Assembly (NCBI RefSeq): GCF_039548255.1
Contig: NZ_JBCLVH010000012.1
Span: forward strand, 76,354-116,353
Length of the DNA stretch: 40,000 bases
From: Lentibacillus songyuanensis
GTDB taxonomy: Bacteria > Bacillota > Bacilli > Bacillales > Amphibacillaceae
Direction of reading: 5' to 3'
Shown: piece after piece, positions 1 to 40,000 of the stretch
How positions within the stretch are numbered: the first letter of the stretch is position 1
How the letters are laid out: each line of letters begins with the position of its first letter
Position numbers and translations under genes: made by a program
The notes under the pieces: model-generated
Databases searched by the model: none
What the model was told of the DNA's origin: nothing
The model's input: only the letters and a program-made list of their open reading frames with translations

Positions 1-2
1 TA

Positions 3-149
3 GGAAAGCATATGGGATTGTCTAGGACTAATATTTATGGAATTAAAGAAAGTATCGTCCATCAAATTTTACACTTTGAACACTTTGAACATATTTTACA
101 CAATGAACACATTGAACAAAGATTGCCAAATCAAAAATGCACAGTGTAG
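3..149 (+). CDS. 3' end of a probable late-gene regulator (sigma-like/HTH protein), 5'-truncated by the window edge
   Basis: Frame 3 is open from the window edge to TAG at 147-149. Translation: GKHMGLSRTNIYGIKESIVHQILHFEHFEHILHNEHIEQRLPNQKCTV. MGLSRTNIYGIKESIV looks like an HTH/region-4 helix. The position just upstream of the packaging genes matches xpf/ArpU-type regulators. A terminator follows. Confidence 0.4.
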   Translation, partial: GKHMGLSRTNIYGIKESIVHQILHFEHFEHILHNEHIEQRLPNQKCTV

Positions 150-207
150 AATGTAAGGCAGGACGGCGAGGAAAAATTCCCCATCATAATACTTAGTAAA
201 TTTACCG

Positions 208-232
208 CACTCACTTGCGTGAGTGTTTTTTT
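208..232 (+). terminator. Rho-independent terminator
   Basis: Stem cactcac (208-214) / gtgagtg (219-225), loop ttgc, then a T7 run at 226-232. Confidence 0.75.
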
Positions 233-260
233 ATGCGCAAATATAAATGAGGAGGTGACA

Positions 261-1550
261 ATGTTGGAAATGGATATCAGGTCAATATCAATCAATAAAA
301 TAAATCCCGCACCATATAACCCGAGGATTGATTTACGTCCGGGAGACGAGGAATACGAAAAATTAAAGCGTTCCCTAGATGAGTTCGGTTACGTCGAGCC
401 GTTAGTTTGGAACGAGCAAACCGGTAACCTCGTGGGCGGCCATCAGCGTTTCAAAATATTGATGGAGCAAAACCCCACGGAAGTAGACGTATCCGTTGTC
501 GACCTAAGCCTCACGAAAGAAAAGGCGTTAAACATTGCGCTTAATAAAATTAGTGGCCAGTGGGATGATGAAAAACTCGCAACATTACTACAAGAGCTGA
601 CTGATACCGATATAGGAATGGAAATCACAGGGTTTGATTCTGGTGATCTTGATGAGCTGCTCGACAATTTGCCGCCGGACACAGGCATTGATGATCCTGT
701 CGAAGAGGATGACTTTGATGTTGATGCTGCAGTTGAAAACATAAAAGAACCAGAAACAGAATATGATGACGTCTGGAAGTTAGGTAATCACCTTCTTGTT
801 TGCGGTGACGCTACAAAAAGAGAGGATATTGACAAGCTAATGCAAGATGATAAAGCTGATTTAGTTGTCACGGATCCACCATATAATGTTGCTGTAACAA
901 GTGAATCAAAAGAATTGGGCGGTTCAGGACGTGATTCTATTATGAATGATGACATGTCTGACCATGAATTTGATGACTTTTTGCTCGGTGTTTTTAAGAG
1001 TTATTCACATCTGATGAAAGACAATGCGGCAATTTACATATTTCATGGTTCCTCATATCAAAGGGAATTTGAAAACGCCATGAATAAGCACGGAATCGTT
1101 ACAAGGTCACAATGTATATGGGTGAAAAATTACCCCTCATTCGGTTGGAGTCAATATCGTTGGCAACATGAACCGATATTTTACGCTTTTAAAAAAGGTC
1201 ATTCTCCAAGTTGGTACGGAGATAGAAAACAATCCACCGTGTGGAAAGCTGGCTTGCTTGAAGATGTTCCAGAGCCAGCAACAGTTTGGGAAATAAGCAG
1301 AGGAAATGTGAACGGATATGTTCATCCCACCCAAAAGCCATTGGAGTTAATTGCTATTCCTGTAAAAAATAGCAGTGTAAAGAAAGACATTGTTGTTGAT
1401 TTATTTGGAGGTAGCGGTTCAACTTTAATGACATGTGATCAGACAGAAAGAGAATGCAGAACAATGGAGCTTGACCCTGTTTTCTGTGATGTTATTAAAC
1501 AAAGGTACTTTGAGTCTACTGGCATAGAACCTGTACTTGTTAATAAATAA
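261..1550 (+). CDS. ParB-like nuclease domain fused to a beta-class N6-adenine/N4-cytosine DNA methyltransferase (orphan phage methylase)
   Basis: ATG at 261 lies 6 nt after GGAGGTG; the ORF-track start at 219 sits inside the terminator hairpin. The N-terminus has a ParB/Srx-like VGGHQRF motif. The methylase has motif IV VVTDPPYN before motif I DLFGGSGST (order IV then I). Confidence 0.85.
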   Translation: MLEMDIRSISINKINPAPYNPRIDLRPGDEEYEKLKRSLDEFGYVEPLVWNEQTGNLVGGHQRFKILMEQNPTEVDVSVVDLSLTKEKALNIALNKISGQWDDEKLATLLQELTDTDIGMEITGFDSGDLDELLDNLPPDTGIDDPVEEDDFDVDAAVENIKEPETEYDDVWKLGNHLLVCGDATKREDIDKLMQDDKADLVVTDPPYNVAVTSESKELGGSGRDSIMNDDMSDHEFDDFLLGVFKSYSHLMKDNAAIYIFHGSSYQREFENAMNKHGIVTRSQCIWVKNYPSFGWSQYRWQHEPIFYAFKKGHSPSWYGDRKQSTVWKAGLLEDVPEPATVWEISRGNVNGYVHPTQKPLELIAIPVKNSSVKKDIVVDLFGGSGSTLMTCDQTERECRTMELDPVFCDVIKQRYFESTGIEPVLVNK

Positions 1551-1584
1551 GAGGTTGAGTTGCCTATAAAGGGGTGCAATCTAA

Positions 1585-1815
1585 ATGAAGGCAAGTGATA
1601 CAAACAAACGTTCTAATGATGATTTGATACTGGAACATGAAGCCAAAACAGTTAGTGGGCTATTAGAATCAAAAGAGAAGTACAGAAAAATAGTTAACGC
1701 GGGCATAACTCGCTGGGTAAAGGATTTCCAAGATGGTCGAATCGAGGTGAACACTGTTGATGATTTGAAAAAGTTAATTGAAATTGACTTGGCGCTGCAA
1801 AAGCATGATTTCTGA
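1585..1815 (+). CDS. Small hypothetical phage protein (76 aa)
   Basis: ATG preceded by aaggggtg; fills the gap in the + strand operon; no recognisable motif. Confidence 0.5.
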   Translation: MKASDTNKRSNDDLILEHEAKTVSGLLESKEKYRKIVNAGITRWVKDFQDGRIEVNTVDDLKKLIEIDLALQKHDF

Positions 1816-1869
1816 AAACAACTCAACTCAAATGATTAATTAAAACTTGGAGGTGGCGGTGATGTAAAG

Positions 1870-2736
1870 ATGGCCAATTGGGATGACATTCGAGAGGAAT
1901 GGGAAAATAATAAAATCACGTTAAAGTCTTTAGCGAAAAAGCACGGTGTAAAATTAGGGACTTTAAAAAGCAGAAAAAGCCGTGAAAAATGGTCGCGGGA
2001 AAAAACTGAAAATAAGGGTGCAACCGATAAAGAAAAAGTTGCAACCAAAAATAAAAAGGATGCAACCTCGAAAAGAGGGGCGCCAAAGGGAAATAAGAAC
2101 GCTGTCGGTAATGAGGGCGGCGCTCCTAAAGGTAACAAGAATGGCGTGGGTAATAGCGGCGGGGCACCAAGAATGAATAGGAATGCGGTCACTACTGGCG
2201 AATACGAAACCATCATGTGGGACTATCTGGATGATGATGAGAAAGAGTTATTCGAATCTATTGAAACAGACCCTTTATACCAGATTGATATTAAAATAAG
2301 GGAATTGTCTTTGCGTGAACGTCGGATGATGAAACGGATCCGTGCGCTTGAAGATGGATTGACGGAAAAAGAGCGGCGCGTGTTGCAGGAATTAAAAGAT
2401 TCTAAAGACATTCATGTTATAGAAAATAAAGATGGCGTTGAAATGCATGTTCCTGTTCCTAAATCAGCACTTGTTATTACCCAAATAGAAGAAACGGAAT
2501 ACAGAAAGATTGATGATGTACTTAATTTGGAAGATGCTTTGACAAGAGTTACCAACCAGCTTGTGAAAGCTATTAAACAAAAACACGATATGGACAAGGC
2601 TTATAATAAACACCCACTTGAGCTTGAGTTGTTAGAAGCCAATATCGAAAAGATTAGGGCGGAAGCGGATAACTTAGAAGATGATACCGACGAACAACCA
2701 ATTGAAGTTGTCATCAAGAGAAAGGGTGACAACTGA
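1870..2736 (+). CDS. terS: Terminase small subunit
   Basis: N-terminal HTH-like [26 protein letters not shown]. Three [12 protein letters not shown]-type repeats typical of this terS family. The stop overlaps the terL start (ATGA-type at 2734-2738). Confidence 0.85.
2077..2196 (+). repeat. Three in-frame tandem repeats of about 36-42 bp encoding [12 protein letters not shown]-like units inside terS
   Basis: [14 protein letters not shown] / [14 protein letters not shown] / [13 protein letters not shown] read directly from the translation. Confidence 0.8.
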
Positions 2737-4085
2737 TGGGCGCTGCTTTAGTGATTGAAAAAGAAGTCAATCCCCATTTTGATGATTTTCTATTTGATTG
2801 GAATGAGAAGTTCCAGCTGCTTGTTGGTGGATATGGTTCAAGTAAAAGTTATCATGTGGCTCTCAAGATAATCCTTAAATTGCTGGCAGAGAAGCGAACG
2901 GCTCTCGTTGTCCGTGAAGTCTATGAAACTCATAAAGACAGTACATTCTCTTTGTTTACAGAGATTATAGAGGATTTAGGGTTGCTTGACGATACGGGGC
3001 GCAGGAAGATTGCCAGAGGAAAGATAAGGCCAAAGGAAAGTCCATACGAATTACGGTTTTCCAATGGGTCTAAGGTTATTTTTAAGGGAATGGATAAGCC
3101 TGCAAAGTTAAAATCTATTCATAACGTGTCGCTAATCTGGCTGGAAGAGTGTTCCGAAATTAAGTATGAGGGATTTAAAGAGCTTATTGGCCGGTTAAGG
3201 CACCCGACGCTGGATTTATACATGATTCTATCAACAAACCCTGTTTCTCAGGAGAGCTGGACATATAGACACTTTTTTAAAGATGAATTGAACGAAACGT
3301 TTATATTAGATGATTATGAGTTGTATGAAAAGCGAACCATTGTGATTGGCGATACTTATTACCATCACTCTACTGCAGATGATAACTTGTTTTTGCCGGC
3401 AAGTTATATTGACCAGCTTGAGGACATGGAAAACTATGACCCAGACCTTTACCGTGTAGCTCGGAAAGGTCATTTTGGCGTGAGTGGCACAAGGGTTTTA
3501 CCTCAATTCACGGTAGAAGCTCACGGCACGGTCATGGAAGCGATAGAAAACATAAAGAAGCCCATCAAGCGTACTGGCATGGACTTTGGGTTTGTAACAT
3601 CTTACAACGCGGTTATCAGAATGGCAGTCGACCCCGAAAAGAAATACCTTTACATTTATTGGGAATATTACAAAAACAACATGACTGATGACCAAACGGA
3701 AGAGGATTTAAAAGAACATGATCTGCATAAAGAAAAGATTATTGCTGACTCTGCCGAACCGAAAACCATTCAATATTACAGACAACAAGGTTTTAGCATG
3801 TTTGGAGCTAAAAAATATCAAGGTTCACGGCTGCAAAACACCAAGAAGGTTAAGAGATTCCGAAAAATCATCTGTTCTGATGAATGCAAGAACACAATTC
3901 GCGAATTAAAAACACTCACTTATAAAAAAGATAAGCAGGGCAAGACAATATATGATGAATTCAATATCGACCCCCACACATTTGAAGCTATCTGGTATGG
4001 GTTGGATGGTTATGAAGTCGCTGATTTGAAAGAAGAGGCAAAAGGCAGACCGTCTACTAAAAGACCTGCGGGAAGGAGGAGATAA
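2736..4085 (+). CDS. terL: Terminase large subunit (PBSX XtmB-like)
   Basis: 449 aa; Walker A-like [14 protein letters not shown]; Walker B-like [10 protein letters not shown]; lies between terS and the portal gene. Confidence 0.9.
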
Positions 4086-4088
4086 TCT

Positions 4089-5627
4089 ATGGCAGAACAA
4101 ACAGTCAGGGCAAGGGTGATAAAAGCTTCTGTGTCAGAGGAATCAAAACAGATATATGAAGATGATTTCGCAGGAGCTTATGGCGGCCAAGGTGAAATAA
4201 TCGAACCACCATATAACATGCAAGAATTAAAGTTGATGGGTGATTATTCTTCCATCTTGCAGCAATGTATTGATGCCTACAAGACAAATATCATTGAGTT
4301 TGGTATTGAGCCTGACTTTAAAATAGACATAAACTCAGAAGAAATAAAGGACGAACTCAAAGAATCGGCTCGAAACGAATGGAGAAGATTAGATGAGTTT
4401 ATCAGGTACCTTAATTTAGATGAGTCGCCAGAAGTCATTTTGGGGCATATTCTGGACGATAAAGAGAAAACAGGTAACGGATATATGGAAATCATCAGAA
4501 ACACGCTAGGACAGCCAGTTGGCATTGAATACGTGGACGCACAGCATATGCGTGTGTGTAAAAAAACAGATTACACGGATGTAAAATATACAATCCTTGA
4601 AAACGGCGAGAAAAAAGAGGAGACTCGCTCGAAGCAATTCAGGCGTTTTGTACAAAAGATTGACGGAAAGAAGGTCTACTTTAAAGAATACGGAGACCCA
4701 CGCATCATGAACATGTCGAACGGCAAGTTTGACGAGAATACACCGGATAACCTTAGGGCAAATGAAATCGTCCATTTCAAGATTGGCAGCGGCACTTATG
4801 GGAAACCGCGTTGGATAGGTACATTGATCAGCCTATACGGTGCAAGGAAGGCCGAGGAACTCAATCTTATGTACTTCAAAAACGGACGACACATTCCAGC
4901 TGCGGTAACAGTTTCTAACGGCAAGCTTGATGATGATTCTTATGAGAAACTGCAGGAATACATGAATGATTTAGAGGGTACAGATGGCGCTCATAAGTTC
5001 TTACTGCTTGAAGCAATGGGAGCTGCAGAGGAAACGGCCGTTCATGGTGAAGAAAAGCTGGTTCCTGCCAAGGTGGAAATCAAATCACTTGCAGAAATAT
5101 TGCAGCAAGACGCCTTGTTTCTTGAATATGACGAAAATACAAGGAAAAAAATACGTTCGGCATTCCGTTTGCCGCCACTTTATACGGGAGAAGCGCAGGA
5201 ATTTAGCCGGGCAACAGCTGATACAGCTCGAAAAGTGACAGAGGAACAAGTATTCCAGCCCGAAAGAAAGGGATTGGCTAGGGTGTTAAACACTTTATTT
5301 TTGGAGCCATTAGGGTTTAGTTATGTGAAATTAGCTGTAAAAGGTGCTGATTTCCATGATCCAGTTGAAATTTCAAAGGTTTTAGACCCATTTATCCAAG
5401 CTGGTGCTGTTGCTCCAAACGATTTGCGGCCATTATTAGAAAAAGTTCTTGGTGCAAAGCTAGACCCGTTCCCTGATGAATACAATGTTCCACTGCAAGT
5501 GCTCATGCGTGAAGCGAATGACCCTTTGTCGGGCTTATTAAACATCCAAAAGTCAGGTAACGACCGAACTGAACTTGTCAATCTATTAAAAGATATGAGG
5601 GATGTTCTCGAGGGGATTCAGTCATGA
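4089..5627 (+). CDS. Portal protein (PBSX XkdE-like)
   Basis: 512 aa immediately after terL; size, position and sequence character fit the PBSX-family portal. Confidence 0.85.
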   Translation: MAEQTVRARVIKASVSEESKQIYEDDFAGAYGGQGEIIEPPYNMQELKLMGDYSSILQQCIDAYKTNIIEFGIEPDFKIDINSEEIKDELKESARNEWRRLDEFIRYLNLDESPEVILGHILDDKEKTGNGYMEIIRNTLGQPVGIEYVDAQHMRVCKKTDYTDVKYTILENGEKKEETRSKQFRRFVQKIDGKKVYFKEYGDPRIMNMSNGKFDENTPDNLRANEIVHFKIGSGTYGKPRWIGTLISLYGARKAEELNLMYFKNGRHIPAAVTVSNGKLDDDSYEKLQEYMNDLEGTDGAHKFLLLEAMGAAEETAVHGEEKLVPAKVEIKSLAEILQQDALFLEYDENTRKKIRSAFRLPPLYTGEAQEFSRATADTARKVTEEQVFQPERKGLARVLNTLFLEPLGFSYVKLAVKGADFHDPVEISKVLDPFIQAGAVAPNDLRPLLEKVLGAKLDPFPDEYNVPLQVLMREANDPLSGLLNIQKSGNDRTELVNLLKDMRDVLEGIQS

Positions 5628-6526
5628 CAAAAATTGAAAGTTTATTAAAGAGTTTGAATGCTTTCATAGAAAAAGAGGATGATGACATTGCGGATCTTGT
5701 CACTGATTTCCCAGGACTTGAAAAAATACAGGACTTGGTGGAAGAGTACGAGAAAATAGTGGCTAGATTGCTAAGGGAGCAGCGCAAATGGTATTTAGAT
5801 GCGTTCGATACATTTGTATCAAAAAGCGATTCAATTACGTTAGAGGCATTCCTGCTTTATTTGAAAGGTGATTTGTTCGCTGCGGATGATTTCGTGGATG
5901 AATTTGGTGACGAAACAGCAAGTTTTTTACAAATGACCACAGAGGAACTGGCGAAAGTGATGATGGAATCGATTGATCCCGACGTCATATTCGAGGTTCT
6001 TTCCGAGAAAACCACCAATTGGATTAAAAACTGGTCAACTGATCTGGCGGATATTATGGAGCTAACCACGCATGAAGCGCTCGAAAAAGAGTTATTGGAC
6101 GCCATTTCGGATGGTGATTCTATTGCAGATGTTGAATTAAGAATGAAAGATATGCCGCAATTTGACAGGAATAGGGCTAGGACAACAGCCAGAACGGAAA
6201 TTCTTACAGCTTCCAGTCGTGCTCACTGGGAATCTTTCATGCAAAGCCCTTCTGTTGTCATGAAAAAATGGAAGCATAGCGGCACTAAGAACATTGATGC
6301 AAGGGAAACTCATATCGCAATGGATGGAGTAGAAATACCGGTTAATGATTATTTCCAAGTTGATGGTGAAGAGGGGTTATTTCCTAGAGACCCATCATTC
6401 AGTCCTAAAAACAGAGTTAACTGTGGGTGTGTATTAGGGCCAGTTGTCGACGAGGATATTTTAAGGTTGAGTAAAGAAGAAAAAGAAGCTATGAGACAAG
6501 AAGCTTTGGACGAATTAGCTAGTTAG
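5624..6526 (+). CDS. Head morphogenesis / minor capsid protein (SPP1 gp7 / Mu F-like)
   Basis: Overlaps the portal stop. Conserved NRARTTARTEILTASSRAHWESF segment typical of the Mu F/gp7 family. Confidence 0.8.
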   Translation: MTKIESLLKSLNAFIEKEDDDIADLVTDFPGLEKIQDLVEEYEKIVARLLREQRKWYLDAFDTFVSKSDSITLEAFLLYLKGDLFAADDFVDEFGDETASFLQMTTEELAKVMMESIDPDVIFEVLSEKTTNWIKNWSTDLADIMELTTHEALEKELLDAISDGDSIADVELRMKDMPQFDRNRARTTARTEILTASSRAHWESFMQSPSVVMKKWKHSGTKNIDARETHIAMDGVEIPVNDYFQVDGEEGLFPRDPSFSPKNRVNCGCVLGPVVDEDILRLSKEEKEAMRQEALDELAS

Positions 6527-6536
6527 GAGGGTTAAC

Positions 6537-6695
6537 GTGAATAAGGAAAAAATAAGAGATTGGGCGATTCATGCATTAGAAAATCTTGACCTAAATGAAG
6601 TTGAAAAGATAGGGATGTCCGAAGATGAGTATGCAGATGGCGCTCCTTACTTAGAAATATCGATTGAATACAAACTGAAAGGGGGTGAACAGTAA
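6537..6695 (+). CDS. Small hypothetical protein (52 aa, GTG start), below the ORF-track size cutoff
   Basis: Strong RBS TAGGAGGG 6 nt upstream of the GTG. Its TAA (6693-6695) abuts the next ATG (6696). Translation: VNKEKIRDWAIHALENLDLNEVEKIGMSEDEYADGAPYLEISIEYKLKGGEQ. Confidence 0.55.
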   Translation: MNKEKIRDWAIHALENLDLNEVEKIGMSEDEYADGAPYLEISIEYKLKGGEQ

Positions 6696-7826
6696 ATGCC
6701 ACGCGAATTAATTAACGCAAATATCACCCACGTTTCATACGTAGACAAAGGCGCTAACCAGAAACAGTTTTTCTTCACGAAGTCAGATAAACAACCCGAC
6801 TTCAAGAAAGAGGTTAAGGTCTTTATCGATAAAGAAGATGAGGAGCAGCAACTTGTCTATGGGGTTGTGTATGAACCTGATGTTGAGGACTCTCATGGTG
6901 ATGTTATGACTGCTGCTGAGATTGAAAAGGCGGCACACGGATTTGTCAAAGATGCCCGCAATATTGATAAGCAGCATGACTTTGAATCTGGCGTCGGTGA
7001 AGTGGTCGAGTCATACATTGCCCCTGCTGATTTCGACATTGGAGAGCATTCCATTGCTAAAGGTTCATGGGTTTTGGTTACTAAGGCCAGTGATGAAGTC
7101 TGGGAAGACATTAAAAAAGGTGAAATAACAGGTTATTCAATGGCTGGCACGGCTGAAACGGTTGAAAAACAGAATAAAAACAATGGTAAAAAGCCTACTT
7201 CCAAGTCTGATGAAGGAAATGACGAGGAAATGAAGGGCTTTTTTGATTTGTTGAAAAGCTTTTTCACGAAGGGTGAAGTCCGTGATCGTTATGAAGATAA
7301 CCAAAAACGTCGCAATATATGGGCTGTGTGGGACGGAATGGAAGATACGTTCTATGACTCCATTTGGGATAATCGAACCCCAGAGGTAGTAGATTTTGAA
7401 CGATTGGAGGCAGGTGTACAAGACTTCCTCGACATTGTGCAAGAAATTAAAACGTCTGGTGATGTCCAGAAGGCACTTGAAGGCAAGCCAGAAACTTTAA
7501 GAAAGGGTGATACCGAAATGAAAAAAGAAGATATTGAAAAGCTGCTTGATGACAAATTGGATCCCATTAACAAGCGGTTAGATGAATTTGAAAAAGAGGA
7601 TTCGGAGGGCAGTTCCGAGGGAGAAGGAGAAGGCGACCAAGGTCAATCCGACGAACTGATGGAGCAGTTCTCAAAGGCTCTGGATGAAAAATTAAGCCCA
7701 ATCAACAGTCGCTTGGACACTATTGAAAAGGCAAGGGGTATTTCTAAGCAAGTTGATCATGATGAATCGGGCGAGGGTTCCGGTGAAGAGGAAGTTCAGA
7801 AAGGTTACATGCGCCATTTCGGCTAA
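6696..7826 (+). CDS. XkdF-like prohead protease/scaffold protein
   Basis: The N-terminus ITHVSYVDKGANQKQFFFTKS matches the XkdF-family signature. The acidic coiled C-terminal half is scaffold-like. Lies just upstream of the capsid gene. Confidence 0.8.
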   Translation: MPRELINANITHVSYVDKGANQKQFFFTKSDKQPDFKKEVKVFIDKEDEEQQLVYGVVYEPDVEDSHGDVMTAAEIEKAAHGFVKDARNIDKQHDFESGVGEVVESYIAPADFDIGEHSIAKGSWVLVTKASDEVWEDIKKGEITGYSMAGTAETVEKQNKNNGKKPTSKSDEGNDEEMKGFFDLLKSFFTKGEVRDRYEDNQKRRNIWAVWDGMEDTFYDSIWDNRTPEVVDFERLEAGVQDFLDIVQEIKTSGDVQKALEGKPETLRKGDTEMKKEDIEKLLDDKLDPINKRLDEFEKEDSEGSSEGEGEGDQGQSDELMEQFSKALDEKLSPINSRLDTIEKARGISKQVDHDESGEGSGEEEVQKGYMRHFG

Positions 7827-7853
7827 GGCAAAATATAAGGAGGAGAATTGAAC

Positions 7854-8792
7854 ATGCCTATGAAAACAAATAAGCAAATTATTAACAAAGAAGCGGCCAT
7901 TGCTTCAATCAAGAAAAATCTTGATATTCCAATGGCTGTGAAGGATGCGGAGGCATTCCTAGTAGATACAATCAATAACGCTACTACACTCCCGTCCTTG
8001 TCACCAATTTATCGTGATGTACCTGCAGGGAATATTGACGCACTGAGTGTTGGGCGCCGTAAACTACGTCAAGCAGGAAAGAATGACGAACCAACAGGTA
8101 CTGGCTCTATTGATAATCGTCAAATCCCTTACAACGTTCGTAAAGTTCGTTGGGATGAGTGGTTACAAAATGATGATGTATTCTATTCCCAGACTGCACG
8201 TGGAGATAACGCGGAACAAAAGGTTGTCGATATGATTCAGAAGCAGTTTGCGGTTGATTTGCAAGACCTAATCTTTAATGGCGACACAGACGCAACAGGA
8301 GATGACGCGGATTTTCTTGGTATTCTTAATGGTTTTGTTAAAAAGATGAAAGAATCCAAAAACAAGACTGATTTAGCTGACCAAGAATTGAAAATCACGG
8401 ACTTCGTGAACCATATTCAGGTATTGCCAGAACGGTTCAAGAGCCATACGGACATTTCATGGTTCTTTACTCAAGCCACTAATGACCGACTTGTTTCGCT
8501 TGTATCTGAACGTAAAACAGGGTTTGGCGACGCAGTTCTGCAAGATGGTAAAATCACTCGCATAGCTGGATATCCAGTGGAAATTGTAGCTGAAATGCAA
8601 GGCGGCTTTGCTGCATTAACACCAAAGTCCAACCTTAAGCCAGTGTTTACCCGTCAATTACGATACATTCGTACTGCTGATGGTGCAACTGCTGCGGCCA
8701 AGGACGCAACATACCATGTACTTTACGCTTATTTAGATGCAATTGTACGTGAAATCGACGCTGTTGCATGGATGACTGGCGATAATCTATAA
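7854..8792 (+). CDS. Major capsid protein (XkdG-like)
   Basis: ATG at 7854 lies about 8 nt after AGGAGGAG (the ORF track starts at TTG 7848). About 312 aa, after the protease/scaffold gene. Confidence 0.75.
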   Translation: MPMKTNKQIINKEAAIASIKKNLDIPMAVKDAEAFLVDTINNATTLPSLSPIYRDVPAGNIDALSVGRRKLRQAGKNDEPTGTGSIDNRQIPYNVRKVRWDEWLQNDDVFYSQTARGDNAEQKVVDMIQKQFAVDLQDLIFNGDTDATGDDADFLGILNGFVKKMKESKNKTDLADQELKITDFVNHIQVLPERFKSHTDISWFFTQATNDRLVSLVSERKTGFGDAVLQDGKITRIAGYPVEIVAEMQGGFAALTPKSNLKPVFTRQLRYIRTADGATAAAKDATYHVLYAYLDAIVREIDAVAWMTGDNL

Positions 8793-8809
8793 GAAAGGAG
8801 GTACTTTCT

Positions 8810-9172
8810 GTGGGAAAAGTACAGTATAAAGCTGATAAAGGCGTTCTACACATTGGTGGCGGACGCTTTTTTCATGCCAAAACACCCAAAGAGGTGGAAA
8901 ACAAAGCGGATTTGCTCTCGAAATTCGTTGATTTAGAAGATGCGGGCGGAGATGAGCAGACAAACAATCCGGAAAACGGCGGGGGTCAAGGCTCTGAAAA
9001 TAACGAAAACCCGGATAAACATACCGAATCCTCTCTGAAAAAGCTTAATGCAGATGAGCAGAAAGCATTGATTGAGGAATTAGGTGGCAATGTTGAGGAA
9101 ACAAGTAATCAAGATGACCGAATTGCTTTAATCCTACAGCTGCAGGAAGATGGTCAAGAAGAGGGCGAGTGA
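8810..9172 (+). CDS. Acidic low-complexity head-associated protein with a HeH/Rho_N-like motif
   Basis: GTG start after AAGGAGG. SLKKLNADEQKALIEELGG resembles the HeH (SAP/Rho-N) motif seen in phage head proteins. Confidence 0.55.
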   Translation: MGKVQYKADKGVLHIGGGRFFHAKTPKEVENKADLLSKFVDLEDAGGDEQTNNPENGGGQGSENNENPDKHTESSLKKLNADEQKALIEELGGNVEETSNQDDRIALILQLQEDGQEEGE

Positions 9173-9177
9173 TATAA

Positions 9178-9558
9178 ATGTCAATTACCCCCAAGGATTT
9201 AAAATCGTATTCCGTTTTTGAAGATGTGCTAGAAAGAAAAGACGATCTACTCGAAATGGACATTTTAGAAGCGGAAACTTATATCGACAGCAAGTTAAAA
9301 AAACCAATCGAAAAACATGATCCATTACCCGAAAAATTAAAGCTGGCGCTATTGAAAGTGGCACAGTTTTTCGCGCTTATCAACAGCGACGAGTCTATGG
9401 CCAAGGGCTATAAGTCAGAGAAAATAGGCGATTACTCTTATACGCTGCAGGACGGTTCAAAAATGACCATGCCTGATATATCGGGATTGATTAGCGGTTA
9501 TATCGAAAATGATGAACAGAAAACCGACGGTGTGTTCCTAAGGGTTCGGTCGCTATGA
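9178..9558 (+). CDS. Head-tail connector protein (YqbG/gp6-like)
   Basis: 126 aa in the position equivalent to PBSX/skin connector genes. Confidence 0.6.
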   Translation: MSITPKDLKSYSVFEDVLERKDDLLEMDILEAETYIDSKLKKPIEKHDPLPEKLKLALLKVAQFFALINSDESMAKGYKSEKIGDYSYTLQDGSKMTMPDISGLISGYIENDEQKTDGVFLRVRSL

Positions 9559-9911
9559 GTTACAAAAAACTACTGACTGACCGTTGTGACATTTATCATT
9601 TACAAGCGGAGGATACAGAAAATCCGACATTCGGTGTGCCAGTCGAAGATATGCAGCGGAATCATTACTTTCCAGATGCCCCAGACCATAAAGACGTGCA
9701 TAGTTATTTTGTCGAGAACAATCAAACGGTTGTTCAAGCAGAACCTAATCAGGTCATCACAGAGGTTTATGATGTTCACTTTCTAAAGTCAACGGATATT
9801 CGGCTTGGTGATAAAGTCGTTTGGGGTGGGATTGTTTATAAAGCCCGAAAGCCAAGACTTATTAAAAATCACCATATCGAAGTGGTTGTTTATAGGAGTG
9901 AAAACATATGA
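9555..9911 (+). CDS. Head-tail adaptor (XkdH/YqbH-like)
   Basis: 118 aa; ATGA overlap with the upstream gene; synteny. Confidence 0.6.
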   Translation: MSYKKLLTDRCDIYHLQAEDTENPTFGVPVEDMQRNHYFPDAPDHKDVHSYFVENNQTVVQAEPNQVITEVYDVHFLKSTDIRLGDKVVWGGIVYKARKPRLIKNHHIEVVVYRSENI

Positions 9912-10414
9912 AATTCGAAATTGATGGCCTAGATGACTTCATTAATGCATTGGACAGTGCTGCTGGAGGCGGATTGGCTAAGAAATTTGGAGAGTGGCTT
10001 GAAGCTATGGGTATGGAGTTCCTTGACTTGGTACAGGACGAAATCATTAGAACGAAAACGGTGGACACCAGAAGGCTATTAAATTCCTTTGGTAAAGGCG
10101 ACAGCGAAAACATGTGGTCTATTTCAAATGGCGGCATGACACTCGATATTGGAACTAACGTACATTATGCTTCATACGTCAATGACGGACATTTCACGAT
10201 TGACCCAAGCAAGGGACTGGATAGGCGTTGGGTTCCGGGTCATTGGGAAGGCGATCGCTTTAAATACGTTCCCGGTTCTGATACCGGAATGTTATTGAAA
10301 TTCACGTGGGTAGATGGAACAGGGTATTGGGATACTGCGTTGGCTATATTCGACAAGTTATTCGAAAAAGGACTTGATCGCTTGCTGCAAGAATGGATTG
10401 ACGCTGAATTTTAG
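9908..10414 (+). CDS. HK97 gp10-family tail completion protein (XkdI-like)
   Basis: VHYASYVNDGH motif typical of the HK97 gp10 family; synteny. Confidence 0.7.
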   Translation: MKFEIDGLDDFINALDSAAGGGLAKKFGEWLEAMGMEFLDLVQDEIIRTKTVDTRRLLNSFGKGDSENMWSISNGGMTLDIGTNVHYASYVNDGHFTIDPSKGLDRRWVPGHWEGDRFKYVPGSDTGMLLKFTWVDGTGYWDTALAIFDKLFEKGLDRLLQEWIDAEF

Positions 10415-10425
10415 GAGGTGGTTAG

Positions 10426-10866
10426 TTGAATCCGGAGGTAGGCTCTATAATGAGGTATTTTCATAACCTGTTTCCTGTAAAGGTGTATAAAAAAGAAGTG
10501 CCGTCGGATTTCGCGGTTCCTTCTTTGTATTTTCCTATTCCGACTGCGTTTGATAGTAACGATACAAACATGACGTTCACCAAAACGTATAGCCTTTCTG
10601 TGAAGTTGTTTCATGAGGATTCAGTAATCGCCAATGACAGGGCTGAAATGATTGCAGATGAGGTCAGGTCAAGCAAAAACGTTATCCCTATGGTGAACCC
10701 AGAAGGTGAATTAACAGGAGACTATATTCGTATATCGAAAATCGAGACCAGAATCGGAGACAACGGTGTGGCCACTATTATTGTGGGCTGGGATAGCAAC
10801 TATCATTACAGCCGTGAAGAGTGGCCAGCGTTACGGAATTTAGAACTTTATAGCGAGGTGAAATAG
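10426..10866 (+). CDS. Tail terminator-like protein (XkdJ/YqbJ position)
   Basis: TTG start 5 nt after GGAGGTGG (alternative ATG at 10450); synteny only. Confidence 0.5.
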   Translation: MNPEVGSIMRYFHNLFPVKVYKKEVPSDFAVPSLYFPIPTAFDSNDTNMTFTKTYSLSVKLFHEDSVIANDRAEMIADEVRSSKNVIPMVNPEGELTGDYIRISKIETRIGDNGVATIIVGWDSNYHYSREEWPALRNLELYSEVK

Positions 10867-11091
10867 TTGAGCGATAAAACGAAAAAACCACAGCCGCAAA
10901 AGCAAACAAAAACAGCGGAAAAAGAACAAACTTATTATTTACATGACCTTAGGGCGCATAGTCAAGAGCTGTTTGGCGTTAAGCCAGAGGTGTTTGACGG
11001 CGCCTTTTATCATGAAAAAGAACCACAAATAACCAAATCATATGCGGAAAACCGCATAAAAACATTTTTAAACAAGGAGGTTAAACAATGA
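10867..11091 (+). CDS. Small hypothetical protein (74 aa)
   Basis: TTG start abutting the previous stop; overlaps the sheath gene start. Confidence 0.45.
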   Translation: MSDKTKKPQPQKQTKTAEKEQTYYLHDLRAHSQELFGVKPEVFDGAFYHEKEPQITKSYAENRIKTFLNKEVKQ

Positions 11092-12416
11092 AGGGCGGAA
11101 CATTTACACCAGGTCAAGAAAAAGTAAGGCCGGGTATTTACTTTAATTTCACAGAACGCGCCAACGATAGAGTTACTGTCGGTGAGCGCGGGCGTGCTGC
11201 AATCCCTTTGATTTTATCTTGGGGAGAACCTAAGAAAATCATTGAAATTAAACGAGAGTCAGATGCAAGTGATAAATTAGGACTCGACCTTGCAGAACCA
11301 TCTCTTTTATTGCTAAGAGAGGTGAGGAAGCGAGCAAATGAAGTGCTTGTTTATCGCGTGAACGAGGGCGAAAAAGCGAAAGCAGACCTCACGGAAGGCG
11401 TAAAGGTAGAAGCTAAATACGGCGGTTCCAAGGGTAATGACATCAAGATTCGTGTAGCCAACAACGTCATTGATGATGAAGCAATGGATGTTACTACATT
11501 CTTTGGTGCGCGTGAAATTGAAACCCAAACCGTCAAAAATGCTGATGAATTAAAGGGGAATGAATGTGTCGCTTTCTCTGGATCCGGAGTATTGGAAGAG
11601 AAGGCTTCTGTTTCGTTATCTGGCGGTAGCGACAAGGAACCTATTACAGGGGCGTACACTGATTTTCTATCTGCGTTGGAAACAGAATCATTCGACGTTG
11701 TCGCTTTGCCGGTTGATGAAGAGGAATTAAAAGTAACGTTCACATCATTCATCAAACGTTTACGTGAAGACCAAGGCATTAAAGTTCAGGGGGTTGTCGC
11801 TGATTACGACGCCAATTATGAAGGTGTAGTCAACGTCACAAACGGTGTAGTGCTGGAAAATGATAAAACGTTAAGTCCTGCAGAAACAACTGCATGGGTA
11901 GCGGGTGCTATTGCTGGCGCTTCATTGAAACAATCACTTACGTTCATGGAATACGAGGGTGCTGTGGATGTTGAACCCCGTTATGATCATGATGAAACAG
12001 TAAAACGTCTCAAAAAAGGTGAGTTTTTGTTCACTTTTGATGGTCGAGACAAGACTGTTACGGTTGAAAAAGACCAAAACTCACTGGAATCTGACGCCAA
12101 GTTCTCATTGAACAAAGTGATTCGCATTATTGATGCGTTCCACAATGATGTTTTCCGTAGTTTCAAAGACATCATTAAGAACCGCAAGCGCACGGGCGAA
12201 GATATTCCTGTGTCACCAGACGGAGTGTCGATTGTCCAAACCGCAGTAGCTCTGTACTTAAACCTATTACAGGATGACGGCGTGGTTATGGATTTCGATC
12301 CAAAAGAGGATATCGAAATAGAAATCACAGCTGCGGGTGATGGTTTCATTGTAAATGTCGGTATCCAGCCTGTTGGAAGTGCAGAGAAATTCTACTTTGC
12401 AGTGGAGGTGAGATAA
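11088..12416 (+). CDS. Contractile tail sheath protein (XkdK-like)
   Basis: 442 aa; the N-terminus GTFTPGQEKVRPGIYFNF is typical of sheath proteins; followed by the tube gene. Confidence 0.9.
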   Translation: MKGGTFTPGQEKVRPGIYFNFTERANDRVTVGERGRAAIPLILSWGEPKKIIEIKRESDASDKLGLDLAEPSLLLLREVRKRANEVLVYRVNEGEKAKADLTEGVKVEAKYGGSKGNDIKIRVANNVIDDEAMDVTTFFGAREIETQTVKNADELKGNECVAFSGSGVLEEKASVSLSGGSDKEPITGAYTDFLSALETESFDVVALPVDEEELKVTFTSFIKRLREDQGIKVQGVVADYDANYEGVVNVTNGVVLENDKTLSPAETTAWVAGAIAGASLKQSLTFMEYEGAVDVEPRYDHDETVKRLKKGEFLFTFDGRDKTVTVEKDQNSLESDAKFSLNKVIRIIDAFHNDVFRSFKDIIKNRKRTGEDIPVSPDGVSIVQTAVALYLNLLQDDGVVMDFDPKEDIEIEITAAGDGFIVNVGIQPVGSAEKFYFAVEVR

Positions 12417-12419
12417 TCT

Positions 12420-12866
12420 ATGGTATTCAGAGCACGAAACACCATAAATGGTAAAGAGGGGCGACTGTTTCTTGAAGGCGAGGAACTGGCGTATATTAAA
12501 ACGTTTGAAGCAAACGTCGAAAAGAACAAAGAAGAAACCCCGATTATGGGGCGACGCATGATGGGTCATAAAACTTCAGGAGCGAGCGGTACGGGTACTG
12601 CGACGTTCTATAAAGTGACGTCACGATTCATTGAAATCATGTCGGAATATATCAAAACAGGTAAGGATCCGTATTTTACTATGCAGGCTGTCTTGGATGA
12701 TAAAACGGCAGACCGTGGAACTGAACGAGTTTCACTTTATGACGTTAACTTCGACAGTGTCAAGGTGGCTGGATTAGACATTGAAGCGGCGTCATTGGAA
12801 GAGGAAGTTCCGTTTACGTTTGAGGACTTTGACCTCCCAGAAGCATTGAAAGACTCATTCGAATAA
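12420..12866 (+). CDS. Tail tube protein (XkdM-like)
   Basis: 148 aa; GKEGRLFLEGEELAYIKTFEANVEKN...GTGTATFYKVTSRF resembles the XkdM family. Confidence 0.85.
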   Translation: MVFRARNTINGKEGRLFLEGEELAYIKTFEANVEKNKEETPIMGRRMMGHKTSGASGTGTATFYKVTSRFIEIMSEYIKTGKDPYFTMQAVLDDKTADRGTERVSLYDVNFDSVKVAGLDIEAASLEEEVPFTFEDFDLPEALKDSFE

Positions 12867-12867
12867 G

Positions 12868-12894
12868 AGAGCGACTAACCCTCGCTCTTTTTTT
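12868..12894 (+). terminator. Intrinsic terminator/attenuator after the sheath-tube genes
   Basis: Stem agagcga (12868-12874) / tcgctct (12882-12888), 7-nt loop, followed by a T run. Confidence 0.6.
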
Positions 12895-12924
12895 ATTTAC
12901 TTATAAACATTAGGAGGAAATTAC

Positions 12925-13368
12925 ATGTCAAATACTGAACAGCAAGTCGATTTATCATTTTTTATGCCGGGGAAAGCAGCAGAGGTTGAGGAGTTCACTG
13001 CGCCAATTTCAAAACGATTCAAGGACAAAGACGGGAATGTGATTCCTTTCAAATTTAAACCCATTACAACGGAGCGTGTGGATGAATTAGAGAAAACGAG
13101 CATGAAAAACGTTGTTAAAAACAACAAGGTAGTAGGAAAAGAGCTGGATAACTCACGCTTTATGGCTCGTATTGCGGTTGAATCAACCACTTATCCAGAC
13201 TTCAAAGCATCCGAAATGCGTAAGGCTTATAAAACAGAGGATCCAGTAGAAATTGCCAAAAAGGTTCTTCATGTTGCTGGTGAGTACGCAAATTGGATTG
13301 CAAAAGCTGCCGAAATAAATGGGTTTGAAGATGATCTGGACGACTTGGAAGAAATAGCAAAAAACTAA
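12925..13368 (+). CDS. Tail assembly chaperone (XkdN-like), zero-frame product
   Basis: 147 aa between the tube and tape measure genes; ends GCA AAA AAC TAA TAA. Confidence 0.8.
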   Translation: MSNTEQQVDLSFFMPGKAAEVEEFTAPISKRFKDKDGNVIPFKFKPITTERVDELEKTSMKNVVKNNKVVGKELDNSRFMARIAVESTTYPDFKASEMRKAYKTEDPVEIAKKVLHVAGEYANWIAKAAEINGFEDDLDDLEEIAKN

Positions 13369-13553
13369 TAAGAGATGGGGATAAAGAGTCCATTTATATG
13401 TACTATGCAATGCATGAACTTAAGTATTCCCCATCTCAATTATTAGAAATGTATGAGGCGGACTACCGTTTCAAATCATTTTTGTATGGTTCCATATCCA
13501 TCAAATTGGAAGAGTTGGAGAAAGAAGCAAAAAGGAGTAAGGGAGGGAAATAA
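13359..13553 (+). CDS. -1 frame extension of the chaperone, reached by programmed frameshift at A_AAA_AAC
   Basis: The heptamer A AAA AAC (13359-13365) is in X_XXY_YYZ phase of the XkdN frame, directly before its stop. The -1 frame is open from 13335 to TAA at 13551-13553 and ends 2 nt before the tape measure ATG. Confidence 0.7.
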   Translation, partial: KKLIRDGDKESIYMYYAMHELKYSPSQLLEMYEADYRFKSFLYGSISIKLEELEKEAKRSKGGK

Positions 13554-13555
13554 GC

Positions 13556-16500
13556 ATGGCTAAACTGACAGCGCGTTTTGACTTAGAGGATCGTATTTCT
13601 AAAAAGCTAAAAACAATCAGCGGTAACGCAAAAGCCTTAGAGCAAAGCAGGGATAAATTAAACAAGCCTATGGTGCTTAAGGTAAAAGATCAAGCGACAA
13701 AAAGCCTTACAAAAGTTCATAAGTTTGTTCTGAAAGACATTGCTAAAACACACACAATGTACGTTGCTCTTAAAGATAAAGCCACAAAACCTTTAAATAA
13801 GCTGAATTCATTCATGAAACGAAAAATGCCAAGAACACACGACATCATAGTCAAGGCGCAAGACAAGACAAAGTCAGTGCTTGAAAAAATAAGACGCTAT
13901 GCAGGAAGGCACCTCTCCAAACCCTACATGCTTATGGTTGCCGCAAGGGACAGAGCAATGCCTACTTTGCATAAAATAGCTAATTATGCAAAAAGGGCGC
14001 TGTCCAAAGGGTACAACTTTTCCGTCCGTGCTATCGACATAGCTACTAAAACGGTAAGTCGAATAGCTTCGTTTGCTCGAACGGCCATCCCGCGTTATCG
14101 CGACTTCACTATTAGGGCGTGGGATCGTGCTACCAAAATAGTGGGTACGGTAAGGCGGGCTTTGTTTAGTATTCCGACAATGATTACGGTCACTTTGGGC
14201 GTTATCGGTGCCGGCAAACTGAAAGATGCCACCTTGGGTGCGGCTATGGATTTCGAGGGGTATCAGATAGCCACGGAGCATTGGCTAGATGGTAACAAGA
14301 AGAAAGCGGACGAGCTTGTTGAATGGATGAGGGATTTTACAAACAAGACACCGTTTGATTCACCAGATTTATTCCCTGCTTTAGCACGTGGAATTGGCGT
14401 TGCTGACGGTGATGTAGGTCAAGCGAAACGGCTGCTAAATATAGCCACAGATATGGCTGCATTAACTCCTAATCGAACTGTAGAAGATGCAATGGATGCC
14501 TTGGCAGATGCTAATATGGGTGAATTCCAAACGTTAAAAGGTTTTAACGTTAAGATGACTCAAGATGACTTTGAATCATGGGAAGGATTCCAGTCAGATA
14601 TGGAGGACATGTTCTCGGGCGGTGCCGAACGTTTTTCGCAGACATCCAGAGGTTTGTTTAACAAAATTGGTGGATATATAACTGCGAGTTTCCGTGAAGC
14701 CGGAGAAGGTATGCTAGAATCCATGAAGCCACGTCTTGATAAAATCAGCACATGGATAGATAACAACCAAGATAAGTGGATGGAGTGGAGAGATACTGTT
14801 CAAAAAATGGGTGAACAGGGTGCAGAATGGGTTCTTTCCAAACTTGAAGGTGCATTTTTCTATATACGTGACAACTACCTTGAAAATGACGAGTTCAAAA
14901 AACTAGATTTCGAGGGAAAAGTTAAGTTCATCATGGAAGACCTCGGGAAATGGTGGAATGACAAAGGCAGACCGATAATGGCCAAGGTCAGCAAAGATGT
15001 TGGTGCTGCAATTTTCGAGGGAATTAAATGGGGTATCAAAGAAGGTTTTAAAGGTGTTGGATCCATGTGGATGGAAGCCTTTAAAGACCCAAGCGTAGAA
15101 GGTTTTGCAGGTGCTGGTATTGCTACAGCCATTGCAGGATCTATTCTTTCCTTGGTTTTGAGTCCATTATTCAAAGGTATAAGGGGAATATTTAAAACAG
15201 GGAAATGGTTCTGGGATCAAGGTAAAAAAGTAGCGGGGTTATTCGGAAAAAGAAAACCGCCAAAAGTACCGCCTGTTGTTCCGCCGGGAGGAGGTAAAAC
15301 TCCTAAGGGTTCGAATAAACCCAAAGGGAAACCCACATATACTCAACCTTGGTTCAATAAGGGGGACAAAGTAAAAACCCCTAAACCAAATGATTTTAAA
15401 AATGTATCGAAAATATCAAAAATATTTAAGCCTTTAAGTAAAATCGCAAAGAGAATACCCGTAATTGGCCCAGCGTTAGGCGCGTTATCATTGCTCGGCA
15501 CCGATAAAAAAGACATGGCTGGAGCTGTCGGAGGAATGGGCGGCGGCATACTAGGTGGTGCAGCTGGTGGGGCGGCTGCCGGTGCTGCATTTGGTGGCGT
15601 TGGCGCAATACCCGGAGCAATTATAGGTGGTATTGCTGGAGCGTTTGGCGGTGAAGCCCTTGGTGATTGGCTGTCAGATAATTGGAGTGCAATCAAAACC
15701 AAGGCAAGCGAAACGGGTCAATGGATTTCGGATACATTTGTAGGAATAAAAGACAGTATTGCAGAAACCATTTTCAGCGGTGAATGGTGGGGAGAAAAAT
15801 GGGACGGAGTTAAGAATTGGACGTCTGAAAAACTATCCGACACTGCGGAATGGTGGAACAACATAAAGCAAACCGCATCCGAAACATTCTTTAGCGCTGA
15901 CTGGTGGCTTGAACAAGCTGGTTTCATTTATGGTTACCTTGAAGAGACCATTTTTTCAGGTGAATGGTGGTCTGATAAATGGGAAATCGTCAAAGAATGG
16001 ACAGAGGGCACCATATTCGACGGAGAATGGTGGAGTGACAAGTGGGGTTCCGTGATGGAATGGACTTCCGAAAAATGGGACTCTGCGGTTGAAATATGGC
16101 AATCTGTCAAAACGGCCTTTGCAGAAACGGTATTTAGTGCTGACTGGTGGGCTGGGAAATGGGAGTCTGTGAAAGGATGGACTCAAGAAAAGTGGGATTC
16201 CGCAGTATCTGTTTGGAATTCTGTAGTAGATAAAATTTCCGAGACCATTTTCAGCGGCGATTGGTGGCTCGAAAAATGGGAAGGCGTTAAAGGTTGGACT
16301 GCTGATAAGTGGGATTCAGCCGTTTCTATATGGAATTCCGTCACAGACAAGATAAGTGAAACCATTTTCAGTGGCGAATGGTGGAAAGGCAAGTGGGAAT
16401 CTGTCAAAGACTGGACGAGCGATAAATGGGATACGGCTAAATCCATTTGGAGCGACGTGAAAACCTCTATTTCAGAAACATTGTTCAGCAAGGATTGGTG

Positions 16501-18274
16501 GACTGGTAAGTGGGACAATGTTGTCGAGTGGGGTAAAGGGGTAATGAGCGGCATTGGCGGATGGGTTTCAGGTCTAATTGATGACGTGAAAGATTCATTC
16601 GGAAAAGGGCGCGAAAAAGGTAAGAATGCAGCTAACCCTAAAACCGCAAGTGATCACATTACCCGAAACACATCAGTAAGGTCAAAGAAATATGCATCTG
16701 GTGGTATAATCGACAGACCTCATATGGGTCTTGTTGGTGAAGCGGGGCCAGAAGCAATTATTCCATTGTCTGCAAACAGGCGCAGTCGTGCATTAGATTT
16801 GTATAACCAAACAGGAAAGATGCTGGGCGTTCGTCCTTATGCAAATGGTGGGATTGCCGGCGGTTCGGTAACTACACCGAAACAATCTACTGCACAGGCG
16901 TCATTGAATGTTGACTCTATATCAGTAAAAGGTACAGACCAAGAGGCTGAAAAATACGGAGAGGCATTTTCAACATCTGTCGCAAGCGGAATAAATGAAA
17001 AGGTTGTTCCTATTGACAACTGGCGTAAAGCCAATATCGACAACCCAATGCAAAATGTTGTTAGAGATGCCGCAGGGTTTGGTTCCAATACCGTGAGGTC
17101 ATTTTCTGGTGCGCAGAATGAAACGCCTACGCACACACGCGAGCATTTACAGAACCAAGTAAAACGTCCATTCGAAGTAATTAAAGGCGGAGCATCTGAA
17201 TGGGGTTCCGGAACTATTTCCAGATTCCGTTCAGGTCAGAACGAAACAGAAACCGGCACAAGGCCATATCTTGTTTCAAACGTTCATACGCCATTTAACG
17301 ACACACGAGCCAAAGCATCAGGTTGGGGCTCTGGAACAATGTCAGAGTTTATTTCTGGAATGAATTCTAAGTCCAATGGTGTGGAAAGTGCTGCAAAAAC
17401 ACTGGCCAAGTTGGTTGATAAAACGTTCCGAGAAGAACTAGGGATTGCATCCCCTTCTAAAGTCATGATGAAAAATGGTATGTGGACGTCCATGGGTATT
17501 GTAAAAGGTTTGAATTCTGTTGACATTAAGGCCTTTACCGAGAAGCGCATTAACGACATGATGTCGGCGTTTAGTGGTATGGGGTCTGGTAGTGGAAATG
17601 TTAAGAAGTGGCTAATGGCGGCTATGATGGCTACTGGCGCACCGGCTGAATGGTTGGCGCCACTAACTACTATCGCTATGAAAGAGAGTGGCGGTAGAAC
17701 AGGGCCATCTACTATTAACAAATGGGATTCCAATTGGGCACGTGGAACGCCGTCCATGGGTCTTATGCAGACGATTATGCCGACATTCCAAGCAAATAAA
17801 GTGTCTGGCATGAACGATATTATGAATCCTATCCATAACGCAGCTGCAGCAATAAATTACATCAAGAGTCGTTATGGTACGCCGTTCAACACACCGGGTA
17901 TTCGCTCGATGGCAGCCGGTGGCCCATATAAGGGTTACTGGAAAGGTACAGATGGGCCATTAAGAAGTGCCGAAACAGCATGGGTAGGTGAACGTGGCCC
18001 AGAATTAGTTCATCTTCCAAGAGGTTCGGAAGTATTTTCGAACAGAGAAAGCAAGAAAATATCATCCGGTCAATTATCGGCCGTTACTGGTTCCGGAACA
18101 ATAAGTGCATCTAAAGGAAGTAACAAAGGTGACGTTATTGTTCAATTTAATGGCGATAACCACTTCCAAAGTGAAGAGGATATGGATAAATTCACAGATA
18201 AAGTTAAAAAGGCTATTGAAAAGGTATTGGATGATGAATATGACGAGGGAGGAGAGTGGGTAGCCTATGAGTAA
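13556..18274 (+). CDS. Tail tape measure protein with a C-terminal lytic transglycosylase (SLT) domain
   Basis: 1572 aa after the chaperone pair. Gly-rich hydrophobic segment (about 15517-15665). Trp-rich repeats. SLT-like motifs AMKESGG...GLMQTIMPTF...AAAAINYIKSRYG (about 17675-17880). Confidence 0.9.
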   Translation: MAKLTARFDLEDRISKKLKTISGNAKALEQSRDKLNKPMVLKVKDQATKSLTKVHKFVLKDIAKTHTMYVALKDKATKPLNKLNSFMKRKMPRTHDIIVKAQDKTKSVLEKIRRYAGRHLSKPYMLMVAARDRAMPTLHKIANYAKRALSKGYNFSVRAIDIATKTVSRIASFARTAIPRYRDFTIRAWDRATKIVGTVRRALFSIPTMITVTLGVIGAGKLKDATLGAAMDFEGYQIATEHWLDGNKKKADELVEWMRDFTNKTPFDSPDLFPALARGIGVADGDVGQAKRLLNIATDMAALTPNRTVEDAMDALADANMGEFQTLKGFNVKMTQDDFESWEGFQSDMEDMFSGGAERFSQTSRGLFNKIGGYITASFREAGEGMLESMKPRLDKISTWIDNNQDKWMEWRDTVQKMGEQGAEWVLSKLEGAFFYIRDNYLENDEFKKLDFEGKVKFIMEDLGKWWNDKGRPIMAKVSKDVGAAIFEGIKWGIKEGFKGVGSMWMEAFKDPSVEGFAGAGIATAIAGSILSLVLSPLFKGIRGIFKTGKWFWDQGKKVAGLFGKRKPPKVPPVVPPGGGKTPKGSNKPKGKPTYTQPWFNKGDKVKTPKPNDFKNVSKISKIFKPLSKIAKRIPVIGPALGALSLLGTDKKDMAGAVGGMGGGILGGAAGGAAAGAAFGGVGAIPGAIIGGIAGAFGGEALGDWLSDNWSAIKTKASETGQWISDTFVGIKDSIAETIFSGEWWGEKWDGVKNWTSEKLSDTAEWWNNIKQTASETFFSADWWLEQAGFIYGYLEETIFSGEWWSDKWEIVKEWTEGTIFDGEWWSDKWGSVMEWTSEKWDSAVEIWQSVKTAFAETVFSADWWAGKWESVKGWTQEKWDSAVSVWNSVVDKISETIFSGDWWLEKWEGVKGWTADKWDSAVSIWNSVTDKISETIFSGEWWKGKWESVKDWTSDKWDTAKSIWSDVKTSISETLFSKDWWTGKWDNVVEWGKGVMSGIGGWVSGLIDDVKDSFGKGREKGKNAANPKTASDHITRNTSVRSKKYASGGIIDRPHMGLVGEAGPEAIIPLSANRRSRALDLYNQTGKMLGVRPYANGGIAGGSVTTPKQSTAQASLNVDSISVKGTDQEAEKYGEAFSTSVASGINEKVVPIDNWRKANIDNPMQNVVRDAAGFGSNTVRSFSGAQNETPTHTREHLQNQVKRPFEVIKGGASEWGSGTISRFRSGQNETETGTRPYLVSNVHTPFNDTRAKASGWGSGTMSEFISGMNSKSNGVESAAKTLAKLVDKTFREELGIASPSKVMMKNGMWTSMGIVKGLNSVDIKAFTEKRINDMMSAFSGMGSGSGNVKKWLMAAMMATGAPAEWLAPLTTIAMKESGGRTGPSTINKWDSNWARGTPSMGLMQTIMPTFQANKVSGMNDIMNPIHNAAAAINYIKSRYGTPFNTPGIRSMAAGGPYKGYWKGTDGPLRSAETAWVGERGPELVHLPRGSEVFSNRESKKISSGQLSAVTGSGTISASKGSNKGDVIVQFNGDNHFQSEEDMDKFTDKVKKAIEKVLDDEYDEGGEWVAYE
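15750..16535 (+). repeat. About eight degenerate in-frame tandem repeats (about 29-aa units) in the tape measure, consensus SETIFSGEWWxxKWExVKxWTxxKWDSAvxiW
   Basis: Read directly from the translation, e.g. ISETIFSGDWWLEKWEGVKGWTADKWDSAVSIWNSVTDK followed by ISETIFSGEWWKGKWESVKDWTSDKWDTAKSIWSDVKTS. Confidence 0.85.
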
Positions 18275-18947
18275 AAGTGTATATCAATTTTGGTTATCAA
18301 CAAATGATAATAAAGAGAGATTGAGGTTACCTGTTCTCCCCAGCTCTCTCGACATGAGTAATGGTTCAAAAAACGAATCTGTCGATATATCCAATTTAGG
18401 AGAAGTAACCATCTTGCAAGATCCGGCGGCAAAGATTGTTCAGTTTTCGTCATTTTTCCCATTGCACGACAGCACACTATCAGAGTATAGCAATCCACCA
18501 AAGCCGTGGGATGCTGTTAAAAAAATAGAAAAGTGGAAGAAAGCGAAGGTTCCATTACGATTTCTGGTTACTGGAACATCCATCAATCTGCCAGTGTCCA
18601 TAGATAACTTTAGTTATGGTGAGGAAGGCGGGGCTGTTGGAGACATTACGTATGATTTAACTTTAAAGGAATACCTTTTCGTAAGTATAAGGCAAATCAA
18701 AGTAAAGGTACCCAAGAAAAAGAAAACAAAGAAAAAATCAAGACCTGCAGTTAAGCCAAAAGCAAAGACTCACAAAGTTAAAAGTGGAGATACGTTATGG
18801 CATTTGGCCAAACGCTATTATGGTAACAGCTTAAAATGGCGAAAAATATGGAATGCTAATAAATCCATGATGATCAAACGAGACCGCAGGAATATTAAGC
18901 AGCCCGGTCACTGGATATTTCCCGGACAGGTGTTGAAGATACCATGA
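18267..18947 (+). CDS. LysM-domain tail protein (XkdP-like)
   Basis: C-terminal LysM: HKVKSGDTLWHLAKRYYGNSLKWRKIWNAN...PGQVLKIP. Confidence 0.85.
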   Translation: MSKSVYQFWLSTNDNKERLRLPVLPSSLDMSNGSKNESVDISNLGEVTILQDPAAKIVQFSSFFPLHDSTLSEYSNPPKPWDAVKKIEKWKKAKVPLRFLVTGTSINLPVSIDNFSYGEEGGAVGDITYDLTLKEYLFVSIRQIKVKVPKKKKTKKKSRPAVKPKAKTHKVKSGDTLWHLAKRYYGNSLKWRKIWNANKSMMIKRDRRNIKQPGHWIFPGQVLKIP

Positions 18948-19918
18948 TTGAGTTATATCTTGTTAAACCTGGACTAATGACTGAAATACCGACCAAATCT
19001 ATTAATTGGACAGGTCAACGTTTCAAATCAGCCAGAAAAATAACTGCAGAGGTTCTTTATACGGATAAAGGTGGACTGAAATTCACAAAGGTCAATGAAG
19101 GAGATACTGTTCTCTTTAAGTGGAAAGAAAAAGAATTATTCCGTGGTACTGTTTTTAATCGAAATAAGACTAAAAGCGGAACAATAACGATAATAGCCTA
19201 TGACATGCTTCACTATCTTTTGACCAATAAAGATATATATGTATTTTCGAAAAAGAGAGTCACTGACATGGTAGTGCGAATTTGTAAGGATTTCCAAATC
19301 CCTCGAGGAACTATCGCAAACACTGGTGTTCGATTAAATGAAATATACACCAATGAAACAACGCTTTATGACATCATTTTAAAAGGCATTGTTAATACCG
19401 AAAAGCAGTCCGGTAGAAGGTTTCAACTGTCGTCATCTAAAGGAAAACTTCACTTGAAGGAATGGAAGGAAATTGAAAAACAGTGGGTTCTGGAAACAGG
19501 CGTAAACATCACTGATTATAATTTCGCAACCAACTTAGACGACACTGCAACAAGGGTGAAGCTGGTATCTAGCGTAGATAAAAAGACAACAACAGCCGTT
19601 GTAAATAATGGTTCTGGCCAGAAAAAATACGGTGTTTTACAACATTTTGAGCGAGTCAATGAGGAATTGACTCAAAACCAAGCGAATAGCAGGGCTAAAA
19701 AGCTACTGAAACAGAAAAAAGGAATACAAAAGAATTTGGAAGTTGATGCGCTCGGAATTGACGAGGTTGTTAGTGGTATGCCTGTATATGTAATTGAAAA
19801 AGATTTGGGTATAAAGGGTACCTATTATGTTGATTCTGACACTCATTTTTTCATGGGAGATTACCATGACATGAAACTTAAGTTGCTAGAAAAAAATACT
19901 ATGGCGGAGGTGGATTAA
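18944..19918 (+). CDS. Baseplate hub / late control D-like protein (XkdQ-like)
   Basis: 324 aa; synteny after the LysM protein; overlapping start. Confidence 0.7.
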   Translation: MIELYLVKPGLMTEIPTKSINWTGQRFKSARKITAEVLYTDKGGLKFTKVNEGDTVLFKWKEKELFRGTVFNRNKTKSGTITIIAYDMLHYLLTNKDIYVFSKKRVTDMVVRICKDFQIPRGTIANTGVRLNEIYTNETTLYDIILKGIVNTEKQSGRRFQLSSSKGKLHLKEWKEIEKQWVLETGVNITDYNFATNLDDTATRVKLVSSVDKKTTTAVVNNGSGQKKYGVLQHFERVNEELTQNQANSRAKKLLKQKKGIQKNLEVDALGIDEVVSGMPVYVIEKDLGIKGTYYVDSDTHFFMGDYHDMKLKLLEKNTMAEVD

Positions 19919-20307
19919 TGAGTATTGCCCAAACAATCAAAAAGATGGCCAATGATGCAGTTAATGCTAACAACCCTTTGCAATTTGTGGAAGGTGTGGT
20001 TCACAGTCCACCTCCAAACATTCAACTAAGGCTGAAAAGCAGCTCAAAATTAATAATTCCTAGTGAATTTATTATTGTATCGGAGCATTTGACGAGGCAT
20101 ACCCGGACTGCGAACATAACTAGTTCTAATATCAGCAGTTCAATGGCGAGCGCGGGCGATCCCTCGCACACGCATGGTATAAACTCATTGACGCTCCGAA
20201 GTGCAAAAATAGAATTTACTGACGAACTAAAAAAAGGCGATAAAGTGATGGTTGCTGCCGTTCAAGGTGGACAATCATTTTTTATTATCGACAGATTTAA
20301 GGGGTGA
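19918..20307 (+). CDS. Baseplate spike-like protein (XkdR-like, DUF2577 position)
   Basis: 129 aa; synteny. Confidence 0.6.
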   Translation: MSIAQTIKKMANDAVNANNPLQFVEGVVHSPPPNIQLRLKSSSKLIIPSEFIIVSEHLTRHTRTANITSSNISSSMASAGDPSHTHGINSLTLRSAKIEFTDELKKGDKVMVAAVQGGQSFFIIDRFKG

Positions 20308-20314
20308 TTAAGTA

Positions 20315-20728
20315 ATGGCTTTATCACCAGAAGTTGATGTTGAGTTACCTGATGAAGATGTGGAAATAGAAACACTAAGAACATATAAAATTGATTACGA
20401 AACCATGACTATCACGAAAGAAATAATCGAAGGTATGGAAGCGATTAGGCAATTCATCTACATGGTTTTACGTACACAACGTTATGAGCATTTTATTTAT
20501 TCTACAGATTACGGTAGTGAAATAGATGCCCTGTTATCTGATAGTGAGGTTACGCAGGAGTTCAAAATAATGGAACTGCCACGCTTAATAACAGAGGCAT
20601 TAATCTACGATGAACGAATAGATGATGTTACCGATTTTGACATTAAACAAGAGTTTGATGCGTTCCGCGTTAGTTTTGCAGTCCATACCGTAGAGGGAAT
20701 TCTTGAAATAGAGGAGGTGCTAGAATAA
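20315..20728 (+). CDS. Baseplate wedge protein (XkdS-like, gp25/W-like)
   Basis: 137 aa; GMEAIRQFIYMVLRTQRYEHFIYSTDYGSE resembles the gp25-like family. Confidence 0.65.
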   Translation: MALSPEVDVELPDEDVEIETLRTYKIDYETMTITKEIIEGMEAIRQFIYMVLRTQRYEHFIYSTDYGSEIDALLSDSEVTQEFKIMELPRLITEALIYDERIDDVTDFDIKQEFDAFRVSFAVHTVEGILEIEEVLE

Positions 20729-21796
20729 ATGTTTGATAATATTTCGCCAGAATCACTATTAGAAGACATGTTAGATGAAGTTTCAGACGAATATGACAAG
20801 CGAGAGGGATCTGTAATATTTAACGCGCTTGCACCTGCGGCTGTAAAGCTATTTGAAACGTATATTTCTCTGGAACAGGTATTGGTTCTTGCTTTCCCTC
20901 AAACAAGTGAAGGGGAATACCTTGAAAAGATTACTGCAGGTGAAGGCGTGGAAAGAATTCTAGCAACTCCATCTACAAGACATTTCAAAGCGGAGGGAAC
21001 AGACGGAGAAATAGAACAAGGAACTCGTTTTTTCGTTGATGGCATCTATTTTGTTGCGCAAAAAACAGTTGAATTGCCAGTAACTTTCAAAGCTATATCA
21101 GAGGAAAAAGGTGCTGACACAGCTATTTATGACCCGGATACCATTTTACCTGTAGATGCCGATATTGACGGTCTTGAATCAATTTCCATGGTCAGTGATC
21201 ACGAAAATGACGTTGATGGCATTGATGATGAATCTGACAGTTCGCTACTCAAGAGATACTGGGAAAAGATTGAGAATTCACCGGGGCCAGGTAATGTTGC
21301 AGACTATATTAGGTGGTCGAAAGAGATTGCCGGGGTTGGGAATGTTCTTGTCGAGCCATTATGGAAAGGCGACGGCACTATAAGAGTTGTTATTCTTACT
21401 CCAGACGGAAAGCAAGCAACACCAGCACTAATAGAAGAGGTTCAAGAACTAATTGACCCGGATTCAAAGGGTGTAGGTGAAGGAAAAGCCCCTGTTGGCG
21501 CAAAAGTGACTGTTGCCACTGCGAAGGTCATGTATATTACTGCTACAATTCCAGATTTACAAATAGAACAGGGTTATACTGCTGATCAAGTTCAGTCGAA
21601 TATTGAAGATGCGTTGCACGAATACCTATCTGAAATAAATCCGGGTGGTGTAGTGCGAATTAAAGAGGCTGTCTCTGTTGTTATAAATGCTTCTGGTGTA
21701 CTTGATATCGGGGATATCCTGTTGAATGAAAAACGCGAAAACATCACGCTCGATATCACTGAACTTGCGAATCTTGGTGAGGTGACATACCCATGA
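20729..21796 (+). CDS. Baseplate J-like protein (XkdT-like)
   Basis: 355 aa; position and size fit the baseplate J family. Confidence 0.75.
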   Translation: MFDNISPESLLEDMLDEVSDEYDKREGSVIFNALAPAAVKLFETYISLEQVLVLAFPQTSEGEYLEKITAGEGVERILATPSTRHFKAEGTDGEIEQGTRFFVDGIYFVAQKTVELPVTFKAISEEKGADTAIYDPDTILPVDADIDGLESISMVSDHENDVDGIDDESDSSLLKRYWEKIENSPGPGNVADYIRWSKEIAGVGNVLVEPLWKGDGTIRVVILTPDGKQATPALIEEVQELIDPDSKGVGEGKAPVGAKVTVATAKVMYITATIPDLQIEQGYTADQVQSNIEDALHEYLSEINPGGVVRIKEAVSVVINASGVLDIGDILLNEKRENITLDITELANLGEVTYP

Positions 21797-22755
21797 AAGA
21801 ACAATTACTAGACTTGTTGCCGGAGCATTTCTCTATATTGAAAGAAATGCAAGAGATTGCACGTATAGAGGGGAAACAATTCAATGACTTACATGATTCG
21901 GTTGATGATCTGTTAGACCAGATGTACATCCATACAGCTACGTGGGGTCTTAGTTATTGGGAAAAGAGATACTTACTACCTGTTTTAAGTGAAGATACTG
22001 ACTACAAAAAGCGTAGGCGCCGTATTTTGACAAAGAAACGGAGCAACAAAGCAAACCTAATAGTCATATTAAGGGCTGTTGAACCTAATATAAGTCTTGC
22101 TTGGGGAGGATTGGTGCTGCCGTTCACCGTTGAAACGAATGTTGATTACTATGATTTTGGTGAATTAATAACCATATTAGAGACAGAAAAGCCATCTCAT
22201 TTAACGTATTCATTCAATTTGATTCCAAACGGATATACTGTCAAAGCTAATCGAAATGACCGGTATTCTGTTGCACTGAATCTTTTATCAGGTACAGCAA
22301 ATGCAGGGAGATTTCCGAGAGCGAATACCCGAGGTGAATCACTTCATACCATTTTACAAATACACAGCAAAAAAATAACCGGAGTTTCAGAACTACAACG
22401 GACTGCAGGTCTAGTCAGTGGAGGTAAAAATACACCAACGGCTTTTAGTAGTTCAGAAAGGTCATTTTTCAACATATCTATCAAGAACATAGGTGGAAAA
22501 TCAAGGTTTAATCCATCTGGTAAATATGAATCCGGACAAATATTTTATGATGCTGCGGGTGCTTCTCGTCAATCAACATTAAATCACAAGTCTGAATCCA
22601 TTACAGGTATTTCTGATTTGAAATCTGGCCAAGTCAATACCAAGTCGATTGGTGTTACTGTCATAGAAGAAACAATCATTAACTCTGTTGCTCCAACGGG
22701 AGTAGCCACCCCCATTAGATGTGGGACAATATCTGCTAGTAAGGAGGTGGCATAA
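21793..22755 (+). CDS. Tail protein I-like (XkdU-like) with an extended Ser/Thr/Gly-rich C-terminus
   Basis: The N-terminal roughly 170 aa resemble the DUF2313/P2 gpI family by synteny. The C-terminal roughly 150 aa are of unknown type. Confidence 0.6.
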   Translation: MKEQLLDLLPEHFSILKEMQEIARIEGKQFNDLHDSVDDLLDQMYIHTATWGLSYWEKRYLLPVLSEDTDYKKRRRRILTKKRSNKANLIVILRAVEPNISLAWGGLVLPFTVETNVDYYDFGELITILETEKPSHLTYSFNLIPNGYTVKANRNDRYSVALNLLSGTANAGRFPRANTRGESLHTILQIHSKKITGVSELQRTAGLVSGGKNTPTAFSSSERSFFNISIKNIGGKSRFNPSGKYESGQIFYDAAGASRQSTLNHKSESITGISDLKSGQVNTKSIGVTVIEETIINSVAPTGVATPIRCGTISASKEVA

Positions 22756-23046
22756 TTGCTAAAAATAATCAATGAAATAGTAGATTACATTGATGAACGG
22801 GCTGTCAAAGCAGACTACACCATCAACGGAAAAACGTATCCGGCCAAGATTAGGCGTTCTCTTGTTAAGGGAAATACGTTAAGAAAACATATATATTTAA
22901 CTCATAAAGACCCGACGGGAACCGTTACAAGAGCTAGGCTACTTGATGAAGATGGAGGGGTTGTCGCTGAACGAAATGACAGCCAAGAACATGAGGAAAA
23001 TAAGGGTTTGCTGTTAGAATTTAAAATCACTATTCAGGAGGTGTGA
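22756..23046 (+). CDS. Small hypothetical tail-fibre-region protein (96 aa, TTG start)
   Basis: Preceded by AAGGAGGTGG; abuts the previous stop. Confidence 0.5.
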   Translation: MLKIINEIVDYIDERAVKADYTINGKTYPAKIRRSLVKGNTLRKHIYLTHKDPTGTVTRARLLDEDGGVVAERNDSQEHEENKGLLLEFKITIQEV

Positions 23047-23048
23047 GT

Positions 23049-23561
23049 ATGTCAGTTAAAGATTACCGTGATCAATCATATGTACCTACAGAGTGGGAAG
23101 ACCAAGTCGTTGATAAAGATTCGGGAGATGTGTTAGTTGAAGGTACGCCAGTCGCAGAGACAACCTTAGGAAACTTAGAAACAGGCGTCATGCTATCCCA
23201 CTTCGATATTGGCATGCTACTGGCATTCGCGAATCAGTTGGGTACGTTAAACCAAAAAGAGTTAGACAAAATCAAAAATCAACGTATTCTACAAGGAAGC
23301 GGGACAATAACCAATACAATCAGTGATAACGGATATTTTAGGTCATCTGAGCCGTTTAAAACAATTTCCTTAGAAGGGTATTCACAAGTAAATGCGCCAA
23401 ATTATGATGTAATATTAACGCCTAAACCGACTGATGAATCGACTGGTTGTGTTGGAAAGTTGATTGCTTATGATAAAACAAGAAATGGCTTCAAGGTAAA
23501 AATGACGGGATCTGCAGATTCGGTCTCTTTTTTATGGACTTTAATCAACCCAAACGTATAA
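23049..23561 (+). CDS. Putative tail fibre / receptor-binding protein (XkdV position)
   Basis: ATG lies 8 nt after AGGAGG (the ORF track starts at GTG 23043). The N-terminus PTEWEDQVVD...GTPVAETTLGNLETG is the conserved N-terminal motif of Firmicutes phage fibre proteins. Confidence 0.55.
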   Translation: MSVKDYRDQSYVPTEWEDQVVDKDSGDVLVEGTPVAETTLGNLETGVMLSHFDIGMLLAFANQLGTLNQKELDKIKNQRILQGSGTITNTISDNGYFRSSEPFKTISLEGYSQVNAPNYDVILTPKPTDESTGCVGKLIAYDKTRNGFKVKMTGSADSVSFLWTLINPNV

Positions 23562-23576
23562 AAGGAGGAAAAATCA

Positions 23577-23969
23577 ATGATTATAACAAGCGCAAACAGT
23601 GGCCGCAAAGCAAATTATTCTTTGAGCGGTACTAAATTAACCATTGAAAATCAAATAACTATTGACTTGCAAGATAAAGAACGCACGGTTGAAAGGGTTA
23701 TAGATGTTTGTCTGGACAGACAGTTAGTAACCATTCGGGAGGGGTTGGGCGCATGGTATGTCGCTAATATCATCATCCCACCAAGACGCTATTCTTATCA
23801 ACCCAGCGGAGAAAAAGACGAAAATGACGAGAAAATCATGGAAGAGGTAGAACTTCCGGTGGATCCGTCATTGGTTGAATTAAGATTGTGGGGGCTTCCT
23901 ACGCAGTACTTTGAAAATGAAGATGAAGAAAGCGAAGACGAAACAAACGAATCGGAGGATGATGAATAA
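23577..23969 (+). CDS. Hypothetical protein with an acidic tail (XkdW position)
   Basis: 130 aa; AAGGAGG RBS; the stop overlaps the ATG of the DGR target gene. Confidence 0.5.
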   Translation: MIITSANSGRKANYSLSGTKLTIENQITIDLQDKERTVERVIDVCLDRQLVTIREGLGAWYVANIIIPPRRYSYQPSGEKDENDEKIMEEVELPVDPSLVELRLWGLPTQYFENEDEESEDETNESEDDE

Positions 23970-25027
23970 TGTCATTTATTTTATCGGTAAAAGACACATA
24001 TAGACAAGCTGTAGAAGCGGCAAGCGGTGGGAAAAACACTGTTATGTATGACGACAAAGGAAACCCATCAATTATGGTGTGCATCCCTCGTTTCAACTTG
24101 AGTGATGTGATTGACGGCGCGCCTAACACACCACACCCAGCATTTATTGTTGATGGTGTTGTTAAAAAGGAAATTTGGGTATCTAAGTTCCAGAATATTG
24201 TCCACGATGGCCGCGCATATTCGATTCCGGGTGTAGACCCTAAAGCATCTATTAATTTCAATGACTCAAAAGATGCATGTACCCGGAAGGGAGAAGGTTG
24301 GCACTTAATGACTAATGCTGAATGGGCTGCATTGGCTTTATGGTCTAAGAAAAATGGAACAATGCCACGCGGAAACAATGATTATGGAAAAGACCACTCT
24401 GCATCATATGAACGAGGAGTTGAAACCTATGAAACAGGGGGCAGAACAGGTCGTGTGGCAACTGGATCAGGGCCAGCAACTTGGAGTCATGATCATACGC
24501 CGTTCGGAGTGTTTGATTTAAACGGTAACGTCCGTGAGTGGGTAGACGGTTTACGCCTTATTGACGGTAAGATATACGTACATCAAGATAATGACTTTAA
24601 TACGCCGGATTCGTTGTCTAATTGGGTGGATACCGAGATATATGTAGATAACTCGGAAAAAGGCAATGACAGAAAAGAGTCCAATACTGTTAGCGGAAAA
24701 CCTATTTTGAACAGCAAAAGAGAGAATCCGATGTACACAGGTGGAGACGTTGATGATTATTACGGTTACAACTACACCGGCTTTGAAGACCTCGAAACAA
24801 AGAGCGGGGTTAGTACACCAGATTTACTAAAATATTTGGCTATTGCGCCTACCGAAGGAGACCATGGCGGTGACAGATTCTATGCACGTAACTATGGTGA
24901 GCGTTTCGCGCTCCGTGGAGGCCATTGGAGCCACGGTGCTAATGCTGGTGTGTTCTACCTGTACTTGCACAACCGTGCTTCGCGTTCGCTTACGCTTCTT
25001 GGCTTTCGCTCGTCGCTGGTTTTATGA
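23969..25027 (+). CDS. DGR variable (target) protein, C-type lectin / FGE-sulfatase-like fold; probable distal receptor-binding protein
   Basis: GWHLMTNAEWAALALW and FDLNGNVREWVDG motifs. C-terminus GGHWSHGANAGVFYLYLHNRASRSLTLLGFRSSLVL. The last 125 bp are repeated, with adenine-specific differences, at 25471-25595. Confidence 0.9.
   Translation: MSFILSVKDTYRQAVEAASGGKNTVMYDDKGNPSIMVCIPRFNLSDVIDGAPNTPHPAFIVDGVVKKEIWVSKFQNIVHDGRAYSIPGVDPKASINFNDSKDACTRKGEGWHLMTNAEWAALALWSKKNGTMPRGNNDYGKDHSASYERGVETYETGGRTGRVATGSGPATWSHDHTPFGVFDLNGNVREWVDGLRLIDGKIYVHQDNDFNTPDSLSNWVDTEIYVDNSEKGNDRKESNTVSGKPILNSKRENPMYTGGDVDDYYGYNYTGFEDLETKSGVSTPDLLKYLAIAPTEGDHGGDRFYARNYGERFALRGGHWSHGANAGVFYLYLHNRASRSLTLLGFRSSLVL
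24897..25021 (+). repeat. DGR variable repeat (VR)
   Basis: Aligns without gaps to 25471-25595 (offset 574). There are 14 mismatches, 13 of them opposite TR adenines. The final 25 nt (24997-25021) contain no A and are identical, which makes them IMH-like. Confidence 0.92.
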
Positions 25028-25057
25028 GTTCTGTAATCTGATAACTGATAATCTGTT

Positions 25058-25079
25058 AGGCTCTGCGATAGCGGAGCCT
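25058..25079 (+). promoter_or_regulatory. Hairpin with GATA (GNRA-type) tetraloop downstream of VR; candidate DGR target-recognition hairpin/cruciform and/or terminator
   Basis: aggctctgc GATA gcggagcct forms a 9-bp stem including one T-G pair, followed by ttttac. Confidence 0.6.
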
Positions 25080-25102
25080 TTTACTTTAAGGGGATAGAAA
25101 CA

Positions 25103-25444
25103 TTGAATAGGGAAGACTTGAAAATACTGCAGAGAGCAAACGATATGATCGAATATGGTTACAAGGCGTTGAGGCAGTACCCAAAATCAGAGCGACACAC
25201 TCTTGCGGCAGACACCAAGCAGTGTATGTACAATATTTTAAAATTGATCATACGTGCGAATAAGCGTTATTTCAAAAAGACGACCTTACAGGATTTGGAT
25301 ATAGAAATAGACACATTAAGACATTTTATAAGGTTAGGCCAATCATTGGGTTTTCTTCCGTTTCGTAAATATGAAATATGGTCAAAGCAAATCAACGAAA
25401 TTGGAAAAATGCTAGGTGGTTGGATAAAATCTAACCCGAAATAA
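25103..25444 (+). CDS. avd: Accessory variability determinant (Avd; four-helix-bundle protein)
   Basis: 113 aa, TTG start. YPKSERHTLAADTKQ...LDIEIDTLRHFIRLGQSLGFL...EIGKMLGGWIK matches the Avd / 23S-IVS-protein family pattern. Lies between the target gene and TR. Confidence 0.85.
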   Translation: MNREDLKILQRANDMIEYGYKALRQYPKSERHTLAADTKQCMYNILKLIIRANKRYFKKTTLQDLDIEIDTLRHFIRLGQSLGFLPFRKYEIWSKQINEIGKMLGGWIKSNPK

Positions 25445-25470
25445 GTGTCCTTAGGGAATTGGTCATTTTT

Positions 25471-25595
25471 GTGAGCGTTTCGCGAACCGTGGAGGCAATT
25501 GGAACAATGGTGCTAATGCTGGTGTGTTCTACCTGAACTTGAACAACCGTGCTTCGAATTCGAATACGAATCTTGGCTTTCGCTCGTCGCTGGTT
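25471..25595 (+). repeat. DGR template repeat (TR), non-coding
   Basis: Copy of the VR that keeps AAC/AAT at every diversified codon. Not part of any plausible + strand ORF. Confidence 0.92.
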
Positions 25596-25753
25596 CTCTC
25601 TGTCAGAAGTTACAAGCGTACTCGCTTGTATCCAGAATTGAAGAAAACGGACTGATTTCCTTGCCAATGGCGGCTAAAGATATAAATTGCCGGCAAATCA
25701 GTTAGTATATTGAATTGGAAAAGTGATACGGCCGGCCAACATAGAGAAAAAAG

Positions 25754-26842
25754 GTGAATAAAAATATGAAAAGGGTAGGTCAGTTATTTGAAAAAATAAT
25801 TGATTACGAAAATCTCTTTGAAGCATATTTAATGGCCAAAAAAGGGAAACGTTATAGAGGAGAGGTTTTAGATTTCAGCTATAATGCTGAGGAAGAATTA
25901 ATACAAATACAAAATGATTTAATATACGGAACTTATGAAGTTGGTCGATACCGTGAATTTTATGTGTACCATCCGAAAAAGAGATTAATTATGGCGTTAC
26001 CGTTTCGTGATAGAGTAGTTCAATGGGCGATTTATAAAGTGCTTTATCCAATTTATTTCAAAAGGTTTATAAAAGATTCTTATGCCTGTATAAACGGAAG
26101 AGGTTCACATAGTGCTGCAGCAAGAATCCAGTATTGGTTGCGGCAATTAGAAAGACAACCGGGTAAAACCTATTATCTGCAGATGGATATGTCGAAGTAT
26201 TTTTATAGAATCAACCACGACATTTTATTGTCGATAATTTCTAGAACAATAAAAGATAAAGACCTCATGGTTTTGTTGGCCAGAATTATAAAAAGTGAAC
26301 ATACAAAGTTTGGAATACCGCTAGGTGACCATTTCTATGAACAAGAAAGAGTTGATGGTGTTGGCATGCCAATCGGTAATCTAACAAGTCAACTGTTCGC
26401 CAATGTCTATCTTAATGAAATGGATCAGTATGCTAAACATGATATGAAGGTACGTCATTATATACGTTATATGGATGACATAGTTATTCTTCATAAGGAT
26501 AAGAATGAATTGAAAGAAATATTGATAGAATCAAATTTGTTTCTGCAACATGAATTACATCTTCAAATTAACAACAAGACAAGAATCGACAACACTAACC
26601 ACGGAGTGGATTTTGTCGGAAAAAGAATATGGCCAACCCACATGAAATTAAGAAAAGAAACTGTGAAAAACATGAAATCAAGGCTAAAGTACATACAAAA
26701 ACAATTTGCCTTTGGGGAGGTGAGTACAGATGAAGTGAGGTCTGTTTTATCGTCTTATCTTGGATTAATGAAGCACACAGATTCGCATAATCTGAGAAAG
26801 AAGATATTGAAAGAATTTGTATTAACAAGAGGCGCCGAATAG
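25754..26842 (+). CDS. DGR reverse transcriptase
   Basis: RT motifs YLQMDMSKYF, GMPIGNLTSQLFANVYL (the DGR-typical I/LGxxxSQ) and IRYMDDIVIL (YMDD). The start may be ATG at 25766 rather than GTG at 25754. Confidence 0.92.
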   Translation: MNKNMKRVGQLFEKIIDYENLFEAYLMAKKGKRYRGEVLDFSYNAEEELIQIQNDLIYGTYEVGRYREFYVYHPKKRLIMALPFRDRVVQWAIYKVLYPIYFKRFIKDSYACINGRGSHSAAARIQYWLRQLERQPGKTYYLQMDMSKYFYRINHDILLSIISRTIKDKDLMVLLARIIKSEHTKFGIPLGDHFYEQERVDGVGMPIGNLTSQLFANVYLNEMDQYAKHDMKVRHYIRYMDDIVILHKDKNELKEILIESNLFLQHELHLQINNKTRIDNTNHGVDFVGKRIWPTHMKLRKETVKNMKSRLKYIQKQFAFGEVSTDEVRSVLSSYLGLMKHTDSHNLRKKILKEFVLTRGAE

Positions 26843-26854
26843 GGCGTATTTTTT
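26832..26854 (+). terminator. Weak intrinsic terminator overlapping the RT stop codon
   Basis: gcgcc gaatag ggcgt hairpin followed by atttttt. Confidence 0.35.
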
Positions 26855-26901
26855 ATGGATGAATACGAGGATGTCTAAAGTCAACACGAGAGGGAGATTT
26901 T

Positions 26902-27312
26902 ATGTTTAGACATTACAATGAAGCAAAGTTTTTAGCGAACATGTATATATTAACCATATCGCTATTTAATTTTATGACGGGCATATTTTTTATTACTGCG
27001 GATCCGCGAATATCGTCGCCAACATATACAAAAATGCAAGATTTGATGCCCCTGTCAGTCTACGGCCTGATAATGCTGACATCATCCATTTTGCTGTTTT
27101 CTTGTATTTTCCAGCAAGGGAAAATAAGATGTATTTTTATGATGATTGGCGGGTTTTTAGGTGCTATTAGCATTGGTTTATACGCCAGTGCAAGCTCTAT
27201 AGGAGCGGTCAATATAATGTTGCCTTCAAGATATAGTTTGATTAGTATATCATGTTTGCTCATATCGATCGCTGGAGGTTTTAGTTTATGGCGAATGAGG
27301 ATGAGTATGTAA
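26902..27312 (+). CDS. Integral membrane protein (about 4 TM segments), function unknown
   Basis: 136 aa. Hydrophobic stretches FLANMYILTISLFNFMTGIFFI, LSVYGLIMLTSSILLFSCIF, CIFMMIGGFLGAISIGLYA and LISISCLLISIAGGFSLW. RBS GAGGGAG. Confidence 0.65.
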   Translation: MFRHYNEAKFLANMYILTISLFNFMTGIFFITADPRISSPTYTKMQDLMPLSVYGLIMLTSSILLFSCIFQQGKIRCIFMMIGGFLGAISIGLYASASSIGAVNIMLPSRYSLISISCLLISIAGGFSLWRMRMSM

Positions 27313-27686
27313 CAAGACTGGAATTAATAAAAACACAAAACGATTTAAAAAACGATGTGACAGAGCGGATAGACAACGTACGCAAGAAAGTTGATACCTT
27401 GAACGATATAGTTCTACCGTTGGTGGAATCATCAAAACAAACAGCAAAAAACACAGATAGAATGGCCACTGTACTTGACGAGTTTACGAACGACCAAAGG
27501 AAGCGAAACGGCGACTTTTATGACCGGCTTCACGAGCATGATAGGGCTATAGATAATCTGGGTTTAAAAACGAAATATAGAACAGAGGACAAAAAGCAAA
27601 TGGCGAAAATTATAGTAGCCGGTATTGGCCTGGTTGCCGCTATAGTGAGTGGTATATTCGGGCTTGCGCCGTTGTTTTTTAACTAG
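27288..27686 (+). CDS. XhlA-like lysis-associated protein (coiled coil plus C-terminal TM anchor)
   Basis: 132 aa; C-terminal IIVAGIGLVAAIVSGIFGLAPLFF; lies directly upstream of the holin, as in PBSX xhlA. Confidence 0.55.
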   Translation: MANEDEYVTRLELIKTQNDLKNDVTERIDNVRKKVDTLNDIVLPLVESSKQTAKNTDRMATVLDEFTNDQRKRNGDFYDRLHEHDRAIDNLGLKTKYRTEDKKQMAKIIVAGIGLVAAIVSGIFGLAPLFFN

Positions 27687-27696
27687 GAGGGGTAAA

Positions 27697-28038
27697 GTGG
27701 AATCACTAACAAGTAGTTTAATAGAAGCAGTTTTTACAGTCGTCGGAATACTTTTAGCCGCGGCTGTTTCTTATTTTACGCCAAAAATAAAGCGGTGGCT
27801 TGATAAGGCTGTAGATAAAGACAACCTCGGGATCATTGAGTCTGTGGTAGATATGGCCGTGGAACTAATGGAAAATGAATTCAGCGGGCAGAGTGGCCAA
27901 GAAAAGTTCAATCAAGCATCTGAGTATGTTGCTTTAATGGCGCACCGTTATGGAATTGAAGTGTCGGATGAATTTATACGTGGAGCTGTACAAAAAGGCT
28001 GGCGTCGAATGGATGAAAAACAAAAGAGCAAAGAGTAA
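27697..28038 (+). CDS. Holin (LL-H-like: one N-terminal TM, charged C-terminal domain)
   Basis: GTG start after AGGAGGGG. N-terminal LIEAVFTVVGILLAAAVSYF followed by a hydrophilic domain. Confidence 0.6.
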   Translation: MESLTSSLIEAVFTVVGILLAAAVSYFTPKIKRWLDKAVDKDNLGIIESVVDMAVELMENEFSGQSGQEKFNQASEYVALMAHRYGIEVSDEFIRGAVQKGWRRMDEKQKSKE

Positions 28039-28062
28039 TTCATAAATGGATTGCTCTTTTTT
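28023..28062 (+). terminator. Possible terminator overlapping the end of the holin gene
   Basis: aaagagcaa (28023-28031) pairs with ttgctcttt (28051-28059); 19-nt loop; T run follows. Confidence 0.35.
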
Positions 28063-28094
28063 GTTTCTTAAAAATATGAAAGGAATGATCAACT

Positions 28095-28307
28095 ATGGAA
28101 ACTGGACAAATCGTCAGAGTTATAGACAAAGATAAGGTTCGTAATGACAAGCACTTGGAAGATAGCGCGCTGAAAATTATTGAGAAAAGCAATTTCGAGG
28201 GAGATATCACAAAAATTGAGGACGGCATCCATTTCGTTGGTTTTAGCAATGATCTCGGCTGGGTTACTCAGGGATACAAAGCAAAAGAAATTGAGGAGGT
28301 AAAATAA
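28095..28307 (+). CDS. Small hypothetical protein (70 aa) between holin and endolysin
   Basis: Its stop is 1 nt from the amidase ATG (TAATATG); no recognisable motif. Confidence 0.5.
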   Translation: METGQIVRVIDKDKVRNDKHLEDSALKIIEKSNFEGDITKIEDGIHFVGFSNDLGWVTQGYKAKEIEEVK

Positions 28308-28308
28308 T

Positions 28309-29526
28309 ATGGCTACTAAAAACGGTATTGAATATGTCGTAAAAAGATTGCCAAACAACAAACTGACTCTTAAAGCTACCAACCCAATGAAAGCAAAAGG
28401 ATATACTTTGCATAACACTTATAATGATGCGGCTGCATTGAGTGAAATAAGCTATATGCAGACAAATAACAATCAAGTGTCTTATCATTTTGCGGTGGAT
28501 AACTTAAGAATCGTGCGAGGTTTACCGCTAGATCGCAACGGTTGGCATGCTGGTGATGGAGGTAATGGTTACGGAAACAGAAACACTTTTGGAGTAGAAA
28601 TATGTTATTCGAAAAGTGGCGGAGAGCGTTATGACAAGGCTGAAACAAATGCAATCATGTTTGTGGCCAATGGATTAGTTGAAAATGGATGGGATATGTC
28701 AGACGTTCACAAACATCAGGATTGGAGTGGGAAGAACTGTCCTCATAGAATCTTGGCTCGTTCTCGCGGATGGCAAGGTATTTTAAAAGCGATAGAGAAA
28801 GAGTATAATAGATTAAAAGGTGGCAAGCCAAACAAGCCTAGCACTCCTTCCAAACCGTCAACTCCATCTAATGGCGGCGCTTATAAAGGAAATAGTATTG
28901 TAGACTATTTAAACGGCAAAGGTATTAATTCGAGTCCTGCCAATCGTAAGAAGTTGGCCAAGAAGTATGGCGTTAAGAATTACACTACTTCCGCAAAGAA
29001 GAATCTTGAATTATTGAACGCAATGAGAGACGAAAAAAAACCATCTAGCGGAGGCGGCAGCAAGCCGACAGGTAAATCAATCAGTAAAATGGCTGATGAG
29101 GTTATTGCTGGAAAGCATGGTTCAGGACACGAAAACAGACGCAAGTCTCTCGGAATAAGCAAATCCGAATACGAAAAAGTCCGTGCGGAGGTCAATAGAC
29201 GTTCCGGAGTGAAGTCCAAACCTAAACCTAGCGGAAAGTCTGTTTCTCAAATGGCTAAAGAAGTAATTGACGGAAAGCATGGTAATGGACATGCAGCAAG
29301 ACGTAAGTCGTTAGGAATTAGCCAGGCTCAATATAATAAGGTTAAAAATGAAGTCAACAAGCGATTGACTGGCAAATCGTCAGGCGGAGGAAAATCTATT
29401 GCGACTATGGCCAAGGAAGTTATTGCTGGAAAACACGGAAATGGTCACGCGGCCAGACAAAAGTCTCTTGGCATAAGTAAAGCGCAATATGAAAAAGTAA
29501 GAAAAGAAGTAAATAAGAAACTGTAA
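28309..29526 (+). CDS. Endolysin: N-acetylmuramoyl-L-alanine amidase (Amidase_2/PGRP) with three C-terminal CW_7-type cell-wall-binding repeats
   Basis: GWHAGDGGNGYGNRNTFGVEICYS...HKHQDWSGKNCPHRIL, followed by 3x MAxEVIxGKHGNGHxxRRKSLGISxxxYxKVxxEVNxx. Confidence 0.9.
   Translation: MATKNGIEYVVKRLPNNKLTLKATNPMKAKGYTLHNTYNDAAALSEISYMQTNNNQVSYHFAVDNLRIVRGLPLDRNGWHAGDGGNGYGNRNTFGVEICYSKSGGERYDKAETNAIMFVANGLVENGWDMSDVHKHQDWSGKNCPHRILARSRGWQGILKAIEKEYNRLKGGKPNKPSTPSKPSTPSNGGAYKGNSIVDYLNGKGINSSPANRKKLAKKYGVKNYTTSAKKNLELLNAMRDEKKPSSGGGSKPTGKSISKMADEVIAGKHGSGHENRRKSLGISKSEYEKVRAEVNRRSGVKSKPKPSGKSVSQMAKEVIDGKHGNGHAARRKSLGISQAQYNKVKNEVNKRLTGKSSGGGKSIATMAKEVIAGKHGNGHAARQKSLGISKAQYEKVRKEVNKKL
29071..29523 (+). 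repeat. Three in-frame tandem repeats (162/156-bp period) encoding CW_7-like modules
   Basis: Units start at 29071, 29233 and 29389, all in frame with the 28309 start. Confidence 0.85.
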
Positions 29527-29759
29527 ATATATCCACCTGTTTTTCGAGGGATATTACCGGTACAATAAGGGAAGGTTTTATCCCCAAAGGCACATGAAAC
29601 CCTGTGGATAAGTACACGTAATATACAGGTAATACACAAACCCTCCCCAAAGTGTTGATATATCAAGTACCCTCAGTTCTCAAAACGTTAATAGGATTGT
29701 TGATATACCAATGTTTGCAAAGGTTTTTTGGTGCAAGTTGGTGCAAATTAACGTTAATC

Positions 29760-30800
29760 TTATAAAGCATTTAACAGATTTAAAGCATCGGCATCTTGCT
29801 GGTGCTTTTTTTCTGGCATTAATTCTAGATAATAATTTTGTGTGGTTTGGATATTTATATGTCCTAATCGTTTTGATACATAAGCAATATCTATGTCTTG
29901 AGCAAATAAAAATGATGCGTGCGTATCTCTCAAACCATGAAACGTTGTTTTTTTAATGTCTAGTTTCTCTAGTAGTTCAGTCAACTGTTCAGATTGTTTA
30001 AATCCCCCAAAACTAAAAATATAACCATTTTCTTTAACAGGAATCCTACGAATAAGCTCATACACTTCTTTGTTTATAGAAACATCACGTTTTGCATTTT
30101 GTGTCTTCAATGAAGTATCGTCAGAGGTAGGACTGATGGAATGTCTAACTTCTATTCCGTATTCATAAAGACTCTCTGGTCGTATTGCTAGTAGTTCTCC
30201 ACGTCGCATACCTGTTTCTAATGCTAGTAATACAAGTACGTTGAATTCATCTTCTGTATGCTGTAAAACGTAATTGCGAAGCTTTTTAAAATCTGTAATA
30301 GATAAAGCTTTGTTTCGTTTAGGTGGGTTTTCACCACGTGTTTTCACTAAACGAGCAAAATCGTTTGTAATATAACCACGAGCGTATGCATCACGTAAAG
30401 ATGTTTTAATTTTAAGAAGCACTTCATGTGTTGTTTTTCGTGAATGTGTTTTCGCATATTCGTCAATTTTCTTCTGAACAACAATATCATTTAAATCTTT
30501 CAATTGGTTATCCTGAAATAAATTTCTAATAATGCCAGAAGTACGAACATAATTTTGAAATGTTGTTTCTTTAACATCATTAACCTTTACAAGGTAAATC
30601 CAATTCTCGAAGAAATCTGCAAATGTTGTTGTTCTGTGAGCGAGTTCTTTTCCTTCCCCTTTCGCTAATTCCATTTCTAAAGCCCAAAGATTTGCTTCTT
30701 TCTTTGTTGGAAAGGTTTGCGAAATCCTTTTATGTTGACCGTGTTTGTATAAAGAAACCTGTGCTCGATATGACTTTCCTCTTTTTACTATACTAGCCAT
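29760..30800 (-). CDS. int: Tyrosine site-specific integrase
   Basis: 346 aa; C-terminal catalytic pattern FHGLRDTHASF...LGHINIQTTQNYYLE (HxxR ... H ... Y); N-terminal SAM-like arm domain. Confidence 0.9.
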   Translation of the reverse strand: MASIVKRGKSYRAQVSLYKHGQHKRISQTFPTKKEANLWALEMELAKGEGKELAHRTTTFADFFENWIYLVKVNDVKETTFQNYVRTSGIIRNLFQDNQLKDLNDIVVQKKIDEYAKTHSRKTTHEVLLKIKTSLRDAYARGYITNDFARLVKTRGENPPKRNKALSITDFKKLRNYVLQHTEDEFNVLVLLALETGMRRGELLAIRPESLYEYGIEVRHSISPTSDDTSLKTQNAKRDVSINKEVYELIRRIPVKENGYIFSFGGFKQSEQLTELLEKLDIKKTTFHGLRDTHASFLFAQDIDIAYVSKRLGHINIQTTQNYYLELMPEKKHQQDADALNLLNAL

Positions 30801-30827
30801 ACTATCATCCCTCTCATAAAAATAGCT

Positions 30828-30880
30828 GATAGATGCTAGTTGAATACAATTATATTGTATTTCTAAACTAGCATCTTATC
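30828..30880 (-). promoter_or_regulatory. Long imperfect hairpin between xis and int
   Basis: gatagatgctagtt...aactagcatc(t)tatc forms an outer stem of 14 bp with one bulge. Inner stem aatacaat/attgtatt (8 bp, loop tat). On the - strand it is followed by cagctattttta. Confidence 0.45.
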
Positions 30881-30894
30881 AACTGTCGGCATTT

Positions 30895-31092
30895 TTAAAC
30901 GGAGTGCTTTTCGATAAAGTGTACTAAAGATTTCATTGTGTATCGTTCATGCTTGCCGATCATGAAACGCTCTAGCTCATCGTGTGGTCGGATATATTTA
31001 TCAAAGGATTTTGGATCAATACCTAAGAAGTCTGAGGCTTGTTCTCTTGTTAATAGATATGGATAATCCTTTGTAGCCATGTTGGTGCTCAT
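30895..31092 (-). CDS. xis: Excisionase-family HTH DNA-binding protein
   Basis: 65 aa; LLTREQASDFLGIDPKSFDKYI matches the excisionase/MerR-like HTH_17 pattern; lies directly upstream of int. Confidence 0.75.
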   Translation of the reverse strand: MSTNMATKDYPYLLTREQASDFLGIDPKSFDKYIRPHDELERFMIGKHERYTMKSLVHFIEKHSV

Positions 31093-31109
31093 ATGGCATC
31101 TTCTCCTTT

Positions 31110-31307
31110 TTATTCATATTCGTTTAATGCATTCAATGCACTTTCGGCACTAACTTTAATATTTGCTAAAATAGATTCGGGTGTATAGTTGTGTTTTTGA
31201 TAATCCGAATCACTGGTCTTTTTGTTGATTGTGCTTTCACCCTGTAAAACTGAGTCAACAATTTCAATCACATTCTTTATGTTTTCTCTTACTTTTGGCT
31301 TATTCAT
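31110..31307 (-). CDS. Small hypothetical protein (65 aa)
   Basis: ORF with aaaggagaag-like RBS context; no motif. Confidence 0.45.
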   Translation of the reverse strand: MNKPKVRENIKNVIEIVDSVLQGESTINKKTSDSDYQKHNYTPESILANIKVSAESALNALNEYE

Positions 31308-31314
31308 GTAAATA

Positions 31315-32472
31315 TCATCCTTCCCAAGGTTTACCTTCTAACAGATAAAGTGCCTTGTATTTATTCACCCAAGATATATGGTCATCATTGGGTTCGAACT
31401 CTTCATAGAAATGTTTATAGAAATAATCTATTAATTCCCGTGCTGTGCCATCGCCCCATATTTGTTCAACTTTCCACAATGTCGGAAGAAGACCAGAACC
31501 CTTAATTAAATGATCAATCGACTGCTCCAATAAGTTGTTTCGTGGTGATGGTGACTCAAAGTGAAAATCTTTCTGTTCCAACAAATCGAGCATTAATTTC
31601 GTAAGTTTATGTGGACGATTCGAGTTCGTGTAAAAGAACATGTATCGATCAATGATAGAACTCACAATTAAATCTTTGAGTTGTTCATCCGTATTACAAT
31701 GCTTTATCGCTTCCGTTAGCTGGTGCGCATAATCACCGGAATACTCTGCTTCAACACGTGTCCAGTCATCTACTTCTTTAGCTACATGGCGCATGTGTTT
31801 CATGATAGTTGTTCCTCTTTTTTATCATAAATGCGTAAATGCACTTTTGTATTTCTGCTTTTTGCCCCGATATACAATGTTTGAGCTTGAAAGTTTTTGG
31901 ACACATCGGACACTTTCGAGTTGTTTCTTTTGTATGGTTTTTCTTTATTGTCATTAATAACCTTTTGCAGATAACTTTTATTAGTACTTGCCATAGCGCA
32001 ATTCAGTCCTTTTCTCTTCAATTGAACGTTTTAATTTAGCGATATCAATGCCTTCATTAAAAAAGTCACAGCACATATCAATTCGTGAAAGTCTAAAAGA
32101 ATACTCATCAGCATCAATCAACTTAAAAAAGGTGTGTAAATGGATTGGTTCGTTAAATTCTTCTTCATATCGCTTCCGATATTCATGCCATGCGTAAGCG
32201 CTGAATTTGACTATGACACCCATTTTTGTGAATGCTTCATGATAAGCAATACAGAAGTAAAATGGTGCATTGATGAATGAATAGCCCACGGTATAACCTT
32301 CAGGTAGCTTAACGTCTGCTTCATCAAAGTCGTCGAATAGCTTATGCATTTTTGATTTAATCAAGAATGTGCCTATTAAGCTTTTTGCTATCCAGTCACG
32401 CCATTCGTCAAAGTCAAATACGCCTGTTGCCTGTAATACAAGTGTAAATTGGTCAATATCTGGTTTAATCAT
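31315..32472 (-). pseudogene. Rep_trans-family replication initiator/relaxase (Tn916 Orf20-like) interrupted by two frameshifts
   Basis: Family motifs are split over three ORFs: RIDMCCDF (31981-32472), TLYIGAKSRNTKVHLRIYDKKEEQ (31800-32021) and DDWTRVEAEYSGDYA (31315-31803). The outer fragments share one frame and the middle one is shifted. Confidence 0.65.
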
Positions 32473-32495
32473 GTTCTATTCACTCCTTTTCGTTC

Positions 32496-32688
32496 GAAAA
32501 ACTTTAGCGAAAGTTTTTCAAGTGTAAAAGCCCGTTATGACGGTATTGATTGTTGTTTTTGCTTCCTATCGGAGCTGGCGTGATTACCAAGACGCCAGCT
32601 CTCCTAAAGGAGAGAAGCACGGAGCGGAACCTTCCCCGCCTGAACGGCGGGTCCCCTTCCACTCTCTGTGCCGTCGTTCCTTAAGGAA
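32496..32688 (-). promoter_or_regulatory. Inverted-repeat-rich, locally GC-rich intergenic region; candidate oriT
   Basis: IRs: gaaaaacttt/aaagtttttc (32496-32519); gagctggcgt/acgccagctc (32572-32601); ctctcc/ggagag (32599-32614); cccgcc/ggcggg (32635-32651); palindrome ttccttaaggaa (32677-32688). Confidence 0.45.
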
Positions 32689-32691
32689 GAG

Positions 32692-34011
32692 CTAGGCGCT
32701 TTCATTCAAAAAGCTACAGTAAGGAACCATCAACAACCGTGGCTTGTCTGCGCTGGCTAACCCTGGATAGCTGTATACCCCTTGACCAGCAGTAAACTGA
32801 ACTAAAGGTATATCCACACCTGAAGAAAACAGAGTTCTATAGGTTTGCTCATCGCTATCACCTAAAGCAATCTTTAAGACGAGCTGTTCTCTAATCGCTG
32901 TTGGCATCGTCTGAGCATTCATTTGTTGTGTCGCTATCCATAGAATACACCCTAGTTGACGTCCCATGAAGGCAACGTCAGAGAGTATACTATCGACTTC
33001 ATCACGTTCCTTTTTCGACAAAGTCTTCCATGATTCTCTCAATGCTCCGAACTCATCTATAAGTAGAATTAAAGCTGGTAAACCAGCGTCCTTATACGTT
33101 TTGTTGCGATTCGATATGAAATAATCTTGCAACTCATCTTGTCGTTCATTCATACGCTCATGAAATTGTTTAATTAGTTCAATCGCATTTGTTTTGTCGG
33201 CAGTTCGATCATCACCAATGGTACGTTTAGCCATTTGGTATACATCTGTACGCTTTGGATCAATAATGAATAACTCATGATTGACACTTTTTGATAATAC
33301 TTGTTCAACTAGCATTTGAACAAGTAGTGATTTACCTCCACCTGTCTGGCCGCTAAGACCCATATGATGAAACGGAACAGTTGCACGTTCATCTAAACGT
33401 AAGGCGTAATCGTCTGCTGTCATGTTTGACCATTCAATCAAATCATTTGCTGATTTAATCTCAAGTTGCTTTTGTGAATCTACAGCATAAAATTCATAGA
33501 TGTAGTAATTACGGTTCTTAGACAAATACTGACGTTCACTTAAATATCCATTTAATGCTGAATCAATTCTCATGTCTTCTAATTTTTTGTCGAATTTAAT
33601 TGAGTTTTGGATTAGCACTTTTCCTGATTTTCTAGCTCGATTATCATCAAATTCAATTTTGATTTTCGGTAATCTAACTAAACGATTATCAAACTCACGT
33701 TCATCTTCGAATCTAGCATCTTTAATATGCCTTCTTATGCGTTTTACCATCGAATAATAATGCGCAGAAAAAAGTGGTCCAAACCATAGTTTATTGCGAA
33801 ATGACCAACTAACGAATAAGCCAATTTTCATCAGACCAACAGGAACCAAGAAGATATTTGACTCAACATGTGGAAGCTGTAATATCGTTATTTGTTCTGC
33901 AATCAATGGATACAGTTTATAAAAGAAAAACCATAAAACGAGAAGCAATCCAATGATTAGAAACGAAATAAACCCACGCTGCATTCGGTATGTTTTCTTC
34001 ACGTAATTCAC
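32692..34011 (-). CDS. FtsK/SpoIIIE-family DNA translocase / coupling-type ATPase (Tn916 Orf21-like)
   Basis: 439 aa; N-terminal TM segments; Walker A GLSGQTGGGKS; Walker B ALILLIDEFG. Confidence 0.85.
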   Translation of the reverse strand: MNYVKKTYRMQRGFISFLIIGLLLVLWFFFYKLYPLIAEQITILQLPHVESNIFLVPVGLMKIGLFVSWSFRNKLWFGPLFSAHYYSMVKRIRRHIKDARFEDEREFDNRLVRLPKIKIEFDDNRARKSGKVLIQNSIKFDKKLEDMRIDSALNGYLSERQYLSKNRNYYIYEFYAVDSQKQLEIKSANDLIEWSNMTADDYALRLDERATVPFHHMGLSGQTGGGKSLLVQMLVEQVLSKSVNHELFIIDPKRTDVYQMAKRTIGDDRTADKTNAIELIKQFHERMNERQDELQDYFISNRNKTYKDAGLPALILLIDEFGALRESWKTLSKKERDEVDSILSDVAFMGRQLGCILWIATQQMNAQTMPTAIREQLVLKIALGDSDEQTYRTLFSSGVDIPLVQFTAGQGVYSYPGLASADKPRLLMVPYCSFLNESA

Positions 34012-34028
34012 ATCCTAATATTGTGATT

Positions 34029-34048
34029 CCGCCCCTTTTCAGGGGCGG
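34029..34048 (-). other. GC-rich 8-bp hairpin with GAAA loop (on the - strand) between the small ORF and the ftsK-like gene
   Basis: ccgcccct tttc aggggcgg on the + strand. Confidence 0.5.
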
Positions 34049-34101
34049 TCACATGCATTGAAATGATAATGATAGAAAGGGAACTAATTGTCCCCTGTTC
34101 T

Positions 34102-34461
34102 TTATTTTGGTTGAGTAATTTCCACATCATCTGCTTTAACAGAAAGTTCACTCATGAACGTTCCATACACAGAAGCTGTCGGATTTACAAACGTGATTTT
34201 ACTGAACTTTTTATACTCTTTTGGAGGCTGAGAGACCTTAACCACAATCTTTTCTCCTGCATTAAGGTCAGGTGCTACTTCTTCCCCTGTGTATTTTGTT
34301 CGATCGGTTGCAATTACCGTTTTGTACTTAGTACCTACGACTTTAGGGTTCTTTCCGTCCGCATCGTATTCTTTCCAGTCCTCGTGTGACATCACTCGTA
34401 CATCCTTGTCCTTGAAGAACCCTACTGCGTCAAAGACGTTAAATTGGCGTAATTTTTTCAT
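34102..34461 (-). CDS. Small conserved conjugative-element protein (possibly DUF961-like, as Tn916 orf22/23)
   Basis: 119 aa; first gene of the - strand module, upstream of the FtsK-like gene. The family assignment is from position and memory only. Confidence 0.4.
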   Translation of the reverse strand: MKKLRQFNVFDAVGFFKDKDVRVMSHEDWKEYDADGKNPKVVGTKYKTVIATDRTKYTGEEVAPDLNAGEKIVVKVSQPPKEYKKFSKITFVNPTASVYGTFMSELSVKADDVEITQPK

Positions 34462-34494
34462 GTGAAGAATTCATCCTTTCCCTATGGATATTTT

Positions 34495-34600
34495 GATTGA
34501 GGCCTCAATCTATTTACATCCTACCACGTTGCCTTTGTCGAATCTATGGCAGATAAAGCGCGCGCATCTATGGATATTTCTTTTGTAATGGTGTTATAAT
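34495..34600 (+). promoter_or_regulatory. Divergent promoter/operator region
   Basis: Perfect 16-bp palindrome gattgaggcctcaatc (34495-34510). Direct repeats ctatggatattt (34482 and 34568) plus ctatggcagata (34544). Extended -10 tgttataat (34592-34600). Confidence 0.45.
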
Positions 34601-34629
34601 TAAATAAAACATGAAGGGGTTCGTTGCAC

Positions 34630-35355
34630 ATGCATAAGTATTATGGCAAGGAAGAAATATTAACGTTAATAGACAAACGATTTGGTTATGAATTTGAGGG
34701 GAAAGAAAAGGATGATCATCTGATTAGCTCGAAAGCATGGAATAAATATTATAGAGATTTTTTTGAAGCGAAAGAGGATAAATTATATGAGACATTAAAA
34801 CATGATGAATGGGACAAAATAGATAATCTGATTGATGACGAAAAAAATAGAAGAACTAAAAGTAATAATAGATATAAAAAATACAGAGAAGACCTTGTAG
34901 AAGAAATTATTGCATTTCATGAAAAGCAACTAATAGATCAACGGAATGGTAATCGAAAAACGACTATAGACCATCACGCCATAAAAATGTTTGAACGTTT
35001 TGCAGAGGCGTTAGGAACAAAAGTTGATGAAAGTATTTATGAAAAAAGAATACCAAAAACAAAATACAACAAAATGATGAACGAAAGAGTTCCTTCACCT
35101 ACGAAAGAAGAAATAATGGAAAGGAAAGAGCAATTAGTAAATATTATATTTGAACAATTAATAGATGAGGATAAGTTCAATGATGATATACAAGAGCATT
35201 TCATTAGTAATAATTTAATTCATGGTTTGACAACCCCTCTCAAAGCCATTGAAGACGAGGGTGAGTGGTTAGGGTTTCAAATTGATGCTAAAAATTATTT
35301 GAAAGAAAATGTAAAGCAAGAAATCATTAATGATATTAAAGAGTCATCTAAATAA
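34630..35355 (+). CDS. Hypothetical Lys/Glu-rich protein (about 241 aa), unknown function
   Basis: ATG 10 nt after GAAGGGG (the ORF track starts at TTG 34624); AT-rich codon usage; no recognisable motif. Confidence 0.6.
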   Translation: MHKYYGKEEILTLIDKRFGYEFEGKEKDDHLISSKAWNKYYRDFFEAKEDKLYETLKHDEWDKIDNLIDDEKNRRTKSNNRYKKYREDLVEEIIAFHEKQLIDQRNGNRKTTIDHHAIKMFERFAEALGTKVDESIYEKRIPKTKYNKMMNERVPSPTKEEIMERKEQLVNIIFEQLIDEDKFNDDIQEHFISNNLIHGLTTPLKAIEDEGEWLGFQIDAKNYLKENVKQEIINDIKESSK

Positions 35356-35400
35356 AATAGATGTAAATCACAGACGAGCTATGTATTTTCCCTTTTCAGC

Positions 35401-35543
35401 TCTCCTAATTGTAATCTCCTAATGCGTCCGTAGAGAATGGACGCATTATCGATTAGGTAAAGGGTCTTCGTTCTTCGGATGTTATGAGTCAGCCAAGTAG
35501 GATAAGGGTGCGTAAGAAAGCAATTAACGCTTTTAACGCACCC
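35401..35543 (+). ncRNA. Candidate structured leader/ncRNA (or single-strand promoter-like element) upstream of the radC-like gene
   Basis: 9-bp stem aatgcgtcc/ggacgcatt (35421-35447). Two-tier stem gggtgcgt...acgcaccc (35506-35543) with inner aaagc/gcttt. Direct repeats tctcctaat x2 and ttaacgc x2. Lies in a 324-bp gap between + strand genes. Confidence 0.35.
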
Positions 35544-35679
35544 TAATTCATTGGGCTTCCTCAAAACATATACGAATCACTTGATAGCTTTTCTACTTAC
35601 GCCACTTGACATTAATCGATGCGAAGATTCTTTGTGTGGTGACCAAAAAGGTCAAAAAATCATAGAGAGGTTGATCTAG

Positions 35680-36123
35680 ATGGAAACCATTTTAGAAGTT
35701 GTTCGCATCGAGCAAATTATTCGTGAGGCAGATGAGGGTGTTGATTATGTTGTCCGTAGCCCAGAAGATGGAGCAAAGATTGCATCTCGCTTTATTGGGC
35801 GTGATGATCGTGAAGTATTCTTTGTTATGTGCTTAAACACTAAAAATAATGTGATTGCAGTTCATCGTTGTCATGTTGGTTCATTAAATTCCTCCATTGT
35901 ACATCCGCGTGAAGTGTTTAAATCAGCAATACTTAATAACGCGGCAAGTGTCATAGTTGCGCATCAGCATCCAAGTGGTGACATAAAACCTTCAATGGAA
36001 GATATTAACGTTACAAAAAGATTAGTCGATGCTGGGAAGTTACTTGGGATTGAAGTGCTTGATCACTTAGTGGTGAATAATGACAACAGTTTTACCAGTT
36101 TAAAAGAAAGAGGACATATTTAA
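35680..36123 (+). CDS. radC: RadC-like JAB/MPN-domain protein (short mobile-element form)
   Basis: 147 aa; JAMM motif VAHQHPSGDIKPSMEDINVTKRL. Confidence 0.88.
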   Translation: METILEVVRIEQIIREADEGVDYVVRSPEDGAKIASRFIGRDDREVFFVMCLNTKNNVIAVHRCHVGSLNSSIVHPREVFKSAILNNAASVIVAHQHPSGDIKPSMEDINVTKRLVDAGKLLGIEVLDHLVVNNDNSFTSLKERGHI

Positions 36124-36146
36124 AGGGAGAAACATCCCTTTTTTTC
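36123..36146 (+). terminator. Rho-independent terminator after radC
   Basis: aaggga gaaaca tccctt followed by a T run. Confidence 0.7.
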
Positions 36147-36267
36147 TTCAATGACATCAAATGATTCAATAGAGTACTTTATGATAGAATAGAATTAGAA
36201 AGCTACGTGTAGAAATAGTGAATGATTGAAGAACAGATATTTATTAATATGTGGGGGCAGGAGTAAT

Positions 36268-39200
36268 ATGACGAAGTATAGTAGTAAAAGCTTTGTTTCT
36301 TTGGTGAAAGAAATTGATGCTGATTATAGAGTCCAGAGAGATAGAGGCACTTTGTTTGAGCTATTAGTGAAAACATATTTGGAAAATGAACCAATATATC
36401 AAAGGCTTTTTGAAGCAGTGTGGATGTTAAACGAAGTACCAAATGAATATGGTATTCCTAAAGCTGATACTGGTGTTGATTTAGTTGCGAAAAAGAAAAA
36501 GACAGGTGAATTAGTAGCTATTCAGGCGAAATATTATGAGGAAGAAACTAGAATTCAAAAGTCACATATCGATTCTTTTTTGAATGAAGTGGGTAAGAGT
36601 TATTATTCTGAAGGTCTTATTGTGACGACTACAGATAAATGGTCCGAAAATGCTGATAATGCTTTGAACGATAGAGATAAAAAAATCATGCGTATTTCTT
36701 TATCCCAATTAAAGGAAAGTTTGATTGATTGGTCAGAGTTCAGTTTTGCAGAACCTGAGAAAGTTGTTTTACAAGAAAAAAAGACTCCTCGTCCACATCA
36801 GAAACCGGCAATTGAATCAGTAGTAGACGGATTTCAAACGGTTGATCGTGGAAAGCTAATTATGGCTCCGGGTACTGGGAAAACTTTTACTTCGATGGCT
36901 ATAGCAGAAAGAATGGCGAAACAATCTAATAATACTTTTAAAGTTCTGTATCTTGTTCCGAGCATCCAGTTGTTGTCACAGACTTTAAGAAGTTGGAACG
37001 CTGATATTGATTTTAATATGGATTCTATAGCGGTTTGTTCAGATAGAAAAGTGACTAAAGAACAAATAGGAACAGAAATTGAAGACATAGCAACTTCAGA
37101 TATAGGTTTTCCAGCTACGACAAATACAGAAAAATTATTAGATTATCAACGGACAATTGAATCAAAGAGCATACAACCAGAGTTTATTTCTGTGTTTTCC
37201 ACATACCAATCAATAGATGTCATAATCGAAGCACAACAAAATGGTTTTTATGAATTTGATTTGATTATATGTGATGAAGCCCATCGAACAACGGGTGCGA
37301 CTGAACTAAACCAAGAAGCATCAGCTTTTACGAAAGTACATAGTAATGACAATGTTAAAGCGAAAAAACGTCTGTATCAAACAGCGACCCCAAGGGTATA
37401 TGGAGAAGATGCAAAGAGAAAAGCAGAAGAGAAGTCAGTTGTGATAGCTGATATGAATGATCCAGAAACCTATGGTGAAGAGTTTTATCGGATAGGGTTT
37501 GGGGATGCAATAAGGAAAGGAATACTCTCAGATTATAAAGTAATGGTTTTAGCTGTTGAGGAAGACGTGATAGCACGAAGATTCCAAGACATTTTTTCTA
37601 AAACTAAATCAGGATTACAATTTGATGATGTTACAAAAATTGTCGGTTGTTGGAATGGGTTAGTAAAACGAGATGGGAATACTAATAAAACATTGGGTCA
37701 ACCTATGAAAAGAGCAATTGCGTTTACAGGAACGATAAAGGACTCAAAAAAAATAACAGATATGTTTTCAACAGTTGTCGATGAGTATTTATACAATGAA
37801 GATAATTCACTTTCCAATCAATTTAGCATAGATATAGAACATGCTGACGGATCTATGAATGCTGTTGAAAAAAATGAAAAAATTGATTGGTTAAAAAGTG
37901 ATGTACCAGATAATACTTGTCGCGTACTTTCCAATGCTCGCTTTCTAACAGAAGGTGTTGACGTGCCAGACCTTGATGCTGTTATGTTTCTAAAACCTCG
38001 TAAATCAAAAATAGATATAGCACAAGCTGTAGGTAGGGTGATGCGACAAGCAGAAGGGAAAGATTATGGATATATAATCCTACCAATTGGTATACCTTCA
38101 GGATCAGAGGCACATTCTATTTTGGATAATAATGAAAAATATCAAGTGGTTTGGGAAATTTTGAATGCTTTACGATCAATAGATGAGCGATTTGACGCAA
38201 CAATAAATAAACTAGAGCTAAATAAAAAGAAACCTAGCCAAATAGAAATAATTGGTGTGGGTGAAGCTCCAGGAGATTACTTAACTGAGCCAGAACATGG
38301 TAGTGAACAATTAGTCGCAGATTTGTCAGAGGAAAACTTAAGTGATTTAGAACGTGCTATATATGGAAAAATTGTTCAAAAAGTTGGAAATGTACGTTAT
38401 TGGGAGCAATGGTCAGAAGATGTTGCGAAAATTGCTCAGCAGCACATGACCCGCATAAATGCCATGTTAGAAAACAAGGAAAGCAAAACGTATAAAGAAT
38501 TTCAAAAGTTTATGAAAAGTATTCGACATAATATAAATGATTCTATTTCTGAACAGCAAGCGATTGAGATGTTAGCACAACATTTAATAACAAAACCAGT
38601 TTTTGAAGCACTCTTTGAATCATACAGCTTTGTGAATAACAACCCCGTTTCGCAAGCAATGGAATCGATATTAGATGTATTAGATAAACAAGGTTTATTA
38701 AAGGAACAAGAAAAGTTAGAAGACTTTTATGAAAGTGTCCGTGTCCGTGCGGAAGGTATTGATAACTTAAAAGCAAAACAAGATATTATAGTTCAGCTTT
38801 ACGACAAATTCTTTAAAGTTGGTTTTAAAGAAACAACAGAACGATTAGGAATTGTTTTCACACCGACAGAAGTGGTAGATTTCATCATTCATTCAGTAGA
38901 TGGTGTTTTAAAACAACACTTTGGGAAATCACTGGCTAGTGAAGGGGTTCATGTATTAGATCCATTTACTGGTACAGGAACTTTTGTTACACGCTTGCTT
39001 CAAAGCGGTTTAATTCCTAAAGAAGACTTACTAAGAAAATATACACAAGAGATTCATGCAAATGAGATCGTATTATTAAGTTACTATATTGCAGCAATTA
39101 ACATAGAAGAAACATTTCATAGTTTACATGAGGGCGATTATGTACCTTTCGAAGGGATTGTTTTAACAGATACATTTGAAAGTACAGAGAATAACGGGTC

Positions 39201-40000
39201 TTTCATGGATGAATTGTTTGATGAAAATAATGAGAGATTGAAGCGACAGCAAAACGATCCTATATTCGCAATTATAGGAAATCCTCCTTATTCTATAGGT
39301 CAATCAAGTGTTAATACAGGTGTTCAAAATGTTAAATATCCCATTTTGGATAAATCGATTGATGAAACATATGCAAAATATTCTAAAGCTAAATTAAAGA
39401 AATCTCTTTATGATCAATATATAAAAGCATTTAAATGGGCTAGCAATCGCATTAATGATAAAGGTGTAATTGGATTTGTATCAAACGCATCTTTTATAGA
39501 TAGTCAAGCAACAGATGGACTAAGAAAATGCTGGCATGAGGAGTTTAATCATATATATGTGTTTAACTTAAGAGGTGACCAAAGAACGCAAGGAGAAAGG
39601 TCACGACAAGAGGGCGGCAAAATATTTGATGCAGGAAGCAGAGCGCCTATTGCTATTACCTTACTTATAAAGGATGGGTCAGACAGCCATGAAATAAACT
39701 ACTATGATATTGGAGAATATTTAAAACGAGAAGAGAAGTTAGAAATTATCGACCAGTATAAATCAATTGAAGATATATCTTGGAAAAAAATAGAACCGGA
39801 TAATAATAATGATTGGATAAATCAACGTGATAAAAACTACGAACAGTTTATTCCTTTTATTAATAATGAGAAAAAAGAATCTGGTGTATTTTTAGATCAA
39901 TATACAGGTGTTTATCCAGCTAGAGATGCATGGGTAACTAATTTTTCAAAAGAGGAATTAGAAAAAAATACAAATCAAATGATTAATAATTATAATAATG
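36268..40000 (+). CDS. Type ISP restriction-modification enzyme (Mrr-like nuclease, SF2 helicase-like ATPase, gamma-class N6-adenine methyltransferase), 3'-truncated by the window edge
   Basis: The frame is open from ATG 36268 (RBS ggcaggag) to the window end, and the track lists no + strand ORF here. PD-(D/E)xK-like GVDLVA...AIQAKYY. Walker A MAPGTGKTF (about 36862). DEAH ICDEAHR (about 37270). MTase motif I VLDPFTGTGTF (about 38953) and in-frame NPPY (39280-39291). Confidence 0.85.
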   Translation, partial: MTKYSSKSFVSLVKEIDADYRVQRDRGTLFELLVKTYLENEPIYQRLFEAVWMLNEVPNEYGIPKADTGVDLVAKKKKTGELVAIQAKYYEEETRIQKSHIDSFLNEVGKSYYSEGLIVTTTDKWSENADNALNDRDKKIMRISLSQLKESLIDWSEFSFAEPEKVVLQEKKTPRPHQKPAIESVVDGFQTVDRGKLIMAPGTGKTFTSMAIAERMAKQSNNTFKVLYLVPSIQLLSQTLRSWNADIDFNMDSIAVCSDRKVTKEQIGTEIEDIATSDIGFPATTNTEKLLDYQRTIESKSIQPEFISVFSTYQSIDVIIEAQQNGFYEFDLIICDEAHRTTGATELNQEASAFTKVHSNDNVKAKKRLYQTATPRVYGEDAKRKAEEKSVVIADMNDPETYGEEFYRIGFGDAIRKGILSDYKVMVLAVEEDVIARRFQDIFSKTKSGLQFDDVTKIVGCWNGLVKRDGNTNKTLGQPMKRAIAFTGTIKDSKKITDMFSTVVDEYLYNEDNSLSNQFSIDIEHADGSMNAVEKNEKIDWLKSDVPDNTCRVLSNARFLTEGVDVPDLDAVMFLKPRKSKIDIAQAVGRVMRQAEGKDYGYIILPIGIPSGSEAHSILDNNEKYQVVWEILNALRSIDERFDATINKLELNKKKPSQIEIIGVGEAPGDYLTEPEHGSEQLVADLSEENLSDLERAIYGKIVQKVGNVRYWEQWSEDVAKIAQQHMTRINAMLENKESKTYKEFQKFMKSIRHNINDSISEQQAIEMLAQHLITKPVFEALFESYSFVNNNPVSQAMESILDVLDKQGLLKEQEKLEDFYESVRVRAEGIDNLKAKQDIIVQLYDKFFKVGFKETTERLGIVFTPTEVVDFIIHSVDGVLKQHFGKSLASEGVHVLDPFTGTGTFVTRLLQSGLIPKEDLLRKYTQEIHANEIVLLSYYIAAINIEETFHSLHEGDYVPFEGIVLTDTFESTENNGSFMDELFDENNERLKRQQNDPIFAIIGNPPYSIGQSSVNTGVQNVKYPILDKSIDETYAKYSKAKLKKSLYDQYIKAFKWASNRINDKGVIGFVSNASFIDSQATDGLRKCWHEEFNHIYVFNLRGDQRTQGERSRQEGGKIFDAGSRAPIAITLLIKDGSDSHEINYYDIGEYLKREEKLEIIDQYKSIEDISWKKIEPDNNNDWINQRDKNYEQFIPFINNEKKESGVFLDQYTGVYPARDAWVTNFSKEELEKNTNQMINNYNN

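Follow-up and report, generated by a model that had tools for sequence, protein, structure and literature searches.

Gene organization of the head, tail, and lysis operon

The window, i.e., the whole 40,000-nucleotide stretch of Lentibacillus sp. N15 DNA analyzed here, carries an operon of head, contractile tail, and lysis genes. The genes up to the baseplate, listed below, were recognized by their Pfam matches, and the tail module as a whole by Pfam together with collinear tblastn matches to the phage PBP180.

6696–7826, XkdF-type protease
8810–9172, YqbF motif
11088–21796 (+), contractile tail module of PBSX lineage, from the sheath to the XkdT-like Baseplate_J
11088–12416, sheath
12420–12866, tube (DUF2001)
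12925–13368, XkdN chaperone
13556–18274, tape measure
18267–18947, LysM protein (XkdP-like)
18944–19918, YQBQ (XkdQ)
19918–20307, DUF2577
20315–20728, sheath initiator
20729–21796, Baseplate_J (XkdT-like)

PBP180 is a phage of Bacillus pumilus that has the 28-kb PBSX layout and is designated as defective in its GenBank record. Within the phage collection, PBP180 supplied the nearest relatives of the sheath (53.6% identity), the tube, and the terminase. Collinearity with PBP180 extended over eighteen proteins of the window (27–75% identity), beginning with the large terminase and ending ~140 residues into the product of 21793–22755, and the tblastn matches of the tail genes at 11088–21796 were collinear at 32–75% identity. 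The preliminary description of this DNA had proposed a PBSX-type order for the flanking genes, and this was borne out by the Pfam matches, their coordinates, and the collinearity with PBP180; the homology search found these genes to be related to PBSX tail modules. These comparisons support the assignment of a PBSX-lineage tail module to a Lentibacillus prophage.

Boundary of the specificity module and the DGR cassette

Beyond Baseplate_J, the following features were identified.

21793–22755 (+), baseplate triplex protein, with an N-terminal region of ~140 aa resembling Mu Gp48, P2 gpI, and diffocin TRI-1 (Pfam Phage_Mu_Gp48), and a C-terminal region of ~180 aa
22756–23046 (+), 96-aa protein (PHROG match, phrog_7177) that co-occurs with the cassette
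23043–23561 (+), 172-aa putative short trimeric fiber or adaptor (AlphaFold2 model); the NCBI start is at 23049
23577–23969 (+), 130-aa protein (PHROG match, phrog_8734) with an acidic C-terminal tail
23969–25027 (+), DGR variable (target) protein of 352 aa, with a TaqVP-type, FGE-subtype C-type-lectin (CLec) fold (Pfam FGE-sulfatase, PDB profile, Foldseek)
24897–25021 (+), variable repeat (VR), codons 310–351 (repeat comparison)
25058–25079 (+), GC-rich hairpin with a 9-bp stem and a GATA loop, 31 nt past the target stop and followed by a T-run (sequence and relatives)
25103–25444 (+), Avd accessory protein (Pfam bAvd, E = 2e-33)
25471–25595 (+), template repeat (TR), with 26 adenines and 11 AAY codons in the VR frame (repeat comparison)
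25596–25735 (+), structured RNA between the TR and the RT, Rfam RT-14 (RF02921; 60.2 bits against a gathering score of 48.1)
25766–26842 (+), DGR reverse transcriptase (RT; Pfam RVT_1)
26902–29526 (+), downstream genes including the lysis cassette (Pfam, PHROG)
27649–28038, holin (Pfam)
28309–29526, amidase with CW_7 repeats (Pfam)

The PDB sequence matches of the triplex protein were TRI-1 (CD1372) in 8V3W and an XkdT-related protein in 9G8S. Homology to PBP180 was restricted to residues 3–141 of this protein; the C-terminal ~180 aa are lineage-specific, and full-length matches were found only in two DGR-bearing loci, L005 (Oceanobacillus sp. CF4.6) and L013. On this homology, the boundary between the conserved tail and a swapped specificity module is placed inside the gene, after about residue 141. 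The module past the boundary, comprising three small open reading frames (ORFs), the CLec variable protein, Avd, the TR, the RT-14 RNA, and the RT, is distinct from PBP180. The cassette thus begins where PBP180 homology ends, in keeping with the proposal that the DGR occupies the specificity slot ahead of the lysis genes. The genes previously assigned to the XkdV/XkdW position, in contrast, are not XkdV/W homologs, having no match in Pfam or in PBP180.

Downstream of the RT, the block contains a 136-aa “tail protein” (phrog_2968), the holin, the amidase, and a 70-aa ORF between the last two. Of the XhlA/holin/amidase series proposed earlier, the holin and amidase were found, and for XhlA the evidence is a weak PHROG “hemolysin” match (E = 3.6e-4) of the 132-aa protein at 27288–27686.

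Integrity of the DGR

The VR and TR are identical at 98 of 99 non-adenine positions. They differ at 14 positions, 13 of which are TR adenines (13 of 26); the binomial probability of at least 13 of 14 mismatches falling on adenines is 1.5e-8. The remaining difference, T to C at position 24934, reflects either an RT error or a degree of drift after the most recent homing event. The flanks diverge at once outside the repeats, and the last 25 nt of the VR (24997–25021) are invariant and form an IMH-like segment. Nine AAY-derived codons of the VR are changed relative to the TR, and among 120 homologs these nine sites have an entropy of 3.29 bits, compared with 1.10 elsewhere. A hairpin with a 4-nt loop of comparable kind was found in 50 of 81 related loci, and, as judged from these sequences, the one at 25058–25079 is the conserved DGR target-site hairpin; it may also serve as a transcription terminator. 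The RT-14 RNA occurs at the same position in Bacillus phage BalMu-1 and in the loci L005, L007, and L013.

Avd clears the cut-off of the NCBIfam equivalog DivGenRetAVD (129 bits vs. 80). The RT starts at the ATG at 25766, 12 nt within a GTG-started ORF at 25754, and contains the motifs IGNLTSQ (residue 203) and YMDD (residue 235); it is 63% identical to the BalMu-1 RT and 48% identical to that of Faecalibacterium phage FP_Lagaffe. The DGR is complete, with all parts intact and an adenine-mutagenesis signature. It looks functional and would be currently active.

The target protein and its upstream neighbors

The target is homologous over its full length to TaqVP, the variable protein of a Thermus aquaticus prophage DGR (PDB 5VF4; profile E = 2.4e-92; Foldseek E = 8e-28, TM 0.72–0.75). 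The two proteins are ~41% identical, have the same FGE-subtype CLec fold, and each carry a VR containing AAY codons at the C terminus, although TaqVP comes from another phylum. According to the structure paper on 5VF4, TaqVP is a single globular CLec-fold protein and is monomeric. We therefore rejected the target as a fiber, and the earlier description of a distal fiber protein diversified by the DGR holds for the diversification and for the location in the tail specificity slot, but not for the fiber. The target had 3989 homologs at E ≤ 1e-10. In databases, the target is annotated as a SUMF1/EgtB/PvdO-type enzyme, and some members of its family bear the annotation of phage antireceptor. Neither a signal peptide nor a lipobox was found in the target sequence.

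More probably, the fiber-like element is the 172-aa upstream protein. Its AlphaFold2 model (pLDDT 78) has a small N-terminal beta region, a long helix (residues 41–76), and a C-terminal lectin-like beta-sandwich, with a weak, below-significance Foldseek likeness (E = 0.02–0.3) to H-type lectins, tailspike C-terminal domains, and R-pyocin fiber tips. The C-terminal domain also occurs joined to BppU_N in P0215. Homologs of the 172-aa protein are Lagaffe gp24 and BalMu-1 gp48, and it adjoins the target in 46 of 81 genome loci and 73 of 80 viral loci. The 130-aa protein, which had no match in a sequence profile search of the PDB, is homologous to Lagaffe gp25 and BalMu-1 gp49 and is present in 50 of 81 genome and 71 of 80 viral loci; the corresponding counts for the 96-aa protein, a homolog of BalMu-1 gp47, are 18 and 42. 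The overlap of the 130-aa gene stop with the target start noted earlier (TAATG at 23967–23971) is real.

Comparison with known elements

The preliminary description regarded a DGR in a PBSX-type module as a candidate novelty. However, the same order is already present in BalMu-1, FP_Lagaffe, Vibrio phage VHML, Oceanobacillus sp. CF4.6, and the IMG/VR contig L098 (IMGVR_UViG_3300028594_000126), and such catalogued elements are what the description itself had named as removing novelty. The order shared by BalMu-1, FP_Lagaffe, and VHML is baseplate J, a gpI/Gp48-like gene, small ORFs, the CLec target, Avd, TR, RT, and lysis genes. It recurs in at least 58 of 161 related loci, counted as loci with a Baseplate_J (XkdT-like) match together with an RT (31 of 81 genome loci and 27 of 80 viral loci). 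The same cassette also follows Baseplate_J and a gpI/Gp48-like gene on a P2-type prophage contig (IMG/VR); in the synteny tables, this contig matches locus L004 of Geobacillus jurassicus. The arrangement is thus already in published phages and public viral catalogs, and the present locus is a sound but ordinary example.

The nearest relatives are L098 (54–83% identity to the window) and the Oceanobacillus sp. CF4.6 prophage (50–77%), in which the order is kept for every gene from the tube or tape measure through the RT. Both are uncharacterized catalog entries, and in the interval from the RT to the lysis cassette they carry genes different from those of the window. BalMu-1 (NC_030945) has an XkdK/M/N-type tail, a tape measure, XkdP, Q, S, and T, and a Gp48-like gene, followed by three small ORFs, an FGE/CLec target, Avd, a TR with the RT-14 RNA, the RT, a holin, and an endolysin. 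Its target, Avd, and RT are 47, 70, and 63% identical to those of the window, but BalMu-1 is a Mu-like transposable phage with tail proteins only 25–47% identical (sheath 27%), and the tail of the window is far closer to PBP180. FP_Lagaffe is a myovirus in which baseplate J and a P2 I-like gene precede three small ORFs, an FGE-type target (40% identity to that of the window), Avd, and RT, with lysis genes following. It differs in its gut Clostridia host, an IS30-type transposase for integration, and a second SUMF1-like gene. FP_Lagaffe makes virions, and its DGR is active, with hypervariable VR reads (Cornuault et al., 2018; PMC5883640).

The PBSX-type defective phages (B. subtilis PBSX and B. 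pumilus PBP180/Bp15.1PLP) also have a specificity region ahead of the lysis genes, but PBP180 has other fiber genes and no DGR. The prototype, the Mtd DGR of Bordetella phage BPP-1, functions in tropism switching and shares with the present DGR the target, Avd, TR, RT, adenine mutagenesis, IMH, downstream hairpin, and CLec variable face. Mtd has additional beta-prism and beta-sandwich trimerization domains and was not retrieved with the target as query in the PDB sequence profile or Foldseek searches. According to the literature, BPP-1 has a short tail and does not belong to the myoviruses.

Interpretation of the locus

We consider it likely (probability of about 0.8) that the locus is a functional-looking DGR located distally in the tail operon of a PBSX-lineage contractile-tail Lentibacillus prophage, varying a tail-associated binding protein. 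The TR and RT-14 spacer RNA would be transcribed, and the RT with Avd would make cDNA from it, misincorporating opposite template adenines. In gene 23969–25027, this cDNA would take the place of the 3′-terminal VR, with guidance from the invariant 3′ segment and from the GATA-loop hairpin downstream, and up to 11 AAY codons would be randomized on the ligand-binding face of the globular protein. The target would be made along with the tail and may be a virion component. Because TaqVP is monomeric in the crystal, the target would require other proteins to attach to a threefold or sixfold baseplate. Its anchoring at the edge of the baseplate probably involves the triplex protein, through its C-terminal domain, together with the three small proteins (96, 172, and 130 aa) inherited with the target; the roles of these partners are conjectural. 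Varied receptor-binding tips on phage progeny could follow changes in the host surface.

Alternatively, the element could be a domesticated PBSX-like defective particle (a phage-like bacteriocin or a host-DNA-packaging particle), in which the DGR varies the killing or adsorption spectrum and not phage host range. This reading draws on the PBP180 affinity of the sheath, tube, and terminase, and on PBSX-like particles of B. pumilus, which kill related strains and have a variable region near the lysis genes (PMC8347963); furthermore, no integrase, repressor, or replication gene of the element is in the window, outside which the left end of the prophage lies. However, the element differs from PBP180 in its head region: in tblastn against PBP180, no counterpart was found for the small terminase, the major capsid protein, or the additional Mu-F-like head and YqbF-like proteins. 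The capsid protein is similar to those of 33–36 kb Lactococcus phages, and a ParB-methylase gene, also extra relative to PBP180, and not a sigma-like factor, lies ahead of the small terminase gene. The visible 29.5 kb from the methylase to the amidase already exceeds the whole of PBSX or PBP180. Moreover, L098, a 39.9-kb contig, has a standard lysogeny module, with an integrase, ImmA, a repressor, a Cro-like protein, and an antirepressor after the lysis genes. With its integrase, repressor, and antirepressor, L098 makes a temperate myovirus the more likely reading compared with a PBSX-like killer particle, and this call rests on the relative because the left end of the prophage is outside the window. 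We therefore consider a defective particle unlikely and infer a temperate phage; the tailocin-like option raised in the preliminary description is disfavored, given the head genes and the temperate organization of L098.

It is quite improbable that the DGR is a recently inactivated fossil, whose VR/TR pattern records past homing with no diversification now. The single non-adenine mismatch would fit such a history, whereas the intact RT, Avd, TR, RT-14 RNA, invariant 3′ segment, and hairpin, the near-identity of the repeats between flanks that diverge at once, and the activity of the related Lagaffe DGR (PMC5883640) argue against it. Finally, although the enzyme-type annotation and the many bacterial DGR targets that are non-phage surface proteins (PMC5758913) could suggest a cargo or lysogenic-conversion product at the operon end, such as a cell-surface or intracellular binding protein, this is very improbable for a target that lacks a signal peptide and lipobox, has a start coupled to the upstream gene, is followed beyond the RT by another PHROG “tail protein,” has relatives annotated as antireceptors, and, whether the tail is of PBSX, P2, or Mu type, constantly accompanies baseplate J/gpI genes and the same set of small ORFs.

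Components of the Retroelement

The preliminary description held that a diversity-generating retroelement (DGR) diversifies the distal fibre protein of a PBSX/skin-type contractile particle, and that this might be novel. The presence of a real DGR was confirmed by the motifs of the reverse transcriptase (RT), an accessory protein (Avd) scoring above its cut-off, the concentration of mismatches on adenines of the template repeat (TR), an RT-14 RNA and a hairpin. The components other than the RT gene are as follows.

Components of the DGR
24897-25021, + strand: variable repeat (VR), found by mechanical repeat finding and then aligned to the TR
25058-25079: hairpin 31 nt past the target stop, with a 9-bp GC-rich stem and a GATA loop
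25103-25444, + strand: Avd (bAvd, E 2e-33; NCBIfam DivGenRetAVD, 129.1 bits against an equivalog cut-off of 80)
25471-25595, + strand: TR, forming a 125-nt repeat pair with the VR
25596-25735, between the TR and the RT gene: RT-14 RNA (Rfam RF02921, score above the gathering threshold)

The VR covers codons 310-351 of the 352 codons of the target gene, that is, its 3' end. It differs from the TR at 14 internal positions, 13 of them on TR adenines (binomial P = 1.5e-8, computed with adenines at 26 of the 125 TR positions), and the fourteenth is a T to C change at 24934, in the third position of a codon. Read in the VR frame, the TR contains 11 AAY codons, of which nine are changed in the VR; among 120 homologues, the mean entropy was 3.29 bits at these nine sites and 1.10 bits elsewhere. 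At non-A positions, the repeats are identical at 98 of 99 sites, and this near-homogeneity lends indirect support to candidate ongoing mutagenic homing. The 25 invariant nucleotides after the last variable site form a putative IMH-like segment. When the whole window was scanned with the TR, ignoring adenines, no second, remote VR was found.

The RT matched RVT_1 (E 1.3e-21) and carries IGNLTSQ at residue 203 and YMDD at residue 235, in agreement with the [LIV]GxxxSQ and YxDD motifs of the DGR clade. Its best phage matches were the DGR RTs of BalMu-1, Saumur and Lagaffe, and its start is likely the ATG at 25766, within a GTG-started ORF at 25754. An RNA of this RT-14 family holds the equivalent position in BalMu-1 and in three related loci. 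In relatives, its spans in the TR-RT spacer are 37143-37286 (L001), 11580-11720 (Oceanobacillus sp. CF4.6, L005), 11557-11696 (L007) and 11511-11643 (L013); in the literature searched, we found no paper tying RT-14 by name to DGRs. A hairpin with a perfect stem of ≥ 6 bp and a 4-nt loop was found 20-30 nt past the stop in 50 of the 81 related loci, mostly with GATA loops and with GACA, GGTA and GAAA as variants. Because of this conservation, we read the hairpin of the window as a putative DGR target-site hairpin, and not merely as a terminator. A promoter scan yielded no excess of sites over shuffled sequence and gave no indication on a separate Avd-TR-RT promoter.

The Variable Target Protein

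The only Pfam match in the target (23969-25027) was an FGE-sulfatase segment, and NCBI names the protein "SUMF1/EgtB/PvdO family nonheme iron enzyme." With a profile of 14 homologues, it matched, over its full length (residues 2-352, E 2.4e-92), TaqVP (PDB 5VF4), the protein varied by a DGR of a Thermus aquaticus prophage. Structure prediction of the target alone gave an AlphaFold2 model of moderate confidence (pLDDT 65), with which Foldseek retrieved only 5VF4 (E 8e-28, TM 0.72-0.75, 41% identity). The profile and the model place the target among the TaqVP-type CLec-fold DGR variable proteins, with a predicted FGE-subtype fold and C-terminal variable face.

TaqVP is a single globular, monomeric CLec-fold domain, whereas the major tropism determinant of phage BPP-1 (Mtd) is trimeric via extra domains (PMC6328139). 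In Mtd, an N-terminal beta-prism and beta-sandwich trimerisation domains precede the CLec domain, and the target is not an Mtd sensu stricto; no Mtd chain was found at E ≤ 1 in the sequence-profile search of the PDB or among the Foldseek matches. Since its homologue TaqVP is globular and monomeric, the target is better regarded as a variable binding protein of globular shape, probably placed at the tail tip, than as a distal fibre protein. The earlier claim thus stands as regards a variable protein of a tail module, but not as regards a fibre. The target has no signal peptide, which argues against a role at the cell surface.

Partner Proteins of the Target

Between the target and the Gp48-like protein lie genes for proteins of 96 aa (22756-23046), 172 aa (23043-23561) and 130 aa (23577-23969). 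The 172-aa protein stands beside the target in 46 of 81 genome loci and 73 of 80 IMG/VR loci, and the 130-aa protein accompanies it in 50 and 71 of these, respectively. Their homologues are gp24/gp25 of Lagaffe and gp48/gp49 of BalMu-1; sequence and profile searches of the PDB returned nothing meaningful for either protein.

The model of the 172-aa protein (pLDDT 78) starts with a small beta region, continues in a helix of 36 residues and ends in a C-terminal beta-sandwich. Its Foldseek matches to H-type lectins, the C-terminal domains of tailspikes and R-pyocin fibre tips were all below threshold (E 0.02-0.3, the best at 0.02) and are taken as a hint, not as an identification. We infer a putative short trimeric fibre or adaptor. 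A 258-aa protein on a 9.1-kb Logan contig (P0215) joins a BppU_N baseplate-anchor domain (PF10651), through a coiled-coil-like linker, to the same C-terminal beta-sandwich, and this fusion hints at a fibre head of transferable kind. For the 130-aa protein, the PDB sequence and profile searches detected no relatives of known structure; chaperone, adaptor and decoy are candidate roles. It ends in a strongly acidic tail (ENEDEESEDETNESEDDE), just ahead of the overlapping start of the target.

Across many Bacillaceae genomes, the annotation given to the 172-aa protein of the tail module is "signal transduction protein." This name and "nonheme iron enzyme" are misleading, and they keep hundreds of these phage modules hidden in the genomes of Bacillaceae.

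The Tail Operon and Its Relation to PBSX

Nearly all long ORFs between 261 and 29526 are encoded on the + strand, where they make up a single late operon of the phage, arranged in the following order.

Gene blocks of the late operon
261-1550 (ORF 219-1550), + strand: fusion of a ParB N-terminal domain (ParB_N) and an N6/N4 DNA methylase, heading the packaging genes
1870-8792: small and large terminase, portal, Mu-F-like protein, XkdF-type protease/scaffold and capsid
after the capsid: YqbF-motif protein, then the DUF3199 and DUF3599 connector proteins
tail genes, + strand: sheath, tube (DUF2001), XkdN chaperone, 1572-aa tape measure, LysM protein
baseplate genes, + strand: YQBQ, DUF2577, sheath initiator, Baseplate_J, Mu-Gp48-like protein
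operon end, + strand: holin, amidase with CW_7 repeats

Among 50,697 phage records, the closest sheath was that of Bacillus pumilus phage PBP180 (53.6% identity), a 28.2-kb element of PBSX layout labelled as a defective phage in its record. From the large terminase to the Gp48-like protein, 18 proteins of the window are collinear with PBP180 at 27-75% identity, including the tube (75%) and XkdN (63%). Together with the XkdF, YqbF, XkdN, YQBQ and related Pfam families, these matches verify a PBSX-type order upstream of the DGR, in a head-tail module collinear with and homologous to XkdE-XkdU; the flanking genes are not unrelated to PBSX-type modules.

The homology to PBP180 ends at about residue 141 of the 320-aa Gp48-like protein (21793-22755). 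Among solved baseplates, the N-terminal part of this protein matched both TRI-1, the triplex protein of diffocin (8V3W), and an "XkdT-related protein" (9G8S). Nothing in PBP180 corresponds to the last 180 residues of the Gp48-like protein, to the three partner proteins (96, 172 and 130 aa), to the target and the DGR, or to two small genes ahead of the holin, and the full-length 320-aa protein is kept only in the DGR-bearing loci L005 and L013. Judged by these alignments, the DGR sits at the switch point where PBP180-like tail homology stops. The proposal that the cassette occupies a specificity slot fits B. pumilus, in which particles of PBSX layout have bacteriocin activity and a variable region adjoins the lysis genes (PMC8347963). 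That position was upheld, but not the assignment of the preceding genes to the XkdV/XkdW type: no distal genes of the XkdV, XkdW, XkdX or XepA type were recognized, with no Pfam matches in 22756-23969 and no PBP180 match past residue 141.

Between the RT gene and the holin, 26902-27686 encodes a 136-aa PHROG "tail protein" and a 132-aa protein. Neither was matched in any of the 161 related loci, which makes the stretch after the DGR variable in its own right.

Distribution of the Cassette

The cassette comprises the 96-, 172- and 130-aa proteins, a TaqVP-type target, Avd, a TR with RT-14 RNA, and the RT. Homologues of the target numbered 3,989 at E ≤ 1e-10, many from Bacillaceae, and relatives are encoded in 230 species-representative genomes and at least 448 IMG/VR contigs. 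Synteny was counted in the fetched loci, 81 from genomes and 80 from IMG/VR. A Baseplate_J (XkdT-like) match occurred together with an RT in 31 and 27 of these, respectively, and the fuller set of XkdP, XkdQ, XkdT, Avd and RT in 22 and 20. The closest relative was a 39.9-kb IMG/VR contig (IMGVR_UViG_3300028594_000126, L098), with 54-83% identity in every gene from the tube to the RT, followed by the Oceanobacillus locus (50-77%).

In BalMu-1, XkdK, M, N, P, Q, S and T are annotated as PBSX and are followed by a structural protein, three small ORFs, target, Avd, RT, holin and endolysin; the target, Avd and RT are 47, 70 and 63% identical to those of the window. Faecalibacterium phage Lagaffe has the same gene order as the window, and virions, hypervariable VR reads and an MTD-like target have been reported for it (PMC5883640). 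The P2-like Vibrio phage VHML carries gpJ, gpI, a short fibre, a target (40% identity) and an RT. In an IMG/VR prophage contig (L091, 4097-12157), the same cassette follows a P2-type baseplate with gpX, D, V, U, W, J and I, and the cassette is therefore portable among contractile-tail lineages. Its recurrence behind the baseplate J/gpI pair of PBSX-, P2- and Mu-type tails suggests a plug-in receptor-binding module that is exchanged among them.

In both L091 and VHML, small ORFs, a TaqVP-type target, Avd and RT come after Baseplate_J and Tail_P2_I genes. L091 and the Geobacillus jurassicus locus (L004) had identical matches at identical positions in the synteny tables.

According to published surveys, tail proteins are the main targets of viral DGRs, which are common among the phages of Firmicutes (PMC8144416, PMC5758913), and it is already established that DGRs diversify receptor-binding tail proteins of temperate Firmicutes phages (PMC5883640, PMC8144416, PMC5758913). 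The suggested novelty of a DGR in a PBSX-type module does not hold, the same arrangement being found in BalMu-1, Lagaffe, VHML, L098 and L005. The literature searched yielded no paper that connects DGRs with PBSX or with tailocins; the PBSX/tailocin framing is unpublished there, the biology itself is not new, and little changes for the field. The preliminary description was correct on architecture and likely function, imprecise on the nature of the target and wrong on novelty.

Temperate Phage or Killer Particle

We lean toward the interpretation that the element is a temperate phage. The PBSX-type defective class is characterized by a size of about 28 kb, control by Xre and a sigma-like factor, no integrase or replication genes, small heads that package host DNA, and killing without propagation. 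That the element is such a particle appears improbable, even with its PBP180-like tail. The visible part of the element alone measures 29.5 kb; neither its small terminase and capsid genes nor those of the Mu-F-like and YqbF-like proteins are PBP180-like, and similar capsids are found in Lactococcus phages of 33-36 kb. Within the window, the small terminase gene is preceded by the ParB-methylase and not by a sigma-like factor, and a homologue of this methylase in another prophage comes after DnaD- and DnaC-like replication genes. In L098, the lysis genes are followed directly by a tyrosine integrase, an ImmA-type peptidase, an HTH repressor, a Cro-like protein and an antirepressor. A headless R-type tailocin of the pyocin or diffocin type is excluded by the terminase, portal, Mu-F-like, scaffold/protease and capsid genes at 1870-8792.

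There is likewise only a slim chance that this element, or certain Bacillaceae relatives whose tails are PBP180-like, would be a host-domesticated PBSX-type defective particle whose killing or DNA-delivery spectrum is continuously re-randomised by the DGR. No description of such a self-diversifying phage-like bacteriocin was found in the literature searched; if real, it would be a natural scaffold on which bacteriocins could be retargeted. To extend the element leftward, exact-protein look-ups were made for the methylase ORF (219-1550), the small terminase, the large terminase and the target, as was an exact 35-mer search of IMG/VR; none returned a match. A megablast of the head region (1-9200) against phages also gave no match.

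Regions Flanking the Late Operon

On the right, a separate integrative island of lower GC content (0.31-0.36) occupies 29760-40000 and abuts the lysis genes of the prophage.

Genes of the island
29760-30800, - strand: tyrosine integrase
30895-31092, - strand: HTH_17 Xis-like gene
32692-34011, - strand: FtsK/SpoIIIE ATPase
35680-36123, + strand: RadC
from near 36268, running off the window end: Type ISP restriction-modification enzyme (at least 1244 aa)

The integrase was rejected as the prophage's own because it heads this lower-GC block of Xis-like, FtsK-like, RadC and Type ISP genes and is only 25% identical to the integrase of L098. The 233-bp gap at 29527-29759 may contain a shared att site, in which case the prophage and the island would be integrated in tandem.

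On the left, the methylase is 60% identical to its homologue in the other prophage mentioned above (L165), where the preceding replication genes are DnaD-like and DnaC/IstB-like. Ahead of the late operon, repeated ACTTTGAAC / ACATTGAAC motifs lie at about 70-120, and a terminator-like hairpin with a T-run (205-232) is followed by a strong ribosome-binding site and the ATG at 261. The region at 60-232 may be a putative late-promoter or regulator-binding region.

Follow-up and report, generated by a model that had tools for sequence, protein, structure and literature searches.

The prototype diversity-generating retroelement (DGR) is that of Bordetella phage BPP-1 (mtd-avd-TR-brt), in which the genes and repeats are ordered as target with variable repeat (VR), avd, template repeat (TR), spacer and reverse transcriptase (RT). 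The structured RNA around TR comprises an Avd-binding stem-loop, a template:primer pairing, an upstream:spacer duplex and an RT-binding stem (Handa et al., bioRxiv 10.1101/2023.10.23.563531). At the DNA level, the target-site signals are the IMH at the 3' end of VR and a GC-rich hairpin of 7–10 bp with a 4-nt GRNA loop shortly downstream (Guo et al. 2011, PMC3240598). For the target, the DGR of a Thermus aquaticus prophage provides the structure of TaqVP (PDB ID: 5VF4), which has a CLec fold with its VR at residues 341–374, and in which adenine mutagenesis at D348 and N351 could give rise to FGE catalytic residues (PMC6328139). RT-14 (RF02921) is an RNA family to which neither Rfam nor the source paper assigns a function, although the paper suggests, as speculation, a role in DGRs for further RT motifs (Weinberg et al. 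2017, PMC5737381).

The window (the whole 40-kb stretch of Lentibacillus DNA analysed here) carries target/VR, avd, TR, spacer and RT in this same order on the + strand, with the features collected in Table 1. A preliminary description had claimed a complete DGR made up of target/VR, avd, TR and RT. Each defining part was tested, and a DGR-clade RT, Avd, a C-terminal VR in the target, a non-coding TR and the cis elements were all found. We conclude that the locus is very probably a canonical, intact phage DGR, diversifying the receptor-binding tip protein of a PBSX/Xkd-like contractile-tailed Lentibacillus prophage. The element is a DGR of ordinary type with all parts present, and its family is already known and very common.

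Table 1. Features of the Lentibacillus element, in coordinates of the 40-kb window
Feature	Position	Strand	Details and basis
Target gene	23969–25027	+	352 aa, TaqVP-type C-type-lectin/FGE-fold receptor-binding protein; ORF and homology
VR	24897–25021	+	codons 310–351 of the 352-aa target; pairwise alignment with TR
Shared A-free 3' end of VR	24997–25021	+	25 nt, relatively G+C-rich; identical to TR 25571–25595
VR-specific array of four CTG motifs	25028–25057	+	GTTCTG TAATCTG ATAACTG ATAATCTG
DNA hairpin/cruciform	25058–25079	+	9-bp stem AGGCTCTGC/GCGGAGCCT with one G-T pair, loop GATA, then TTTTACTTT
avd (accessory variability determinant)	25103–25444	+	113 aa; TTG start, upstream RBS AAGGGGA
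5' strand of 12-bp long-range RNA duplex bracketing TR	25453–25464	+	AGGGAAUUGGUC; RNAalifold
TR, non-coding	25471–25595	+	26 A, 22 of these in 11 AAY codons of the VR frame
Spacer (Sp) RNA, RT-14 member (RF02921)	25596–25735	+	140 nt; Rfam match
Sp stem-loop, analogue of Avd-binding stem-loop	25602–25638	+	8-bp hairpin 25611–18/25623–30, loop UACU
A-rich candidate primer strand and priming adenosine	25640–25649	+	GAAGAAAACG; layout compared with BPP-1
3' strand of TR-bracketing duplex	25650–25661	+	covariation
Short hairpin, then A-rich single strand	about 25663–25674	+	covariation
Long interrupted stem, analogue of RT-binding stem	25689–25735	+	covariation
DGR RT	25766–26842	+	358 aa; homology to bRT; alternative GTG start 25754; YMDD 26468–26479

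Protein components of the element

The target is the final gene of the tail/baseplate module, with its start overlapping the stop of an upstream 130-aa ORF. The protein is a full-length homologue of TaqVP (E = 4e-78, residues 2–347), the two matching stretches being split by a region without significant similarity (target about 211–242, TaqVP about 225–276), and it also matches phrog_2889 (1.5e-129). The VR resides in the equivalent C-terminal segment, as TaqVP residues 341–374 align with target residues about 312–341, and a reading of the aligned RGGDWGNG/RGGHWSHG stretch places target residues 319 and 322 at TaqVP D348 and N351. The C-type-lectin/FGE-like C-terminus proposed earlier is borne out in that the TaqVP alignment covers the VR region, whereas the Pfam FGE-sulfatase match (31 bits, cut-off 23.3) lies at residues 84–193 and not at the C-terminus. 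A protein with 100% identity to the target is listed by NCBI as 'SUMF1/EgtB/PvdO family nonheme iron enzyme [Lentibacillus sp. N15]'; the element pinpoints the receptor-binding protein of the prophage, and this RefSeq name is misleading. The exact sequence was found in one genome only, with the target protein of the next relative being 77% identical.

Avd is found in the BPP-1-type majority of DGRs and is not universal. Here, the 113-aa CDS previously called Avd-like passes the curated equivalog model NCBIfam DivGenRetAVD (129.1 bits, cut-off 80), and it matches Pfam bAvd (2e-33; 115.5 bits, cut-off 40) and phrog_3206 'Avd protein of DGR' (1e-43). The best PDB match to the RT is Bordetella bRT (8UB7, E = 1.2e-55), the next best being a group II-like RT at 1.6e-23, and the RT also matches phrog_1423 (2e-141). 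Both PIGNLTSQ, fitting [I/L/V]GxxxSQ, and YMDD are present, and the protein retains counterparts of bRT K29, F66, R74, I76, D138, I181, G182, Q187, D215 and D216, which include catalytic and template- or nucleotide-contacting residues and are invariant in A3. The RT thus belongs to the DGR clade: it is closest to bRT, its active site is intact, and it scores below the cut-offs of the group II and retron models. The ORF positions given in the preliminary description are correct, including the RT CDS and its YMDD, except for the RT start: in place of GTG 25754, the most likely start is ATG 25766, judging from the RBS (AAGGTG, 25751–25756), the start in relative L004 and the bRT alignment.

Adenine-specific divergence of VR from TR

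The computed, ungapped alignment of VR with TR (offset 574) contains 14 mismatches, 13 of which are at TR adenines, so that 13 of the 26 TR adenines are changed, reproducing an earlier alignment by hand exactly to the base. Tallied by TR base, the mismatches are concentrated on adenines (P = 8.5e-10 for at least 13 of 14 on A, hypergeometric/Fisher). All 13 adenine changes are at codon position 1 or 2 of the target frame and fall in nine of the 11 TR AAY codons (AAC to CTC, AGC, TAC and CAC; AAT to CAT, CAC, CGT and, twice, CTT), exactly as listed previously, and the four TR adenines outside AAY codons (in GAG, GGA, TAC and ACG) are all unchanged. The 11 variable AAY positions are target residues 315, 319, 321, 322, 325, 332, 334, 335, 339, 341 and 343, and these codons alone give about 15^11 (9e12) protein variants without stop codons. 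At non-adenine positions, VR and TR differ at one of 99, a T to C mismatch (VR 24934, TR 25508) in the third base of the AAT to CAC change that is synonymous for His and could have arisen by drift after the most recent homing or by a mistake of the RT.

The 25-nt A-free sequence is present in just two copies in the window (0 expected). It had been called IMH-like, which is only partly apt: it is the portion in common with TR, and the VR-specific portion that would confer direction lies immediately downstream (25022–25079). No further TR/VR copies were found on either strand of the 40 kb, the best other match agreeing at 44 of 99 non-A positions. TR sits in the avd-RT intergenic region, and the sole ORF across it is a minus-strand 78-aa frame without support.

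The element is one among hundreds of near-identical cassettes in Bacillota phages, with hundreds of relatives in viral contigs and Bacillus phage BalMu-1 as the closest cultured phage. The phage collection contains no nucleotide-level match to the window, and Lentibacillus is absent among its cultured DGR phages. The VR-avd-TR-RT layout is present in 75 of 87 loci (the window plus four close relatives and contigs from IMG/VR), and across loci with the same layout 773 of 822 mismatches are at TR adenines. TR is conserved among relatives and VR differs. In three contig pairs (L044/L045, L050/L052 and L055/L056), TR and the 300-bp upstream flanks are identical while VR differs at 19, 18 and 12 sites, of which 18, 18 and 12, respectively, are TR adenines. 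Since contigs that share a TR differ at adenine sites in VR only, the clade is active in nature. The earlier judgement that the element was probably active in this lineage is therefore sound, given the VR footprint and the sister elements that differ at adenine sites, while current activity of the present copy is a further step: from its sequence, it probably still fires.

RNA and DNA structures flanking the repeats

The spacer matches RT-14 over the full model (1–144 of 144) at 60.2 bits, above the gathering score of 48.1, and the match begins with the base that directly follows the TR/VR homology; the RT-14 start and the TR end also about coincide in L004 and L001. RT-14 is in the equivalent place in 15 further loci, including BalMu-1, and in each of the 16 it lies just ahead of the RT gene. 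This orphan Rfam family is now tied to DGR spacer RNA. A segment that is unpaired in the RT-14 model forms a covarying 12-bp duplex with sequence upstream of TR, the counterpart of the BPP-1 avd:Sp 'cPRT Stop' duplex. RNAalifold predicted this TR-bracketing duplex unprompted from 42 loci, with 95.4% of cells paired and both-side changes in nine of the 12 pairs, and the duplex is present in the MFE and centroid folds of the window's own sequence.

Across the RNA helices, 93.6% are paired, compared with 71.5% in shuffles and 38–53% when slid, and the covariation score of 0.671 (versus 0.235) was reached by 0 of 500 shuffles. The whole avd-TR-Sp RNA folds no better than shuffles (z = -0.86), and it is comparison between loci, not thermodynamics, that supports its structure. 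The window has the stem-loop, the bracketing duplex, the short hairpin and the long stem. The outer helix, a candidate for the template:primer duplex, is supported in relatives, many of which reach -6 to -14 kcal/mol, but is weak here at -3.4 kcal/mol.

Directly downstream of VR, the four CTG motifs (at 25031, 25038, 25045 and 25053; spacing 7, 7 and 8) form the sole such array on either strand of the 40 kb (0.01 expected), and none follows TR. Forty-six non-redundant relatives usually have four CTG motifs, spaced by 7 (71 times) or 8 nt (41 times), with the array ending 0–4 nt short of the hairpin, and phages BalMu-1, Saumur, Lagaffe and VP58.5 have the array too. No description of it was found in the literature searched. 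The hairpin folds as DNA at -10.2 kcal/mol (z = -4.5) and its loop fits 5'-GRNA. Relatives have 38 distinct stem sequences, the stem covaries, and the loop is GATA in 43 of 68. Here, the hairpin is 36 nt past the end of VR/TR identity, just outside the 4–34 bp range of Guo et al. 2011 (PMC3240598), and it may double as a terminator of the target gene. The array may supply the VR-specific half of the IMH and could be tested as a targeting signal. We tentatively suggest, as a possibility somewhat short of an even chance, that the four-fold CTG array (7–8 nt period) and the G-R-T-A-loop hairpin together form this half, a conserved bipartite docking signal that would direct an RT-Avd-RNA-cDNA particle to the integration site, common to Bacillota phage DGRs, weaker in Vibrio VHML-type phages, and perhaps read by pentameric Avd.

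Mechanism, alternative readings and comparison with known systems

The mechanism proposed here is modelled on the element of Bordetella phage BPP-1. A transcript that extends from the 3' flank of avd across TR and the 140-nt spacer would fold so that the 12-bp duplex brackets TR, and the spacer stem-loops would bind the Avd pentamer and RT. The A-rich spacer segment, paired to the TR 3' end, may then cis-prime cDNA synthesis. RT would copy TR, misincorporating opposite adenines, until synthesis halts at the bracketing duplex. The cDNA would then replace VR, presumably steered by the shared A-free 25 nt and by the downstream VR-specific signals (CTG array and GATA-loop hairpin). The phage, or PBSX-like particle, is predicted to be able to switch host range rapidly.

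The repeats might instead be an ordinary duplicated segment or gene-conversion tract with random divergence, lying beside an unrelated retron or group II intron RT. Such an RT could be read into the sub-threshold matches to TIGR04416 (group II intron RT/maturase, 130.7 bits, cut-off 300) and retron_St85_RT (41.8 bits, cut-off 235), but both scores fall far below their cut-offs, Rfam finds RT-14 only, and no group II intron or retron RNA, in 23000–28000, and Avd is present. The mismatch distribution is incompatible with random divergence, and together with the RT scores, the closeness of the RT to bRT and the Rfam search it refutes this reading. A DGR whose activity belonged to an ancestral phage and has since ceased, for example in a defective PBSX-like prophage or an untranscribed cassette, with a historical VR footprint, is unlikely, though worth keeping in mind. 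The single known copy of the exact sequence beside a next relative with a 77% identical target, the one non-adenine mismatch, the weak candidate template:primer helix and the failure of a promoter scan, which scored at chance level, to give an assignable promoter for the DGR would all suit it. Against it, none of the three ORFs is disrupted and catalytic residues are conserved, every cis element is whole and agrees with the covarying consensus of the family, and only one of 99 non-adenine positions differs, therefore leaving little time for decay.

For the region downstream of VR, the hairpin could do no more than terminate transcription of the tail-gene operon intrinsically, and the CTG array could be conserved for some unrelated reason (for example, as a site for regulation or protein binding in late transcription), neither being involved in DGR targeting. 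The T-rich run that follows the hairpin here, and the putative nature of the array's function, agree with this, yet many relatives (e.g. L001, L014 and L050) keep the hairpin and its G-R-N-A loop without a T run. Moreover, the loop sequence is conserved although a terminator would not require this, array and hairpin are always directly after VR and never after TR, and the BPP-1 hairpin is required for homing (PMC3240598). We regard a role confined to termination and regulation as quite improbable.

Cassettes of this type are so abundant that the element, as a single locus, adds little to the field. BalMu-1 (NC_030945), Clostridium phage Saumur and Faecalibacterium phage Lagaffe have identical synteny (baseplate J/XkdT, Mu gp48-like, three small ORFs, variable protein, Avd, TR, RT and lysis genes), with RT identities of 63%, 52% and 48%, respectively, and the CTG array and hairpin after VR in all three; BalMu-1 also carries the RT-14 RNA. 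The likeness to TaqVP extends over the full length, with an equivalent C-terminal VR and variable positions in register, despite a different phylum and host. With BPP-1, the element shares adenine-specific VR/TR divergence, the GRNA-loop hairpin after VR and the RT active-site residues. It differs in having a single-domain TaqVP-type target in place of the trimeric three-domain Mtd, in belonging to a Gram-positive myovirus as opposed to a podovirus, and in its spacer RNA, which is RT-14 where BPP-1 has RF03022 Phage_DGR. The hairpin follows VR/TR identity by 36 nt as opposed to 4 nt in BPP-1, the CTG array occupying the interval. The bracketing duplex has its 5' strand between avd and TR, whereas in BPP-1 this strand is within avd. 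Both spacer RNAs nevertheless present a stem-loop, a primer strand (here a candidate), an avd:Sp-type duplex, a short hairpin with adenosines and a long stem in the same order and at nearly the same positions, and in this distant clade the architecture of the BPP-1 RNA, TR-bracketing duplex included, has been kept and covaries strongly.

The VR/TR footprint and the proteins of the element

The preliminary description had aligned the variable repeat (VR) with the template repeat (TR) by hand, and a script comparing them without gaps at offset 574 reproduced that alignment exactly. The two repeats differ at 14 positions over 125 nt, and 13 of these are among the 26 adenines of TR; the probability of at least 13 of 14 mismatches falling on adenines by chance is 8.5e-10. 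The adenine changes alter nine of the 11 AAY (AAC/AAT) codons of TR in the target frame, only at positions 1 or 2, and the four TR adenines outside AAY codons are unchanged in VR. The AAY codons provide 22 adenine sites, which in VR lie at 24911-12, 24923-24, 24929-30, 24932-33, 24941-42, 24962-63, 24968-69, 24971-72, 24983-84, 24989-90 and 24995-96. The sole non-adenine mismatch, a T->C, changes position 3 of an AAT codon (AAT->CAC) and is synonymous for His. The 3' 25 nt of VR are A-free and the same in TR, and the 24-nt core of this end is present in two copies only within the window. A scan of both strands of the window against the TR non-A positions found no second VR, with 44/99 as the best other match. 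The tape-measure gene (1572 aa) contains an internal imperfect direct repeat, which we ruled out as a second TR/VR pair because its mismatches are not adenine-biased.

The target protein (352 aa) was confirmed as C-type-lectin/FGE-like by a Pfam FGE-sulfatase match and a full-length match to PDB 5VF4 (E 4e-78), which is TaqVP, the variable protein, with a C-type-lectin fold, of a diversity-generating retroelement (DGR) in a Thermus aquaticus prophage (PMC6328139). As we read the alignment of RGGDWGNG with RGGHWSHG, target residues 319 and 322, whose codons are both AAY in TR, would correspond to TaqVP D348 and N351. An NCBI protein of Lentibacillus sp. N15 matches the target at 100% identity; homologues number about 4,000, many from Bacillaceae, and mostly carry the name 'SUMF1/EgtB/PvdO family nonheme iron enzyme'. 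NCBI gives this name to DGR variable proteins in the window, in NC_030945 (gp50) and in NC_027981 (gp18); the label implies an enzyme, not a phage receptor-binding protein.

The 113-aa Avd-like protein scored above the cut-off of the NCBIfam equivalog DivGenRetAVD (129 bits vs 80) and also passed Pfam bAvd. For the reverse transcriptase (RT), the top match among solved structures is Bordetella bRT (8UB7, E 1.2e-55), followed by group II-type RTs at about 1e-23, and scores below the curated group II (130.7 vs 300) and retron (41.8 vs 235) models place it in neither class. Counterparts of bRT K29, F66, R74, I76, D138, I181, G182, Q187, D215 and D216, which are catalytic or touch the template and incoming nucleotide according to a cryo-EM study (bioRxiv 10.1101/2023.10.23.563531), were all found and are invariant across four relatives. 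The RT start had been placed at GTG 25754; ATG 25766 is most likely, being preceded by an AAGGTG ribosome-binding site and fitting both the RT of a relative, L004 (called at 358 aa), and the first residue of the bRT alignment. The VR/TR alignment, Avd, RT, target and cis elements thus bear out the observation of a complete DGR with an adenine-specific footprint and support its interpretation.

Relatives, natural diversification and prophage setting

Exact-sequence look-up of the RT (both starts) and the target protein returned no contig, and no match was found when the genome contig collection was scanned for exact copies of the 24-nt A-free segment or the phage collection was searched for near-identical DNA; relatives were therefore sought through protein searches. 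We examined 87 loci, comprising the window, four close relatives and IMG/VR contigs. The VR-avd-TR-RT layout of the window is present in 75 of them, with offsets of 520-670 bp, and the loci lacking a VR/TR pair are mostly truncated contigs. Across loci, VR/TR mismatches lie at TR adenines in 773 of 822 cases. Three pairs of IMG/VR contigs from different metagenomes (L044/L045, L050/L052 and L055/L056) have identical TRs and 300-bp upstream flanks, and their VRs differ at 19, 18 and 12 sites, of which 18, 18 and 12 are TR-adenine sites. These VR-only differences are direct evidence that the clade diversifies in nature. Activity in the lineage, as proposed in the preliminary description, is well supported, both for the past and for the clade as a whole, by the footprint and the sister contig pairs, and the intactness of the window copy suggests that it quite probably still works. 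Three cultured relatives share this synteny: Bacillus phage BalMu-1 (RT 63%), Clostridium phage Saumur and Faecalibacterium phage Lagaffe. The Lagaffe annotation calls the target Mtd-like, and that of BalMu-1 places a 'hypothetical protein' (gp52) over the TR. The window element is a complete DGR within a well-populated, already known phage clade.

The window is a PBSX/Xkd-like myovirus prophage, running from terminase, portal, Mu-F, XkdF protease and capsid through sheath, tube, XkdN chaperone and tape measure to LysM, YqbQ, DUF2577, sheath initiator, baseplate J and a Mu gp48-like protein. Three small conserved ORFs and then the DGR follow, with a membrane protein, an XhlA-like protein, holin and amidase beyond. 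The variable protein is the last tail gene and is therefore consistent with a receptor-binding tip. The three small ORFs always precede the variable protein in the clade, and may be an adaptor or chaperone mounting it on the baseplate. Immediately past the lysis cassette lies a segment encoding an integrase, an ATPase and a RadC-like protein. It belongs either to the prophage, as an integration module at an unusual end, or to a second mobile element next to it; neither a tRNA gene nor an att site was found in the window to fix the prophage ends.

Features of the window and, for spacer elements, their BPP-1 counterparts
Feature	Position	Description	BPP-1 spacer element
ParB-methyltransferase fusion	219-1550	ParB-N-terminal domain fused to N6/N4 DNA methyltransferase, upstream of terminase	
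Tape-measure repeat	16190-16371	65 nt, offset 117, 16 mismatches	
Small ORF	22756-23046	phrog_7177	
Small ORF	23043-23561	phrog_9010	
Small ORF	23577-23969	phrog_8734; acidic tail; overlaps target start codon	
Target gene	23969-25027		
VR	24897-25021		
CTG array	25028-25057	GTTCTG TAATCTG ATAACTG ATAATCTG; four CTG, 25031-25055	
Hairpin	25058-25079	9 bp, G+C-rich, loop GATA	
TR-bracketing duplex	25453-25464 / 25650-25661	RNAalifold on A4	
TR	25471-25595		
Spacer	25596-25735	RT-14 match	
Tetraloop stem-loop	spacer nt 7-43		Avd-binding stem-loop, nt 3-33
A-rich strand	spacer nt 45-54	GAAGAAAACG	Primer strand to priming A56, nt 47-56
Duplex strand	spacer nt 55-66		avd:Sp 'cPRT Stop' duplex, nt 59-70
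Short hairpin and A-rich run	spacer nt 68 to ~90		Short stem-loop then A80/A81, nt 71-81
Long interrupted stem	spacer nt 94-140		Long RT-binding stem, nt 95-139
Endolysin	28309-29526	Amidase_2 domain and three C-terminal CW_7 cell-wall-binding repeats	
Segment past lysis cassette	29760-36123		
Tyrosine integrase	29760-30800	minus strand	
FtsK/HerA-like ATPase	32692-34011	minus strand	
RadC-like protein	35680-36123		

Hairpin and CTG array downstream of the VR

The hairpin lies 36 nt past the end of VR/TR identity and has a DNA fold z of -4.5. Homing in BPP-1, the Bordetella phage carrying the prototype DGR, requires such a hairpin, and those of phage DGRs have 7-10 bp stems and 4-nt 5'-GRNA loops 4-34 bp after VR (Guo et al., PMC3240598). 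The loop is GATA in 43 of 68 related loci; 38 different sequences are found among 46 non-redundant hairpins, and covariation is therefore clear.

Between VR and hairpin, CTG recurs at 25031, 25038, 25045 and 25053, with spacings of 7, 7 and 8 nt, forming the sole such array on either strand of the 40 kb (0.01 expected). Among the 46 non-redundant relatives, the VR-hairpin spacer typically holds four CTG; the spacing is 7 nt in 71 cases and 8 nt in 41, TAATCTG is the favoured context, and 0-4 nt separate the end of the array from the stem. Clade-wide, the motifs are (T/A)AATCTG-like, usually four, with a 7-8 nt period. Saumur has four CTG, and Lagaffe and BalMu-1 three each; the array is partial in Vibrio phage VP58.5 and only vestigial in BPP-1. 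Because it is kept across relatives after VR and never occurs after TR, the array is a candidate VR-specific part of the IMH, the target-site signal at the VR 3' end. It is not mentioned by Guo et al. (PMC3240598), and a literature text search gave nothing relevant. The array and the spacer RNA of the window share an 8-nt complement (TAACTGAT / AUCAGUUA). Pairing of the array with conserved CAG-containing spacer-RNA loops was set aside, as inspection of L015, L019 and L039 (three related loci) found no covariation.

Spacer RNA and the BPP-1 ribonucleoprotein

The TR-RT spacer is a full-length match to Rfam RT-14 (60.2 bits vs threshold 48.1), starting on the first base past TR/VR homology in the window and about at the TR end in the related loci L004 and L001. 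Another 15 loci (L001, L004, the phage locus L087 and 12 from IMG/VR), BalMu-1 among them, carry RT-14 just before the RT gene. Its discoverers gave no function, noted that RT-10 sits between TR and brt in BPP-1, and suggested that RT motifs beyond RT-10 might serve other DGRs (PMC5737381); the BPP-1 motif is currently named Phage_DGR in Rfam. We identify RT-14, an orphan 'RT-associated' motif, as the RNA of the spacer between TR and RT in this DGR clade. Beyond routine annotation, only the CTG array and RT-14 as a DGR RNA with BPP-1-like architecture stand out, and the overall significance is modest.

An unprompted RNAalifold prediction on A4, an alignment of 42 loci, pairs the sequence immediately upstream of TR with the spacer in a 12-bp duplex, which is also in the window's own MFE and centroid folds. 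Counted over this duplex, the stem-loop and the short hairpin in A4, 93.6% of cells hold a standard pair, compared with 71.5% in shuffles and 38-53% with slid partners; the covariation score is 0.671 vs 0.235 in shuffles, with 0/500 shuffles attaining the observed value. An 18-nt inverted repeat (25341-58 / 25640-57) was considered as the TR-bracketing duplex and dropped, since its rival is the one that covaries across the 42 loci. When RNAduplex was run on the whole upstream flank and the spacer, the long duplexes obtained were spurious and did not outscore shuffles (mean z = -0.5). The Rfam RT-14 model leaves the spacer strand of the duplex unpaired, and the partner upstream of TR lies beyond the model.

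The spacer elements of the BPP-1 ribonucleoprotein (bioRxiv 10.1101/2023.10.23.563531) are set against those of the window in the table. The candidate template:primer helix covaries in relatives and is weak in the window, and the priming site would fall within 25640-25649. The single-stranded 'thumb ring' of BPP-1 (spacer nt 82-94) has no separate assigned counterpart in the window, and the likeness between the two spacers is one of position and structure, not of sequence.
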